NCBI GenBank assembly: GCA_043228905.1
Contig: JBHGNT010000013.1
Span: 13,330,001-13,394,000, forward strand
Direction of reading: 5' to 3'
Length of the DNA: 64,000 nucleotides
DNA from: Azolla caroliniana
Lineage: Eukaryota; Plantae; Polypodiophyta
The translations under genes and the position numbers were made by a program. Within the stretch, counting starts at the first letter, position 1, and every line of letters begins with the position of its first letter. The notes under the pieces were generated by a model. That model saw only the letters and a list, made by a program, of their open reading frames with translations. It was not told the DNA's origin and searched no databases. Of the stretch, positions 1-64,000 are shown in pieces.

Positions 1-2545
1 TTGGTCCACTCGGACGTCTGTGGCTCGATGCCACATCAATCTCTGGGCGGTGCTTTGTACTTCGTCAGTTTTATTGACGACTCGACTCGGAAGGTGTGGG
101 CTTACCCCATTAGAACCAAAGATCTAGTGTTCTCGATCTTCTTCGAATGGCTTGCAATGGTCGAAAACCAGACCAGTCGGAAACTAAAATGTCTCTGAAC
201 TGATAATGGAGGAGAATTCAAGTCTAACGAATTCGTCAAATTTTGCCGGGAATGCGGCATTCGACGTGAATATACGACACCTTATAGTTCGGAGCACAAT
301 AGAATTGTTGAACGCATGAATCAGACGATTCAAGAACGCATAGTATCCAGGCTCCAACACTCCGGACTGTTGGATGGCTTATGGGTGGAGGCTCTACTGA
401 CGACAGTACACATAATAAACATGTCGCCAAGTAGACCTCTAGGACTTAAAATACCTTAGGAAACATGGACTGGTAGTAAGCGGAATTATGACAAGCTGAG
501 GATCTTCGGTTGCGAGGCGTATCCCCTCATACCGAAAGACGACCGCCGGAAACTCGAACCGAGATCAAGGAAATGCATTTTCCTTGGATATGGACCCGAC
601 GGCGAGATCGGATACCGACTCTAGGACCTCGAGCACAGACAAATCGTCCGAAGTTCGGACGTCGTGTTCAACGACTCGTTGGCTACGCATAAAACGGCCG
701 AATGGCCTATTGAAGTCCAAAGGGTAATATTTTCCAAAGTGGCAACCCTTCATGAAGGCCCAACCCACAACACGAGATCGGTTTCATGGGTAACTGACAC
801 CTCTCGTCCTGAATCCACAGATTCAACATCGCCGAATGGCTCGGCTTCTGACCATCCGAAACCTATACCCGGTGCGACCAGTCGAGTCATACCTCAAAGA
901 TCCGAGAGACTGTTGCAACCTCTGGAAAGGTACTCTCCCGGAATTTTCTTTATTGACGTCGGCGAACCGACGTCTTATGAAGAAGCATCGGCATCTGCCG
1001 ACTCAGCCACCTGGCATTTGGCGATGGAGTTGGAAATGCACTCCATTCGCGCAACCAAGACTTGGGACTTGGTCGAATTACTGGAGAATCGACGTGCTCT
1101 TCCGTGTAAGTGGGTCTATCGACTAAAAGAGACGGTCGACTCGACCAACCCAAAGTACAAGGTCAGATTAGTTGCAAAGGGATTTTGACAAGAATATGGC
1201 GTCGACTTCGACGAAATCTTTTCACCAGTGGTGAAAATGACAACCCTTCTTTCATGCTCGGCGTCGTGGCCGCCGACAACTTGGAGCTGATTCAGCTAGA
1301 TGTAAAAGCGGCATTCCTCCACGGTGACCTACAAGAGGAAATCTATATGGAGCAACCGAAAGGCTTTGTGGCATCTGGCCAGGAACATCTAGTCTGCCGA
1401 CTCAGGAAGAGTTAATACGGCCTAAAACAGGCACCCCAACAGTGGTACAAGAAGTTCGACGACTTCATCTAGTCGGTTGGCTTCTCCAAGAGCGATGAGG
1501 ACCACTGTCTCTTCACCAAAACAGCTCAAGACGGGTCTCCCGTCTTCCTCATCATTTACGTGGACGACATCTACTCTTTGGCCGACATGCCGGAGAGCTC
1601 ACCGAACTCGTTCAGAAACTGCATTTGAAGTTTGCCATGAAGGACCTTGGTCCAGCAAGACACATACTTGGTATGAAGATCAGTCGGCATCGCGATAAAC
1701 GACAACTCTTCTTGTCTCAAACCGACTACATCGGACGTGCCTTGGAACGCTTCAACATGCACTCGGCCAAGTCTACTTCGACCCCACTCCCGCTCCCCAT
1801 TAACCTTCGGCTGTCTCAACGAGACTGCCTGACATCCGGTCCGGAGGGGGAAGATATGAAGTTAGTACCGTATGCACTAGCAGTCGGCTCCCTTATGTAC
1901 CCGATGGTCGCAACACGGCCTAATATTTCTCACACCGTAGGAGTCGTCAACAGATTCATGCACAACCTAGGCCGATCGCACTGGAACACAGTCAAGCATG
2001 TGTTCAGATATCTAGCTGGCACAAAAGACCATGACATTCTTTTTGGCCCAAACTCAACCTCAGGCGTAGTCGGTTACACCAACTCGGACTTCGCCGGCTG
2101 CGTGGATAGTTGGAAATCAACAACCAAATATTGTTTCAAATTCGGCAATGGAGCAATCTCGTGGAAGTCGAAAATTCAGGAGTGCATAGCCACCTCAACG
2201 ACCGAAGTGGAATATGTAGATGCGTTTGACGCGGCAAAAGAAGCTTTATGGCTCAGTCGGATGGCGCACACGTTTCGACAAGTCGACCTCGACTCGGCTC
2301 CAGTTGTCTGTAGCAACAGTCAGGGTGTTGTTGCTTTGTCAAAAAATCCGGTTCACCACAACGCCTCCAAGCATATCGACGTTCAATATCACTTTGTTTG
2401 GGATTGCATCATTTTAGGGAAAATCGGTCTCGAGAAGATATCCACAACCAATAATGTCGGAGATGCAATGACCAAGTGTCTTTCGGCGGATCGCTTCCGG
2501 TCCCTTCGGCACCAGATGGGCGTAACGAAAAATCGGTCCAGTTAA
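1..2545 (+). mobile_element. Ty1/copia retrotransposon pol (integrase-RT-RNase H), decayed, 5' part outside window
   Basis: Integrase VHSDVCG..SFIDDSTRKVW and TDNGGEF; RT LIQLDVKAAFLHGDLQEEIYMEQPKGF and IYVDD; RNase H GYTNSDFAG..ISWKSKIQ..HIDVQYHF. INT-RT-RH order is copia. Multiple stops and frameshifts. Confidence 0.95.
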
Positions 2546-2732
2546 AGTCGGACACACAACACATATGGTTTCGGACAACCGACATCAGTCCTTTGAGGAT
2601 CAGCTTCAGCTCTTCCGACCCGACCGGTTTGGTCTTCTGTTTTCAGATCTTGCCGACTCGAACAAAACCGATCTGTCTGATAAACCTTGTATATACCTGT
2701 AGTTTCAGATAACCCATGTATACGCCCATTAC

Positions 2733-2935
2733 GGGGGAGTGTCGAATACGAGTGTATAATGGCCGTATTCACACTGTCCCTTTGGACAACCCAAGTTTGG
2801 GCTATTTCTGTAAATAGCATAAAGGGCAGTTGCCCTAGGATAGTCACTATATAAAGTGACTTTGTAACCTTTAGTAAGGGTTGTTGGTTGTCATTTGTAA
2901 CTGTTGCTATTAAGAAATAAAACGTTTCTTTGTGC

Positions 2936-2976
<41 letters not shown>

Positions 2977-3011
2977 GTAACTGTTGCTATTAAGAAATAA
3001 AACGTTTCTTT
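2733..3011 (+). repeat. Copia polypurine tract (GGGGGAG, 2733-2739) and 3' LTR starting TGTCG at 2740; right end uncertain
   Basis: PPT directly followed by TG; TATA-like ctatataaa near 2847; (CT)n tract; 41-bp block repeated at 2891-2931 and 2971-3011, then abrupt join to LINE sequence. Confidence 0.7.
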
Positions 3012-4250
3012 CAAGAGCCACGGACTAAGGGATGGCTTTTCGACTCATTAGTGACCCCGTCCCTCATGTATGCATCAGTAGTATGGGCTCCAGGTCTACC
3101 ATCTTTCATGTGGACGCAATTGGAGAGACCTTTAGTGGTGATGTTATCACGTCAACTCCGAAGCAAATCGACAGTACCACATGACATTATTAGAGCGGAG
3201 TTTAGCCTACCCCCGATGTTAGTAGAAGCACTCTTTCAAGTGGTAGCTTTTATTCATCGGATACATAGTCAACCACAAGATAGGATATCCCGTCGAGCCT
3301 TTGAGGCATCCCGATCCTTACATGTGTCTGGAGACACCAACTCTTGGTATAGCATTGTGGTGAGTTGGTTATTTGCAAATGGCATAGACATTAATAACCT
3401 ACCTCCCCTTAAGTACAACCATGGGACTGATCAAACTTTAATCTCTCGTGAAGATCGTAATAAAGTGATACGCCAAGAAATATGGCAAATCTACACTCGA
3501 TACAAATGGATCACCCCACGAGAGCCACTCCCATCTAAAATGGTGTACTATAAGGAACACTTCTTGCACTTCTCTAAGTTAGGGTTTATTACACGACCAA
3601 GATACCTAGATACTTTCTTATCAAATGCACTAAGGGTGGCCATTGGACAACTTAGGATATCATCTCACCAACTTGAGATTGAGAATGGTCGAGCTAATAG
3701 AGTCCCTAGAGAGGAAAGGCTATGTAGGTTATGCCACATAGAGATAGAGGATGAGTATCACTTCACATGCAAGTGCCCAACTTATGCCGAGATACGGGCG
3801 GAATACCAAGACATACTAGGACCCTCTCCCACCCTCTCCAAACTATTAGATACCCCGAGTGTAAAGAGACTAGGTAGGTATATCTTAGAGCTAAAACAAC
3901 ATAGGGAGGATAAATTACAAAGTGTTAATCATAACCCTTTTACTACTCATCAACATGTACCTAGTGTAATTTTTCAGGAACATGGGGAGACGATGAATGT
4001 GGATACACTTATGCCGCTCGGCCTCTCCCTTGAGGAAGCAGAAATACAAAGAGCAACCAAACGTCCTCGGATGTTGGGCTTCAACACAAGTCAACGTGGA
4101 GTAGAAAAGATTAAGAAGATAAGGGAACGTGAGCTACGTCGACTCGAAGCTATGGTTGGGGTACCTCTTACATGGGGACCACGGGCCACATCCACATCAT
4201 GGCAACCCTTTGACCCCCCGCTTCTCTTCGAGAGACTTGGATGGAAATGA
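3012..4250 (+). mobile_element. Non-LTR retrotransposon (LINE) ORF2 C-terminal part, RTE-X/L2-like
   Basis: Open frame with WLFDSLVTPSLMYASVVW (post-RT region) and LRISSHQLEIENGR..ERLCRLC..EDEYHFTCKCPTY (CCHC-type C-terminal motif). Confidence 0.85.
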
Positions 4251-5280
4251 AATTAGGCCTAGTATAGAATCATTCTCATTGTAGAACATGTTTTTTATAT
4301 AGAACATGTTTGTTGTTTTCTTAGAACTATTTAGCTTAAACTCTATTTTATCTTATTTTTATTTTTACTTTCGATGAATGGGTAAATATCCCATTTTTGT
4401 TGTACACCTTTTGTCTCATGGGCCAATTTTGGCCTTAGAAGACGTTAATATATCTTTCTTTCTTTCTTTCTTTCTCTCTCTCTCTCTCTATATCTTGTTC
4501 ATTCTCATACACAAGTCCTTCAACATCATAGATGTTGTTTGTTCTTCCGCACTTACGACCTTGTCCCCAACACTCATTGCATAGATACGATGCCACCATG
4601 AGATCATTCTTATGAGAAGCATTCGTAATGACGTAACCATGTGATGGGCCACGTGGGCCTACTACGAAAAGAGGGCTCATTTGACTTGACCATTAGGTTG
4701 CACTTTGGCGTATGCCATCGTAATTACGAGACTTGAGGTTAGGTAACGTACCAACATATTTTGTAGTAAACGAGGGGGAAATAAGGACTCTTGACATATA
4801 TGTTTCTTTTAAAAAAACATATATGGGCAAATGCCTCGCATATCTCTTATACGCATGAAACATTAAACATTGAAGAAGAGCAACTTACTTGGTTGGCTCA
4901 AGTGTTTAATGCATTTGTTCTCGAGGTCTCGAGTTCAAATATGACCAAGACCATCCAACATTGTTGATACATATGACTATAACACATGTTTAGACTTAAG
5001 GTCTAAGTGCACTTTGGGGTCCTCGTAATATGACTTAAAGAGCCGAAACCACATATGTGGACACAAAAACATAGTTTATTCTTAACATTTTTTTCGTGTA
5101 TAAACTATTCATGACGCAAACATAAATGGTTGAGCCTCGGGGAGCCGCCATGAAAAAAATCGATATAGAGATAAGGGAAAGACATTTATTTGTCACCCCC
5201 ATGGTTTTTAAGACACCTTTGTGTTACCATAGTAACCGTATCTTGAACCTCATCTCATACGTCTAGAGGGGTATTGACGT

Positions 5281-6095
5281 TGTCGTGCCTCTCGGCGCTG
5301 GATCATTACGTGAGTCGGGTGGGAACCGCTGGGGTTTTGGACTAGGAGAAAGGAGATCGTGAGATAGAGATGAATTATGAGTAGATAGCAAAGAGAAAGA
5401 TAAGAAACTCGTGAATCACACGAGTAGACTATATTAATTGGTACTTAGGTTGTTAAGAAAGAAGTAGATGCATAAATCGTGAATCCCACGAATAATTTTT
5501 ATATTGATCAATACTTAATCAAAAAAAAAAAACCAACCCTTATACATCTTTCTCTCCTCCTTATATAAGGACGAAAGAGGCTAAGCATAACTTCTTGCTT
5601 TTCTAAAGTGTTCATGCTCTCTAAATTTGCATGCTTTACTTTTCCCACTACGATTTCCTAAATTTAGCATTCATGCCCGCTAGATGTGCATGCGTAATTT
5701 TATTGGTGTGCATATAAATAAAGTTTTCACGCATTCTAAAAATGCATGACTTACCTTTTAATAAAGGTAGGTGAAAATAAAGGTTTTATAACCATTAAAT
5801 CTATTTTTAAAACACTTAGAATAAGTTAGTATAATGATAAGGCTGGAGTTTGTTTGTGTGGAGGTGTAGGGTTCGAATCTTGCCCTATGCACATAACAGA
5901 AAATTTAATGTTTCTTTTATTTACAATTGTGTCTCTTATTCCCGTAAGAGACTCTCACCGGCCTTCTTCATCCGGTTCTTCCTTGCCGATTCCTCCTTGC
6001 CGGTTTCTCTTCGTCCGGTTCTCACCGGGTATTTCATTCTCTATCCGGATGGACAAAATGCAATTTCCAAGTAGTGTGTAAATTACACTACGACA
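5281..6095 (-). repeat. 3' LTR of the Trp-primed gypsy element
   Basis: Direct repeat of 11759-12573 (about 30 differences by eye, mostly transitions); PPT AGAGGGGGTGAG on minus strand at 6096-6107. Confidence 0.95.
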
Positions 6096-9000
6096 CTCAC
6101 CCCCTCTAAACCCGCACATCCTCCGGTATGTGCCAAAGTTCCCGATGTTCTATATTTGCCTCCATCTGTATCGCTCTCCGAATCTTCCCTTATGTCGACT
6201 ACGAGTTGAAGTCCACTTTCTTCGCTATTCGCATCACCGCGATCTTTGTCCGGTTGCTCCTCATTGTCGGTCTCGTCTATGGCTACATAAGATTCGTTGT
6301 TAGTCCGCTTCTTGAAGATCTTCACCCGTTTCCCTGCTATAGGCACTCGTAGTATCGTTCCATCCAATTCACTTAGTCGGTAAGTTCCGTTGTCGAAAAC
6401 TTTCCGAACCTCATATGGGCCGAACCACCTTTTTGCGAACTTCCGCACCGTCGTATGTTGATGATCCAAACTACTGTCATAGACAATCACCTAATCTCCT
6501 TCTTCAATCTTCCGTGGTCATAGTCGGTGCTTGGTGTCGAACCGGCTTTTGTTCCGGAGTCGCGCTTCTTATTGTCGGCGTGACACTTCCGCTACATCTT
6601 TCGGTCTTCCCTCCAGTTGTCGTATCCGGACCGCTAGTAGTTCTTCCCGGCTCATCTCTTCCTTCCACGGTAACATTGTCCATGTCGCGATTGCGGTTTC
6701 CGTCGGCATTACCGGTGCTTGTCCGGTCATAAGTTCTGCTGGCATATAACCGGTTACGGAGCTATGCGTCGTCCGATCCGCCCATAGTGCATACAGGAGC
6801 ATATGCGGCCAATCCATCACCCTTTCGTCGCATGCTTTGGCAAGTGCTTTGACAATCGGACTATGTCCTCACTCGACCTTCCCGTTGGCTTCCGGATTGT
6901 ATGTCGTTGTTAGTGTTAACTGAACTCCATGTTTGGCGAAGAATCCCCTAGCTTTATCAGAGTCAAGTTCTCCCCGATCCGCAATCACCTGTCCTACGCA
7001 TCCGTACCTGCAAAACACTTCTTCCAAAAGAAATTGACATACTATAGAACATGTTTTTCTTCGTAGCGCCCGACCTTCTACTTGATTTGTGAGATCTTCC
7101 CGAGCTAACACCAAGTACTTCTTTTGTCCGATCCCGGTTGGCATGGCTACAATGTCGACCATCCATTTGAAGTTGATTGTCGGTGAGAATGTCGGATGTA
7201 ACTCATCTCGGTGTCAAACTCCGGAGTAGATTTGACACTTCTCGCAGCTTTCCGTGAACTCCGCGACATCTTTGTACATATTCTTCCACCAATATCTTTG
7301 CTTGATCTTCCCAAATGTTACTCATGTTCCCCAATGAACAACCCAATCAGATTCGTGAAATTCGGATTACCTAGTTTCGTTGCTCTTTTGTCCCGACTAC
7401 TCGAAGTGGTATGCCACCCGGTCTTTTCGGCTCCCTCCATAAAAATCCATTTTTCAAGAAGAACTTTCGGATTTGCCGTTTCTTACTTCGGATCTCGGCT
7501 CTCTTCTCTTTATTGTCCGATGATTCCTCGATTTCTCGTAGCATTTCCCGATCAACAAGCTTTCTCCCTCGTATTCTTCTTCCCGGAATTCTTGGATTAC
7601 GTCTACCCGGCATATGTGCTCCGAAGCAAAGTAGTCTTCGGAAACTTCTTCATTATTGGATTCAGTTATATCATCTCCAAACCGCGCCCTTGATAGCATA
7701 TCCGCTACATCATTGTCTTTTCCGGAGATGTGTCTTACCTCCAGATTAAGTGACTTAACATATGCAATCCATCTTAGCATAGCCACATCCGGTATTGTAC
7801 AACACCGCATCATCCCGAGTATCGGAAGACAATCCGTTTCGATCACTACTTCGGCTCCGATCAAATAATCTCGATTTGATTTGATTGCCGACACGACTCC
7901 CCATAATTCTCTTTTAACTTGTGCATATCCGCGTTGCCTTTCGTTGAGAACCTTTGCTCCAAATTGGATCGGATATCGCGAACCTTCCAGATCGGCTTGA
8001 TTGATGACCCATCTGATTCCGGTTGGACTTGTGTCAACCGTTACTATGATCGGTTGGTCATAGTTCGGCTTCTTTAGTGCTTCTGCCCTCCGTAGTGATT
8101 TCTTGAGCTTCTTCACGACTTTGGTATGCTCCGGTTTCCATTCAAACTTCTTACCCTTCCGCAACAAGTGATAGAGTGGGTCCGCTATATGTGCATAGTG
8201 CGGAATCCATATGTGGTAGAATGCACATGCTCCAAGAAACCTTCGAACTTCGGATTGTGCCTCGCATACTTCTTTCATAGCTTGAATCGCATCGATCTTG
8301 GTTGGTGACGGTCTTTGGCCGTAGGGCCCACATAGACGCCCGACTACCAATATTTCTTCTTGTCCGAATGCCGATTTCTCTCTAGAAAGTGTTAGATGCA
8401 CATCTTCTAACTTCCGTAACACTTTCTCACAATCACGGATATGGTTGACTACAAACCTTCGGCATCCCTGTTCATCCATAGCTTCATCTTTTTCTTCCAC
8501 CACACACCCTTTCATCAGAATGTCATCTAGGAACGGCATCGTTATCTCCGGTATGCAATCCCGAAGCACCTTGTTCATCGCATTCATCATATGTGCGACT
8601 GAGTTCGTCGCGCCTTGTGGTAGCGTACACATCCGGACTAATCCTATCGATGTCCGCATGGTAGTGATGTCTTGGCTCTCCACGGCTAGTTGGAATTGGT
8701 CATATCCTGAATATAGGTCTCCGATGGAGTATATCGCACGGCCGGCAAATGCTTCCGCAAATTCGTCCACTATCGGACCGACTCCGGAGTTCCGGATCGT
8801 GACCTTGTTTACCGGTTGCAAATCTTGAATAAATCGGAGTGACCCATTCTTCTTCGGAACCGTAAACCATCGATTTGAGTACGGAACATTTGATGGCTCT
8901 AGAATCCCCATCGCCACCTTCTCCTTGAGCAAGTCGATGACTTTCGGAATATGCGCCCGCGGCACCAAAATCGGCTTCGGGCTCCACGGCACATGGTCAA

Positions 9001-11720
9001 TCGTGAAGATCACCATTGGCTCCACTATCTTCGGATCAACGCACCCTATCTCGTTCGATGTGAATGCAAATGCTTTTCCATGTTGTTCCAGCATCTCACA
9101 AAACCGTTCTTCTTCTTTTTGTGAGAGGAAACCACCTCCACCGATCCGAAGTTTCTTTCGGGTCTCATCCGAGAAGGCATGTCCGATATCCATGGACTTC
9201 CGAAGTGTCGGATCCCCCGAGACTTCTTTCCTCTTTTGTTCGCTATCTGCGGGTAACGGTCTTGCGGCCGGTTTCACTTTCTTCTCCACGGTCTTGTATT
9301 TCGTAATTACCATTGCTTCTTCTTTGCGGAGCGCATCCGGCCCCATTTTCACAATGATCTCGTACATCTCGACCGACTCCACCGGAATTACCTGGTCTTC
9401 TTGGTTTTTATCTTCCGCGAGCTCTTCAAGCCGTTGTAGTGTGCTCCCATAGAACACTTCTTCGAGTATTCCCACGATTTCTTCGTCTTCTTTTATTATT
9501 GATGCCGACCGTAACTTATCCTCCACTTTTCGGTATTCTTTCTTCATTCCTCCGGTTACGGCCGTGTATGTGGATGCCCCATCCGGACCGATTCGTACTT
9601 GTTTTGCACCGAGAGGTTTCTTCCTGTGTGGGGTATCAGGGCTTCTCAGACTATCACTTCCCCAGTCCGCAACTGTCCGCTCTAAAAATCCATTCTTGTT
9701 TGGGACAAGAGCTCTCTCTTGTTCCTTTCATGATTTTCCGGCACCGTTAGGAATTGGACGGATTTCCCTCCGTTTTGGCTCCGAATTCGTTCAAAAGCCG
9801 AACCGCTATCGAGCACCTTCGTCTCCATCCGTGATGTCGTGATAAAAGGTTGCCCGAGGATCATGGAGTGTGAGACCTCGTCTTGTACGAAGAAATTTTG
9901 GTCGATCTCGACATCCCCGATCTTCACCGTCACATCCGGACAAGCCGCAAATAGATCTTCCGTTGCTTTAGTGGCCGCCCGGATCTTCCACCCATGATTC
10001 GTGTTAATAGGCCACTTACCCTTCCGGTAGAATTCCTTGGACATCAAGTTGATCTCCGATCAGTGATCGTCCAATGCTAGCACGGGTTCTTTGATGTTAC
10101 CGATTCGGACCGGAGTCTCCGTAGTTGCGCGTGCCCAGTGTGGCTTTGTGTAGTGAGAATTCGGTATTTCGTCCTCCAATTCGGTGTCATTCATTAGAAC
10201 GGTATTTGCATTCACCCTTTGAGCGTTCTCCTCCGTACTTTGCCTTTTTCTCTTCACGAGATCCACAAGAAGATCGTGGAACTCCTTCTTCGCTATTCTG
10301 AGTAATTCTCGAAGCGAAAAATCTACCCGGCTATCGAGGATTCTCTCCTCGAACACCTTTTTCAAGTCCGTTTGTTGTTCGATGTCCGAGGCGAGCTTGA
10401 ATGCCGGAATCATCTTTTCTTTTCCCTTACCTCCGGAGTTCCAGCTTTCTGGTGTCTTCGATGGACCGGCCGCCTCATCCGTGCGCCATCGCTTCTCATC
10501 TACATACACTTCATGCAATTGGCACAAAGCAAACACGCTATTCTTATTGACGGGGCACTCCCATGCCATAGCTTCCCGGATGCCTTCCGCGGTGCTTCGG
10601 ATCTCGTTAGAGTCGGTTTTCTCGGTGTTTTGTAGCACTTCCGGCAAAAAAGACACCTTTGCTCCCGATGACTCCCCGACACGTATTCCCGCGGTTGTCG
10701 CGTAATTGTTCTTCGCCGCTATTTCCTCCTCTAGGACCTTCTTCATGCCGCCTTTTCGAAAGTTCGGTCGGAGCGGCTTCCGAGAGTCCATCGAATGAAT
10801 CCAATTTCCCTCGTAGTAGATAAGATCCCATCGTAACACCTCCTTGTGCTCGTCGCAATCCCTCCGATCGTGTTCGGTGCTATCACACCATATACATCGA
10901 CGGTCCATATACTTGGAGTTTGTGGGACGGTCTCCCGACTTCTTCACCATCACGATTTTCAGATTCTCCATATCTTTCAGCAACTGCTCCACCGTGGTTG
11001 CGTCAATCCCCTTCTCGGTCGTAGTCTCTCGAGCCCGCAATTGATGGTCCTCCAATCCGAATCTCGGTTTCGGAATCGGTTCTGAAACCCTCTTCTCTTC
11101 ATTAGCAAGCCACTACCCCCTCTTCGTGTATCGCAGGACGATATCCCGCACGCTTTCCCACGTTTCGGTGAGGCCGCTTTCGGTGGTCGTGTCCTCCAGA
11201 AGCACTCCGAGATCTTTCCGGTCCCAGATGTCCACGGCTCGCAAAAACATGATGACTTTGACCGATGCAAGAATAGTTTGATCTCTCGCGGACAACCCCC
11301 CGAACCGACTTTCAAATGACGAAAACACTTCGAGGACCTTCAGTCCCTTACCTGGTGTTTCCACCCAATCTTCGAATCCCCTCCGCGTTGCCTTGGAGAA
11401 GTCCTCGATGGCGAACGTGGTTTTAACGCTTCTTCAAATGCTTCCCACGTCGGATTTTGCTGTTGTAACCCGTGGATACTCCCTTGAAGCCCGTCGGTCG
11501 CCACCCGGTTGAAGGATGTCACTTGCAGTCCTTCCGAAATCCGGCACCGGAGCATCTCTGCCTTGTAGTCCTGCAAATATCGCGACACATACTTACCGTT
11601 GAATTGCCCGTTGCGTTGCACGAGCCGCTCTACTACTGTTGAAATCTCCGACATCGCGTGTTGTTCTTGTAGCATCCGCTCGAACATCGCCATCATATTG
11701 TTAGCTTGTTGATTCTCCAT
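6083..11720 (-). pseudogene. gag-pol polyprotein of the Trp-primed gypsy element, disrupted
   Basis: Gag with CIWCDSTEHDRRDC knuckle; protease ALDDH*SEINLM; RT YSGYDQF..LPQGATNS..PFLDD; RNase H VDTSPTG..ETDC; integrase DRGE..YNPEANGKVE and GPY motif (WFGPYEV). Several stops and frameshifts. Confidence 0.9.
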
Positions 11721-11735
11721 CTCCTTGCCACCCGT

Positions 11736-11754
11736 ATTCACGTCGGGTTCACCA
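11736..11754 (-). promoter_or_regulatory. Primer-binding site complementary to tRNA-Trp 3' end
   Basis: Plus strand ATTCACGTCGGGTTCACCA matches the 3' end of plant cytosolic tRNA-Trp plus CCA as I recall it; 4 nt from the 5' LTR. Confidence 0.85.
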
Positions 11755-11758
11755 CTTG

Positions 11759-12573
11759 TGTCGTGCCTCTCGGCGCCGGATCGTTACGTGAGTTGGGTGG
11801 GAACCGCTGGGGTTTTGGACTAGGAGAAAGGAGATCGTGAGATAGAGATTAATTATGAGTAGATAGCAAAGAGAAAGATAAGAAACTCGTGAATCACACG
11901 AGTATACTATATTAATTGGTACTTAGGTTGTTAAGAAAGAAGTAGATGCATAAATCGTGAATCCCACGAATAATTTTTATATTGATCAATACTTAATCAA
12001 AAAAAAAAAACCAACCCTTATACATCTTTCTCTCCTCCTTATATAAGGACGGAAGAGGCTAAGTATAGCTTCTTGCTTTTCTAAAGTGTTCATGCTCTCT
12101 AAATTTGCATGCTTTACTTTTCCCACTACGATTTCCTAAATTTAGCATTCATGCCTGGTAGATGTGCATGCGTAATTTTATTAGTGTGCATATAAATAAA
12201 GTTTTCACACATTCTAAAAATGCATGACTTACCTTTTAATAAAGGTAGGTGAAAATAAAGGTTTTATACGCATTAAATCTATATTAAAACACTTAGAGTA
12301 AGTTAGTATAGTGATAAGGTTGGAGTTTGATTTTTGTGGAGGTGTAGGGTTCGAATCTTGCCCTATGCACGTAACAAAAATTTTAATGTTTCTTTTATTT
12401 ACAATTGTGCCTCTTATTCCCGTAAGAGACTCTCACCGGCCTTCTTCATCCGGTTCTTCCTTGCCGATTCCTCCTTACCGGTTTCTCTTCGTCCGGTTCT
12501 CACCAGGTATTTCATTCTCTATCCGAATGGACAAAATGCAATTTCCACGTAGTGTGTAAATTACACTACAACA
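11759..12573 (-). repeat. 5' LTR of the Trp-primed gypsy element
   Basis: Direct repeat of 5281-6095, adjacent to PBS. Confidence 0.95.
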
Positions 12574-15500
12574 ACGTGAGATCATGATATTGATTAATGT
12601 TTGCCCATGATATGTTTACATCACGACATGATGTTATGACTATTTGTTTGACCTTATCCTATTTCTTTGCCAAAAATAACCATTCAATGGCTCAAAATAA
12701 CGACCCGAAGTCATTCGCTCAAGCGGAAGGATCTCAAGGAAATCCTCCTAGACAAATGTCCATTGAGATGTATTTTTCGCAAATAACCCAATACCTTAGT
12801 TTCACCGCTCAACAGATGACCAAACTTCGGCAATCTCAAAGTGCTCTCGAGGCACGTGTCATTAGTTTATAATGAGAGACTAATAGACCTGATGAGCGGC
12901 AGGGTGAGCCATCATTTGTCGTTAAGCCATTTACGAGAGAAAAAAAGGAAAGAACCGAAGAAGCAATCTACACATGCCTAGGCCGATGGGAGTCTCATTT
13001 TGAGATCTATCCCACGCTAGATAGTACGAAGATTGCATATGTCGGCCGAGAACTAGGGGGTAAGGTTGCCGCCTGGTGGCGTGCGCTCCGTACTTGGGGA
13101 AATTGCCCGATACCTGGACAGATTTTGTCACAGTTTTCAAGGGCCAATTTCTGCAACCTCCCTCTCGAACCGAGGCAGCACAAGCTTTAATGAACCTCTC
13201 TAGCAGGAATTTTTCCTCGCTAGAAGACTATGTCCACCATGCTAGAACCCAAATCCAAAAATCGGGTCTAGAAGGGACAATTGGTTAATAGCTTGTTTTG
13301 TCAATGACATCCCCAATTCGAACTATCACTGGATAGTGCAGGATAAGGATTCAAAATCCTTCGAATAGAGTGTTGAAATAGTTCTTCGCTATCAACGCAC
13401 TTCGAAGAAGGACCACAACAAACCCAACGAAGCCCCCGGGACTAAGCAGTCGCAATTCGCTGGGAAATGCAAGACACCCAATGAATTCATGGATCGCGAT
13501 TGTAAGTGATAACATCCTTTTTGTGTATTCTACAAAAAGAAGGGTCATACAAAAGAGCAATGTCGAAAGCTCCAACGGAAAGAGCACGATAGCAAAGCTA
13601 AAGATGCAGACCATAAAGGTCAAATTCCTAATGTCCTTTAGGTCTATACACATCATTTAAGTAATTGTCAATGTTCTTTCCCTCAGTATGTATTGGGTCC
13701 CAATGATTTACTTCGTGCAAACGGGTATATCAATGGATCTCCCGTACAATTTTTGTTTGATTCGGGAAGCTCACACAACTTTGTGAATGATCGTTTGGTT
13801 CAAATATGGGGAATCCAAACCACCGTAAGTGATCACACCTATACGGTGCACTTGGTTGATGGAAGAGTACAATACATCAACAAGGCGATTCATTCATTAG
13901 GAATTTCAATTGACACTTATATAGAGGAAGTAGACTTCCATGTAATGAATCTTTGTACCACTGATGTAATACTGGGTTATCCCTGGTTCTATAATAAAAT
14001 CTCTTCTTTATCTATCGATTGGGTTCATCAGTCCATTTCCTTTGTACTGAACGATTGTACTCATTTTATTCAATGTGTAAAAAAACAATCCCTCTCGATT
14101 GTTTCCTCTCCATCAATATCCGAGTTGTCTTGTTCTACTTTATTTTATTGTATACTTGATCCGGACATTCACATTTACAATATTGATAATGTCTCGGTTC
14201 AATTAACATATTTTGAACAACAACAACTTGATGAAATCTTAAATGATTTTCATGATGTTTTTCCAAGTGAACTACCAGATGGGTTACCTCCTAAACGTAA
14301 TATAGACCATCATATAGATATTGTACCTGGCGTTGCACCATAAGTATACCTCCTTATCGCTTAAGTCGATCCGAAGAGGATGAGGTATCTAAGCAACTCA
14401 AGGACTATTTACGAATGGGTTATATACGTTATAGTAAATCTCCATGGGGTGCACCCGTTCTCTTGGTTAAAAAGAAAGAGGGCACATGGCGTATGTGTAT
14501 TAATTATCGACGCTTGAATAAAGTGACGATCAAGAATTCGTATCCATTGCCCCGGGCTGACGATCTAATTGACCGTCTCCAGGGAGCTTGGTATTTTACG
14601 AAACTTGATCTCCGTACTGGCTACCATCAAATTTGTATAAGTGAGGATGATGTTCCTAAAACAACATTTTGTACGCACTATGGCCATTATGAGTTTTTGG
14701 TTATGCCTTTTGGTTTGACCAATGCTCCAACTACATTTCAACAAGAAATGAATGACATTTTCCAAGAACAACTTGGCAAATTTGTCGTTATTTTCTTGGA
14801 TAATATTTAAGTTTATAGCCGTACATTACAAGAACATGCTAAACCTGTCTGCTTTGTTTTACAAACATTGCGTGACAAATAGTTTTATGCGAAGATCTCA
14901 AAATGTGAGTTCTTCAAGAAATCAATTACTTATCTTGGACATCTCATAACCGAAGGAGGAGTTGAAATTGATCCTTCTCGCATTGATAAAATCAAGCTTT
15001 GGTCCACTCTTTGGAATATTCGAGAAGTTCGATCATTCCTTGGTTTTGTCAGGTTTTTGTGAAAATCCCTTTGTAATTACTGCCAATTGACAACGCCATT
15101 TATTGATTTTCTAAAAGGTCAAACGCGTAAGTCTACAAAACCTATTGTCTGGAATGCTACACTAGACCTCACCTTTAAGGAACTCAAGGACCTGGTGTGC
15201 AAGGCTCCTTCAGTTCTTTTACCTAATCCTTCAAAACCTTTTGAGGTTGAAACCGATGCAAGCGATTATGCTATAGGTGTTGTCTTATATCAAGATGGTA
15301 AACCAATAGCATTCGAGAGTAAGAAACTTGATTCTGCTCAATGTCGGTATATCGTTCAAGAAAATGAATTATTTGCAGTTATACATGCGCTCAAAACATG
15401 GCGCCATTATCTTTATGGAAATTGCTTTGTGGTAACTACGGACCACGAGTCCTTGAAATATTTTTGTGACCAACAAGACCTGAAAGGTCGTAAGGCACGA

Positions 15501-16675
15501 TGGGCTAATCTCATCCAGGACTTTGATTTTCCATAAGATATCGTAAAGGTTCCATGAACACTGTCGTTGATGCACTAAGGCGCATCCGTGAAGTTAACAT
15601 GCTTAGCTTCACTGAAATATCCTTAGATCTTTATGATCACCTTCGAGGAAAGTATCCTGATGACAGTTATTTCACAAAATACTGGGCAAGAGTTTAGTCT
15701 GGAACAGACACCACCACATCCTTGAAGGAATACTTCCACATTGTTAACGGTCTGCTCTACCGTAATGGGAAGGTTTGTGTTCCAGATTTGCCTGAGCTCA
15801 AAAAGAGAATTCTTTTTTAATGCCATGATGCACCCACAATAGGGCACCCTGGAATACATCATACACTCATTCTCATCTCCACTCAATTCTATTGGCCTAA
15901 GATGCGCCCTAACATACATAGTTATGTGACTAAATGTCACCAATGTCAGGTTAACAAAGCCGAGCGACTTAAAGCTGCAAGACCTTTACATCCCTTGGAC
16001 ATTCCCAATAATAAATGGGAAAGTATATCCATGGATTTTATTGTTAGCCTTCCTCGCACCCAAAAAGGCCATGATGCCATCTGGGTTGTGGTTGATAGAC
16101 TAACTAAAATGGCCAGATTTATTGCTACTAAAACCACGGTAATAGCTCTTGAATTGGCTTACCAATTCATTGACGAGTTATTTCGTTTTTATGGGTTACC
16201 GATGGATATTGTGAGTGATCGAGATCCAAAGTTTACAAGTGACTTCTAGATGCAAGTCTTCACGAAGTTAGAAACTACATTGAGCATGAGCTCCACGGAT
16301 CATCCTCAATTTGATGGACAGACAGAACGAGTAAATCAAATTATTGAGGACATGCTTCGAGCATACATTGGTGCAAAACCAACAAAATGGGAACGTTATC
16401 TCCCAATTTTGGAGTTTGCTTATAACAGCTCCAAGCATACGTTGACGAGATATAATCCTTTTATGTTGATGTATGGTTTTGAGCCACGAGCCCCAATTGA
16501 TATTAATACACATCATGATGAGTTGCGAAGTACGCAAAACTTTCTTCGGGATACGCAAGATATGTTGCATATTGCATGAGATAATATAAAAATTGCTCAA
16601 GATAGAGCGCATTTTTATGCCGATCATCATAGGCAACCTCGTGTATTCAACCCTGGACAGAAGGTATTTTTACGT

Positions 16676-17346
16676 TGTCGTGTTGCTACGCGCGTGCGTG
16701 GAGAAGGGCGGGACCACAGGGGTCTTGGACTAAGGAGTAGAGGAGAAGGAATCGGACACGGAATGGAAACTTTGCTCAAGAAGAGGAAGAATGAACAAGA
16801 GGAAGATGGAGACAAGATGAACAACAAGATGTATTAAAACGAGATGAACGATTACAAAATGGTAGCCGCATAGGCCGCACCAAACGACTACTCGAAACCC
16901 TAACCCTAACCCTAACGCTCGACCTATGTGGTATACCTCGCACACTCAAAATAGGCAACCCCCACAATGGTGCCTTCCCTCTCCTTTTATAGCACAAGGA
17001 GGGAAGACCGTTTACAAACGTGAGACTAAAATATCCCCTTTCATTCAAAGGGGATATTTGCCTTGATTTGGGGGAGGGTGAGATTGATGGCCCCTTTAAC
17101 TCCCACCTCCTCACAAACAACTAGGTACCTATGTACCGCATAGTACCTCTCTCTCTCTCTCTCGCGTGGATGTGCGCACAAGACCACATCGCCTTTATAC
17201 CTTAGGGATCTTATGGGGCATTTCTAGCACCATACCCTTTACCCCTATTATTATTACAAATACATTATGTACGTGTGCAACGTTGCAGATCGCACTTTGG
17301 CTCTCATTGCTCGGGTTTCCGCTCGTGGACGAAAATCTTCACGACA
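16676..17346 (-). repeat. 3' LTR of the non-autonomous element
   Basis: TGTCGTG..CACGACA termini; about 12-14 differences from 20810-21478 by eye. Confidence 0.95.
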
Positions 17347-20300
17347 TCCGCCCCCACCTAACCGCACATCCACCGGTATGTGCCAAAACATAGGGGAGAG
17401 AACACGAGATTTTCGGCCACGACGACCGGCCGAGTTCCTTAGCGTCCTCGTGGGCCCGCCCGGTTTTGTCCTCCACTTCGAGCAAGACCACCCCGTCCAC
17501 ACGAACCACCACCGCCTTCCGGTCCACCATCCTCGCCGACTGGTCTCGAACCGTCGGCGCCACCCGATCCGCCACACTCGACGATGTTCGCCGAGTTATT
17601 GCCTCCACCCGATCCGCCACGTCCACCGTGGATCCTTGAACCACCGACTATATCCGACCCGTTGTATACGATGCCCGTGCTTTCCTCCACGTTCGGTCCT
17701 CCCAAACGTCGTCGCCGACCCGGCTGCTCTTCCTTTGTCCGCCTCGTATATCCTCCGGATGCGCTCCCGGTCGTATGTCGGAGTCCACCCTTTGCGTGCC
17801 ACACATCTCGGCGTGCCGACTCTCTCCGCTCCGCGCTTGCCTTCCATAGGTTTTCCCCGTTGTTCGCCGTGCTCTCTCAGGTAGAGTGTACTGTCATCCC
17901 GACCTCCGTGTCGGTGTCCCTCGAGGCTCTCGTTACCGCTTCACCTCGACTTGCGCCCTCTTGGCCCGCTTGGCCTTGCATGCCCTCCGGGAAGCCGCGC
18001 TTCCTCTTCCCGGCGTGTAGCCCGTTACTCTCTGCGCACCTTCTTCGGTTCTCAAGACACGACTCTCCGCTCATGCCGATCGCGCTCGGCCCATGTCGTC
18101 GGTCTTGGTGTTTCGCCGCACCGTCCTTCGTCCCGCACTTGCCTCTCTAAGGCTTGACCCGACTGTCATCGTCGGTCAATCGTTGTCGTCCATCGGCCGT
18201 ATGCATGCTTGTGTCTTGGCCCTCCACCGGCCGTATTGCATGTGTCTCGTGTCGCGCTTCCGCCGTAGACCGACCTCCGCGTCGGTCTCCAACTCCTCGC
18301 CGCCACCCACCGTTTCTTCGGTCTTCCTTCGATCCGCGACCGCCGATGCCTCTCGGATAGGTGTGGAGGGTTCCTCCCACTCTCGGTCCACCACCGAGTC
18401 CTCGCCTCTCAAAGGCTCAATCGGTCCACCGTTTCCGGTCACTCGTTGACGCTCCCCCGAGTGCATGGTTGTTCCTTGACCCTCCGTCGGCCGTAGTGCA
18501 TGCTTCACTTCACGCTCATCCGCCGTAGACCCGACCTCCGCATTGGTCTCTTCGTCCTTCCCACACCGGGCATCCGCTCCGGTACCCGATTCCGCATTGT
18601 CTTCCAACTCCTCGCCGCCACCCGCCATCTCTTCGGTCTTCCATTGATCCGCAACCGCCGAAGTCTCAAGCATAGGTGTGGAGGGCTCCTCTTGCTCTCG
18701 GCCTCTCACCGACCCGTACTCGTCGTGCCCGGTTAGCCTCCTTCTCACTCTCACCGGCTCCCACCGTAACCGTACCCGGCCGGCTACGGATCAATCAAAC
18801 AATCCCAGTCTTGCCAGCTTCCTTCGGTTCGGGCCCGGTTGACCGGCCCCCGCTTCACTCTTCTTCCGCTCCACCTCCCGGTCGGGTCGGATTACCTACC
18901 GGCTTATCTTTCGGTCGGGTCGGTTCCCGACTCGCTCCTCGATGCCGCTCCGGACCTCTCCTTCGGTCTTTTCGCACGTGCCCACTCCGGGCCTCTCATC
19001 CTCATGGCCATCGCCCATCTCCCCGGTCTTATGTCCGTGCTCGGGCGCAACCGCCGAAGTCTCCGGTCCCGGTGTCGAAGGATCTCGCCTCCGTCCGCTA
19101 CAAACCTCCTCTTCGTCATTTTGGTTGCCCGCCTTGCCGCCGCCACCGTCCGTCTCTCTAGGTCTCACACCGGCTCTCGGGCCGGTTGCCGGAGTCTCTA
19201 GGACCGGTGTGTGGAAGGTCGCAGCACCGCCGCTCATCTCCTCTTCTTCCTCAATTTTTCCAGCCTCGAGTATGCTCGCGAAATCCTCGTAGAATGTTTC
19301 GGGCAACCGCGTCCCAAAACTTTCGCCCACTCTCGAAGTGGCGTCCATTGCTCCGTAGATATCAGCCTCATCCATGGTCGTCCTCTTCCCACAAGTCGAG
19401 AGGGTCGCTCGCTCCGCACCCTCTCCCACATCGTCTCCGTGGTCGCCCACCTTGCCGCCGCCACCGTTCGTTACCCTAGGTCTCACGCGGGCACTCGGGC
19501 CGGCCGCCGGGGTCTCTTGAACCGGTGCGCGTAAGGTAGCAACGCCGCCGCTCGTCAATGCTATGCCTGTAGCCACCTCCATTCGGACATCATCGTCCGT
19601 GGCTACCCCTCCTCCGTATATGCAAGCATCAATTATACTTGCCGCCTCCTCTTCCACGGTCTCCTTACCGTTGTCTCGGTTGCCCGCCTTGCCGCCGCCA
19701 CCGCCTGTCGCTCTAGGTCTCACGCCGGCAATCGGGCCGACCGCCGGTGCCTCTAAGGCCGGTGTGTGTAAGGTCGCGGCACCGCTGCTTGTCTCCTCCT
19801 CACTCGATGTTTCGAGCCGCCATGTCCCGAATCCGTAGTTACCGGCCTCCATGGTCGTCCATTCGCCGCAAGACGAGAGAGTCGCTCTTTCCGCACCCTC
19901 TCCCATGTCACCATCGTGGTCGCCCGCCTTGCCGCCGCCACCGTCCGTCACTCTAGGTCTCAGACCGGCTCTCGGGCCGGTCACCGGAGTCTCTAGGCCC
20001 GGTGTGCGTAAGGTCCCAGCACCACCGCCCGTCTTCTCCCCGCTCGATGTTTCGGGCCTCCATGCCCGAACACCCTCATGTCCGCTCGAACCGGCGATCG
20101 CCGCCTCACCGTCCCCGACCTCGTCCTCAATCGATCTTTCTCCGCATGTCGAGAGGGTGGCTCGCTCCGCACCCTCTCCCGTGGTACCGATGTACCATTC
20201 TCTTTCGACCTCCTCATCCTCCGATCTGCTCGGGCCCGACTCCGCAATAAGCCCTTCTTCGGCTTCGACTTGTGCCTCTACGATCTCGTACGCTTCCCGC

Positions 20301-20765
20301 ACTAAGGCTTTGATGTCGAGCTCCTCCGAACCGATTTGCGTTGAGCTCTCTTTCGGCGGTAGTGCGTAGTCGGTCGCCGCTCGCGGGCCGCGTTGTGGCC
20401 GACCGCCTCTCATCGCATTGTATGCACGCCCATTCCACCTCGTTCCAATCTTCGGTGAGGCCGTACGCCCCTTCATCGTCTTCGAGGTAGGGAAAAATGG
20501 CCATTCTCCCCCTTTCGTTGACCGACTTCAAGAATAGTGGGACCTTGTCCGCCCCCACCGATTCTTGATCTCGGACCGAAAGTTGGGAAAACCAGAGATC
20601 GAACTCCCGGAATGCCTTCATTGCGCTTCGAGGAGCCTTTGCCGACGACACCCATAGATCGAACTCGCGTCGATCGTACTTGTACGCCTCTTCCCGTCTT
20701 TCTCTCCTTCTTGCGAAATCCCTTGCCATTCTCATAATTACTTCCGCGATGTCTCCGGCTTCCAT
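17339..20765 (-). pseudogene. Truncated gag followed by long Glu/Gly/Thr/Ala-rich repetitive ORFs (frameshifted chain)
   Basis: ORF 20214-20792 aligns by eye to gag of the 5281-12573 element (FSQLSVRDQ..KVPLFLKSV..LED..GLTEDW vs FGGLSARDQ..KVIMFLRAV..LED..GLTETW); then ORFs 18896-20476, 18176-18754 and 17339-17644. Confidence 0.75.
19131..20030. repeat. Four dispersed copies of a ~105-bp GC-rich module inside the non-autonomous element
   Basis: ccttgccgccgccaccg..ctaggtctca..cgggccg..ccggtgtg near 19131, 19450, 19687 and 19927; encodes TPxLETPxxGPxAGxRPRxTxGGGGKxG on minus strand. Confidence 0.9.
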
Positions 20766-20787
20766 CTCCTTCCTCCCTTGCCGCCTC

Positions 20788-20805
20788 TTCACGTCGGGTT
20801 CACCA
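20788..20805 (-). promoter_or_regulatory. tRNA-Trp primer-binding site of the non-autonomous element
   Basis: TTCACGTCGGGTTCACCA, identical to 11737-11754, 4 nt from the LTR. Confidence 0.85.
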
Positions 20806-20809
20806 AATA

Positions 20810-21478
20810 TGTTGCGTTGCTACGCGCGTGCGTGGAGAAGGGCAGGACCACGGGGGTCTTGGACTAAGGAGTAGAGGAGAAGGAATCGGACACGGAATGG
20901 AAGCTTCGCTCAAGAAGAGGAAGAATGAACAAGAGGAAGATGGAGACAAGATGAACAACAAGATGTATTAAAACGAGATGAACGATTACAAAATGGTGGC
21001 CGCATAGGCCGCACCAAACGACTACTCGAAACCCTAACCCTAACCCTAACGCTCGACCTATGTGGTATACCTCGCACACTCAAAATAGGCAACCCCCATA
21101 ATGGTGCCTTCCCTCTCCTTTTATAGCACAAGGAGGGAAGACCGTTTACAAACGTGAGACTAAAATATCCCCTTTCATTCAAAGGGGATATTTGCCTTGA
21201 TTTGGGGAAGGGTGAGATTGATGGCCCCGTTAACTCCCACCTCCTCACAAACAACTAGGTACCTATGTACCGCATAGTACCTCTCTCTCTCTCGCGCGTG
21301 GATGTGCGCACAAGACCACATCGCCTTTATACCTTAGGGATCTTATGGGGCATTTCTAGCACCATACCCTTTACCCCTATTATTATTACAAATACATTAT
21401 GTACGTGTGCAACGTTGCAGATCGCTCTTTGGCTCTCGTTGCTCGGGTTTCCGCTCGTGGACGAAAATCTTCACGACA
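20810..21478 (-). repeat. 5' LTR of the non-autonomous element
   Basis: Direct repeat of 16676-17346, adjacent to PBS. Confidence 0.95.
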
Positions 21479-21884
21479 ACGTGTACCTCACAATTCTAGG
21501 ACATTGTCTAAGGGTAAGTGTGCTAAGTTAGCCCCACGGTTTTGTGAACCTTTTACAGTCCTCAAACGCATTGGGTCCTCAGCCTATCGTCTTGCTCTTC
21601 CCGATGTCGTTGAAATTCATCCAGTTTTTCATGTGAGTCGTCTAAAAGAACTTCTAGGTTCTGGCAACAATACAGTTACAACTGAAACTCTGGTTACTTT
21701 TGAAGAATTATCTTCTAAACCACATGTATCAGAAAGAATTCTCGATGTTAAAATAAAAAAATTACGTGCTAAAGAAATCCGAGAATTTAAAATAAAATGG
21801 ATGGATAAATCAATAAAAGATGCCACATGGGAACATGAAAATACACTCAAAACTAACTTCCCTAACTTTCCATTACAAGAGTGT

Positions 21885-22341
21885 TGTTACGGGCATGACC
21901 ATATAATATCCCGTGGTGAGAATTTATTGTAGTATTCTATACACGTGGATAAGTGTGAGGGTTAAACGAGAGTGTAAAGAAGGGGAGGATTACTTTTAAT
22001 CCTCGGGATTGAGACAACCCATTAGGCCAAGTGTGAACTTGTCTGGGGGCCTTGGGTATCGCTATAAATAAGAGGCCTAACTACCCTCATTTCATTATCT
22101 TGTTGACTATGTCGAGACTTTGTCTTGTGGTGGGTCAACTCTTGTAGCGAGCGCGCCAGCACCAGGTACGACTTGATGCCACGACGGTGGTATGGGACGT
22201 CGATCGAGGCTTGAGTCCATGTCGATCCCTTCGCTCGGGGGTGGTCAAGTGGATCAGCACCCTTCTTTTTCTCTCTCCTTTCTATCTATCTATACATATT
22301 CTATCCTTATCTAATGCTTACATTAGTTCATGTCTCTAACA
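21885..22341 (+). repeat. LTR-like segment (TGTTA..TAACA) after the chromodomain; no partner in window
   Basis: 5-bp inverted termini and TATA box ctataaata near 22062; no PPT, TSD or matching second copy found. Confidence 0.55.
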
Positions 22342-22800
22342 TCCTCAGTCCACAAGAGCGATTGATCTCTATCCACCTATCTGCCTATAGCCCTCCTATC
22401 CCCCACTTCAGCCAAGTCTAGGTAGTCCTCAATCCACATGAGCGATTGATCTCTATCCCCCTATAACTCTCATGTCCCCCACCTCAGCCAAGTTCAGGTG
22501 GCCCTCAGTCCACAAGAGCGATTGATCTCTATCCGCCCATAGCCCTCTTGTCCCCCACCTCAGCCAAGTCCAGGTGGCCCTCAGTCCACAAGAGCGATTG
22601 ATCTCTATCCGCCTATAGCCCTCTTGTTCCCCACCTTAGCCAAGTCCAGGTGGCCCTCAATCCACAAGAGCGATTGATCTTTATTCGCCAATTGCTAGCT
22701 CGTACACGATGGCCCTCCTGTCCCCCACCTCAACCAAGTCTAGGTGGCCCTCAATCCACATGTCAAGCGATTGATCTTTATCCATCGATTGTTAGCTCAT
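22342..22800. repeat. Tandem minisatellite, ~6 copies of a 76-bp unit
   Basis: ccctcagtccacaagagcgattgatctctatcc recurs near 22342, 22425, 22501, 22577, 22653 and 22747. Confidence 0.92.
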
Positions 22801-23200
22801 TTTTTGTCACTAGCCCCGTCCAACTATCAGAGCCGGCAGTTCTACGAGGATGTCCTCAATGTCATTGTAGCTCAACTCGGTGTCCAACAGATGTTTACGT
22901 CCCCATACCATCCTAAGACAAATGACCTCACCAAACGCCTCAACAAGACACTCAAGAAGGAGATTGGCGCTTACATCGATCCATGCCACAAAAACTAGGA
23001 TCAAATCTTGCCTTTCGCCACCCACGCCTACAATACATCCGTACAGGCGTCAACATGGATCAACCCTTTTTTAGCACTCTATAACCCTCGCCTCCAACCA
23101 GAATCGTCCATCAATGTCCATTTGAAACCTACCAACATGGATAATGCCACTTGGGAGCTCCATCTCCACTAGATGCTCCCCCTCCTTCGACAAGCCATTG
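22800..23200 (+). mobile_element. Ty3/gypsy integrase remnant
   Basis: FTSPYHPKTNDLTKRLNKTLK..*DQILPFATHAYNTSVQAST integrase core motif with stop. Confidence 0.8.
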
Positions 23201-24974
23201 CTCATGTTCTTGTTCCTGCTCCTGCTCCTTAGTGTCTTGTTTCTCTCAGGGGGAAAATGTGGTGTGCATGTGTTCCTTTGTGCCACCCTTTTAGCACACC
23301 CTTTTTAGCTAAGCCAACCCAAATGGGTACCTTTGTACGAACTATAAATTGAGTAAGAAGTAAGAAGCTAACTAGGCTAGTTTTGATCTCTTATGTGCAT
23401 TTCACAATATTAAATAACATGCTTAATGCTCAAATGACCATAATTTATGCTCGATATGCTCACAATGAATTGATTACGATGCAATTTCTATTTGGAGAAA
23501 GCTTATTTGGGTTAACACACATAATGGGCTTGGACAATGTCTATCCTACCTAGAGCAAGATGTTGTGTCTAGAGTAATGCTTAATGTTGGAGTGACATCA
23601 AATACTTCCCTCGAGCTATTTGTTTGACAATGATGCACACTTAGCCCATTGTTTGTTTGTTTGTTGCAGCAACTCATTCCTTTGTTGGTGATGTTATTAC
23701 GAATTGCAACTAATGATGATATTGTGGGTTTGCATCTTCCATATGGGGGACAGGTTACAATTGGTAGCACTAGCTTTGGCAAATGAATATTTTATGTTTC
23801 TACAAGCCTCACATGAGAATCTTGAGAAGAGGATGCACATATAAGACTGATTTGCCGCGGCGTTCGGATTACATATTAATTGGAGGATGTAAGGCGTCGT
23901 GCTCTTTAACAAGAGGGATTTATAATGTCTAGGATGACAAAGATCAGTGGTTGAAAAGGCTCTATTTTTAGGGTGTCCATAAATCAATAGTGAATGTTAC
24001 TAATGTCCAACAAAGTGAATGGAGGATGTGTGACGAGGGGCCTCTGTCTTCTCTCTTCTCACTTTTCCGTCCCATTCCCTTGTCCATTCCATTCCATTTG
24101 GGGTGTGTGTGTGTGTGTGTGTGGACATGGAGATGGAGAGCTTGCTTGCTTCCATTCCCTTTCCCATTCCCATAGTACGTAAAATTCATGTTCGTCTAGC
24201 ATAACATTCGTTCTCCTACGTTGGAAATGAGAATGTTATTCAAACATTCTTGTGTTTTTTGTTTTTCCCTTTTTTAAAGTTTTTTTTTTTTTTTTTTTTT
24301 TCCTTTTTTAGTTTTTATTTACCTCATAATAAATAGTTAATCCAAAAGTATGTATGGTATTTAGCATTCTTCGAAGGGTGTTTACCATACTCGAATGATT
24401 GAAGCATTCTCGAATGCGAATGAACTTATAGTACATACCATGCCTATTCTTCCATTCCATGCCCATTCGTCCATTCGTCCATTCGGAAAGCAGGCAAACA
24501 CAAACAAACAAACAAACGTCAAAAGAAGAAAAGGGGGCTTCGTCTTCTTCCTTTTTTCCTTCCTCCTCCGCGCGCGCACAGATACACGCAGAGACGCAGA
24601 GACGCAGACGCAGAAACGCAGAAGCTCGTCGCCATTCCTGCCCCCCTCCTCCCCCCCTCCCCGGGGGGCCCAACATATCTACCCCTTCCTAACTTCCCTC
24701 CACCATGAAGAAGCTGAGAGATTCAGAAGAAGCAGAAAACCCTAGATTTCTCTGCGCTGAACGAGGATATGATCCCTGTGATGAGTGCAGAGCAGAAGCC
24801 TTCACCTAAATCTTGAGGCATCTGAAAACCTTTGCTTCCTTCCTCTCTGCTTTGAAGAAGACGTATTGGCTTCTGTGAGTGCGAATTAGGAGTCGTAAAG
24901 CTAATCGAGCTTCCAGATTCTCCATCACAGGAGCCCTTTCTGCTGTGCATCATTTCTCATTTTCTCACACCAAG

Positions 24975-26890
24975 ATGAATGATTTGAAGATGAGAGATGG
25001 TTCTGGTGCAGAAGAGAAGGTAGGCTTCAAAGTATAGCATAATCTTCCTCTTAAGCTTTCATAAACTTGACATTTTTCTGCCATTAAGGTTTCTGTTTTT
25101 CATAAGAAAGAGTGTCTTTTCTTATGTTCAGAAATAAGATTTACTGATGGGAAGGTAAGATAAGATTCAAACACAAAGCTCCATCTTTAATTTAACATTG
25201 CTAACGACAGGTGTATGTTTTATGGGTAAGTGTATTTTTTTCATATGGTCTATGGAACTGCTGGGGAATAGAAGGAGCCATTCCAATATAGCTAAATCTT
25301 CTTTACCAAACGCTACTAAACAGTACATTCATTTGAATTTATCATGCCATTCATTAGCATTTTCTAGCATATATGTCTGGAGCAGGGTGTTCCATACATT
25401 CAGAGATGGTAAATTGTATGTAAGTTATAAAGACAAAGCGTAATTTTCAGCTAGCATTGATAGGAACAACATTTAAGATCTTATTATCCAAATAATTAAT
25501 GTTTCTTTCTAGTTGCTTGCATTTGCCTTAGATATGAATGAGCGTAATTTAGCATATAGTTAGAGATGATACTAGTACAAAGTGAAGGTAATACTTGAAT
25601 ACAGATTCTAATTCGTCATTTCTAAAGAAAATTTCTATCTGTTACATCATATGGAAAGGGTTTATACACAAACTCAATCGTTTATTCAGTGCTCCTTATT
25701 ATGAATGTGTGATTTCGTTTATCCCAAATTCAACTCTTAACAGCACCTGCCTTTGATAGTTTCTTTTTTATATACCAAATTGAAGTAGCATCTTATTGAG
25801 ATGAAGAGTATTTCATATTATCGTAGATGCTGCTAGTGGGAAGATGAGATAGGCTTCAATAGAAAGTCTATATTTGGTTTAAACTTGCTCATTGGAATGT
25901 TTTAACTCTTTTTAACCAAGCCATTGACAGTTTTTAGTTCCTGGAGTTCATAAATTAATGATTATAGGCAGCACTATATTATATTCAAAAACATTTTTGT
26001 TAATCTTTGGTCAAGCTTTTTTAGTTCATGAAATAATAAATAAAATGATCAGAGTATGCCAAAAATTTGGGAATTCTTTAAACGTCTATATTTTTGTGTA
26101 CCATTTTGTTCCTTCTGTAAATAGTTGCAACTGACAAGGTCAAAATTCAACATCTACCTGTTGTGCAAGATATCTTGTATCCAAGTTGAGATTCTACCCA
26201 TCACCATGATGAATTACAGAGGAGAAAATTGAAAAAACAATGTTATGAACTTGTCTTTTACCACGTTGAGATTCTACACTTCATCATGATGAATGAGTTA
26301 CAGAGGAGAAAAGAGAAAAAACAAAGTTTTGAACTTGTATTTATGAATGAGGAAAGAGAATAGAGAAAAGAGAAGAGAGAAAGATAAGCAGGATTAGTAG
26401 ACTGTGAAGGTTGAATGATGAAAACAAACGAGAAAGATCTGGAGAAAATTTTGGGAAGAAAGATAAGATTCAAAAAGTCAAATTGGGGAAAAAGCTAGGT
26501 TCTTTTACCTTTCCTTTCATATTGTATAGTTAGAGAACCAACCTTATTAATTTTTAATCTTATGATGTCAATTTTACAATTTCTGAGAAAATAAGCATCC
26601 ATATTTTGAGCTATATGTATGCAGAAACCAATCATTTAACCGTTTACTTTGCTGTTTTACAGTGTGAATGACCCTGAGAGGCATGAAACATGACTCTGAA
26701 ACCTAGATTGACCAAAGTTTCTAATGTATTGGATGTGTACTTATGTATATATATATATATATATATATGTATACAACCAATCATTTAACCGTTTACTTTG
26801 CTGTTTTACAGTGTGAATGACCCTGAGAGGCATGAAACATGACTCTGAAACCTAGATTGACCAAAGTTTCTAATGTATTGGATGTGTACT

Positions 26891-26947
<57 letters not shown>

Positions 26948-29900
26948 ACATATATATTGCTTCCAGAGGTACATAACAATTCAGAGTGAACATTGTTTTT
27001 CAATTAATCTTTACTCAATATTTTATTGGAATTATTTACCACCGGAATCCTGATATTTAAAAGTTTTCTATGCTGAAACATCCTAAACATCAAAAGTCAA
27101 CTTGAGGAAGAATGAACACATATGCTGAATGTTTCTTTGAGAAACGTTATCCTAAAGGCAACAAACTTGATGGATTGGAAGAAAGCTGAAGAAAAGATAC
27201 TTGAGATTAATATCCTGCATCATCATCTTACTGATGATTTTTAGCATGTTTTTGTAATTCTGAATGTCCTTGAGAATGGGTGTCCAAATATCTATTCATG
27301 CATAAATTTCCACACCTCTCGCATTTTGTTACTTAATGTACAATGTATATTCCATAGAAGATTTTCATAACACTTAAAAAATTGAATAAACATGTTTGAT
27401 CATGTTTTTGAAAAAAGTTGGTGGCTAGTGCGTCATGTGATTCTCAATAGTGGGCTATGTTTTGGAGTATATTCTTTTTTCACATCAATTAGGTAATGCA
27501 GGAGATGGAAACAGCTGTTGTTGATGGCAATGGAGCTGATACGGGTCATATAATTGTAACTACTATTGGTGGAAAAAATGGACAACCCAAGCAAGTAAGT
27601 TCATTTTTCTCCTATATTTGCCCTGAAGATAAAATTGCTAGGCATCCTCTTTGATGCTGACTATATCCGATATCTTCTATTGTGCCATCAGACAATAAGC
27701 TACATGGCAGAGTGTGTGGTTGGCACAGGTTCCTTTGGTGTTGTCTTCCAGGTGGGTACCCATTTTATAATTGTGATGAGAATATATCTTTCGTTTCTGT
27801 GTACCCTACCCTATTTAACTATCATTTCTTCCTTCTATTTATTTCCTTGTACAGGGCAAGTGCTTGGAGACTGGGGAAATAGTTGCCATAAAAAAAGTAC
27901 TTCAAGATAAAAGATATAAGAACAGAGAATTGCAAATTCTACGCCTTCTTGATCATCCCAATATTGTTTCTTTAAAGCATTGCTTTTACTCATCAACAGA
28001 GAGGGATGAAGTTTATTTAAATCTAGTTCAAGAGTATGTCCCAGAAACAGTCTACCGAGTAGCCAAGAACTATAATCGGATGAACCAAAGAATACCTTTG
28101 ATACTCGTAAAGCTTTATACTTATCAGGTGAGGCTGGGAGATTTTTAGCATCTCATGAATTTGTTTCTGAACTGTTATGACTGAAAAAATATACAAACAG
28201 ATCTGCAGGGCATTAGCTTATATACATGGAGCTATTGGTGTTTGTCATCGGGACATAAAGCCACAGAACCTCTTGGTAAGACTGTAAGCTTATAAATACT
28301 GTGGATAACTATGCTGTTTGTTGAGGCCAGTTGATCTTTTATGCATACAATTTAATTCTTTTATGTTTAAATGTATGCAAATTAACATTTCATCTTCATA
28401 GGTGAATCCACAAACTCACCAGCTGAAAATATGCGACTTTGGGAGTGCTAAAATCTTGGTGAGCATTAATTATAGAATCTTGGCAAATCGATATTATTTT
28501 GTCATTTTGACATTGATTCATTTATTAATACAGGTGAAAGGTGAAACAAATATTTCCTACATCTGTTCTCGCTACTATCGTGCACCGGAGCTCATTTTTG
28601 GAGCTGTCGAATACACTACTGCCATTGATATATGGTCCGCAGGTTGTGTTATGGCAGAACTCATGCTTGGACAGGTGCTTTCTGGTGCTACATGTCATTT
28701 GATTGGTACTTGTTAAAACTTTAGCTGATGATTTGTCTAAAAGAGATGAATGCAAAACAGCCAATTTTTCCAGGCGAAAATGGAGTCGACCAACTCGTTG
28801 AGATAATCAAGGTCCAGTTACTCTTGTAGTTCAAATATTAGATTCATATGTATTGGCAAATGACATGGGTGGTTTCGTGTTACTTATAAATACATCATGC
28901 CAACAGGTTCTGGGCACTCCAACACGGGAGGAAATAAAATGCATGAATCCCAACTACACAGAGTTCAAGTTTCCTCAAATCAAGGCTCATCCATGGCACA
29001 AGGTGAATATAATTTAGGGGACAATTATGTAAAAATAAGTCCTGTACTATTTATGGAAGTAAGTTTGCAAATTTGTAAGGCTATGCGTATCATTATTGGA
29101 TTCATAGAATTTTATTTTGCCAGTTCATCTGTCACTCTTAACTTCTTATATAATTATGCCATCCACGGTACATAGTTTGGGGTATCCTTGGTGATTAAGT
29201 GGGCATGCATCCAAATATTTGCATCATTGCCAGACTACGTAATGCAGTATCCTCCTGTGCGTGCAGGTTTCTAACTTTATTATATACCCTTCATAGTTGC
29301 CATGTACAAATTTCAACTTTGTTATATAGCTTTCATAGCTCTTCTAGCTAGGATGGTGATTACTTCCATAATCTCTCTCATGTCATATTTATATTTAGTT
29401 TTAGGTGTTGACTTACAAATTTCTTTCCCTAAATTAGCTACATTATATGCAAAAGGATAGTCATAATTTGATTAAATCAAATTTCCTGCAAACCATATAA
29501 AGAAAAACGAAATTCTCAGAAAAATAGAGTTCTAGATCGTTTGTGTGAGTTGTAGCTATCAGCAGAGTCAAGATATCTTCAAATGGCATGCACAGTTCAT
29601 CTAGCTGTTTAGGTTACCGTGTGTCAATGGAAGGAACTACATAATTGAAGATCTAAATTCAGATCAAAGAGGCGATAACCATGCTCAAAAAAAACCTAGC
29701 TTAAAAAGTTTGCTAAGTAGCAGGTTAGAAGTAAATCATATGAAAGGTACAATCATCCGTTGAAGTTTCTTTATGAGTATTGAGACTTGTGGATATACAC
29801 ACCAGAAGTAAGAAGTTCATCTCATATGATGCATGTGTATATCCACATATTAGGGATATATACACCGAAGATGTTGATCAACACTTTTGCTTTTTGTTCT

Positions 29901-30821
29901 TTATAAATTTTCAGGTACCCTAGGTAGTGATATGATAATGTAATATGCGAATAGTTTAGCTCATCTAATGTGTCGATTGCCATTCTGTGGATTTAAAATT
30001 ATGACTTCTTTTCTTGTCCCTTTTGGGAATATCTGATAAAATTGGAATGATACAGTTAAGATTAGCAAGACTCCTGTGCAAGGATGACATGTTCAAATCA
30101 TGAAATCGTCCGAGTTTCTTATGAAATGTTCCTTTTTACATCTTCAAATGGTCAAAATGACCCAACAAAAGTTCTTGTACCTCTTAAAATGAAAGAGAAA
30201 AAAGATTATACCAAAGTACCATTTATTTTCTTATACTCCCATCCTCTGCAGTTAATTCATGTTGGTTATATTCCTCAGTGGATAGTACTATTTTATATCA
30301 TGAACATGGATGCCTGCAGAAAATGTGTCATTCCTGTACTGGCAAATAGAAGGTGCATTTTAATAAAACTATTTATTTCAGATATTCCACAAGAAGATGC
30401 CTCCAGAGTCAGTGGATTTAGTGTCCAGATTGCTGCAATATTCACCAAATCTTCGATTTACTGCGGTGAGCTTTGGCTTGTAGCTAAAATTTTCTGGGTG
30501 TTTTATGATGACATTTCTGAAGTAACCCTTTCTATGCTTATTCAGTTGGAAGCTCTTCTTCATCCATTTTTTGATGAGTTACGTGATCCTAATGCTCGGC
30601 TTCCAAATGGAAAATCTCTTCCACCACTCTTCAACTTCAAGCCACCAGGTGAGCCTTAAGAAGAACATCTTTGTAAAATGTATCTAAGTTGATGAGGGTC
30701 TTATTATTAATAGTTATTGATTGACCATGTCTCAGAGCTTAAAGGTGCCACCCTTGAGATGATACAAAAGCTCATCCCTGAACATGCACGGCGCCAAAAT
30801 CCATTTTTGGGGTTTCAGTAG
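24975..30821 (+). CDS. GSK3: GSK3/SHAGGY-like protein kinase (ASK family), 12 coding exons
   Basis: Exons 24975-25019, 27502-27594, 27692-27751, 27855-28127, 28201-28275, 28402-28458, 28534-28674, 28761-28811, 28907-29002, 30382-30465, 30546-30648, 30736-30821, all GT-AG. Motifs [45 protein letters not shown]. First exon less certain. Confidence 0.95.
26626..26960. repeat. ~150-bp tandem duplication ending in (AT)n, GSK3 intron 1
   Basis: aaccaatcatttaaccg..gtgtacttatgt at 26626 and 26776, near-identical, each followed by (AT)n. Confidence 0.9.
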
Positions 30822-32924
30822 TTCTCGAAAGCTTTGTGATTTTTCAGTGAAACGTATATTATATGCACACTTTTGAAGGCATCATTCCCAAAAATTCCTA
30901 TGGTAATCAGCCGGAGCTGATTATGAGTACTTTGGTTGTATGTCTTATGACAATTCTTAATCAGCAACTTGTGAAAAAGGATCAACTCATGGGATATAAA
31001 TAATTTACATCTGTTGTCTTTTAAGTTGTTTTTTTCATTCTCTCCAAGTTTTGTCTAGCAATATGCCTAGCAAGGGTGAGGTACATTCTTTTGCATCATC
31101 ACTGCTGTTGGTAATAGACTAACTGAACAAACACTACATCATGGTTGAAATGTACTTGGCTACATGTCTTATATGAATGCAGACAGTAGTAGTAATGTAT
31201 CAATTCTTTTATGCATGGATTATGTAATTCTCTTCTTTTCTCTTCTAATGGTGTATTAGCAGACTCAAATTTTGCTCAACTAGTGGTATCTGTTGGAATG
31301 ACATCCTAATAACATCATGTTTCTGCTCATTGTTTTGGTGTCAAATTCATAAAAAGATTTATGGTGTTTGATGAGCCCATAACTGGCTAGGCGTTTTGAT
31401 GTTGTGTCTCATGAAAACATAGTTAAAGCTACCCATTTTTTTATACTTCAAATTCATGTTATTCCTTGAATATTGTATCCCTCATTTTAAATGTCGGAAC
31501 TACATTTAGGGTACGAAGTCACCTCTATAACCATTGTCCTTGATACATCAACCTAACAGGTTTGTTCAAATCGGCCAAGTATTTGTATTTAATTTAAGAG
31601 ACCACACTAGGTCAATGTATATTAGATGAGGCCAAGATGGATTGAGTATGCAATTTATGCATTTCTAATGTATGCATGAATGCAAGCAAAGACTGCTAGA
31701 TAATGAAAAGGTGTGGTTGATGACTAGATTTCACAATAGTATGGCAAGTTAATAAAAAGAGCTTTCTTTGCCAGTTCATATTTTAAAAGGAGAATGTGCT
31801 CCAAACTTGCTACGTTGAATTCCTACTACTACATATCCCTAGAAGTAGTCTCGTCTGTATTCCAGAGCACATAAAAGTATGAAACATGTATTGCAATCAA
31901 ACAGGTAGTGGACGTTTGAGAAGGTTGTGACATTAGTAAATAGTGATATTAAAATTTGAGTCATTTTAACAAAAGAACCACACTGGGAGGGGCCTCGGTA
32001 GCTAAATTTTTCATTCTCTATAGTTCCTATAACGTTGAGGATGTTCTGGCATTGTTTGCATTCTCTAACATGTGGCATTGTTTGTTTTGAGCCTTTGACA
32101 CTCAGTTTTAAGCTCCAAACAGGCTGCAAATAAAAGCTACTAGATTTTGCTGAAGTAGTGCAGTAAAGTACTTTGATCAATAAGAACTCATAGCATAGCA
32201 ACACATGGCCAGCTACATAAAATCTTGTTTTAGTTGGGACTTTCAGAATAACCACAAATATACATAAAAAACTATGCAGCCAGCCAGATATTTGTTTTAA
32301 CCGTGACTAGTAGAAATGTATAGAATCCATGGAGTGTTGACATGAAATCCATTCTCACAGAGCAGAAAGATTTCAAAACGAATTTATATGAGGTCTTTTT
32401 GTAAAGAAACTCCAGGAAGCATGTTCCTTGGACCGCATTGTGATTCATTCAGAATGGGGGCTTGTATCCATGAGCTGCATCCAATCTGATTTATATATGG
32501 ATGAGTTCGCAATTGAGATGTCAGTGTAACCATGATCTAGTAACAGTAAAAAAAGAAATATTTCTCTGAAATTCTTCACATCCAACACATGCAAAGGTCA
32601 ACACAGAAAACTCTTCATTTGGAGTTTCCGCATTCATCCATCCAACACACTCAAATCTTCCAAACAAACCTCTTCCTCTGGATTCTTCACATCATCCTAA
32701 CACATCCAAATCTCCAAGCTCAAAGAAAAAGGAGAAGGAAAACTCAAATAGTCAATCCATGATGTGTTAGTAAATATTATATGCTTCATTCATGGTACAA
32801 TCCGAGCTGAAGACAGCTATTCTATGCCGGCTGTTAAAAGATTTGGTATAATGTTTTTGGCTATTTGCATTGAAAACAAATACTTACAAAGGCTAGAGAA
32901 GCAAAGCAAAGATGGATGAAAACC

Positions 32925-33506
32925 TCATCGTGATGATCCTCTAAGGACTTGATCGGGAGTCAAGAGTGGGCTTTCAAGTTGATAGAGGTTGAGTGCAGGT
33001 CCGATGAAGCGGAATGCGATCCAACCTCCGATGATTATGAAGATGGAGGCATATGCAAGCTTATTGAGCCAGAATAGGGCCCCTCTCTCACCTACATAGA
33101 GCTCCACTGCCTTCTCTGAGAGGCTCATGGTCTCCCAATCCTTAGGAGGGGGTTTGGATTGAAGAGCTCTCCCATCTCTCTCTCTTTCTCTCCCTCTCTC
33201 TTTCTTGCTTCGCCGCCTTTTCCCAAGCTTTTGCTCGAGTTCTTCCACTGAAAGGTTGGATATTATTCTCTCTTGTTCCCTGCGTTCTTCTCCTCCTCCT
33301 CCTTCTCCTTCTCCTTCTCCTTCTTCTTGACGCGCAAAGGCTCGTACCATGAGTGGCGATTGGCAGTATTTGAACCTGCGACAGAAGTGACGTGGGGAAG
33401 AGAGAGGAAGAAGAACTCCACGATGAGAAACGAACGAAGATGATGAGGAAGAAGAATGGGGCAGCAGCTTCACAAAGGTTGAGAAGCTGGAGCTCGCCAT
33501 ATCCAT
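32925..33506 (-). CDS. CRR9: Intronless plastid-targeted protein, CRR9-like (NDH subcomplex A assembly factor)
   Basis: Ser-rich transit-peptide-like N terminus; C-terminal block WETMSLSEKAVELYVGERGALFWLNKLAYASIFIIIGGWIAFRFIGPALNLYQL resembles Arabidopsis CRR9 from memory. Gene is solid; the symbol is less certain. Confidence 0.7.
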   Translation of the reverse strand: MDMASSSFSTFVKLLPHSSSSSSSFVSHRGVLLPLSSPRHFCRRFKYCQSPLMVRAFARQEEGEGEGEGGGGEERREQERIISNLSVEELEQKLGKRRRSKKERGRERERDGRALQSKPPPKDWETMSLSEKAVELYVGERGALFWLNKLAYASIFIIIGGWIAFRFIGPALNLYQLESPLLTPDQVLRGSSR

Positions 33507-34805
33507 ATCCTTCTCTGCTCTGCTCTGCTCTGCTCTGTTCTGTCTTCTACATATTTCCCTTATCTCCAGTAGTTCCTCTCATTTTCAGCTTTAAATCCCA
33601 TTTTGTGCTTTATTACAAAACTATGCCTCTCCGTATAACAAACAGCACACATCACACTTCACTTCAGAGGTAGGTCTGAACTTTATGCTTTTAAGGAAAG
33701 CAATTCCTCCTCTCACATTCTGAGAAGGCATACAAAGCTACTTACTATCCATATGCTATAAGGAAAGCAATTCCTCCTCTCACATTCTGAGAAGGGATAC
33801 AAAGCAACTAGCTATACAGGACTCTCATCATCAACTTTTGACTATAAAACTTTGTTGACGATTCTCACAAGTCCAGATCAATCTGGTAACTGCCTCCCAA
33901 ATATGGGTTGTTTCACTTTGAACAACTATGCATGAAATGTGCTTTCTACCTTCTTCCATATTCTGTTTTCTATACCTTTATCCCTAACATGTCCATCTTC
34001 TTGTTCCCCTTGTGTAGTAGTCAACGCAGCCTTTTTTCGAATAGGGTATTGGTTTCTCTCTATATCTGTTCTATCAATGCATCATTTTATTAGCACTCTT
34101 TGGTATGTGTTTTTTTTTGGCAACATACATCATTTTCTCTAACAAAAAAATCTAATGCGTCTGCGATTTCCCATCTATTGGATAAGCGATTTCCCATCTA
34201 TTGGATAAACCTAAGGTGCGCAACTCATTAAATGGCTGTTATGAAACAATGAGTTGGCATGTTTTATTTTGCTCTAGTCCTGTACATATAGACCCTTTCT
34301 AGAGCTATCACCTTGATTATCCTTCTTCCTACCAAATCAAGAACTGACCAACAAATACATAATGAATCACAAAGCAGCTCCACTCTCAAATATCTGTTTG
34401 CAACTTGTAAATCATGTGTTTAGGTAAACAATATTTTGCTTCTCTCCGTATCCCCCAATACAAAACATGTGCCACACAACCCTCGATAGATAATGCAACG
34501 ACTCAAGTGCCACAAAAACAATAAGAACTAATGAATATTAGGGTTTCACCAATGTTAGTAAATGTCATGAATTACTCGAGTTCACATTCATAAAAATCAG
34601 GGTAACAGGAAAATGAAAACGTTACATTTGCCTTGTGTGTCAACAAATTACATCTAGGTTTTTATTATATTTGCTTAAAACTATGCAGAAAACACACACA
34701 TGTATTGCAGTAAACAAGGTAAGCATGTAGCATAAGATGCCCATGTCCTTTTGCTTGTGGACCTTTGTAATGCAAAACTAATATTAGTATTTGTAGATAT
34801 GGAAG

Positions 34806-37800
34806 TCAAAAACGTGGTGGTTCCTCAAGGCGTAGATAATCGTACATGACTCCAGTAAAGATACTTGTTGCCTTTCTTTGTGTTAAATAGAGTACATTCT
34901 CCCCATCCTGAAGTAGTTTTGGAGGTACATCAACACTGAATAGATGATATAAACCGTGAATTCCATGCCTTGCAATCGCATTGTCTTTCCCAATTTGCAT
35001 GGTATCAAAGAGGGGCCTATATACACTTGGATCATTGAATCTAACCTGTCCATTCAAAAGCAAAAACGAGAGATGAGGTCGGTAAATCCACAAGTCATCT
35101 TGACCTTGGTCTTGTCACCCTTGTGATCAAGGCCATTATCACCCCGACACCAAAGGTGCTGTCCTCACTTTGGAGACCTATCCATGTTGGCCCGGCTCAT
35201 GCTGGAGATCTTTCGCGGGCAAAATTTTAAGATCTTAAATTTACATGCTTAGCTATCAGGAATATCAGGAGAATGGAATTTGGATATTATGAGCAGTTTT
35301 ACAAATTCATTTATATTTATTTCGGTTTTGTTGTTTTCCAGAATGAGAACTATTTCAGAAGTAATAACTTGTTATGTCTCATAGGTCATTGTGGCCTCTG
35401 ATGTTATTTTTCTTTTCTTTCTCATAGGAACTTCAGCGAGGGTTCCTTACAACAAGCCATCGATACTTGAGATTTTTATCACAGTGAATTGAGCTAAAGA
35501 GTTAAAATTTTATTGATATCATTAGATAGCTATCAACCATAGACAATGTGACTCTAGAGTCCTATTACCCTCATTTGAATGATTCTACTGTCCAGCTGCT
35601 CAGCATAAAAGTCCTGTCTCTGCATTTCATTGAGCCCCCCATGAGTGAGAATCATAAGAAAACATCTAGTAAAGAATGTATTGTCCATTGCATGATGGTT
35701 TCCATAACAGAATCATCTTTGATATAATAATATACTTTGCTGCTATTATGTCACCCATCCGGTATCTTGACAGATGCACCATACAAAATATGTGGGTGAA
35801 GCATGAAATCATACAGAGGCCATTCTATGTCACCCATCTGGTATCTTGACAGGTCTGCATTTTATGCACTTTGTATTTGAGGCCATTCTCATGAATTTCC
35901 TTACTGATTGCACTTAATGAATGATTATGCAATGAAAGTATACCTGGATGGCAGCATTACTAGCTGCAGCTAAAGATAACTGAAGTTTGTAGTTCCCTGT
36001 CAATATGACTTCATCCAGCAAAAATTTAACTTGCCAGGTGGTAGGTAGCAAAGTCCCATCTTCACAGATTCTGCAGTATTTCAGGATATCTTATATGAAA
36101 TAAAATAGACACTGCTAGAATAATAAATTATAAACAACAAAATCATTCACATATAAAACAATTCATATTTTGACATGCTGGTTGGTCCTACACAACTTTC
36201 AACGTGGTCTCACTTAATCATATCATGCATAGTATAAAGGTCATACTCTTTGCTTTTATCCTTGAGTATTGCACAGTATAGAATTACATTTTCTTGGGGG
36301 AAACTACTAAATAAAAACACATTTCTTTCATACCTGCATACATGTGCAAAAAACCAATCTCTTCTCCAATCACTAACTCCTACAGTATAGATAAGATCTG
36401 TAGTCGGATACAACTCAGTGTACCTTTCCCACAGTCCATATTGTCGATACCTGCAACAAAGAATGTTTTGATGAGCTTTTATTTTTTTAAAGAGATTACA
36501 GAACTATCAAACAAATATTCTAGGGCCCCATGTTTACCGTTCAGGATGGTTCACGAAAAGCTTGTTTACATAGTTTGGATTAGGTTCAGGGATGAAGAAC
36601 TCTGATGCAGTACGATCTGGGATCCCAATTTCCCAGCTTGTTTTGCCTTGTCTAGGTGGGTGGAAAGTGATTTCACCCAGATTTACATCCAAACCTAGAT
36701 AGCCAATTTCCGAATAGACCACCAAATATGTGATGAATTTATACAATGACCAAATATGTAAACAAATGGAATGGAATGGATGGCCATGGCACAAATTATA
36801 TGTAGGGTAAAATGAGGTTATGCTTAGAGATGAAATATAAACCTGGAGAAATTATCACAGCTGTTTCCAATTTATAATCCCCAAGCACACCAGGTACCCA
36901 ACCATAAAGATGATATTCACCCATTCGAATGCCCCGTATATCGAAGAAACCCTCAGCATCTGCTTGTGCCCAAAATTGATAACCCTATGAACAAAATCAC
37001 TTAGAAAATACATTCATAAGGTAGCAAGTATTGAGAAATACCAAGGCACATCTTTACCACTTTTATATACTTTCTGAGACCAGAACTGGCTAAAACAACA
37101 GCTTCTGGATTGATTAATTAAATGTTGATAGCACATATGTTGATATTAAAAGAGGACAGGCATACTTTTCATTTTCTTAGGATGCACATCCTGCTACACC
37201 ACATGCACGTCTTGTAATGAATCTTTGTAATACATATCCATCCACACATCCTCTATTATTTGTGGAGTCCTACAGAAATGGCAGCATCGCCAAATTCAAG
37301 CTTGCAAGCAGGAGTTCCATCTTTTTACTTGATGAATACTTAAAGAGTCACAAATGAAATTGTGCACATGTGCAGTTCTGAGAGCCACAAACTAAATTGT
37401 GGCTATTTCATACACTTGTCACAAGGACAGTGGTTGGAACAATTTGGATTGCCCTTTGTTGTGATGAGTCAAGACTGATTGCATGATAAGGAGCAAAGCA
37501 TTGGGTTCCCCATGATATAATTTTGGCGGAGATGGAGCATCCCCAATAATTGCTGAGGCATTATTCCGATCATTGATCAATATCCAAGGGATTTGGGAAC
37601 TCTCTAAATGAAGGTACTCAAGGTTGGCGATTATGCCATCAAAACAACTTGGTGAAAAAGGAGATAACCATTGTTGGTATGTTGAAACACAATGGTTTGT
37701 GTCACATGGCATAAGCATAACTGGACAACCCCCATTCGAATATATAGCTTGGATAGTCACCATCTGAACATGACCAAAGTGGAAAAAATTGAGTGATCCA

Positions 37801-38858
37801 AACTTATATTATCAAATTCAATAAAGGAAGAATATGGATCAGCTCCGCTACAACTCTTGGTAGGAAAAAGGCCCACTATAAGCCTTTTTATACACATCGG
37901 AGTATGGAATCATCATGAGACCCTCTTATATGGACATACATCTATGCTGTGCTTTATGATAGGGTAACTGCGGATCTCTTCATATCTATCCCAAAATTGC
38001 ACGCACACCTCTTGAAGAAAGAATCTGCCACTGTATAGTTTTTTATGAAATAAGAGGGAGATATTATTGCGTCTTTAACCAAGGCTTTGACCCAATATGC
38101 AAGATCATGGAGTATGTGGACGAAAGGTGCTTGGGGCTGTTCTTGCTAGAACTCAAGATACATGGGGAGAAGTTGTTGAAGAACAATACAACCACACACA
38201 CCTCTCAAAGAAAGAATCTGCCACTGTATAGCTTTTTATGAAATAAGAAGGAGATATTATTGCCTCTTTAACCAACGCTTTGACCCAATATGCAAGATCA
38301 TGGAGTATGTGGACGAAAGGTGCCTGGGGCTGTTCTTGCTAAAACTCAAGATACATGGGGAGAAGTTGTTGAAGAACAATACAACCACACAATCTCAGAA
38401 ACAAAGAACAAAAACAAATTACTTTAGCCCCATAACTCCTGCTCATGCTTCAAGTCAATCATGGACTGCACAAGTGGGATCCCAACTAGGACCTTGCAAA
38501 GGGGTTACAATAGATTGGGCTATATCAATTTGTCGTACAGGTAGGCAATTTTTAGTAAGCATGGCACCATCCTTGTCATTGACAAATAAAGGCCATTATC
38601 CCCATCATTGCCTTGCTTCGAAGATGTCTCCATCCTGGATCAGCCCATGCTACAGATATTTCGGAGAGACAAAATTACAATCTATTGGTGTGAAAATCTT
38701 ACATGCATTGATAATGGGATTCTTTAGACTTTTTTACTTTTTTTACTCGGTTACATATATTTTAGTTTGTTATTCTTAAAGACGAGACAACATTTTAAGA
38801 TGTAATCTCTTGTTTGGTCTTATAGACTATTTTGGCCTCTTCAAAGACCTTAATATAG

Positions 38859-38920
<62 letters not shown>

Positions 38921-41900
38921 TGTAATGTTTTTGGTCTCATAGGTCATATTTGACCTCCACAGATAATAATAGAATCTCTCTCTCTCAGGTCTAAACAACC
39001 CCTCTACGCAAAATTATGCCAGAGATTTCTCAAATGAAACTTCTGTGACCAGAAACTAGCGCCAGAAGCTTCCCAGCAATATGAAGGTGTTCCTTGTAAT
39101 ATCACAACCACACTTATTTTAAGGAGTTGGGACTCTTGAAAGTTGGAACCCCCTACACTGTCACATGTTACTATAAATTAAACAAAGCACATATAGTGTG
39201 ATTAAGGTTTTGAGGAAAGAAAAAACTCAAAAGATTTAACGTCATGCCAAATGAATTTGAGAGGCTCGTGACATATGGACTACTGTACAGGGATGGTAAT
39301 AGAACAATATCTTTCTCTAAGCTATAATGCATGAATATTAATCTGTGTGATTGAAAACTCATGCAACATTTGGATCTGTAAAATGATTTACCCAGAGGCC
39401 TATACAATTTCTTTTAGTTGGTTCCTTTTGCACTCTACAGTTGAACAGTGAAGAGAACTATTTCGCAATCATTCTATTTTTCTAGTATTTCTGCAGTGAA
39501 GTGTTTATTCCATAAGCTAATAAGCATAATCAGATCAGATGCTAGCATCATACCTTGCTTTCCATCTGCCAAGATCCTGCTTCACCTGGTGCTGCTAAGC
39601 CCAAAAATGCATATTTACCTGACATGCTCACTGGAGAAAGAAACCTATTTGACACAGTGAATAAATTCAAGCACGAGCAGACTTGTCTAGAATAAGCAGA
39701 TGATGGATTTATTCGACAATATACTATTTAGAGACTCATGACAAATCTCCTGTGGCCCAACATATTTTCATATGACAACAGCACATGTGTACATTCCCAT
39801 GAATTAAGAGAACAAGAAACCTATATTTTTGAAAGGGACAAGAAACCAAACAAATTACTTTCTTAAAATATAAATTTGGAAGTGATTGGAGTTCTCAATC
39901 TCACAACAAGTGCTCCATACTCTATGCATGTAACCAGAAGCTTCATAATATTAAGTTCAAAATCTGATGCCATATCTTTGGAATGGAATCAGTTGCTCAG
40001 TGGCAGACACAATAATAAGTGAAAAATCCCTAAGGTATGACAAAGAGAATTTATCGTAGTTCACTGGAAATCGTAGAAACGGGTTTTTAGGAGACCCCAA
40101 AAGGAATAACTCACTTATCTTCAACGAGCAATCTTCCACGGATAGATCCTCTTTCCCAGGACTTCGGATAGTCAGGAGATTTCGGCCAGCTGTATGGCCA
40201 TGCGGCAACCTCAGAGAACATCTGAACAAAACATAAGCAACGCATTAGCCATCAGTAAGTCAAGCTAATAAAACCAAACATCATGCAGCATGGGATGGGC
40301 CGTAGCTTCTTGAAAGAACAAAGAACACAAGATATGATATTCATTTCTTGATGGCCAATCTTAAAATACTGTCTTGAACAAATGAGCTACTAAAGATTGA
40401 CATTAATTGCCTATACTAAATCATATAGCTAAAAAACCCTAAAAATGAAGGAAAACTTAGCCATCAGTAAGTCCAGCTAGTAAAAACAAACATCATGCAG
40501 CATGATGGGATGGGTCATAGCTTCTTGAAAGAACAAAGAACACAAGATATGATATTCATTTCTTGATGGCCAATCTCAAAAAACTGTCTTGAACAAATGA
40601 GCTATTAAAGGTCGACATTAAATGCCTATACTAAAGCATATGGCTAAAAACCCTAAAATGAAGGAAAACTTTCAGCATTGACAAGCACTACATCATAGTA
40701 GCATAGCAAATACTAGCTGCAACCACAACAGAAAGAGAAAAACATGGACAAACAACAAAGGTTACATCACGACATAATTAATAACTGTAATAATGTGATT
40801 ATACCAAGGAGCAACAGCTTTCATATATGAGTGTCAAAATCAGATAAGATTCATTTCCTCCTATACCCTCTATATAATTGAGCCATAGCAATGCAGCTTA
40901 AACATCAACCAAAAAACTTGCATACATGCTCAGTCAAAAATAAAGTGCATACCTTTTGTTTTGCATCATTCCATAACAGGGAGTGATGGCATCCCTCAGG
41001 AATTGAATTCAGGTATATGAGTACAGGACCAAAAACTTTTGTCCATGCTTCACCTTGCCGGAATTGAGCACATAATGCCTCACCCGCATAATGAGCACTA
41101 TGAAACATCTAAACGATCATTAAACAGTAATTAAAATATGAAAATCAATGAGATATTTCATTGGACACTAATCAGAAAATATTTATAACAAATGCCCAAC
41201 ATAATCAAGAAAAGGAAAAGATTGGCCTTCATTTTTTGCAATAGAACATGTTCATGAAATACAGCTCACAGAGAGACATGTAGGCCCAACATGAGAGGTT
41301 AGGTTCTGCTTCATAATACCACCATTCCGGAACTCATTGCTAGCAGTGATGACCCAGAATCCAACTAGTGGTTGCATACTGATCCATCCATGGAACCGGT
41401 TTTCTCTGTTGTCACAAGAGTACTGGTATTTATCATCAACCTGCAATGTAGTGGCTGTTACAAACTCGTAGATTGATCCTTTTATAGGAGCTCGATGTCA
41501 AAACAATAGAATTATGTATCCAAAAGGAAGCATGCATTCATTTGTATGTGTCCTAGCTCCTTGAAAACAAGAATTTGTGGGTGTTTTTAGCTTGATGTCA
41601 AAGCAATAGAATTATGTATCCAAAAGGAATCATGCAGTCATTTGTACGTCTCCTACCTCTCCTTGAAAACAAGAATTTGTGGGTGTTTTCGCTTGATGTC
41701 AAAACAATAGAATTATGTATCCAAAAGGAAGCATGCAGTCATTTGTATGTGTCCTACCTCTCCTTGAAAACAAGAATTTGTGGGTGTTTTTCGCTTGATG
41801 TCAAAACAATAGAATTATGTATCCAAACGGAAGCATGCAATCATTTGTATGTGTCCTACCTCTCCTTGAAAACAAGAATTTGCGGGTGTTTTTAGCTTGA

Positions 41901-44900
41901 CAGCTTCTGGATAAGCTAGTTTTTCACAACAACTAGGCAATACATCATCTGGAGAAGGCATAAACCTTTGTTTATTGTCTGAAACCGCCATGTAGTGGAA
42001 CCTGTTTAAAATAAATTTTTAAGATGATAGAAAATAACATAGCCATCAATGCATTTAGACAAGGATAATCTTCAAAAGATTCAAAGAAAGGAGGCAATGA
42101 TCTACTTCCATAATGATTGTTCTGTTTTATAACTGAAAACAGGGACTATATTACTCATGCTCCATCAAATGAGAACTGTGGTGCATTTGGAGAAAGACCA
42201 CACACCCAATTTGACAGTAGCATCTACTCTTGAATGTTGATAGCTTCAAGCTAGTTTCTAGGCCATGGCAAGCAATGGGTTGGCAAGTTTTCTTTACATA
42301 TATAGCTGTCGACTCTTTCTAGACAATCACTTCATACACCTTCCTATCTCAAGAAGTACACTAGAATATGGAATTTGCTTTTACTATCAAATCCCAATAA
42401 TGGGATAAGAAATCTTTTGTATTTTTTCTGTTTGATTCCACATGGTTTACTTCCACTCCATACAGCACAATGTGTACAACACATGTATCAAAGATTGTTG
42501 TTTTTATTTCAAATTGGTAGTTGGATATATTCGAAATGATTTATCAGACATCTGTCACTAAATGTTTTTCCCGAGTGCACCCCCTTACTCCTATTCATTA
42601 TTGTTGCTCAATCATCTTTGGGCTCAAAACTCAATTTCAGACCTCACGACTATGTAAAGTAAGACGAGGTTTTTATTCAGCATCGGAGGTTAATCATCCC
42701 TATAATATGATTCGTTCCCATAATTGTTCACAATATATTTTGAAGTATGAAGTTCGACAGGTTTGGTAGTAAAGTTGATGCTTTTTTATGATATAATTAG
42801 CATATACGATGTACCTCATACAGTATTTCTAGGAAGACTTCAATCATACGTAACAATTTCCAAGGTTAATCATCTCTATAATATATGAATTGATTCCCAT
42901 ACTTGTTCCTAATATATTTTGAAGCATGAATTTGGACACGTTTGATGATAAAGTTGATGCTTTTTTATGATATAATTAGCATATTCATGTACCTCCTACA
43001 GTATTTTTGGGAAGACATCAACCATAGTTTTGTACATGTTGAATTTGTCATATGTTTGACTTATGAAAAACTATGAATGGAATCTTATTCATCTGTTATT
43101 TTGACTGATGAATGAATATTTTCTCACAAAAAAACATATGTCAACTATATTAAAAAAATGTAAGAACTGCTTTTTTCACATCGAAATTTATACATCCTTA
43201 CTTATCTTTCCGCAATTTGAAGGTTATCCGTGTTTGATTGAGGTTGAAATCTGCCCACCCTGCAGGCCTCTCATATATGGCATAAGTATAGAAGCCACTA
43301 ATCCCACGAAGAAGAATAAACCTATGCAAATCATCAAATGACATGTTTTCTACTGTCTGAAAATTTTGAGTTTATAATTACGGTACTATGCCTACTGTAA
43401 CTGTACCTTTTATCAATATTCAATGGTATCATTCCTGGTTTCGTATCAGAAACAGAAAGCCGAACAAACGAGACTTCCACAATCTCTGGACTCTCCTGAA
43501 TAATATGATATGAAGTGCCATAGATGCTGCAATGATCCTCAAAGTTGGAAATACATTTTTAAAAATATTCAGAATCATGAACAGCAATGTTTTTCTAAAT
43601 AAACCAGAGATTTTGCAAATGTTTGTTAAAGGGGGAAAAGAAACCCCTGGATGAATAATTATTACACACTCCCTATGCACTATATCCTAAGGTACTAAAG
43701 GAGAGGGACCTACAACATTATTACACACTCCCTTTCTCTATCTACAGGATCAAAACTCATTAATGAGCTTTTGCATATGGAATTTGACAATGTCGCTGCA
43801 ACCTCTCTTGAAAATTTGCATATCCTTGTACATGTATGTAACTTTTCTGCTTAGAATCCATTGCACATTAACTAGAAATGTGATTCTAAAGTCTAAGATA
43901 CCCATATGGATATCTCATGCAAACTTCATGTAGGTTGACCATTGTACTCTAATGAGATTTCTTCACACTAAAAACCATTTCCTTTTATGCTAAGCAGGAA
44001 GCCAAAACCTTTACATCACCGTGAGTATTTTAAGGGTATGCTGTCTGCTTGGACGCACGGTTGCTTGGGATGGGAAACGGCTGTGAATGGAGGATGGATG
44101 CTTGGTATTGACAGGATTTGAGTCAAATGAGAAAGAGACTTGAGATGAGATCAATTACATTGAACATAAGACAACATATTGAATTATTAACGAAAAATGA
44201 TGAGTCATGCTAGTTGAATTATGTTTCAAATTGTTGTGTCAGAGGCGGTTTCAGCTTTCAATGCTTATATTATATGGATGTAATATACGATTTTTGTCAC
44301 GATACCTATCAACAATATACAAGTAGACCTTTTGAGAACTAATACATTCAACAAACAATAAGCATCGCCTATGCACACACAATAATTCAATAGTAATTTC
44401 AAGTTGGGATCTTGTTCTTGATTTATAACCCACTCAATATGCTCAATAGTAATAAAGATGAGATTCTATACCAAGTAAATCAGTGGTGATTCTAGAACCT
44501 ATATTGCATATATCCATGAAGTAGAGGATGACATTAGAGAGTTGTTCGGATTTTTGAAATGTAGAAGGGCTTTATTTCACAAATCTCCAATGTATGACCA
44601 TAAGGTGGCTGGTTACTCACACATCAAAATTATCCCGCCCTCCAGGCTCATTCCAGTTGAGATCCCAATACCTGGTAATGAGAAAATACATATATACATT
44701 ATATATTTATTATCTAAAGCACAAGATCAAAGAGAAAACAGAGCAGGATAATAATCACTTGATGCACTATGTCAAAGAGGGAAACCCCAATTTATAACTG
44801 CCATCAAATTCACTAATTCAAATAGAGAAAGAACAAGCATTAAAAACTTGGCATACCCTCTATTTGTCTCTCTATTCCTTATCTCTAGTACATTGTCTAT

Positions 44901-45490
44901 TCCACCATAACAAAGGCATAGGACAATCCCACCAGGCTTGGATAGTGTAACTTGGAGAATATGATTATCCAAAACAACCTGCATAAGAAATACATGTAAA
45001 ATTCATAATACATCCAATTCTTATATAACATAACATGTTCATACTTCCCTATACCACTCTTACTCTAAATATTTCCCCAGGAATACAAATACAATGATAA
45101 TACATTAAAAAATCCAATTTCGATTTATGGCATGAACTTTAAGATGCCACTCTGGGACAGTGCATCGCCTAATAAACACATGTCCAATTATCAATACACG
45201 AAATGACCCAATTTACACATTTGACATGAAATTTAGGTATATATACAAAACTTTTACACGCCACTATTGGACTATGCATTGCCTAAAGAATACATATGAG
45301 ATATTCGTGGTCCGTGAAATAATCCAACTTAGTCTTCTTTCTGTAGTAATCTTTGCACTGAAGTCTCGTTAATTATTATTGGTTGATCCCATTATTTCTG
45401 TGTAGAACTAATTTTACGCTGTTGAGATAGGGGATGTACATGATTCCCTCTGTCGATCAAGCGTACATCCCCAGCAGAGATCCTGCTGTA
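34806..45490 (-). CDS. Rhamnogalacturonan endolyase (polysaccharide lyase family 4), multi-exon; first exon(s) uncertain, possibly up to ~45875
   Basis: Exons ~45487-45440, 44978-44857, 44671-44621, 43526-43407, 43321-43202, 42001-41860, 41440-41270, 41108-40953, 40221-40115, 39644-39554, 36984-36843, 36694-36538, 36450-36334, 36070-35944, 35045-34806. Motifs NRGYWDLNW, VDDKYQYS, KQNLTSHVGPT, SAHYAG, WEIGIPDRTA, DNAIARHGIHG, MYDYLRLE. Confidence 0.93.
37830..38391 (+). mobile_element. Decayed LINE 3' fragment related to 3012-4250, with its last 193 bp tandemly duplicated
   Basis: Translates to RPSYMD..LRISS..EERICHC..YEIRGRY..CLGLFLLELK, matching RPRYLD..LRISSH..EERLC..YAEIRAEY..LGRYILELK; duplicate units at ~38003 and ~38196. 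Confidence 0.75.
40245..40670. repeat. ~212-bp tandem duplication in lyase intron
   Basis: ttagccatcagtaagt..aatgaaggaaaact present twice. Confidence 0.9.
41490..41900. repeat. Four tandem copies of a 101-102-bp unit spanning a lyase exon end and 5' splice site
   Basis: cctacctctccttgaaaacaagaatttg at 41855 (true donor), 41753, 41652 and degenerate at ~41552. Confidence 0.92.
42687..43026. repeat. ~176-bp diverged tandem duplication in lyase intron
   Basis: aggttaatcatc..taaagttgatgcttttttatgatataattagcatat..ggaagac twice. Confidence 0.85.
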
Positions 45491-46329
45491 TAAACACGAG
45501 ATCATGTTTTTTTTTAAGACGACGATGTGAAAAAATAGGCGCAGGTAAAGTATTTGTTTTTATAAATTGACAGAGTTTCCATGAACCTGAGCATTGTGAG
45601 TCTGAAGAAGGAAGGCTCTGTTCCCCTCCCATACAAAAACAACATAGAAATGTATGTATGTATGTATGTATATAATGTATGTACATAAGAAATTAGTAAA
45701 GATGGGGGTGGTTAGATCCACGCCGCATAGAAGAAGAAAGTCTCGAGCCGCCCCCGAAACTTGATCCGTCCATCCGTTTGGTCCGGCCGGCCATGCCCGT
45801 AACAAAACCCTCTCTTCTTCTGCTTCTTCTTTCTACTTTCGACACGCCATGGCCATTGCTTTTATGCCTGGACATGAAACATGTGATCCCCTGTTCCCGA
45901 GTTATGGTCGGCCACCATTACATGGGAAGCATTCTCATGTGGTGTGCATAGTCAAATCCCCCCCCCCCCCTTAGGGGACAACACATTGGGGGATGGGTTC
46001 GAAGAGGGGTGGTGGCAAAGGGGGGAGGACCTGGTTGTCCCATCTCAAGTGTATATAATTCTCGATGAGATAGGTAAGTAGTAAGTTGTCTGTCACAAGA
46101 CATGTCCAATGAGGACCTATCAGAAAGAAGCTGTGAGTGTGAAAGTGAGAGCTAGAAAGGAAGAAAGATATATTAACGTCTTCTAAGAACAAATTTGGCC
46201 CATGAGAGAGAGATAGAGTGTGCAATTCGTGGTGTGGTATGGTCATGAGCGAGGGTTGTGCTGGAAAATGAGTGTGACAAGGCTTCTTCCTCTCTATTGT
46301 TTGTTTGTTTGAAATATTGAAAATTTTAA

Positions 46330-46700
46330 AGTTTTTAAGTATCGAGTTTTGACCTAACTTGAAAACCGAAACCAAACCGTGAAACCAGAGTTTGAACGGT
46401 TTAACAGTTTAAGGGTTCGAAAAATATATCTACAGTTGTTTGGTTTGCGCTTGGAATTTTTTGGTAGCAGTTCGGTTTGAAGGGGGGGGTTTACTTTAAT
46501 TGGTTTCGCAGGGTTACGGTTCGGTTTAAGTTTCAAATGTTATAAACGGTTTGCGTTGTTCGGTTTGCGCTTGGAATTATTTGGTAGCAATTCGGTTTGA
46601 AGGGGGGGTTTGTTTTAATTGGTGTCGCAGGGTTACGGTTCGGTTTAAGTTTCAAATGTTATAAACGGTTTGAGTTTTGACACTGTCGAACCGAACCGTT
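46330..46700. mobile_element. hAT-MITE-like remnant rich in AACCG/CGGTT motifs with internal ~119-bp duplication
   Basis: aaaccgaaaccaaaccg and ggttcggttt motifs; units at ~46435 and ~46555. Confidence 0.5.
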
Positions 46701-47129
46701 GGGTGGGAGGTTTGGATGGGCATTTCTGGAGGCAATTATGTACATAATATGTATAGGAAACTCAGGGAAAGGGAGGGGCATTTCTTCGACTCTTGACTGT
46801 CTGATTCTCAGGGCGATGCTGATGATGAAGAAGGATTAGACGATGATGCCGCTGCAAGCAGCACCTCTTCTTAGCTCTGCAGAGATTTCTGATGCGACAA
46901 GAAAAACGACACACACGATTGAGTCCCATCTCCTGATGACCATGCCGATGATGGCTCTTCTCGCCTCATAGATGAACCTCTCCTTCTCCTCCATATCAAA
47001 CGCTTCCTACTTTTGACACGAAATCTTTTCGACTAGCAGGTATGACTCTTGGTGCGAGTGATTGAAGAAAAATCCATGCAAATTGAAATGAAGTTCTTTT
47101 CTGGTTTTTTCTGCAGGATTTCTTGCACA

Positions 47130-49997
47130 ATGTTACTCTTAGTTATCGGATCCTTGTTGCTTGGGGGGCTAATGATGCGCGTTTTCTATGTCCTTTGGAA
47201 TACAGGAAAGCCATGTCCAGAAATCTATGGCAAAAAAGCTTCTTTGAAAACCCTTGTAGTACTAGGATCAGGTGAGATTCATGCTTTATCTTGCTATGAA
47301 AGTTTTTGGACAAATATGAATTGCTGAGCTTAAGCTATTTCACCTTTATTTTCCACATCTTTTTCAAGAGAAAACTCTTTCCTTTTGAAATTATGTAGCT
47401 AAAGGTGAGATCCACGCAATTGCATTTCTGAAAACTTGTATAGAATGTGTTTCTAGCTTCTTTCATTTTGTGTCAAGAGATTTGAACTATTTTATAGAAT
47501 CTTAATCATCAACATGTTATCATCATCTATTAATGATGGGTCTGATAGAGTTTCTTATGTTTCTTGTGATTCCTTGAAAAAAATGATGCCTAATCACTAC
47601 GTTTCTGGTAGAGTTTTTATGACCGTTCTTAGTGTTCCTTGAAAAACGGTTGTATGCTGAATTCAAGGATGTTAATTGGATTATGTGTAGAGCTCTAGAT
47701 ATGACAGATACCACAAAGATAGCCGAGTACAAGAGACTGAGCCCCATATATTACATTTGGATCTTAGAGGGATAACGAAGGAAGATTTGGTAGCTTCTTT
47801 TACAACTAGAAGCGAGCAATACTTTGTTGATTGATTCTAAAGTTTGACTATCGTTGAGTTTTGCATTGATGAGATGTCTTGGAACAAAGATGGCATCAGA
47901 GATGATCTTTCCTTTTGGGGATAGTTCATGGATTTTCTCTAAAAGCGTTCCCTCAGATTTTCTGAGCAAAATCTGTGCTGCAAAAGCCAATCTACTGGCC
48001 ATTCTGGAGGCTATGATGTAGTAGAAATATCGCGTAAGGTTCTTACTTCTTGATGTAGTGTGATAAAAATGATGATGACATACTAACATTGATGGGGCCA
48101 ACGTGAATAGTATTGAACCCGTAACCTTAAAAATTCCAAACATACACATAACCACTACACCATTTTGTTGAAAAACTGGCCAGAATCTTATTTCCAGCCT
48201 GATTACTCTCCTGTTTCGGTCCAATAGCAAATTGCCTAGTAACTCTACAAAGCTTTTCACTGCCTCATGATCCTTCACTCAATCTGTCTTTAGGTGTTTC
48301 TGCCATATAAAATGGCCATTTTCATCCATTGATAGGTTTGCCTTTACATGTGTAGTCCATTTTCTAATTCCCTATTTTTACTGCACAGTTTTTACATAGC
48401 ATCAGTCTTCAGAGAAACTGTTGCCTTACATCCAATATTTAGAGTTGTCTTCTGATTACTGCTGTTAGGATTTGCCCATGATGCTCTGATTTAGGGTTTG
48501 TGCATACAACTTCTCTTACAATTTTTAGAATAGCTCAATAGGTATGCATTTGATTGATACTCACAATTATTATTGTGTATTACATATACCAGGATTTAGG
48601 ATTTGGCTTTAGGCCATCTATTCAACTTCGATAGTTTTATCCCCCTCCAGACTTCATCTTCCTACCATTGCATGCCCTTGCCTGTTCACTTCTTTCTAGA
48701 GTATATGAACCATTTAGACTTGGATTCATTATTTAGATTCGTTCTGTAGCTATCAAGCTTCAATGGTAGGCTGATTCTTTGTTGATCATTGATGCAATGT
48801 TGTGCAGTTTGCTCTCTTGTTCCCTATGTAATAGGTCGATGCACATGTTTGATTTGAGCTTGCAGAACACATTTTTCCCTCTAGTAAGAGCGATGTTTGA
48901 TAACTCCGATTTACAATATGGAGGAACATAATGCAATGCATATTCGTGACAGAATTTCTTCTTTGACAAGAAAATCTGTTGGTGTCTCCATTTTCTAATG
49001 GCCCTAATGTATCTTACAGTTTCTAGCAGTTTCATTGTTCTCTCTTTTGAAGTTCTTATATTTCAAATATATAATGCTGTGTACTGATCATAGTGTCTCT
49101 CCTCAGGTGGACATACTGCAGAAATGCTCAATCTTATTGATGTTTTAGACAAGCAGAGATTCTATCCCCGTATCTACATTGCAGCTCTTACAGACAATAT
49201 GAGCCTCTCTAGGGCTGCAACAATGGAGGAATCAATGATGAGCAAAGATTCTTCGACCTGTAAGGTAGGTCTCACAGCATATATTGCATATTTTAATTGT
49301 ATGTTGGTTGAAGAACATGTCTATGTTGTATATGGACAGGCTCACAATGTCTCAAGTTCAAGAATATATTGAGATTGTTCCACTGTGCTGCAGGATGATG
49401 TTCATTATGTACAAATATATAGGAGTCGAGAAGTAGGACAGTCCTACTTCACATCTATCATAACAACGTTAATTGCAACATTACATGGATTGTTGCTTGT
49501 ATTTAGATTCAGGCCTCACATTGTAAGTACATGAACCATGGAATAGAATGCCCCACTATAAATGTTGATTCTTAATCTTGAATTTTGACCTTGGGATTCG
49601 TTTTTATCGAGCCGAATGCTTTGATAAGTTTCTCGTATGGATTATTGAATAATTAATTAATATCATGGGTTACAGATTTTGTGCAACGGACCAGGTACCT
49701 GTATACCTATATGTGTGGCAGGGTTTCTTCTTAAGGTTATTTTTGTTTTTATATTTAATGTTCATATATCTCCTTTATGAGCTGTTTCATATATTTCTTA
49801 TATGGCCCTTTTTTTTATAGGTTCTGGGTGTGCGATGGGTTGTAATTGTTTATGTTGAGAGCATAGCCAGGGTGAAACATCTCTCCCTTTCGGCTCTTAT
49901 TCTATACAAACTCAAAATGGCAGACAAAATTTATGTTCAATGGAGAAAGTTGCAAGAGCAATATCCTCGCTGTGAGCTTGTAGGCCGATTGATGTAA
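47130..49997 (+). CDS. ALG14: UDP-N-acetylglucosamine transferase subunit ALG14
   Basis: Exons 47130-47271, 49107-49264, 49394-49522, 49676-49735, 49821-49997; motifs VVLGSGGHTAEM, IYRSREVGQSY, LCNGPGTCIP, YVESIARV..LSLS, VQW; N-terminal hydrophobic anchor; probable 5' UTR intron 47040-47116. Confidence 0.95.
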
Positions 49998-51738
49998 AAG
50001 ACCGAGTCCTATTACCTCCACTATGTCAAAATCAGAGATTCAAGTGGAGTAAGATATTAAGTGTACCTCACACATTTTTAGAGCATTTGGTCATGGTGGA
50101 GATTGATCACATGGCTATAAGGAAAGAATGTTGGGAAGAATAATGTTTCCTAAAGTTCATATCCACAACATTATTCTTATGTTCTTTCTCATTTTTCCGA
50201 TGTATACTATTGAGTTATTATTAAAGTGTTCTCTTGATGGAATGCTTGTCTAGTATAACCCCACAATAACCACTTAACAGTGTAAAAGCACTTATAATGG
50301 ATGGTTCTTGGTTAGCCATTGATCCCCTAGTACCTTATGCATGATTTAGTTTCCAAGGTTGTTTATTCAATGGCCAGGCAACTTTACCATTCTTAACATA
50401 ACTTAGTTTTAACAATCGCTTCTTTAGGTTAAGAGTTAGCTTTCCTTGGGTTAGATTTCCCTTGAATTGAACATTAAAACATATAAGATACTTTTTGTAG
50501 CCTACAAGTTTCAATCCAATGTTCATCTTTAACACATTTATTTTTCTTCCAAAATGAGTACATCATCATCTCCTACTATATCCTCATTATTTATTACATG
50601 CTCTAGCATTGCCATTTCATTTGGAGGAGTGCTAGAAACCTCTACTATGGTGGTGTTTGTTTACATTTTACCATAAATTTGCCCAACTTATCAGTTGAAG
50701 TGATGCCTTGTATACAACCCCCAATGCAATCGACAACAAAAAAGACTTTATGCCTTTCGTTTTTATATTTACCCGTGTCAATCTCTTCCCACTAGTATAC
50801 TTGCATACATGTCAATCTCTTCCCACTAGTATACTTGCATACATGACCTAAATTGAGCAGGGTTTAGGGTTCTAACAACTATCATTTTTCCTAATTCCTC
50901 AATTGCATTTTGAATAAGAGGCCATAGGAAAGAGAACTATTCTCAACCCAAATTAGGCAATCTTGCTTCAAAATTTCTTGGAACTCTACATGCTCTCCAA
51001 GGGACATTGTAAACTTAAACTCTTAAGAAGAAGATTGGAATGTGAGACAAACTCTATCAAGTCATTCTTTAGTTGAAAATATAACCTTAAAAGAAACCCT
51101 CATGCCTTTGTATATATGGCACTATTTGTACCCACCATAGAATTAATCCATTGACAAACCTAGTCTATGAAGAGTGTTTTGGTTGTAAAAAAACAAATAA
51201 CACTTATGTCATAAATTCTTATCCACCATCTCTAATAGAACTCGTCATGGTTTTGTTCTATCCCTTCTTCTTCTTTTTCATAAATAATGCCTTTCATTCT
51301 AAAAGAAAACACCACCATGAGTGCGAGCTATTCAAGTACGAAAGACAATGTCACAAAACAAATGTTCCGGCTGAAAGGTGGCTAGTGGGGGAAGAACACA
51401 AAAGGCGGACGAGCTTTGGCAATGGTTGGGGAAGGGAGAGATTAAGTGCAGATGCATGGCAACGCATTACATCCTTTGTTGTATTTGGGTGTTTAAATTT
51501 AGGGCTTGGTTCCATGACACAAACCTTCAAGTCAAACACTAGGAACTGAAACCCTAGTGAGTAGTAATCACTGAAGGTTCCACCCTAGAAAGAGCTACAA
51601 ACATAGTAACATATATGTGTACATGTGGGTGCTCGAATAGGGTTTTATTTCAAATGTATTGAAATTGCAGGGCCGTTTCTGTAAATTACAAGAAAGTGAG
51701 AACTCCACCCTCACTTTATAATACATATTAGAGAAAAG

Positions 51739-51996
51739 TACTAGGATGCCCCTGGAACTTCGTCTATTTACCAAAATGCCCCTGGAAATTCCAAATTTAC
51801 CAAACTACCCCTATGTCCAAAAAAGTACACTTTTTCAAGTAATTATACACTCAAATCTTAGATAAGTAGGGCTAGTTCGGGTCCATTTCTTCCATCTTTG
51901 GTAAATAGGGCTTGTAGATTTGAGTGTATAATTACTTTAATTTTTTGGACATAGGGGTAGTTCGGTAAATTTGGAACTTCCAGGGGCATCCTGGTA
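51739..51996. mobile_element. Foldback/Mutator-like MITE with long inverted arms
   Basis: atgcccctggaaattccaaatttaccaaactacccctatgtccaaaaaa..gtaattatacactcaaatct is mirrored by agatttgagtgtataattac..ttttttggacataggggtagttcggtaaatttggaacttccaggggcat. Confidence 0.8.
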
Positions 51997-52082
51997 TATT
52001 ATTATGTATGTATATATATGTATATGTATATATGCGCGTGAAGTGATGCCTCGACGGGGTTTTTCAGGGTTTCTCTGCGAGA

Positions 52083-52950
52083 ATGTGGAGGTCTTCTTCT
52101 TCTTCTTCTTCGTCTGCTGTTGCTGCTATCCGCTCCTCATGGCGTCTTCTCTCGCAGAGAAAAGAAGCCATGGCTTTGGCTTCTCTCCAAGTATGTATAT
52201 GATCTCCACATTTTCCCTTCCTGGGAGATTAATTTGCTTCTGAGAGAGAGAGAGAGAGATGGTAGCATCCACAAGGAGGCAATAGATAGATGCACATTGT
52301 AATTGTCCTCGTACCACAGATAGGATCTGTGGAACCAATAAGAGCGTACAAAAGGGTTCTAGGCATGAGACCCAACAGTAGTGTACAAAGCACGGTCGAG
52401 CTGTTTTCAGAGGTTTTATGCATTTACTAGAGAGAGAGAGAGAGAAAGAGAGAGAGTGAGTGATTTTGTGTTCATGCCTTTACTATCATACTATCAGGGC
52501 ACCATTCCACCTGGCACATCGTCATCTTCCATGGGTGTGAATAATCTTCAAAGAAGGTATATAAGAAGGGAGCCAATATCCCAAGCACAAAGGCAAGCCG
52601 AGATGGAAGAAGAGGCAAGGAGAGTAGATCTAGATCCAGCCAAATGCCTAAAGAAAGGTGACCCTGGAACAATGCAAGGTATAATAAAAGATGTTATACC
52701 TGTAGGATATTGGGTCACCTTACCTAGTGGTAGAGAAGGTTACCTTCCTGCCACTGATCTTGGTATCACGGGAGGAGTTGTGCTGTTAGAACGCCTCATG
52801 AAGGTTGGACAAGAGATTACAGTGAGAATTGATAGTATTGGCGGTGGTGGACGTGAAATATTATCGATGAAGAGGCCGGAGTGTGTCCCTGTTATTAATG
52901 ATCGATTTGGATTGGCAAATCTCTCGAGAAACTCGACAAGGAAACCATGA
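52083..52950 (+). CDS. Small single S1-domain (OB-fold) RNA-binding protein with mitochondrial-type presequence
   Basis: Exons 52083-52190 (MWRSSSSSSSSAVAAIRSSWRLLSQRKEAMALASLQ) and 52498-52950 join in phase 0 by GT-AG; S1 pattern QGIIKDVIPVGYWVTLPSGREGYLPATDL..KVGQEITVRIDSI..EILSMK. Confidence 0.8.
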
Positions 52951-54189
52951 TCTCTTTATGTAAAGAAAATGGCACATTTATTCTCTTTCAATAGGTAGGT
53001 ATGAATATGTGGCATTCTAACAAAAGACAGTGGTTTTTATGAAGTATTATATTTATATTTTGTTGTGCAATACACTTTTGTGAAATCATGTGTGGCTCCT
53101 TTAATGAAGAAGACATATATGTAGCTGTGATGACACACAGAATTTTGAACTTATATACATTGATTTTAATTAGGTTTTGCAATGTATTTATTGTGAAGCT
53201 ATGTGTGGCTGTGTAACAAGAGATATTGGTTTTATGATGCAGCTGCGATGCTATGGCGAAATTCCCACATATGTAATGTTGATGTCAATTTGTTTGTGCA
53301 ATGCATGTTTCAGTTAAAATAATAATTCTCTTGAAAACAAGGTCTGTGCTATTGGTTCATATCTTACTATGTGTTGTATTGGACACTGCAACAAGAGATA
53401 CATGAAATATGTGGTTTACTAACAGGAGAGATTGTTTTATGTTTTGATTTCTTGAGAGGTTGTGCAATGCAATTTGCGAAGTCAAAAATCATTCTCTCCG
53501 TTACAATTTAATTCTGCAATCTGGTTGTTTTAGCATAGTAGATGATTTTGCCTTGTATGGATCAATGCTGCATGCACATGCATGCAAGGTAAAATTCATT
53601 ATGTGGTTAAGTTATTTGCTAGAAGTCTGTGAAGCAAATAACTTGCAGAAAATCAGTGGTTGTGCCAATCTGATGGTAAGGTATTTTGGTACCCCCAACC
53701 CAATTCAAGGAATTATCCATAAGGAAGCATTCATATAGAATTAATGGAGTCTTAGTAGCAAACATGAACAATAGAATTAACATGTCTGGACTACAAAAAT
53801 AATTTGATGCAATATGTACTCATCCAAAACAGGATGGTCATGTTATTGTTGGAAAGGCAAAAGTAGATGAATTATTCAAAAAGACCTATCAACAAGGAAG
53901 CATTCTAGAAGCAAATTAATGGAATTTTGTGGCAAACAAGAGCAAGAACGTCTTATTCATTAGACCATGGATGCTGACTCTCTCTCTCTCTCTCTCAATT
54001 GTATGTTATGAAAGTTGACTAATTATGACAACATTATAGATGTCGTTGGAAATCATTTATTTATACTTATGACAAAAACCTCTCAATGAATTCCATTAAT
54101 AACATTTGACTTACTAGTCTAGTATGATGTAAATATTGGATGATGCTTGAAACCTTTTGGTACATTCCTTTTCATATTTGAGTTACGTT

Positions 54190-54440
54190 CCATGAAGAGA
54201 GACTCACTCGATGTTATACATAAAAAATATGACAAAGAAAGTAGGAAATATGAGGAAATACGGCTATGAGCCTTAGGAAACATTATCCTTCCCAATATTC
54301 TTTCTTGTTAGCTGCGTTACCAATCTCCACTACCACAAGCTCAAAAATGTGTGCTCCATTTGAGCCTCTAATTTCGACATAGTGGAGGTAATAGGACTAT
54401 GTCTTCTACATCAATCGGCCCACAAGCTCACATTGAGGAT
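54190..54440 (-). pseudogene. Inverted diverged copy of ALG14 last codons and 3' UTR
   Basis: Reverse complement tgtgagcttgtgggccgattgatgtagaagac..agtcctattacctccactatgtc matches 49971-50030; similarity continues through gaaagaatattgggaaggataatgtttcctaa. Confidence 0.85.
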
Positions 54441-54639
54441 CTACTGTAGATCTTTGCAATGTCATAGTTGAGCTCATTGGTGTAGCCCTTCATTGACTTG
54501 TAGCATGAGTACAAGTGATGGAGCTAAAGAAAGTTGTGATTGTTCTTTGTTTATAAGCTTGTGTGGTTGTACCATTGTCCTTCAACTACTTCTTTTTTGT
54601 GTCTCTTGAGTTCTAGCAAGAAAAGCCTAGGCACCATTG

Positions 54640-55110
54640 GTTTTGTCATATTCCATTACCTATTGGAATTGATATTCGCTTAGCGGGCAATTTCGTTGGT
54701 GAGTAGTTTAGCTTGACGTTCCAGATTTGTATAAGTGAGAATTTAGATTACCTTGACTTGTCCTATTTCTAGAAGGGTGAATGATAAATTGCCAAATATA
54801 CCATAGTTTTCCTAGAATTTAACTATTTCTATGAGTGAGATTCAACCTGGTTAGCTTATCTCGAATTTTGTTCTTTGTATTCGTGACATAATGAATTATC
54901 AAGTACACCTTAGTGTCTTAGTGAGGTGTTGTTTCTTTAGCTTGGTGGACACTCGATGGTAATAGTGAGCTTCCCTTGACAATAACTAGATACCAAATTT
55001 TTATCTCCTCCTTTGTGGATTGGTTTAATCCAATTCATGAGCCAATCTTGTGAAAAACCTTGCGTGCTACCTTGATCCATGATAGTTACTATCCATTGGT
55101 GAGCTTGTGA
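54640..55110 (-). mobile_element. Decayed LINE remnant
   Basis: QGFSQDWLMNWIKPIHKGGDKNLVSSY resembles the WxxxxIxPIxKxGDxxxxxNYR motif at the start of LINE RT. Confidence 0.6.
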
Positions 55111-56577
55111 AAAAACTAAAATAGACCCATGCATTATATGGTGTTTCCATACTCGATATCATAGGCATTATCCTATCATGCATATAAAGCATATGTACAC
55201 ATTGTTCCATCTCTTCATCAATGAATTCGCCCATTATATCTTCTTTCCCTCCCTATTATATCTTGTTTCCCATTTTGATAAGCAAGAGGTGAGAATGATG
55301 AATTTCGATGTATCCCAAGTGTTGGCTCTTGGGTGAAATTTTCAATTTCACTTATTCTTACAGGGTAAATCTGACTTAACTGTTTCAATGATCGCGAATT
55401 CTGAATTTCGCATAATATCCAAGTGTTAATTCTTGGGGACATTTCTTCACATTTTGTTTTGCTTTTGCCTACAAGGTAAACCTCTCTAAAGTGCAAGCTT
55501 AATGGTGAACTGAGTTTCTCTTGATTTTTCCGTTTGATTCTCAGTGAGATTTTTCATTTCTGATCAAGAATACCTAATCTGAACGTGCAGGCTGTATGCC
55601 TATAATGATGGCTTGCATTTCTGAGCTCATTGTATGTGAGAGGATGATGAATTGCTAATATACCCTAAAGTTTTTTCAAGTTGAGTTTTTTTTGCTTGTG
55701 CTTATAAAGTGCATGTCCTGTGGTTATCAAGTGATGGATTGCATTTCTAAGCTATTTATATGCAAGAGAATAAAGAATTTCCATGTATACCCTGCGATGA
55801 TTAGTCGTCAGAAAGGTGTAAAAATCTTTTACATAACTATTCAAAAGCGTGTCATCTATTGTGATGTAAGTATGGGTGTTCCATGCGAATTTTCGTATTA
55901 GGTTGTTGTAAGGTCAATTGCATTATGTTGGTTTTATACGTGACAAGTATTTAAATTCTGGCTTAGGGGGGTTTTTGATTGTCTTCCAAATTTCTCAATG
56001 AAATTCTGATATAGAACATTTTCTGCCCTTTTTACATGACATTTCCGAATGATACCAAAAAACTTATATTTGCGTGTCTAACCATATAGAAATGGTATCA
56101 AAGTGTTGATTTCCAGAGACATCAAGATGTTATCCAAAATATTGCTCTGTTCCTCTAAATTTGGGCAAAATCCATGTCTGTTTTGCTACCAAGTTGGCTT
56201 ATCTGGTGAAAGGAGACACTATTAAGTTGTCCAAAATATTACGTAGTTCCTCAATTGAATCCAAATTTGGGCCAAATTCATGGACCGTCTTCATGCCAAA
56301 TTGGGTTTTCTTGAGAAAGGATCAAGTAACTTTCGAAACCACTCTGCTGTATGCCAAAGCAGATAATGTATTATGGCAATGAAAAACCATATTTGATGAC
56401 ATTCTATTCAGAGAATGTAAATATGTATGAGTTTCCATGAAGATTAAAGAAAATATCACATTTGTGAGTATTCTATACACTATAGCTGTTTGATCCTTGC
56501 TATAATCTGATTGTAAAATGTCTAGAAGTCCATACATTCATTTGAACAAATGTACATACATACATACATATATGTAT

Positions 56578-56608
<31 letters not shown>

Positions 56609-56825
56609 TATATATATGTATGTATGTATAGGATACCAATCATGACCAGAGAGCTGTGAAGATCAGGAGAGATTTTTTCTCGAGATATAGTTTTTATTTC
56701 TTAAACATAATGCTCACACCACACGGGTTACAAAATGAAGTTGTCTCTTGCAAGCTTCCTCGTTCATTGCTAATAAAACATTCACATTTCTATCCCTTCT
56801 ATTAAATCATCACTCTTGATTTTAG

Positions 56826-58330
56826 GAATGGTGGTACATGGCCGTGATATAACATTGCAGGTTACCGTGGATGATATGCTTTTGCACTGTTACGCTGTAG
56901 CTACAGGTGCAAGTCAACCCCTTCTTATCGGTGAACTTAAAATTCCCTTTGGAAGCTACGGGAGAAGCTCTTCACAGGTTGCTTAGAAAGAAAATGAACT
57001 TAAAATTGTATACTTTGAAGAATTATAGATTTAACTGATGAGTCTATATTATGGTGAAGGAAATAAACCATAATTTGCACTGGTTCGTTTAAACTTGATA
57101 CAATTTGGTCATTGTTCAGTAGTTCAAAAAAATTTGTATACATCACATGTACTACTTACGTACCTAGCATTGATTTTGATGATTTACTATTACAGGCAGT
57201 AGAAAGTGCTGAAAGAGGGTGGAATGAACAGGAATATAACATACCTAGTTAGGCTTATTTTTAGCTATATATGATTATTACACATTGTGTGTTTGATTCC
57301 AATTCTCTTCTCAATAGACTGAGATTGTATTTCCTGTATAGAACATGGCATTCATGCATTAAAACTAAAAAGAAACTACTTTTCCTTAGTCTCACCATCT
57401 TTTTTTTGTTGTGTTTCATCAACCATCGCAGCGTCCAACCGATACTCTTTGCTTTTGAATCACATCATATATTCTGTGTAATGAATATTTCTACATTCAG
57501 TAAAAGAAAACATAGTCAACAAAATCAAGTTTTGTTTTTCTTCAAATGAAGATCTAATGATGCCTTTACCCGGGCCAAGGTCACGTTAATCCACGCATGA
57601 ACCTAGCCAAGAAATTGGCATCTCGTTAGGTGACCATAACATTCATCAAGAGCCAATTCATCCTTGATTGCCTGATGAAGATGTGCACGCGATGGCTGCA
57701 AAATATTGTGGACACACATTCGTTCTTGGGCATGATGTCATACCCAAAAGGATGATAGGGGAGAATGATGGACCACAAGTTCATGAGTCCAGTGACCACA
57801 TCATCCATGACATAACCAGACACTACGAGGCCCTCCTCCAGCACAATACCTCCCACCTTCAATTTGCGTTTTATTTGTTTGGCTTGCAGGTTTTAGTCTA
57901 CGATGACTTGCTTGGTACGATGCAACCAACATCCACACTGCATGAAGTAAGTCGAAAATTTTATTACCCTTGGGATTTTGCATATATGAAAAGACGTTAT
58001 AGATCACCGACAATTTAATTCATTTTAGTTAAATCATTTATGTAATTCTTTACATTAACCATTGACCTGATCATTTTTACAGGTTACATCTAAGTTTTGT
58101 AAGCAATATGCCCAGGTCGGCAAGGCAATAAACGAAGCTTTGGTTGCATATAGAGATGATGTGGCATCTCACTCTTTTCCTTAATGCCGCTTTTTCGCCT
58201 TACAAAAATCTAACCAGAAAGAGGTAGAATCATTTTTGAAGCAAACTCAAGGGTAAGGGTTTATCTAATGCAGCCCAAAGCTGCATCAGCATGTGCGGTT
58301 GCAAGGGATAATGTAAATGAGGCATGTCAT
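56826..58330 (+). pseudogene. panB: Ketopantoate hydroxymethyltransferase (panB/KPHMT) unprocessed pseudogene
   Basis: Exon remnants 56826-56977 (MVVHGRDITLQVTVDDMLLHCYAVATGASQPLLIGEL..PFGSY), 57196-~57230 (AVESA..KEGGM with deletion), 57890-57946 (VLVYDDLLGTMQ), 58083-~58330 ([29 protein letters not shown] then frameshift). Middle exons not found. Confidence 0.85.
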
Positions 58331-58911
58331 CACAAAAGGATGAATTATTTGCTCTTAAAATTTCACTTACTCAAACCAAATGGTGAGATTAAAAGATCAT
58401 ATAAAGGTCCAAACCATGCTTCTTTTAAGGTATCAAATCCATTCCTGTGTCAATGAGAGATAAAGACCTCCATCCCTGGACAATAGACATCTTACAACAA
58501 TAAGTGGTCTTTTCGATAAGTTGGAAAAACAAAATGGTTTTATTGACATTTGATGTTTGTTTTGGGTGTCAAGAGTTGCTGGAGAGAGGAATGAAAAAAA
58601 GAGAATCATTGTTGTGCATACTTTTTTTATTTCTATGTGTCAACTTTTAAAGAGTAGAGCCTCTTTTGTATTGAATCATGGACAATATTTTTGACATAGT
58701 AAATAGCCCATCTACTAGAGCTATTTTGTTATGTAAAAATATGCTGGAAAGGCAATCTTTTATTATGTTAGCTATGATCTTAGCTATGCAGTTACAATAC
58801 ACTAAATTATTTGAGTTTTCACCATAAACCTCTCTTCATATTTTATTACTTATTCTATATATATCGTGGGGGAAATTATAAAGAAAATGGGAATGCCTCT
58901 CATACTTACAT

Positions 58912-59169
58912 TAGGAATCGGCAATGGTTTGGTTTCAACTTAATTGGTTTGGCCTTAACCAGTTTAGGAGTTTTCAAACATTAACTGAAGCAATCCCTAA
59001 ACTAGTTTGGCTAAACTGATTATGCATTAACCAATTTGACAAGGCTCGAGCTGAACTGAACCAAGCTTAAACCAGTTAAGGAAGCTCAAGCTTGAACCGA
59101 ATTGCCAAACTGCTTTAAAACGGTTTAATGGCTCGGTTCTGGTTTGAGCCGAGCCATTATTGACTCCTA
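58912..59169. mobile_element. hAT-type MITE
   Basis: Imperfect TIRs taggaatcggcaatgg / ccattattgactccta; partial 8-bp TSD acttacat / acttaata; internal aacc/ggtt motifs. Confidence 0.65.
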
Positions 59170-61969
59170 ACTTAATATTATAAAGAAAATACAAATGCCT
59201 CCTTGTTTCTCATGTATCAATTCATGTTCAATCTGTTATTTTGCATATTGATGTATGCTTTGTTCGCACAACTTCTATTATTGATATGTTCTTCATGAAC
59301 TCCCCATTTTCTAGCTACTTAATATCAATATGTTGACCATATGGTCTTTTTTTGGTGACTCATCCACATGCATGTGTTAAATAATCAACTATTCATAGTT
59401 TTGTAGATCTAATGGTTGCTTTCTTGGTAAAAGTGAGTTATTTCGTTTGTGAGGTTTTTCACCAAAAAACCTTTGAATGGTGCATCTGAGTTTTTGCCTT
59501 TCCTAACAAATATTCATGATGTGTGTTACAACTCTCACTTTTATAAGGATGTTATTCTTGTTGCTTGGCCACATCTACAAGCAATGATGGATCATGGATA
59601 GAGGTTAACTTGACTTGGGCTTAGTATAGAAAATTTTAGGAACAAGCATATTTGTTCACTACATTATTACAACATGTTTTTTGTATCTAAACCATAGAAA
59701 AGTAACCGACATGAAGTCATCATTCTTGTCTCTATTGAAAATGATAAGCTTTACAATTAGGGAGAGCCATCCATCCCTTGTTTAATATTTGAGTGAACCA
59801 CACACACACACACATGTATATCCCCATAAAGCATTTTGCCTCTTCTTTGCCCATATATATGATAAAAGAATCCGAATAAAGGCTCACCTACTTTACAAAA
59901 TGTAGAGTTTTTTTAAAGGAAAAAGCTGATCATTATTTCACATAGGTTTTAGAATAAGTTTATGATTTTACAAGACATGGTTAGCTTATTGATTGACGAA
60001 TAATCAATTGATGCTAATAAGTTAATCACTTGATCAAGTAGATAATATAGAACTAAAAATTGCATGTGCCAATTTACGTGACAAGCAAAATCTACGGTGA
60101 TGACTATGTAGATTTTCATCCCGCCCGTATATATTGTGGGTTGGTTGTCATGTCATCAAAACAACCTAGAGTAGGTGAAGATTCATAATGTAGACATTCA
60201 TACGAAGTTTATATTAAGTCCATTAATAAATGTTCATTGATGCCACTACCAATGCAATCTGACTTAAACACTCGACTTCTTTTGCTTGAGTTATTTTAAC
60301 AAAGCTGGATTACCTAGGTTTTGGTTATGTTCATGACATTCAAGGATAGTCACATTGCAATTACGTACTAAGAGAGGAAGAAAAATATACGTCAAGCTGA
60401 TTTGAATCACAATGTCATAGACTTTGTCATTCTATCATTTGAAACAAGTAATACGAGGAGCTTTTAACTTGATGACTTAGAGAGGTGTAAGGACTCAAAA
60501 CCATCCCCTATTTCTTTGCTAACAACTTTTGTTTTATATTTTATGGGGGATGTATCATATTAGCAATGGAGAATCTAAAAAGTGGGCCAGTTTCCGTTCA
60601 CACGCATGCACCACCCGCACCTGGATACTTTTTTGGCGACATATGTACTTGATATCATGAGTGGGAAACCTTGACGCAAGCGATGGTAAACCGCAAGAAA
60701 AAACAGAATAGTTCACAAACACACACGTGGGCTAGAGGTGTTAGAGAAATGCAACGTAAAACAAACGTCAATATTGGAGAGATAATGACCAGAGGATAGT
60801 ATTGACAATCCGATCTGAGACACAACCAAAGTTGCATCCACCCATACAAACCATACACATTACATACATACATACAATACATAGATTACATACATACATA
60901 CATGCATTACATTGCATACATCACATACATTACATACATAGAACATAATATTCGTGTTCGAGCAAGCATTCAAACGTTTGGAAACGAACACGTTTGAAAT
61001 GGGAAAAATATGTACTCTTTTTTTTACATTTTTTTCATTTACTCTCATTATAAGTTTGTTCATCCTAGTGGTAAGGAGTCATGTCTATCTTATGTCTTGG
61101 GTTTGATTCCCAAAATTCTCATATCTTTCTCTCTAATTGGTACCATGTCATAACAACATTTTATCTTGATGTTATAATACTTTTTTTCTTTTACACTTTT
61201 ATTATTAGAACTAAGCACAACCTAGTGGTAAGTTGCTATACAACTATTACTTGTGTCTTGGGTTCAATTCCCAACTTTCTCATATCCTCTTGTTAATGTC
61301 ATGGCAAAATTTTATGTTAGTGTCATGTTTCTTTTTCTTCTTTTTCTTTCTTTCTTTGTTATTAGAAATTAGCTCACCTGAGTGGTAAGTTGTTATGCTA
61401 CTACTACTTATGTCATGTTTTCTTCATATTCTCGAATATAAGTTTTATGAGTTTTTGAACGTTTGATTATAATTTATATTGACATGTTTTGATTCAATCT
61501 CTATAGTTCATACTCATTTTTTTGTAAAGTTTTAAAGCGAGGATGATAGAGATGTCTTGATTCGCATCCCAAAAGTATGCATGTGATACAATGCAAATAT
61601 TGCAACCATACTTATGTTGGTGGTTCACAATGGATTATTAGAGTCCACTTATTGGGATTGAGAGAGTGAATCAATATATAATATGGACCCTAGTCAATTC
61701 AATCCAACGTTGAGATGATTTATCATACACGTTTGTTTGAATCATACGCGAATGCAAATGCACGTATGATACGTATGGTTCATTCTATGATTACATACAT
61801 ACATGATACAATACATACATTACATGCACATTTGCATATAATACATAGATTAAATAGATTACATACATACATACATACATAGATTACACACGTGTGTAGC
61901 CATTCAAAATTATACGTTCTCACGTGTGTGTGTGTGAAAGGAATTTGTGCTCTTTCGTTCGTACTGATC

Positions 61970-62092
<123 letters not shown>

Positions 62093-62152
62093 CGGCTTCA
62101 TTCTCTGACAGAGAGCCACTACAGCTTCTTGCCTCTTCTTCCCCCCATCGCG

Positions 62153-62240
62153 ATGACGGCCGAGAAGGACAGAGAAACTCAGGTCTATCTAGCAAAGCTC
62201 GCCGAACAGGCAGAACGCTATGAAGGTATAAGTAAAAGCT

Positions 62241-62287
<47 letters not shown>

Positions 62288-63762
62288 CCTCCCCCTCTCC
62301 TTGTTCTTCTTTCGATTTCGTAGATCTTGTCATGTCCCCGTCTCGTTTTTTCCGCATCCCTTTCCGTAATCCTCCATTCCTGCATCTTTCTCCGCAGAGA
62401 TGGTGGATTTCATGAAGAATGTGGCCAAGCTTGAAGTGGAGCTTACTGTTGAAGAAAGAAACTTGCTCTCTGTTGGCTACAAGAATGTTATCGGTGCTCG
62501 CCGTGCTTCTTGGAGGATATTGTCTTCCATCGAACAGAAAGAAGAGAGCAAAGGAAACGAACAACACGTGAAACAGATCAGGGAGTACAGAAAGAAAGTC
62601 GAGGGGGAACTTACTGATATCTGTAATGATATTCTGGCTGTGATAGATCAACATCTTTTACCTTCTTCAAGCTCTGGAGAATTTGCTGTCTTCTATCATA
62701 AGATGTATGCTCCATTTTATTCATTTATTGCATTTCTGTGCATGGTTTTTCGCCTTCATCCGAAGATATATGCTCAGATTTGTTTTATCAGAGGATAAAT
62801 GTTCGTTTTTACTCATATATATTGTTCAGATTTTCCTGCATTGTAAGTTGTATGTTCCGTTTTTATAGAAATACCATCCTTTTATATTACAAGATGTATG
62901 TTGCAGTTGACTTTTAGCATAAGATATATGTTCATTTTTTTGTCGTGTCATAAGATGCAAGGTGATTTTTATAACGTTTGTGCTCATTTTATTGTTGTTA
63001 TAAAGTGCATATTCAATTTCTGTTATCATAAAATGTATGTTTACGTTTTGTTTTAGCTTCGTCTTCTTTACCATAAGATCTGTTCACAAAGTTTTGATAT
63101 TTAGTTGATGGACATTTGGGCAATGATTTTGTATGCCCGATTTGTTTTTGTTACATTGTGACATTCATCCGTACTTTGTTTAGTTTCCGTATTTGGTTCT
63201 TCTTCTTCTTTAACGTGAATGAGATCTGCTCACGAATTTTTGGTATTTACTTCATAGACATATAGACAATGATTTCGTTGCCCAGTTTTTTAGTTATGAT
63301 TGTCTGTGAGGAATGTATACATACCATCGTGGTTGTTTAAGCATAGGTAGTTTCAATGATTTGTTATCCAAGTATACATATTGTAATATCATACAATACA
63401 TACTATACACTTTTATTTTCTCCTTATGTTTCAGTTTCCAAGGTTTGATATCCACATTATAGAGATAATTGCTAATAATGACGGTCCATCCAGACAACTT
63501 ATTTGCTCAAACAGGGATAATGTCAAGGATATGTTATCTGAGTTTTAATATCTTGTGCAATATGAAATAGCCATCTTAATACAGAAAGTTGTCAATGATT
63601 TGTTATCCAAGTTTTGTAATTTCCAGTGATGTTTATTTGTTCTTGATGTGCCTTTCTATTCTTTAATGTTCCAGGAAAGGGGATTATTCCCGATATCTAG
63701 CAGAGTTCAAAACAGGAGATGAAAGGAAAGTGGTTGCAGATCAATCTTTGGCTTCTTACCAG
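62153..63762 (+). CDS. GRF: 14-3-3 protein (general regulatory factor, epsilon-like exon structure), continues beyond window
   Basis: Exons 62153-62225, 62398-62704, 63675-63762; [55 protein letters not shown]. Confidence 0.96.
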
Positions 63763-64000
63763 GTAAGCTTCTGATAGTTCACAGTAGTACTACTATCGAG
63801 TATAACGACGTGCTCACAGCATTTGGATGATTAGTCAAGCTAGGGATATCCATTTAAGGTTTCCATATTATTATCACAAGTATTGATGTATCTTCTGAAT
63901 CACTTTTTTTAATTATTTCTGTTTATAGCAATTTGGAGTCCTAGATATACAAGGGTTGAGATATTGGTGCCCCTCCAGAGATTAAAACTAAATAATACTT

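What the first reader, a model, noticed from the sequence alone, without database searches (positions are those of the whole stretch)
5277..21482. Two related LTR elements both inserted at ACGT with 4-bp TSDs: candidate sequence-targeting gypsy family
Seen: 5281-12573 is flanked by ACGT/ACGT (TG-ACGT-GA) and 16676-21478 by ACGT/ACGT (TT-ACGT-GT). Excising the second plus one ACGT restores the host integrase frame exactly, confirming a 4-bp TSD. Known: most plant LTR elements make 5-bp TSDs with little sequence preference, and ACGT is the palindromic G-box/ABRE core and contains a CpG. Inference: this family's integrase may prefer ACGT(G), possibly depending on methylation. With only two sites, chance is not excluded.
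Basis: partly seen in the sequence, partly recalled or inferred. Interest (0 to 1): 0.8.

Follow-up and report, generated by a model that had tools for sequence, protein, structure and literature searches.

The report
CpG-targeting Phygy-type retrotransposons
Two jumping genes in this plant DNA both sit in a duplicated ACGT, and their relatives mostly sit beside a four-base site with CG in the middle; this habit is already published for the moss 'Phygy' retrotransposons, to which they likely belong.

Summary
E1 (5281-12573) and E2 (16676-21478) are LTR elements, each flanked by a 4-bp ACGT duplication; uninserted copies of both host repeats carry one ACGT. The preference is real but wider than ACGT. 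Of 83 distinct junctions of related LTRs in metagenome contigs, 66 are NCGN (background 3.7%), 15 are NCAN/NTGN, 2 are other. The CA/TG share matches CpG decay inside the same LTRs (15/81 vs 85/523). ACGT is the commonest site (24/83); T first and A last are avoided; no G-box signal. This is published: REXdb lists Phygy (Physcomitrella non-chromovirus Ty3/gypsy) with 4-bp NCGN duplications and mostly tRNA-Trp primer sites. E1 and E2 share these traits (tRNA assignment recalled); intact relatives lack chromodomain and extra RNase H. A tree with Phygy references could not be built. E1 is a decayed coding copy; E2 has no pol. Methylation dependence is untested. Verdict: likely new members of a known lineage, with a modest refinement (VCGB, ACGT modal, non-autonomous partner). 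Interest low.

The parts
5277..5280 (.). E1 left target-site duplication ACGT
   Evidence: empty site in L040
5281..6095 (-). E1 3' LTR (815 bp)
   Evidence: PPT adjoins at 6096
6096..6106 (-). E1 polypurine tract
6099..7453 (-). E1 integrase region, broken by six in-frame stops and out of frame with RT-RH; no chromodomain-like tail
   Evidence: intact relatives scanned
7454..9727 (-). E1 stop-free frame with RT and RNase H (RVT_1, RT_RNaseH)
9682..11730 (-). E1 gag/protease-like region, broken by stops and a frame change; no Pfam hit in the two pieces scanned
   Evidence: role inferred from position
11738..11754 (-). E1 primer-binding site (complement of a tRNA 3' end; tRNA-Trp from recall)
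   Evidence: same site in 25 PBS-side junctions, some with changes
11759..12573 (-). E1 5' LTR
12574..12577 (.). E1 right target-site duplication ACGT
12660..16675 (+). Host chromovirus-type Ty3/gypsy element, decayed: gag-like, protease, RT, RNase H, integrase up to the E2 insertion
16672..16675 (.). E2 left target-site duplication ACGT
16676..17346 (-). E2 3' LTR (671 bp)
17347..17358 (-). E2 polypurine tract, next to a 36-bp stretch 87% like the end of E1 pol
17359..20788 (-). E2 internal region: no pol, GC-rich imperfect repeats, gag-like piece at 20436-20663
20789..20805 (-). E2 primer-binding site, identical to E1's over 17 bases
20810..21478 (-). E2 5' LTR (669 bp)
21479..21482 (.). E2 right target-site duplication ACGT
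21480..21932 (+). Rest of the host integrase: Tf2-like SH3 domain and chromodomain
   Evidence: PF24626 E 1e-19, PF00385 E 5e-7

Best explanation
E1 and E2 are LTR retrotransposons with 4-bp duplications whose relatives sit almost always at CG-centred sites, and they likely belong to the known Phygy lineage of Ty3/gypsy elements. Shown: structure, 4-bp duplication, empty sites, NCGN usage with ACGT as the mode and T-first/A-last avoided. Inferred mechanism: the family integrase cuts the two strands 4 bp apart around a central CpG, bends the target at that flexible pyrimidine-purine step and reads the bases as a weak palindrome (V-CG-B); repair of the gaps duplicates the four bases. E2 has no pol and is likely copied and inserted in trans by the enzymes of intact E1-type elements, which would explain the shared primer site, ends and target rule. 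CA/TG sites are likely CG sites that decayed after insertion. Two ACGT sites in one window are an unremarkable draw (about 8%) from this preference.
For: 66 of 83 junctions NCGN against 3.65% in the same flanks (binomial p 1e-78); E1-type 30 of 36, E2-type 36 of 47; 70 of 123 with nothing dropped, 33 of 36 among the closest LTR matches. CG ends at offset -2 in 66, at other offsets in 0-10. No NTAN site in 83 although TA is twice as common as CG in the flanks. CA/TG share 15/81 vs CpG decay 85/523 inside the LTRs (Fisher p 0.63); copies with CA/TG sites have more decayed LTRs (0.24 vs 0.15, p 0.03); solo LTR L046 has ATGT/ACGT. Right ends: 5 of 8 NCGN. L070 links an ACGT junction to a pol 96% identical to intact P0123. 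REXdb: Phygy 4-bp TSD 100%, NCGN, tRNA-Trp 81%, no extra domain, n=186. Central YR preference strongest for short duplications in retroviruses (abstract of PMC4422553).
Against: No Phygy reference sequence was available, so the lineage rests on shared traits; none of the 240 listed homologues (of 490 + 925 hits) is named as Physcomitrium. E1 (7,293 bp) is below the published Phygy range (7,656-9,968). Most junctions show one side only; of 5 contigs with both ends of an LTR and no internal part, 2 agree and 3 disagree (two of these share one right flank, so collapsed assembly is likely). The loci are relatives (LTRs 66-86% identical to the window's), from few assemblies, selected for intact ends. 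L047 has CCAT on both sides, so some insertion at CA/TG is possible.
Confidence: 0.83

Rival explanations
1. Same behaviour, but a sister lineage outside Phygy (for example a liverwort/fern/moss clade of non-chromoviruses that shares the CpG rule).
For: Named homologues are from Riccia, Calypogeia and Adiantum nelumboides, RT 65-74% identical where measured; Phygy was defined from Physcomitrella only; E1 is shorter than the Phygy range.
Against: The combination 4-bp NCGN + Trp-type primer site + no extra domain is unique to Phygy in the REXdb table; Phygy is reported in the liverwort Apopellia.
Confidence: 0.11
2. The integrase needs a methylated CpG, and so steers copies into silenced repeats without a chromodomain (compatible with Phygy membership).
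For: Near-obligate CG; both window sites lie in high-copy repeats; target CpGs decay like methylated ones; 3 of 82 flanks match E1 itself at the junction.
Against: Decay after insertion is expected for any silenced copy; flanks are CpG-rich (o/e 0.85 vs 0.42 in the gene-bearing part of the window), which fits plain sequence reading as well; retroviral local preferences are largely independent of chromatin (abstract). No methylation data were seen.
Confidence: 0.15
3. A strict ACGT(G) / G-box recogniser.
For: ACGT is 24 of 66 NCGN sites against 5.3% expected (p 2e-14); in run X5 nine contigs share the E2 LTR end plus ACGT and then diverge (this view favours the window's own letters).
Against: 42 of 66 NCGN sites are not ACGT; 12 different NCGN words occur; CACGT in 3 of 24; ACGTG in 0 of 3 right ends.
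Confidence: 0.02
4. Chance coincidence of two random 4-bp sites.
For: Only two sites in the window.
Against: 66 of 83 NCGN vs 3.65% background.
Confidence: 0.005

Closest known systems
Phygy clade, non-chromovirus Ty3/gypsy (Neumann et al. 2019, PMC6317226)
   Same: 4-bp TSD, NCGN preference, Trp-type primer site, compact element with pol filling the inside, no chromodomain, no extra RNase H; nesting into chromoviruses between INT and CHR is reported for Phygy in P. patens (PMC6911290), close to where E2 sits.
   Different: E1 is 7.3 kb, under the published range; tree placement untested; here the outer bases are biased (A>C>G>>T, T>G>C>>A) and a pol-less partner family follows the same rule, neither seen in the passages and table read.
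TatI clade (REXdb)
   Same: 4-bp TSD and tRNA-Trp primer site.
   Different: TatI has an archaeal-type RNase H between PROT and RT and no reported NCGN rule; none detected in E1 or five intact relatives.
Selgy clade (REXdb)
   Same: Non-chromovirus, compact, 4-bp TSD.
   Different: tRNA-Ala primer site, about 5 kb, no sequence preference reported.
Retroviral intasomes with 4-bp duplication (PFV, MLV; PMC4422553 abstract)
   Same: Palindromic local preference with a central pyrimidine-purine step.
   Different: Their preference is weak; here one step, CG, is close to obligatory.

Membership tests
Ty3/gypsy LTR retrotransposon (E1) | LTRs with TG...CA ends, PBS, PPT, order RT-RH-INT | tested here: met
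Phygy | RT/RH/INT group with REXdb Phygy sequences (the primary criterion) | not testable with these tools
   REXdb files 1 and 3 too large to read; no Physcomitrium-named protein among listed homologues
Phygy | 4-bp TSD | tested here: met
Phygy | NCGN target preference | tested here: met
   66 of 83
Phygy | PBS complementary to tRNA-Trp | tested here: inconclusive
   A conserved 17-base tRNA-type PBS is shown; its assignment to Trp is recalled; look-ups gave no confirmation
Phygy | No chromodomain, no extra RNase H | tested here: met
   Pfam on E1 pieces and on P0002, P0003, P0007, P0123, P0129: RT, RH, INT only
Phygy | Length 7.7-10 kb (descriptive; the paper calls size of little weight for classification) | tested here: not met
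   E1 7,293 bp; E2 4,803 bp without pol
TatI | Archaeal-type RNase H between PROT and RT | tested here: not met
Chromovirus (E1/E2) | Chromodomain after integrase | tested here: not met
   E1 RT is 29% identical to the host chromovirus RT piece

The most novel reading that the evidence does not exclude
This lineage, reaching from mosses to liverworts and ferns, has an integrase that reads CpG directly and requires it to be methylated, so that coding and pol-less copies home into silenced repeats, including their own CpG-rich bodies, without any chromodomain: a methylation-guided LTR integrase.
Probability: 0.13. Interest if true: 0.7.

Novelty: new member of a known kind. Interest (0 to 1): 0.22.

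Why it matters
As shown, it confirms in another plant genome a published oddity (the one plant LTR lineage with a target sequence rule) and sharpens it: CG close to obligatory once decay is counted, outer bases biased to A...T, same rule for a pol-less partner. That helps annotation (tools set to 5-bp TSDs would miss these). How the integrase reads CpG, and whether methylation matters, did not complete in the papers found by my searches; intact relatives (P0123, P0129) make this testable.

Tried and rejected
No host genome is held, so no genome-wide copy count. Viral contigs: no relative of the RT; the LTR-end pattern gave 2 matches, neither like the window. First read-laying did not list loose ends at the E1 termini; internal variants crowded them out. 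A 14-3-3 exon search to name the host lineage gave only distant fused proteins. tRNA confirmation failed. ESM Atlas gave generic RT clusters only. Earlier notes of the scan: nothing on this family. No LTRs of the host chromovirus were found around it. PMC12810828 and PMC7466625 passages say nothing on CpG-directed LTR insertion. Rejected: 5-bp or 3-bp duplication, G-box targeting, general YR-step preference (no TA), chance.

Full report
Observation. Self-comparison of the window finds two LTR pairs at the stated ends, with K2P 0.035 for E1 and 0.020 for E2. Both elements lie on the minus strand: a polypurine tract adjoins the left LTR and an identical 17-base primer site adjoins the right LTR. 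Flanks agree at four bases, ACGT, and not at 3, 5 or 6. For E2, contigs from all four runs laid pass from 21479 into sequence like 16642-16671, the uninserted host with one ACGT (8, 8, 9, 1 contigs), and the host integrase frames on the two sides fit. For E1, one of 123 loci (L040) holds a homologue of the host repeat with a single ACGT between both flanks.

Anatomy. E1 (7,293 bp) has a stop-free RT-RNase H frame; its gag region and integrase are broken by stops and frame changes. Intact relatives exist (P0123, P0129; RT 93% identical); these and three others show RT, RH and INT only. E2 (4,803 bp) has no pol; it keeps a gag-like piece (34% over 76 aa to E1), the primer site and a short pol-end/PPT stretch. 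E2 interrupts the integrase of a decayed chromovirus just before its SH3 and chromodomain. Named homologues of E1 are from Riccia, Calypogeia and Adiantum nelumboides, plus one short-contig record under a bacterial name; most are unnamed. A non-seed land plant host is inferred, not shown.

Target preference. The 121 loci gave 123 matches. I dropped 13 not linked to either LTR by the unspecified middle of the match, 25 primer-side junctions, one duplicate and one overlapping match, leaving 83. The four bases next to the LTR were NCGN in 66, NCAN/NTGN in 15, other in 2 (one, L049, looks like a degraded primer-side junction). Background NCGN in the same flanks is 3.65%. With nothing dropped the count is 70 of 123. 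E1-type: 30 of 36; E2-type: 36 of 47. ACGT is 24 of 83, or 24 of 66 NCGN (95% interval 25-49%) against 5.3% expected. Among the 66, T first or A last occurs 6 times in 132 positions against 35% expected. C precedes ACGT in 3 of 24. Right ends in the same loci: 21 hits, 11 PPT-side, 1 duplicate, 1 from a dropped locus, leaving 8: ACGT three times, CCGC, GCGG, CCAT, ATGG, ATAG. Of five contigs with both ends of one LTR and no internal part, L047 (CCAT/CCAT) and L046 (ATGT/ACGT) agree and L008, L057, L071 do not; the last two share one right flank, which points to collapsed assembly. Limits: mostly one-sided junctions, relatives rather than exact copies, few assemblies, bias to intact ends; p-values assume independence.

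Decay. At majority-CG positions inside the same LTR ends, 85 of 523 are TG/CA (some may be subfamily differences), against 15 of 81 at the target (Fisher p 0.63); copies with CA/TG targets have more decayed LTRs (p 0.03). TA, twice as common as CG in the flanks, is never the central step in the 83. So the original target was likely CG in nearly all cases; a minor use of CA/TG is not excluded.

Mechanism. Inferred: a symmetric integrase complex cuts 4 bp apart around CpG, helped by the flexible pyrimidine-purine step (shown for retroviruses in PMC4422553; abstract and outline seen) and by base reading, since other flexible steps are not used. E2 likely borrows these enzymes. Whether the CpG must be methylated is open.

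Comparison with what is known. PMC6317226 (passages, all of section 13, supplement file 5) states that Phygy elements prefer NCGN and lists 186 elements, 4-bp TSD in 100%, tRNA-Trp in 81%, 7.7-10 kb, no extra domain. Its files 1 and 3 (per-element TSDs, reference proteins) were too large to read; they may already show the A...T bias and would allow the tree. PMC6911290 (passages, all of section 8) reports 4-bp TSDs with GC-rich centres and AT-rich outer bases, 4-bp TSDs commonest in Phygy, and Phygy nested in Tcn1, six of them between INT and CHR. PMC12885004 (two passages) reports Phygy in a liverwort. Searches for NCGN with retrotransposon, Phygy and CpG- or methylation-directed gypsy insertion listed no paper on the mechanism; the library lacks most subscription journals. 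The tRNA-Trp label for the primer site is recalled.

Verdict. It works like Phygy (high confidence) and is likely a member (primary criterion untested). New member of a known kind; interest 0.22.

Noticed in passing
window 5281-12573 and 16676-21478: Both elements are CpG-rich (o/e 1.19 and 1.16) against 0.42 in 23500-64000, so they supply their own targets; L066, L088 and L050 are junctions whose flanks match E1 pol, integrase and LTR.
   Followed up: partly
L060 (3707 bp): Two E2-type LTRs 2,354 bp apart, each with a primer site on one side and a PPT on the other: a tandem array of a short pol-less element, or an assembly artefact.
   Followed up: no
83 junction flanks: A second CG directly before the target CG (CGCG) in 10 of 83, and CG at 7-8 of 83 at three offsets further out: targets may sit in locally CpG-dense DNA.
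   Followed up: no
window 16896-16915 and 21030-21049: Three AACCCT-type telomere-like units inside the E2 LTR.
   Followed up: no
window 5124-5280 and 12578-12585: E1's host is a high-copy repeat of unknown kind, perhaps the leader of the chromovirus that follows; no LTR pair found for it.
   Followed up: partly
window 30016-30119 (+): Full-length U6 snRNA match, 74 bits.
   Followed up: no
window 625-2545 (+) and 2994-4250 (+): Ty1/copia RT remnant (RVT_2), then a 418-aa frame without Pfam hit that resembles the end of a LINE ORF2 (by eye).
   Followed up: no
window 22342-23200: Tandem repeats of about 76-84 bp running into another gypsy integrase remnant (rve_3, weak).
   Followed up: no
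window 27819-28713, 34809-45002, 49094-49369, 62370-62795: Host gene exons: protein kinase, rhamnogalacturonate lyase, Alg14, 14-3-3.
   Followed up: no

Follow-up and report, generated by a model that had tools for sequence, protein, structure and literature searches.

A decayed pol-less LTR element of Azolla caroliniana with a predicted lone capsid lobe and a frame-kept tail, possibly mobilized in trans

The stretch of DNA under analysis (64,000 nucleotides of the Azolla caroliniana genome, hereinafter the window) harbors, at positions 16676-21478 of the minus strand, an LTR element of 4,803 bp devoid of pol. Its 5' LTR (669 bp, 20810..21478) and its 3' LTR (671 bp, 16676..17346) differ at 13 of 669 sites (K2P 0.0197). 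An 18-nt primer-binding site (PBS, 20788..20805), 4 nt away from the LTR, is complementary to the 3' end of tRNA-Trp, as checked against the genomic tRNA-Trp genes, and the polypurine tract (PPT, 17347..17364) embeds the stop codon (17358-17360) of the element's open reading frame; all these features lie on the minus strand. The target-site duplication ACGT (16672..16675 and 21479..21482, strandless) flanks the element, whose insertion point is the integrase C-terminus of a decayed chromovirus located on the plus strand (13642..21932), with protease, RT and integrase before the insertion and SH3 and chromodomain after it. In agreement with the original prediction, no pol domain was disclosed in the element either by Pfam (8 frames scanned) or by tblastn. 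Antisense frames of 235-391 codons are present at its 3' end because the sense frame is poor in T.

The reading frame starts with an N-terminal helix (residues 1-26, 20688..20765, minus strand) ending at the junction of an in-frame N-lobe loss, and continues with a region (residues 28-125, 20391..20684, minus strand) that is modeled as a lone capsid C-terminal lobe left by that deletion. The AlphaFold2 model of this region (pLDDT 85) was aligned by VIA-align to the C-lobe of Arc (Z 8.5, rmsd 2.9, 79 aligned residues), to residues 93-186 of the Copia capsid (Z 8.4, rmsd 2.6, 88 aligned) and to Drt2, a Ty1 C-lobe restriction factor (Z 6.2, rmsd 3.4, 86 aligned). A sequence search against solved structures gave no match, and Foldseek retrieved nothing at E 0.001, although capsids topped its lists. 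The product thus modeled consists of a single capsid lobe with no CCHC knuckle; zinc knuckles are present in 3/3 autonomous gags vs. 0/4 tail proteins. The remainder of the same frame is a long G/E/R/T/A-rich tail (17361..20390, minus strand), broken in this copy by a 17-bp deletion near 20,380, with four stops and four frame switches overall, and embedding internal repeat modules (18197..20180, minus strand) spaced by 237, 240, 276, 315, 318 and 477 bp, with one spacing of 260 bp. The "truncated gag" initially recognized here was rightly assigned to gag, whereas its nature, i.e., a lone C-lobe heading a frame as long as the interior, had been missed.

A second element of the same lineage, referred to as family A, occupies positions 5281..12573 of the minus strand. 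It is a gag-pol element, itself disrupted by frameshifts and stops, with no chromodomain in its C-terminal frame and with 815-bp LTRs that differ at 28 of 814 sites (K2P 0.0353); it is also flanked by an ACGT 4-bp duplication, a feature of both elements absent from the original prediction. The unequal length of the LTR bodies and their divergence, estimated by eye at about 2% and 4%, were borne out, but the two elements do not differ significantly in LTR age (Fisher p = 0.11), so that the more recent movement of the pol-less element is not upheld. The two elements have in common the tRNA-Trp PBS at 4 nt from the LTR, AAGGAGATGGA at the gag start, a U5-side block (48 nt, 83%, E 1e-7), a homologous but diverged gag piece (34% over 76 aa, E 2e-9) and, in general, the LTR ends, even though one end of each is substituted (TGTTGC in the element, ACAACA in its neighbor). 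However, these signals, which had been taken as the mark of this pair, are common to the whole lineage.

The pol-less element belongs to a multi-copy family (family B). Its leader matches 82 sites in the genome, which rules out a single-copy deletion derivative, and its gag start was found in 64 of the 79 anchored copies examined. Pol is absent from all the LTR-paired copies (0/45 leader-anchored, 0/11 PPT-anchored), ruling out for these a pol of their own; 34 unpaired copies fall outside this scoring, and the pol matches near 12 of them are antisense or behind a break, probably so in L134 and L060. L068 contains a second, complete gag. The tree of 61 copies is star-like, of the burst type (median p-distance 0.047), the median LTR K is 0.020, copy length ranges between 3.8 and 5.9 kb, and the target duplications are CG-centered in 32/32 clean pairs, 22 of which are identical on both sides. 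On the whole, the prediction of a long-lived, multi-copy, pol-less lineage mobilized in trans is supported.

As far as the frame is concerned, none of the 37 paired copies of this family genome-wide retains it intact (the best single ORF covers 77%), and all five copies with LTR K <0.01 are broken. The number of breaks does not rise significantly with LTR K (p = 0.24, intercept 2.8), and only 12 of 27 old copies preserve an in-frame distance from ATG to PPT (p = 0.15). A stop at codon 32 shared by five copies and the 17-bp deletion shared by three do not cluster on the tree, which is poorly resolved, and young-looking copies have no near twins; hence, the mobilization of broken templates is not supported. 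A singleton-vs-shared test within the family gave p = 0.03 for the lobe and 0.24 for the tail start, values confounded by C>T hot spots, and p = 0.30 on a 35-copy subset.

Among the related families, some keep both lobes and others a single one. The N-lobe was lost in frame in family B and in L171, the C-lobe was lost in frame in L097/L087/L183 and in L077/L180, and it is likewise missing in L106; the junctions of the single-lobe losses differ from each other. The microhomology GAGGC flanks the N-lobe loss, being present at both breakpoints in two-lobe relatives. The lone lobes are under purifying selection (dN/dS 0.2-0.46): the 95% interval lies below 1 in 12/12 non-independent pairs of lone C-lobes (0.34-0.46) and in 7/7 pairs of lone N-lobes (0.22-0.42).

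In the tails, which span 450-1,200 residues in the different families, it is the reading frame that is conserved, whereas the amino acids drift. In six copies of young relatives, a single ORF fills 98-99% of the interior, which measures 2.3-4.3 kb. The ORF frame contains no stops vs. 25/21, 28/29 and 15/20 in the alternative sense frames, while neutral change predicts 10.3; open frames are maintained over about 20% divergence, and internal duplications and self-matches are in register in 18/18 cases (three open ORFs). Open frames longer than 1,000 aa hold 25 of the 150 scored matches, and a database protein (P0002) is a single open frame of 1,188 aa. The tail dN/dS is mostly 0.6-1.1 (0.6-1.07 in 13 comparisons with L105), with 0.94-1.06 for comparisons inside the young family and 1.0-1.5 over the last 110 codons; values below 1 are found in some pairs (0.53-0.77; L097-L183 0.74, interval 0.62-0.88), and the tail start gives 0.46-0.75 in some pairs. 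Between family B and L105, the tail dS (0.26-0.29) is lower than the capsid dS (0.64-0.68), so that either tail exchange or an RNA-level constraint is possible. Homologs of the tail were found neither in Pfam nor in the Atlas, nor in autonomous elements beyond the 26-28 nt proximal to the PPT; the database matches are five long proteins of the same kind and otherwise mostly short pieces.

These data allow one to weigh the possibility that the tail is an RNA-level element, i.e., a packaging length or signal, and that both the open frame and the low dN/dS of the lobes have merely persisted from recent two-lobe ancestors, the elements being passive riders. The 37 broken copies out of 37 and the low tail dS of some pairs agree with it, and recombination between in-register modules could yield in-frame indels. 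Nevertheless, we regard it as very improbable: families with a common deletion junction, at dS 0.13-0.50, keep dN/dS at 0.22-0.46, the open frames hold across the above divergence, and no stable structure was detected in 17 sampled interior windows of 120 nt, corresponding to half of the sequence.

A stronger competitor, and the main one, is that translation protects the RNA: the transit of ribosomes up to the PPT would remove an untranslated tail of 3 kb that would otherwise invite nonsense-mediated decay or siRNA bodies, with packaging relying on RNA signals alone and the lobe being retained for a reason that is minor or unconnected. RNA with a long 3' UTR is subject to decay. The location of the ORF stop in or just past the PPT in every open copy, the tail dN/dS close to 1 and a GC3 (0.54-0.68) near that of the autonomous gags (0.62-0.73) fit this scheme, as does the routing of poorly translated plant transposon RNA to siRNA bodies described in 10.1101/2020.04.08.032953. 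However, it accounts neither for the dN/dS of 0.2-0.46 of the lone lobes nor for the A-type lobe of L106 (see below), and it gives no reason why a shorter, tail-less RNA was not favored; we consider it unlikely as the main cause, albeit compatible with the explanation preferred below.

Selection on the lobes and the fold match to Drt2 are what would be expected if the lobe-tail protein were a trans-acting capsid additive or competitor, comparable to the role proposed for the TR-GAG/Quinta Gag or to Ty1 p22; by joining or obstructing helper capsids, the protein would bias packaging toward pol-less RNA. The tail would then be a charged, likely disordered scaffold of which only the composition matters, and indeed acidic and basic blocks alternate and a W/R-rich end is common to the families; a disorder index failed to distinguish the head from the tail, so that disorder is deduced from composition only. 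Gag-only partners have been proposed as Gag suppliers (PMC11302176, PMC9744471). On the other side, a good acting in trans also serves the copies that do not encode it, so that selection on the open frame of each lineage would be weak; moreover, the W/R-rich end shows dN/dS 1.0-1.5 and the net charge of the tail varies between -53 and +35. This makes the idea rather improbable.

Regarding the helper, the data point to an autonomous, GC-rich clade within the lineage as the likely partner, instead of the neighboring family originally proposed. The PPT junction of the element is 60-69% identical to that of the GC-rich clade (8 copies) vs. 48-49% to that of family A, and the corresponding figures for the U5-PBS junction are 58-73% and 49-50%. 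The clade has the TGTCGTGAAGA start in common with the element and an identical PPT, which recurs in 10 of its autonomous copies, whereas family A has a different PPT and only six terminal bases in common. LTR K in the clade (0-0.085 in 11 copies, three of them at 0.019-0.038) overlaps the median of family B. The tRNA-Trp primer site is identical too, but it is common to all families of the lineage and thus gives no pointer to the partner. The C-lobe is 39-40% identical to that of the proposed helper, 35% to that of family A and 57% to that of a two-lobe pol-less family. Genome-wide, the 17-nt core of the primer site has 5,561 occurrences; among the first 44 sites, which were classified, about half belong to the GC-rich clade, two to family A, and 14 (about a third) to pol-less elements with a lone lobe and tail.

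That family A is nonetheless the helper is suggested by the tRNA site, target preference and U5 block that it has in common with the element, and any available helper may serve non-autonomous elements (PMC13570524). Given its poorer fit to the element ends, its scarcity and its having a partner of its own, this seems to us improbable. Such a partner is the young pol-less family L106 (76-84%), with at least 40 copies at 99-100%; the 3' parts of the copies compared with L106 are unlike it. The N-lobe of L106 is A-type (68% identity to A vs. 26-27% to the GC-rich clade) and groups with A (94/92), while its tail has patches 74-87% like the tail of the clade of family B.

Poly(A) reads in the sense orientation cover the interior of related elements, and 14 reads cross the PPT-LTR joint (three runs of one study); reads matching this copy at 99% are few (12/230, 8/169 and 16/684).

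The explanation that we tentatively prefer, holding it possible but somewhat short of probable, is that a pol-less family with a lone C-lobe and a frame-kept tail, of which the element is a decayed member, is moved in trans by a GC-rich helper, each RNA being tethered by the lobe nascent on it. An LTR-driven transcript would cross the PPT into the 3' LTR, as the related RNA does; the helix and the lobe would be translated first, followed by some 3 kb of tail, whose frame is observed. The lobe, still linked by the ribosome to its own mRNA, would bind capsid lobes at the assembly site, standing in for the lost zinc knuckle as RNA recruiter. The protease, RT and integrase of the putative helper would then act on the common tRNA-Trp site, PPT and LTR ends, leaving the observed CG-centered 4-bp duplications. 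According to this tether, what would count in the tail is that it is long and open, and not which residues it has. Nascent-peptide tethering, and cases in which translation matters instead of its product, are described for RNA viruses (PMC4395149). Several points weigh against this explanation: the 0/37 intact frames together with the 5/5 broken young copies, the C-lobe identity to the proposed helper of only 39-40%, the tail pairs with dN/dS <1 and the 12/27 in-frame ATG-to-PPT distances, and the few RNA reads at 99% to this copy. Capsid-lobe contacts in Ty1 are subfamily-specific (PMC12530519), which weighs against lobe-helper binding; lone C-lobes poison assembly in yeast Ty1 (PMC8458377) and mini-Ty1 donors are mobile in yeast without any gene product (PMC4974528), both weighing against the tether.

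A broader and more doubtful proposal is that a third of this Gypsy lineage might consist of hitchhikers using a cis-translational tether, in which any lobe would serve as hook, followed by 1.3-3.6 kb of stop-free filler, and the cassette could be moved behind the lobe and LTR ends of a new helper, thus switching host. How the RNA of pol-less LTR elements enters foreign particles, and the role of Gag in gag-only elements, are open questions (PMC4350172, PMC8704663, PMC13570524). In this respect, the genome contains a series produced by natural deletion: families with both lobes, families reduced to the N-lobe or to the C-lobe, and one apparent change of helper. Some of them have near-identical young copies, and the series separates selection on capsid lobe, open frame and tail residues, which are usually confounded. 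If the tether were true, half a capsid would suffice for hitchhiking, and a retrotransposon would use the translation of meaningless sequence as a signal for its replication; on the broader proposal, these elements would be to retrotransposons what translation-dependent defective interfering (DI) RNAs are to RNA viruses. Since the half-capsid elements have no Pfam match at all, domain-based annotation would class them as non-coding.

The way of life of the element appears to resemble that of TR-GAG and Quinta, within a Phygy-like lineage. TR-GAG elements (PMC4350172; mobility in PMC8704663) likewise have LTRs, PBS, PPT, TSD, several copies and a Gag-like ORF without pol. Family B has all these signals in at least two copies, and its Gag similarity is not accompanied by protease, RT, RNase H or integrase. 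However, TR-GAGs are shorter than 4 kb (PMC4350172), and the Gag precursor of TR-GAG1 (433 aa) has a zinc knuckle and no internal duplication (PMC4350172), whereas the element, at 4.8 kb, has a single lobe without a knuckle, followed up to the PPT by a tail of about 1,000 residues built from repeats. The wheat pairs RLG_Quinta/RLG_Cereba and RLG_Sabrina/WHAM/Wilma involve old gag-only Gypsy elements having PBS, PPT and LTR ends in common with a diverged helper; Quinta carries an additional domain of unknown function and is regarded as supplying a whole Gag, helper switches are reported for Angela, and neither single-lobe families nor a drifting frame-kept tail are reported in the passages considered (PMC11302176, PMC9744471).

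Phygy (PMC6317226) has the NCGN 4-bp duplication, the tRNA-Trp primer, the lack of a chromodomain and a coding region filling the interior. These features recur in the present lineage; among the precomputed domains of relatives of the helper pol, 120 of which were listed, there is no chromodomain. Phygy is described from Physcomitrella only, at 7.7-10 kb and with no mention of pol-less partners in the text seen (PMC6317226), whereas most of the autonomous copies found here (6.9-8.1 kb) are shorter; close RT relatives, at about 70%, exist in the liverwort Riccia. An isolated C-terminal capsid domain from an LTR retrotransposon is also found in Ty1 p22/p18 and Drt2, which block assembly and limit copy number (PMC8458377, PMC12530519); here, by contrast, a lone lobe belongs to an element that has itself multiplied, and there are also families with the N-lobe only. 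The DI RNAs of mouse hepatitis virus (PMC4395149) are, like the tail elements, helper-dependent and maintain an extended open frame, the product of which seems to be of no importance, but they belong to RNA-virus replication, whereas reverse transcription and integration operate here and the N-terminal lobe is under protein-level selection. A literature search, with subscription journals and bioRxiv supplements outside its coverage, retrieved no account of single-lobe, long-tail elements. Pol-less hitchhikers bearing gag are already known from TR-GAG and Quinta; what appears to be new is the combination of a lone lobe with a tail that drifts while its frame is kept.

On the minus strand of the window, the element lacking pol spans positions 16676-21478; its LTRs measure 669 and 671 bp, and a 4-bp target duplication (ACGT) flanks it. 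The neighbouring gag-pol element, belonging to family A of the same lineage, is located at 5281-12573, with LTRs of 815 bp and an ACGT duplication as well. The primer site, the U5 block and the gag similarity (34% over 76 aa) described in the original prediction were all recovered, and the primer site is complementary to the 3' ends of genomic tRNA-Trp genes. The element had also been regarded as probably the younger of the two; the LTR pairs carry 13 differences (K2P 0.0197) in the element and 28 (K2P 0.0353) in the neighbour, which does not amount to a significant age difference (p = 0.11). The window copy harbors a 17-bp deletion near 20,380 and, in all, four frame switches and four stops. 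It has inserted into a decayed chromovirus, whose integrase it interrupts at the C-terminus, and no LTR pair was found for this host; both elements lie at ACGT sites in or just before this one chromovirus (12574-21932). In Physcomitrella, the commonest nesting pair reported is Phygy into Tcn1 (PMC6911290). A tandem array of 76-nt units (22377-22756) is located to the right of the host element, and the element LTR contains short CCCTAA telomere-like repeats and a CT microsatellite (20760-21060 and 16890-16920). Positions 1-2545 and 2994-4250 hold what we take, from familiar motifs, to be a decayed copia-type pol and the 3' end of an apparent LINE ORF.

The family to which the element belongs is multi-copy and devoid of pol, as originally proposed. 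The 44-nt leader pattern matches 82 genome sites; the sample consisted of the window copy and 79 examined loci, and the gag start of the element is present in 64 of the 79 anchored copies. Both LTRs fall within the examined stretch in 45 copies (37 of the element's family and 8 of sister families), all of which lack protease, RT and integrase in the interior. In a separate sample anchored on the PPT junction, pol is absent from all 11 LTR pairs, and from the last 3 kb of the 10 unpaired sites. A star-like topology is seen in the tree built from 61 copies, and the median LTR divergence (K) of the family is 0.020. The target duplication has a CG centre in 32 out of 32 clean family pairs; 4-bp NCGN duplications and tRNA-Trp priming are among the Phygy traits given by Neumann et al. 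(PMC6317226). Two more autonomous families of the lineage (L078 and L099, with interiors of 38% and 48% GC) have the primer site 3-8 nt from the LTR end, and L078 shows open frames and a K of 0.0009. Matches to the tRNA-Trp 3' end also occur in tandem arrays (G000:C8:17796786-17823371, with a period of ~1.2 kb; C16:4989495-5105657, with three genes confirmed in one stretch; C5:10105608-10112201).

In other copies, a long tail follows the gag piece without a change of frame, reaching 781 aa in one analysis and 971 aa in another. The young relatives possess one ORF that starts just past the primer site and stops inside the PPT, with a length of 1,421 aa in L105 (whose capsid region is predicted to be two-lobed), 1,417 in L177, 1,249 in L172, 1,143 in L183, 984 in L178 and 751 in L171, corresponding to 98-99% of interiors of 2.3-4.3 kb; in L097, the ORF (1,024 aa) covers 89% of the interior. 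The ORF is open in five of the seven such copies with K < 0.01 and in 17/19 copies of the L106 type (the partner of family A lacking pol); for comparison, pol is unbroken in 7/9 young autonomous copies. The database protein P0002 (1,188 aa), which an assembler may have composed as a majority of copies, begins and ends like the proteins of the element's family; P0005 (893 aa) is organised alike, with a best identity of 76-78% to any scored match in the Azolla caroliniana genome. The other sense frames contain 15-29 stops each versus none in the tail frame, neutral change between L105 and L097 would predict 10.3 stops in the tail, and the internal duplications of three open ORFs are in register in 18 cases out of 18.

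The frame is kept, the tail residues are largely free and the lobes are constrained. The tail dN/dS is 0.6-1.07 versus L105, 0.53-0.96 versus L097 (some comparisons being below 1) and 0.94-1.06 inside the young family, with 1.0-1.5 in the last 110 codons; between the element's family and L105, the tail dS is lower than the capsid dS. No stable RNA structure was detected in the 17 interior windows sampled. That the open frame serves as a shield for the RNA is rather unlikely in our estimation, and it can hold together with the tethering of RNA discussed below. Capsid regions have a dN/dS of 0.26-0.49 versus 0.08-0.13 in autonomous gag. Between families with a common deletion junction, and assuming a single origin per junction, the values are 0.34-0.46 for lone C-lobes and 0.22-0.42 for lone N-lobes, with 19/19 bootstrap intervals below 1 (the pairs being non-independent).

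Some results run against the tethering model preferred below, among them the tail values under 1, the low tail dS versus L105 and the low C-lobe identity to the proposed helper. No whole copy of the element's family was found in the genome, the whole-interior frame is kept in just 12 of 27 old copies, and breaks show no significant rise with LTR age. The five copies with the most similar LTRs are all broken and, since they also lack near twins, LTR homogenisation may have occurred in them; mobilisation of the family from broken templates is possible. That the open frame and the low dN/dS of the lobes are mere leftovers of two-lobed ancestors is very improbable.

The head of the ORF is a predicted capsid. 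Residues 1-210 of L105 are predicted to adopt a two-lobed capsid fold (pLDDT 86), which matches dArc1 with Z 9.9 (rmsd 7.5, 158 aligned; Z 8.9 and 8.4 for the separate lobes), and residues 28-125 of the element match capsid C-lobes (Z 8.5 with that of Arc, 8.4 with Copia); for folds made of helices, Z values of this size are moderate, and the assignment is carried by the position in gag and by the agreement of the first 37 structure matches of the element lobe, all capsid or Gag domains. The element's family has lost the N-lobe in frame, with a GAGGC microhomology at the junction, and L171 has lost it at a different one; the C-lobe has been lost at one junction in L097, L087 and L183 and at another in L077 and L180. 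The CCHC knuckle of autonomous gags is absent from all the tail proteins examined. The lobes of the tail families form one clade (100/99, both trees) with the exception of L106: its N-lobe falls with family A, at a support (94/92) slightly below the starred level. Over patches of 55-110 nt, the L106 tail is 74-87% identical to the other tails, which suggests that a tail might have been joined to an A-type 5' end. Since the C-lobe of the element is 57% identical to that of the two-lobe family lacking pol versus 39-40% to that of the proposed helper, it may dock on the capsid of the former. A trans-acting role of the lobe-tail protein, as capsid additive or competitor, appears improbable.

With 5,561 occurrences in the genome, the 17-nt core of the primer site is useless for identifying the partner. 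About half of the 44 primer sites classified among the first 46 on contig C1 belong to a GC-rich autonomous clade, two to family A and 14 (32%, interval 19-48%) to tail elements lacking pol. The PPT is identical between the element and the GC-rich clade, junction identity is 60-69% to this clade versus 48-49% to family A at the PPT and 58-73% versus 49-50% at the U5-PBS, and helper ages overlap those of the element's family; these signals point to the GC-rich clade as the probable helper, whose named RT relatives are from the liverwort Riccia (~70%). The neighbouring family A, the partner first envisaged, is disfavoured by these junctions and has its own partner in L106, with 76-84% junction identity; no fewer than 40 copies of L106 are 99-100% identical along 821 bp. 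L106 and L150-L168 are very young, and most of their ORFs pass the PPT, stopping 48-72 nt inside the 3' LTR. L094 (G000:C1:4178800-4188799), a 4.1-kb element without pol or tail match and with the gag and PPT of another family, may represent a non-autonomous type of its own.

A single study provided three poly(A) runs, possibly of another strain or species, in which 230, 169 and 684 reads match the element with an identity of at least 85%. They are mostly of its sense strand (assuming the usual stranded library) and cover 28-30 of 30 bins, and 14 of them extend from the PPT into the LTR. Only 12, 8 and 16 reads are 99% alike, so that the reads derive from relatives; L105 gives the same, thinner picture. 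Opposite-strand reads pile on a 200-nt tail piece (window 19997-20193; L105:7710-7826), with unrelated flanks that are the same in each of the three runs; the piece is therefore carried in antisense by a different transcript, which could give rise to silencing RNA.

The reading that we prefer, to which we assign slightly under even chances, is that the ORF would be translated, its lobe would bind capsid, putatively that of the GC-rich helper, and the RNA would be tethered to the particle through the lobe. Such a model covers the sufficiency of either lobe, the loss of the knuckle, the indifference of tail residues and the A-type lobe in the partner of family A. One source (PMC4395149) offers a precedent in RNA viruses, with nascent-peptide recruitment and translation-dependent defective RNAs. 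No paper describing a single lobe with a long tail was found in the literature searched, mostly outside subscription journals. Ty1 p22/Drt2 resembles the element lobe in structure only, and TR-GAG differs from the element in size and in having a whole Gag; in its way of working, the element is like TR-GAG and Quinta (PMC4350172, PMC11302176, PMC9744471, PMC8704663).
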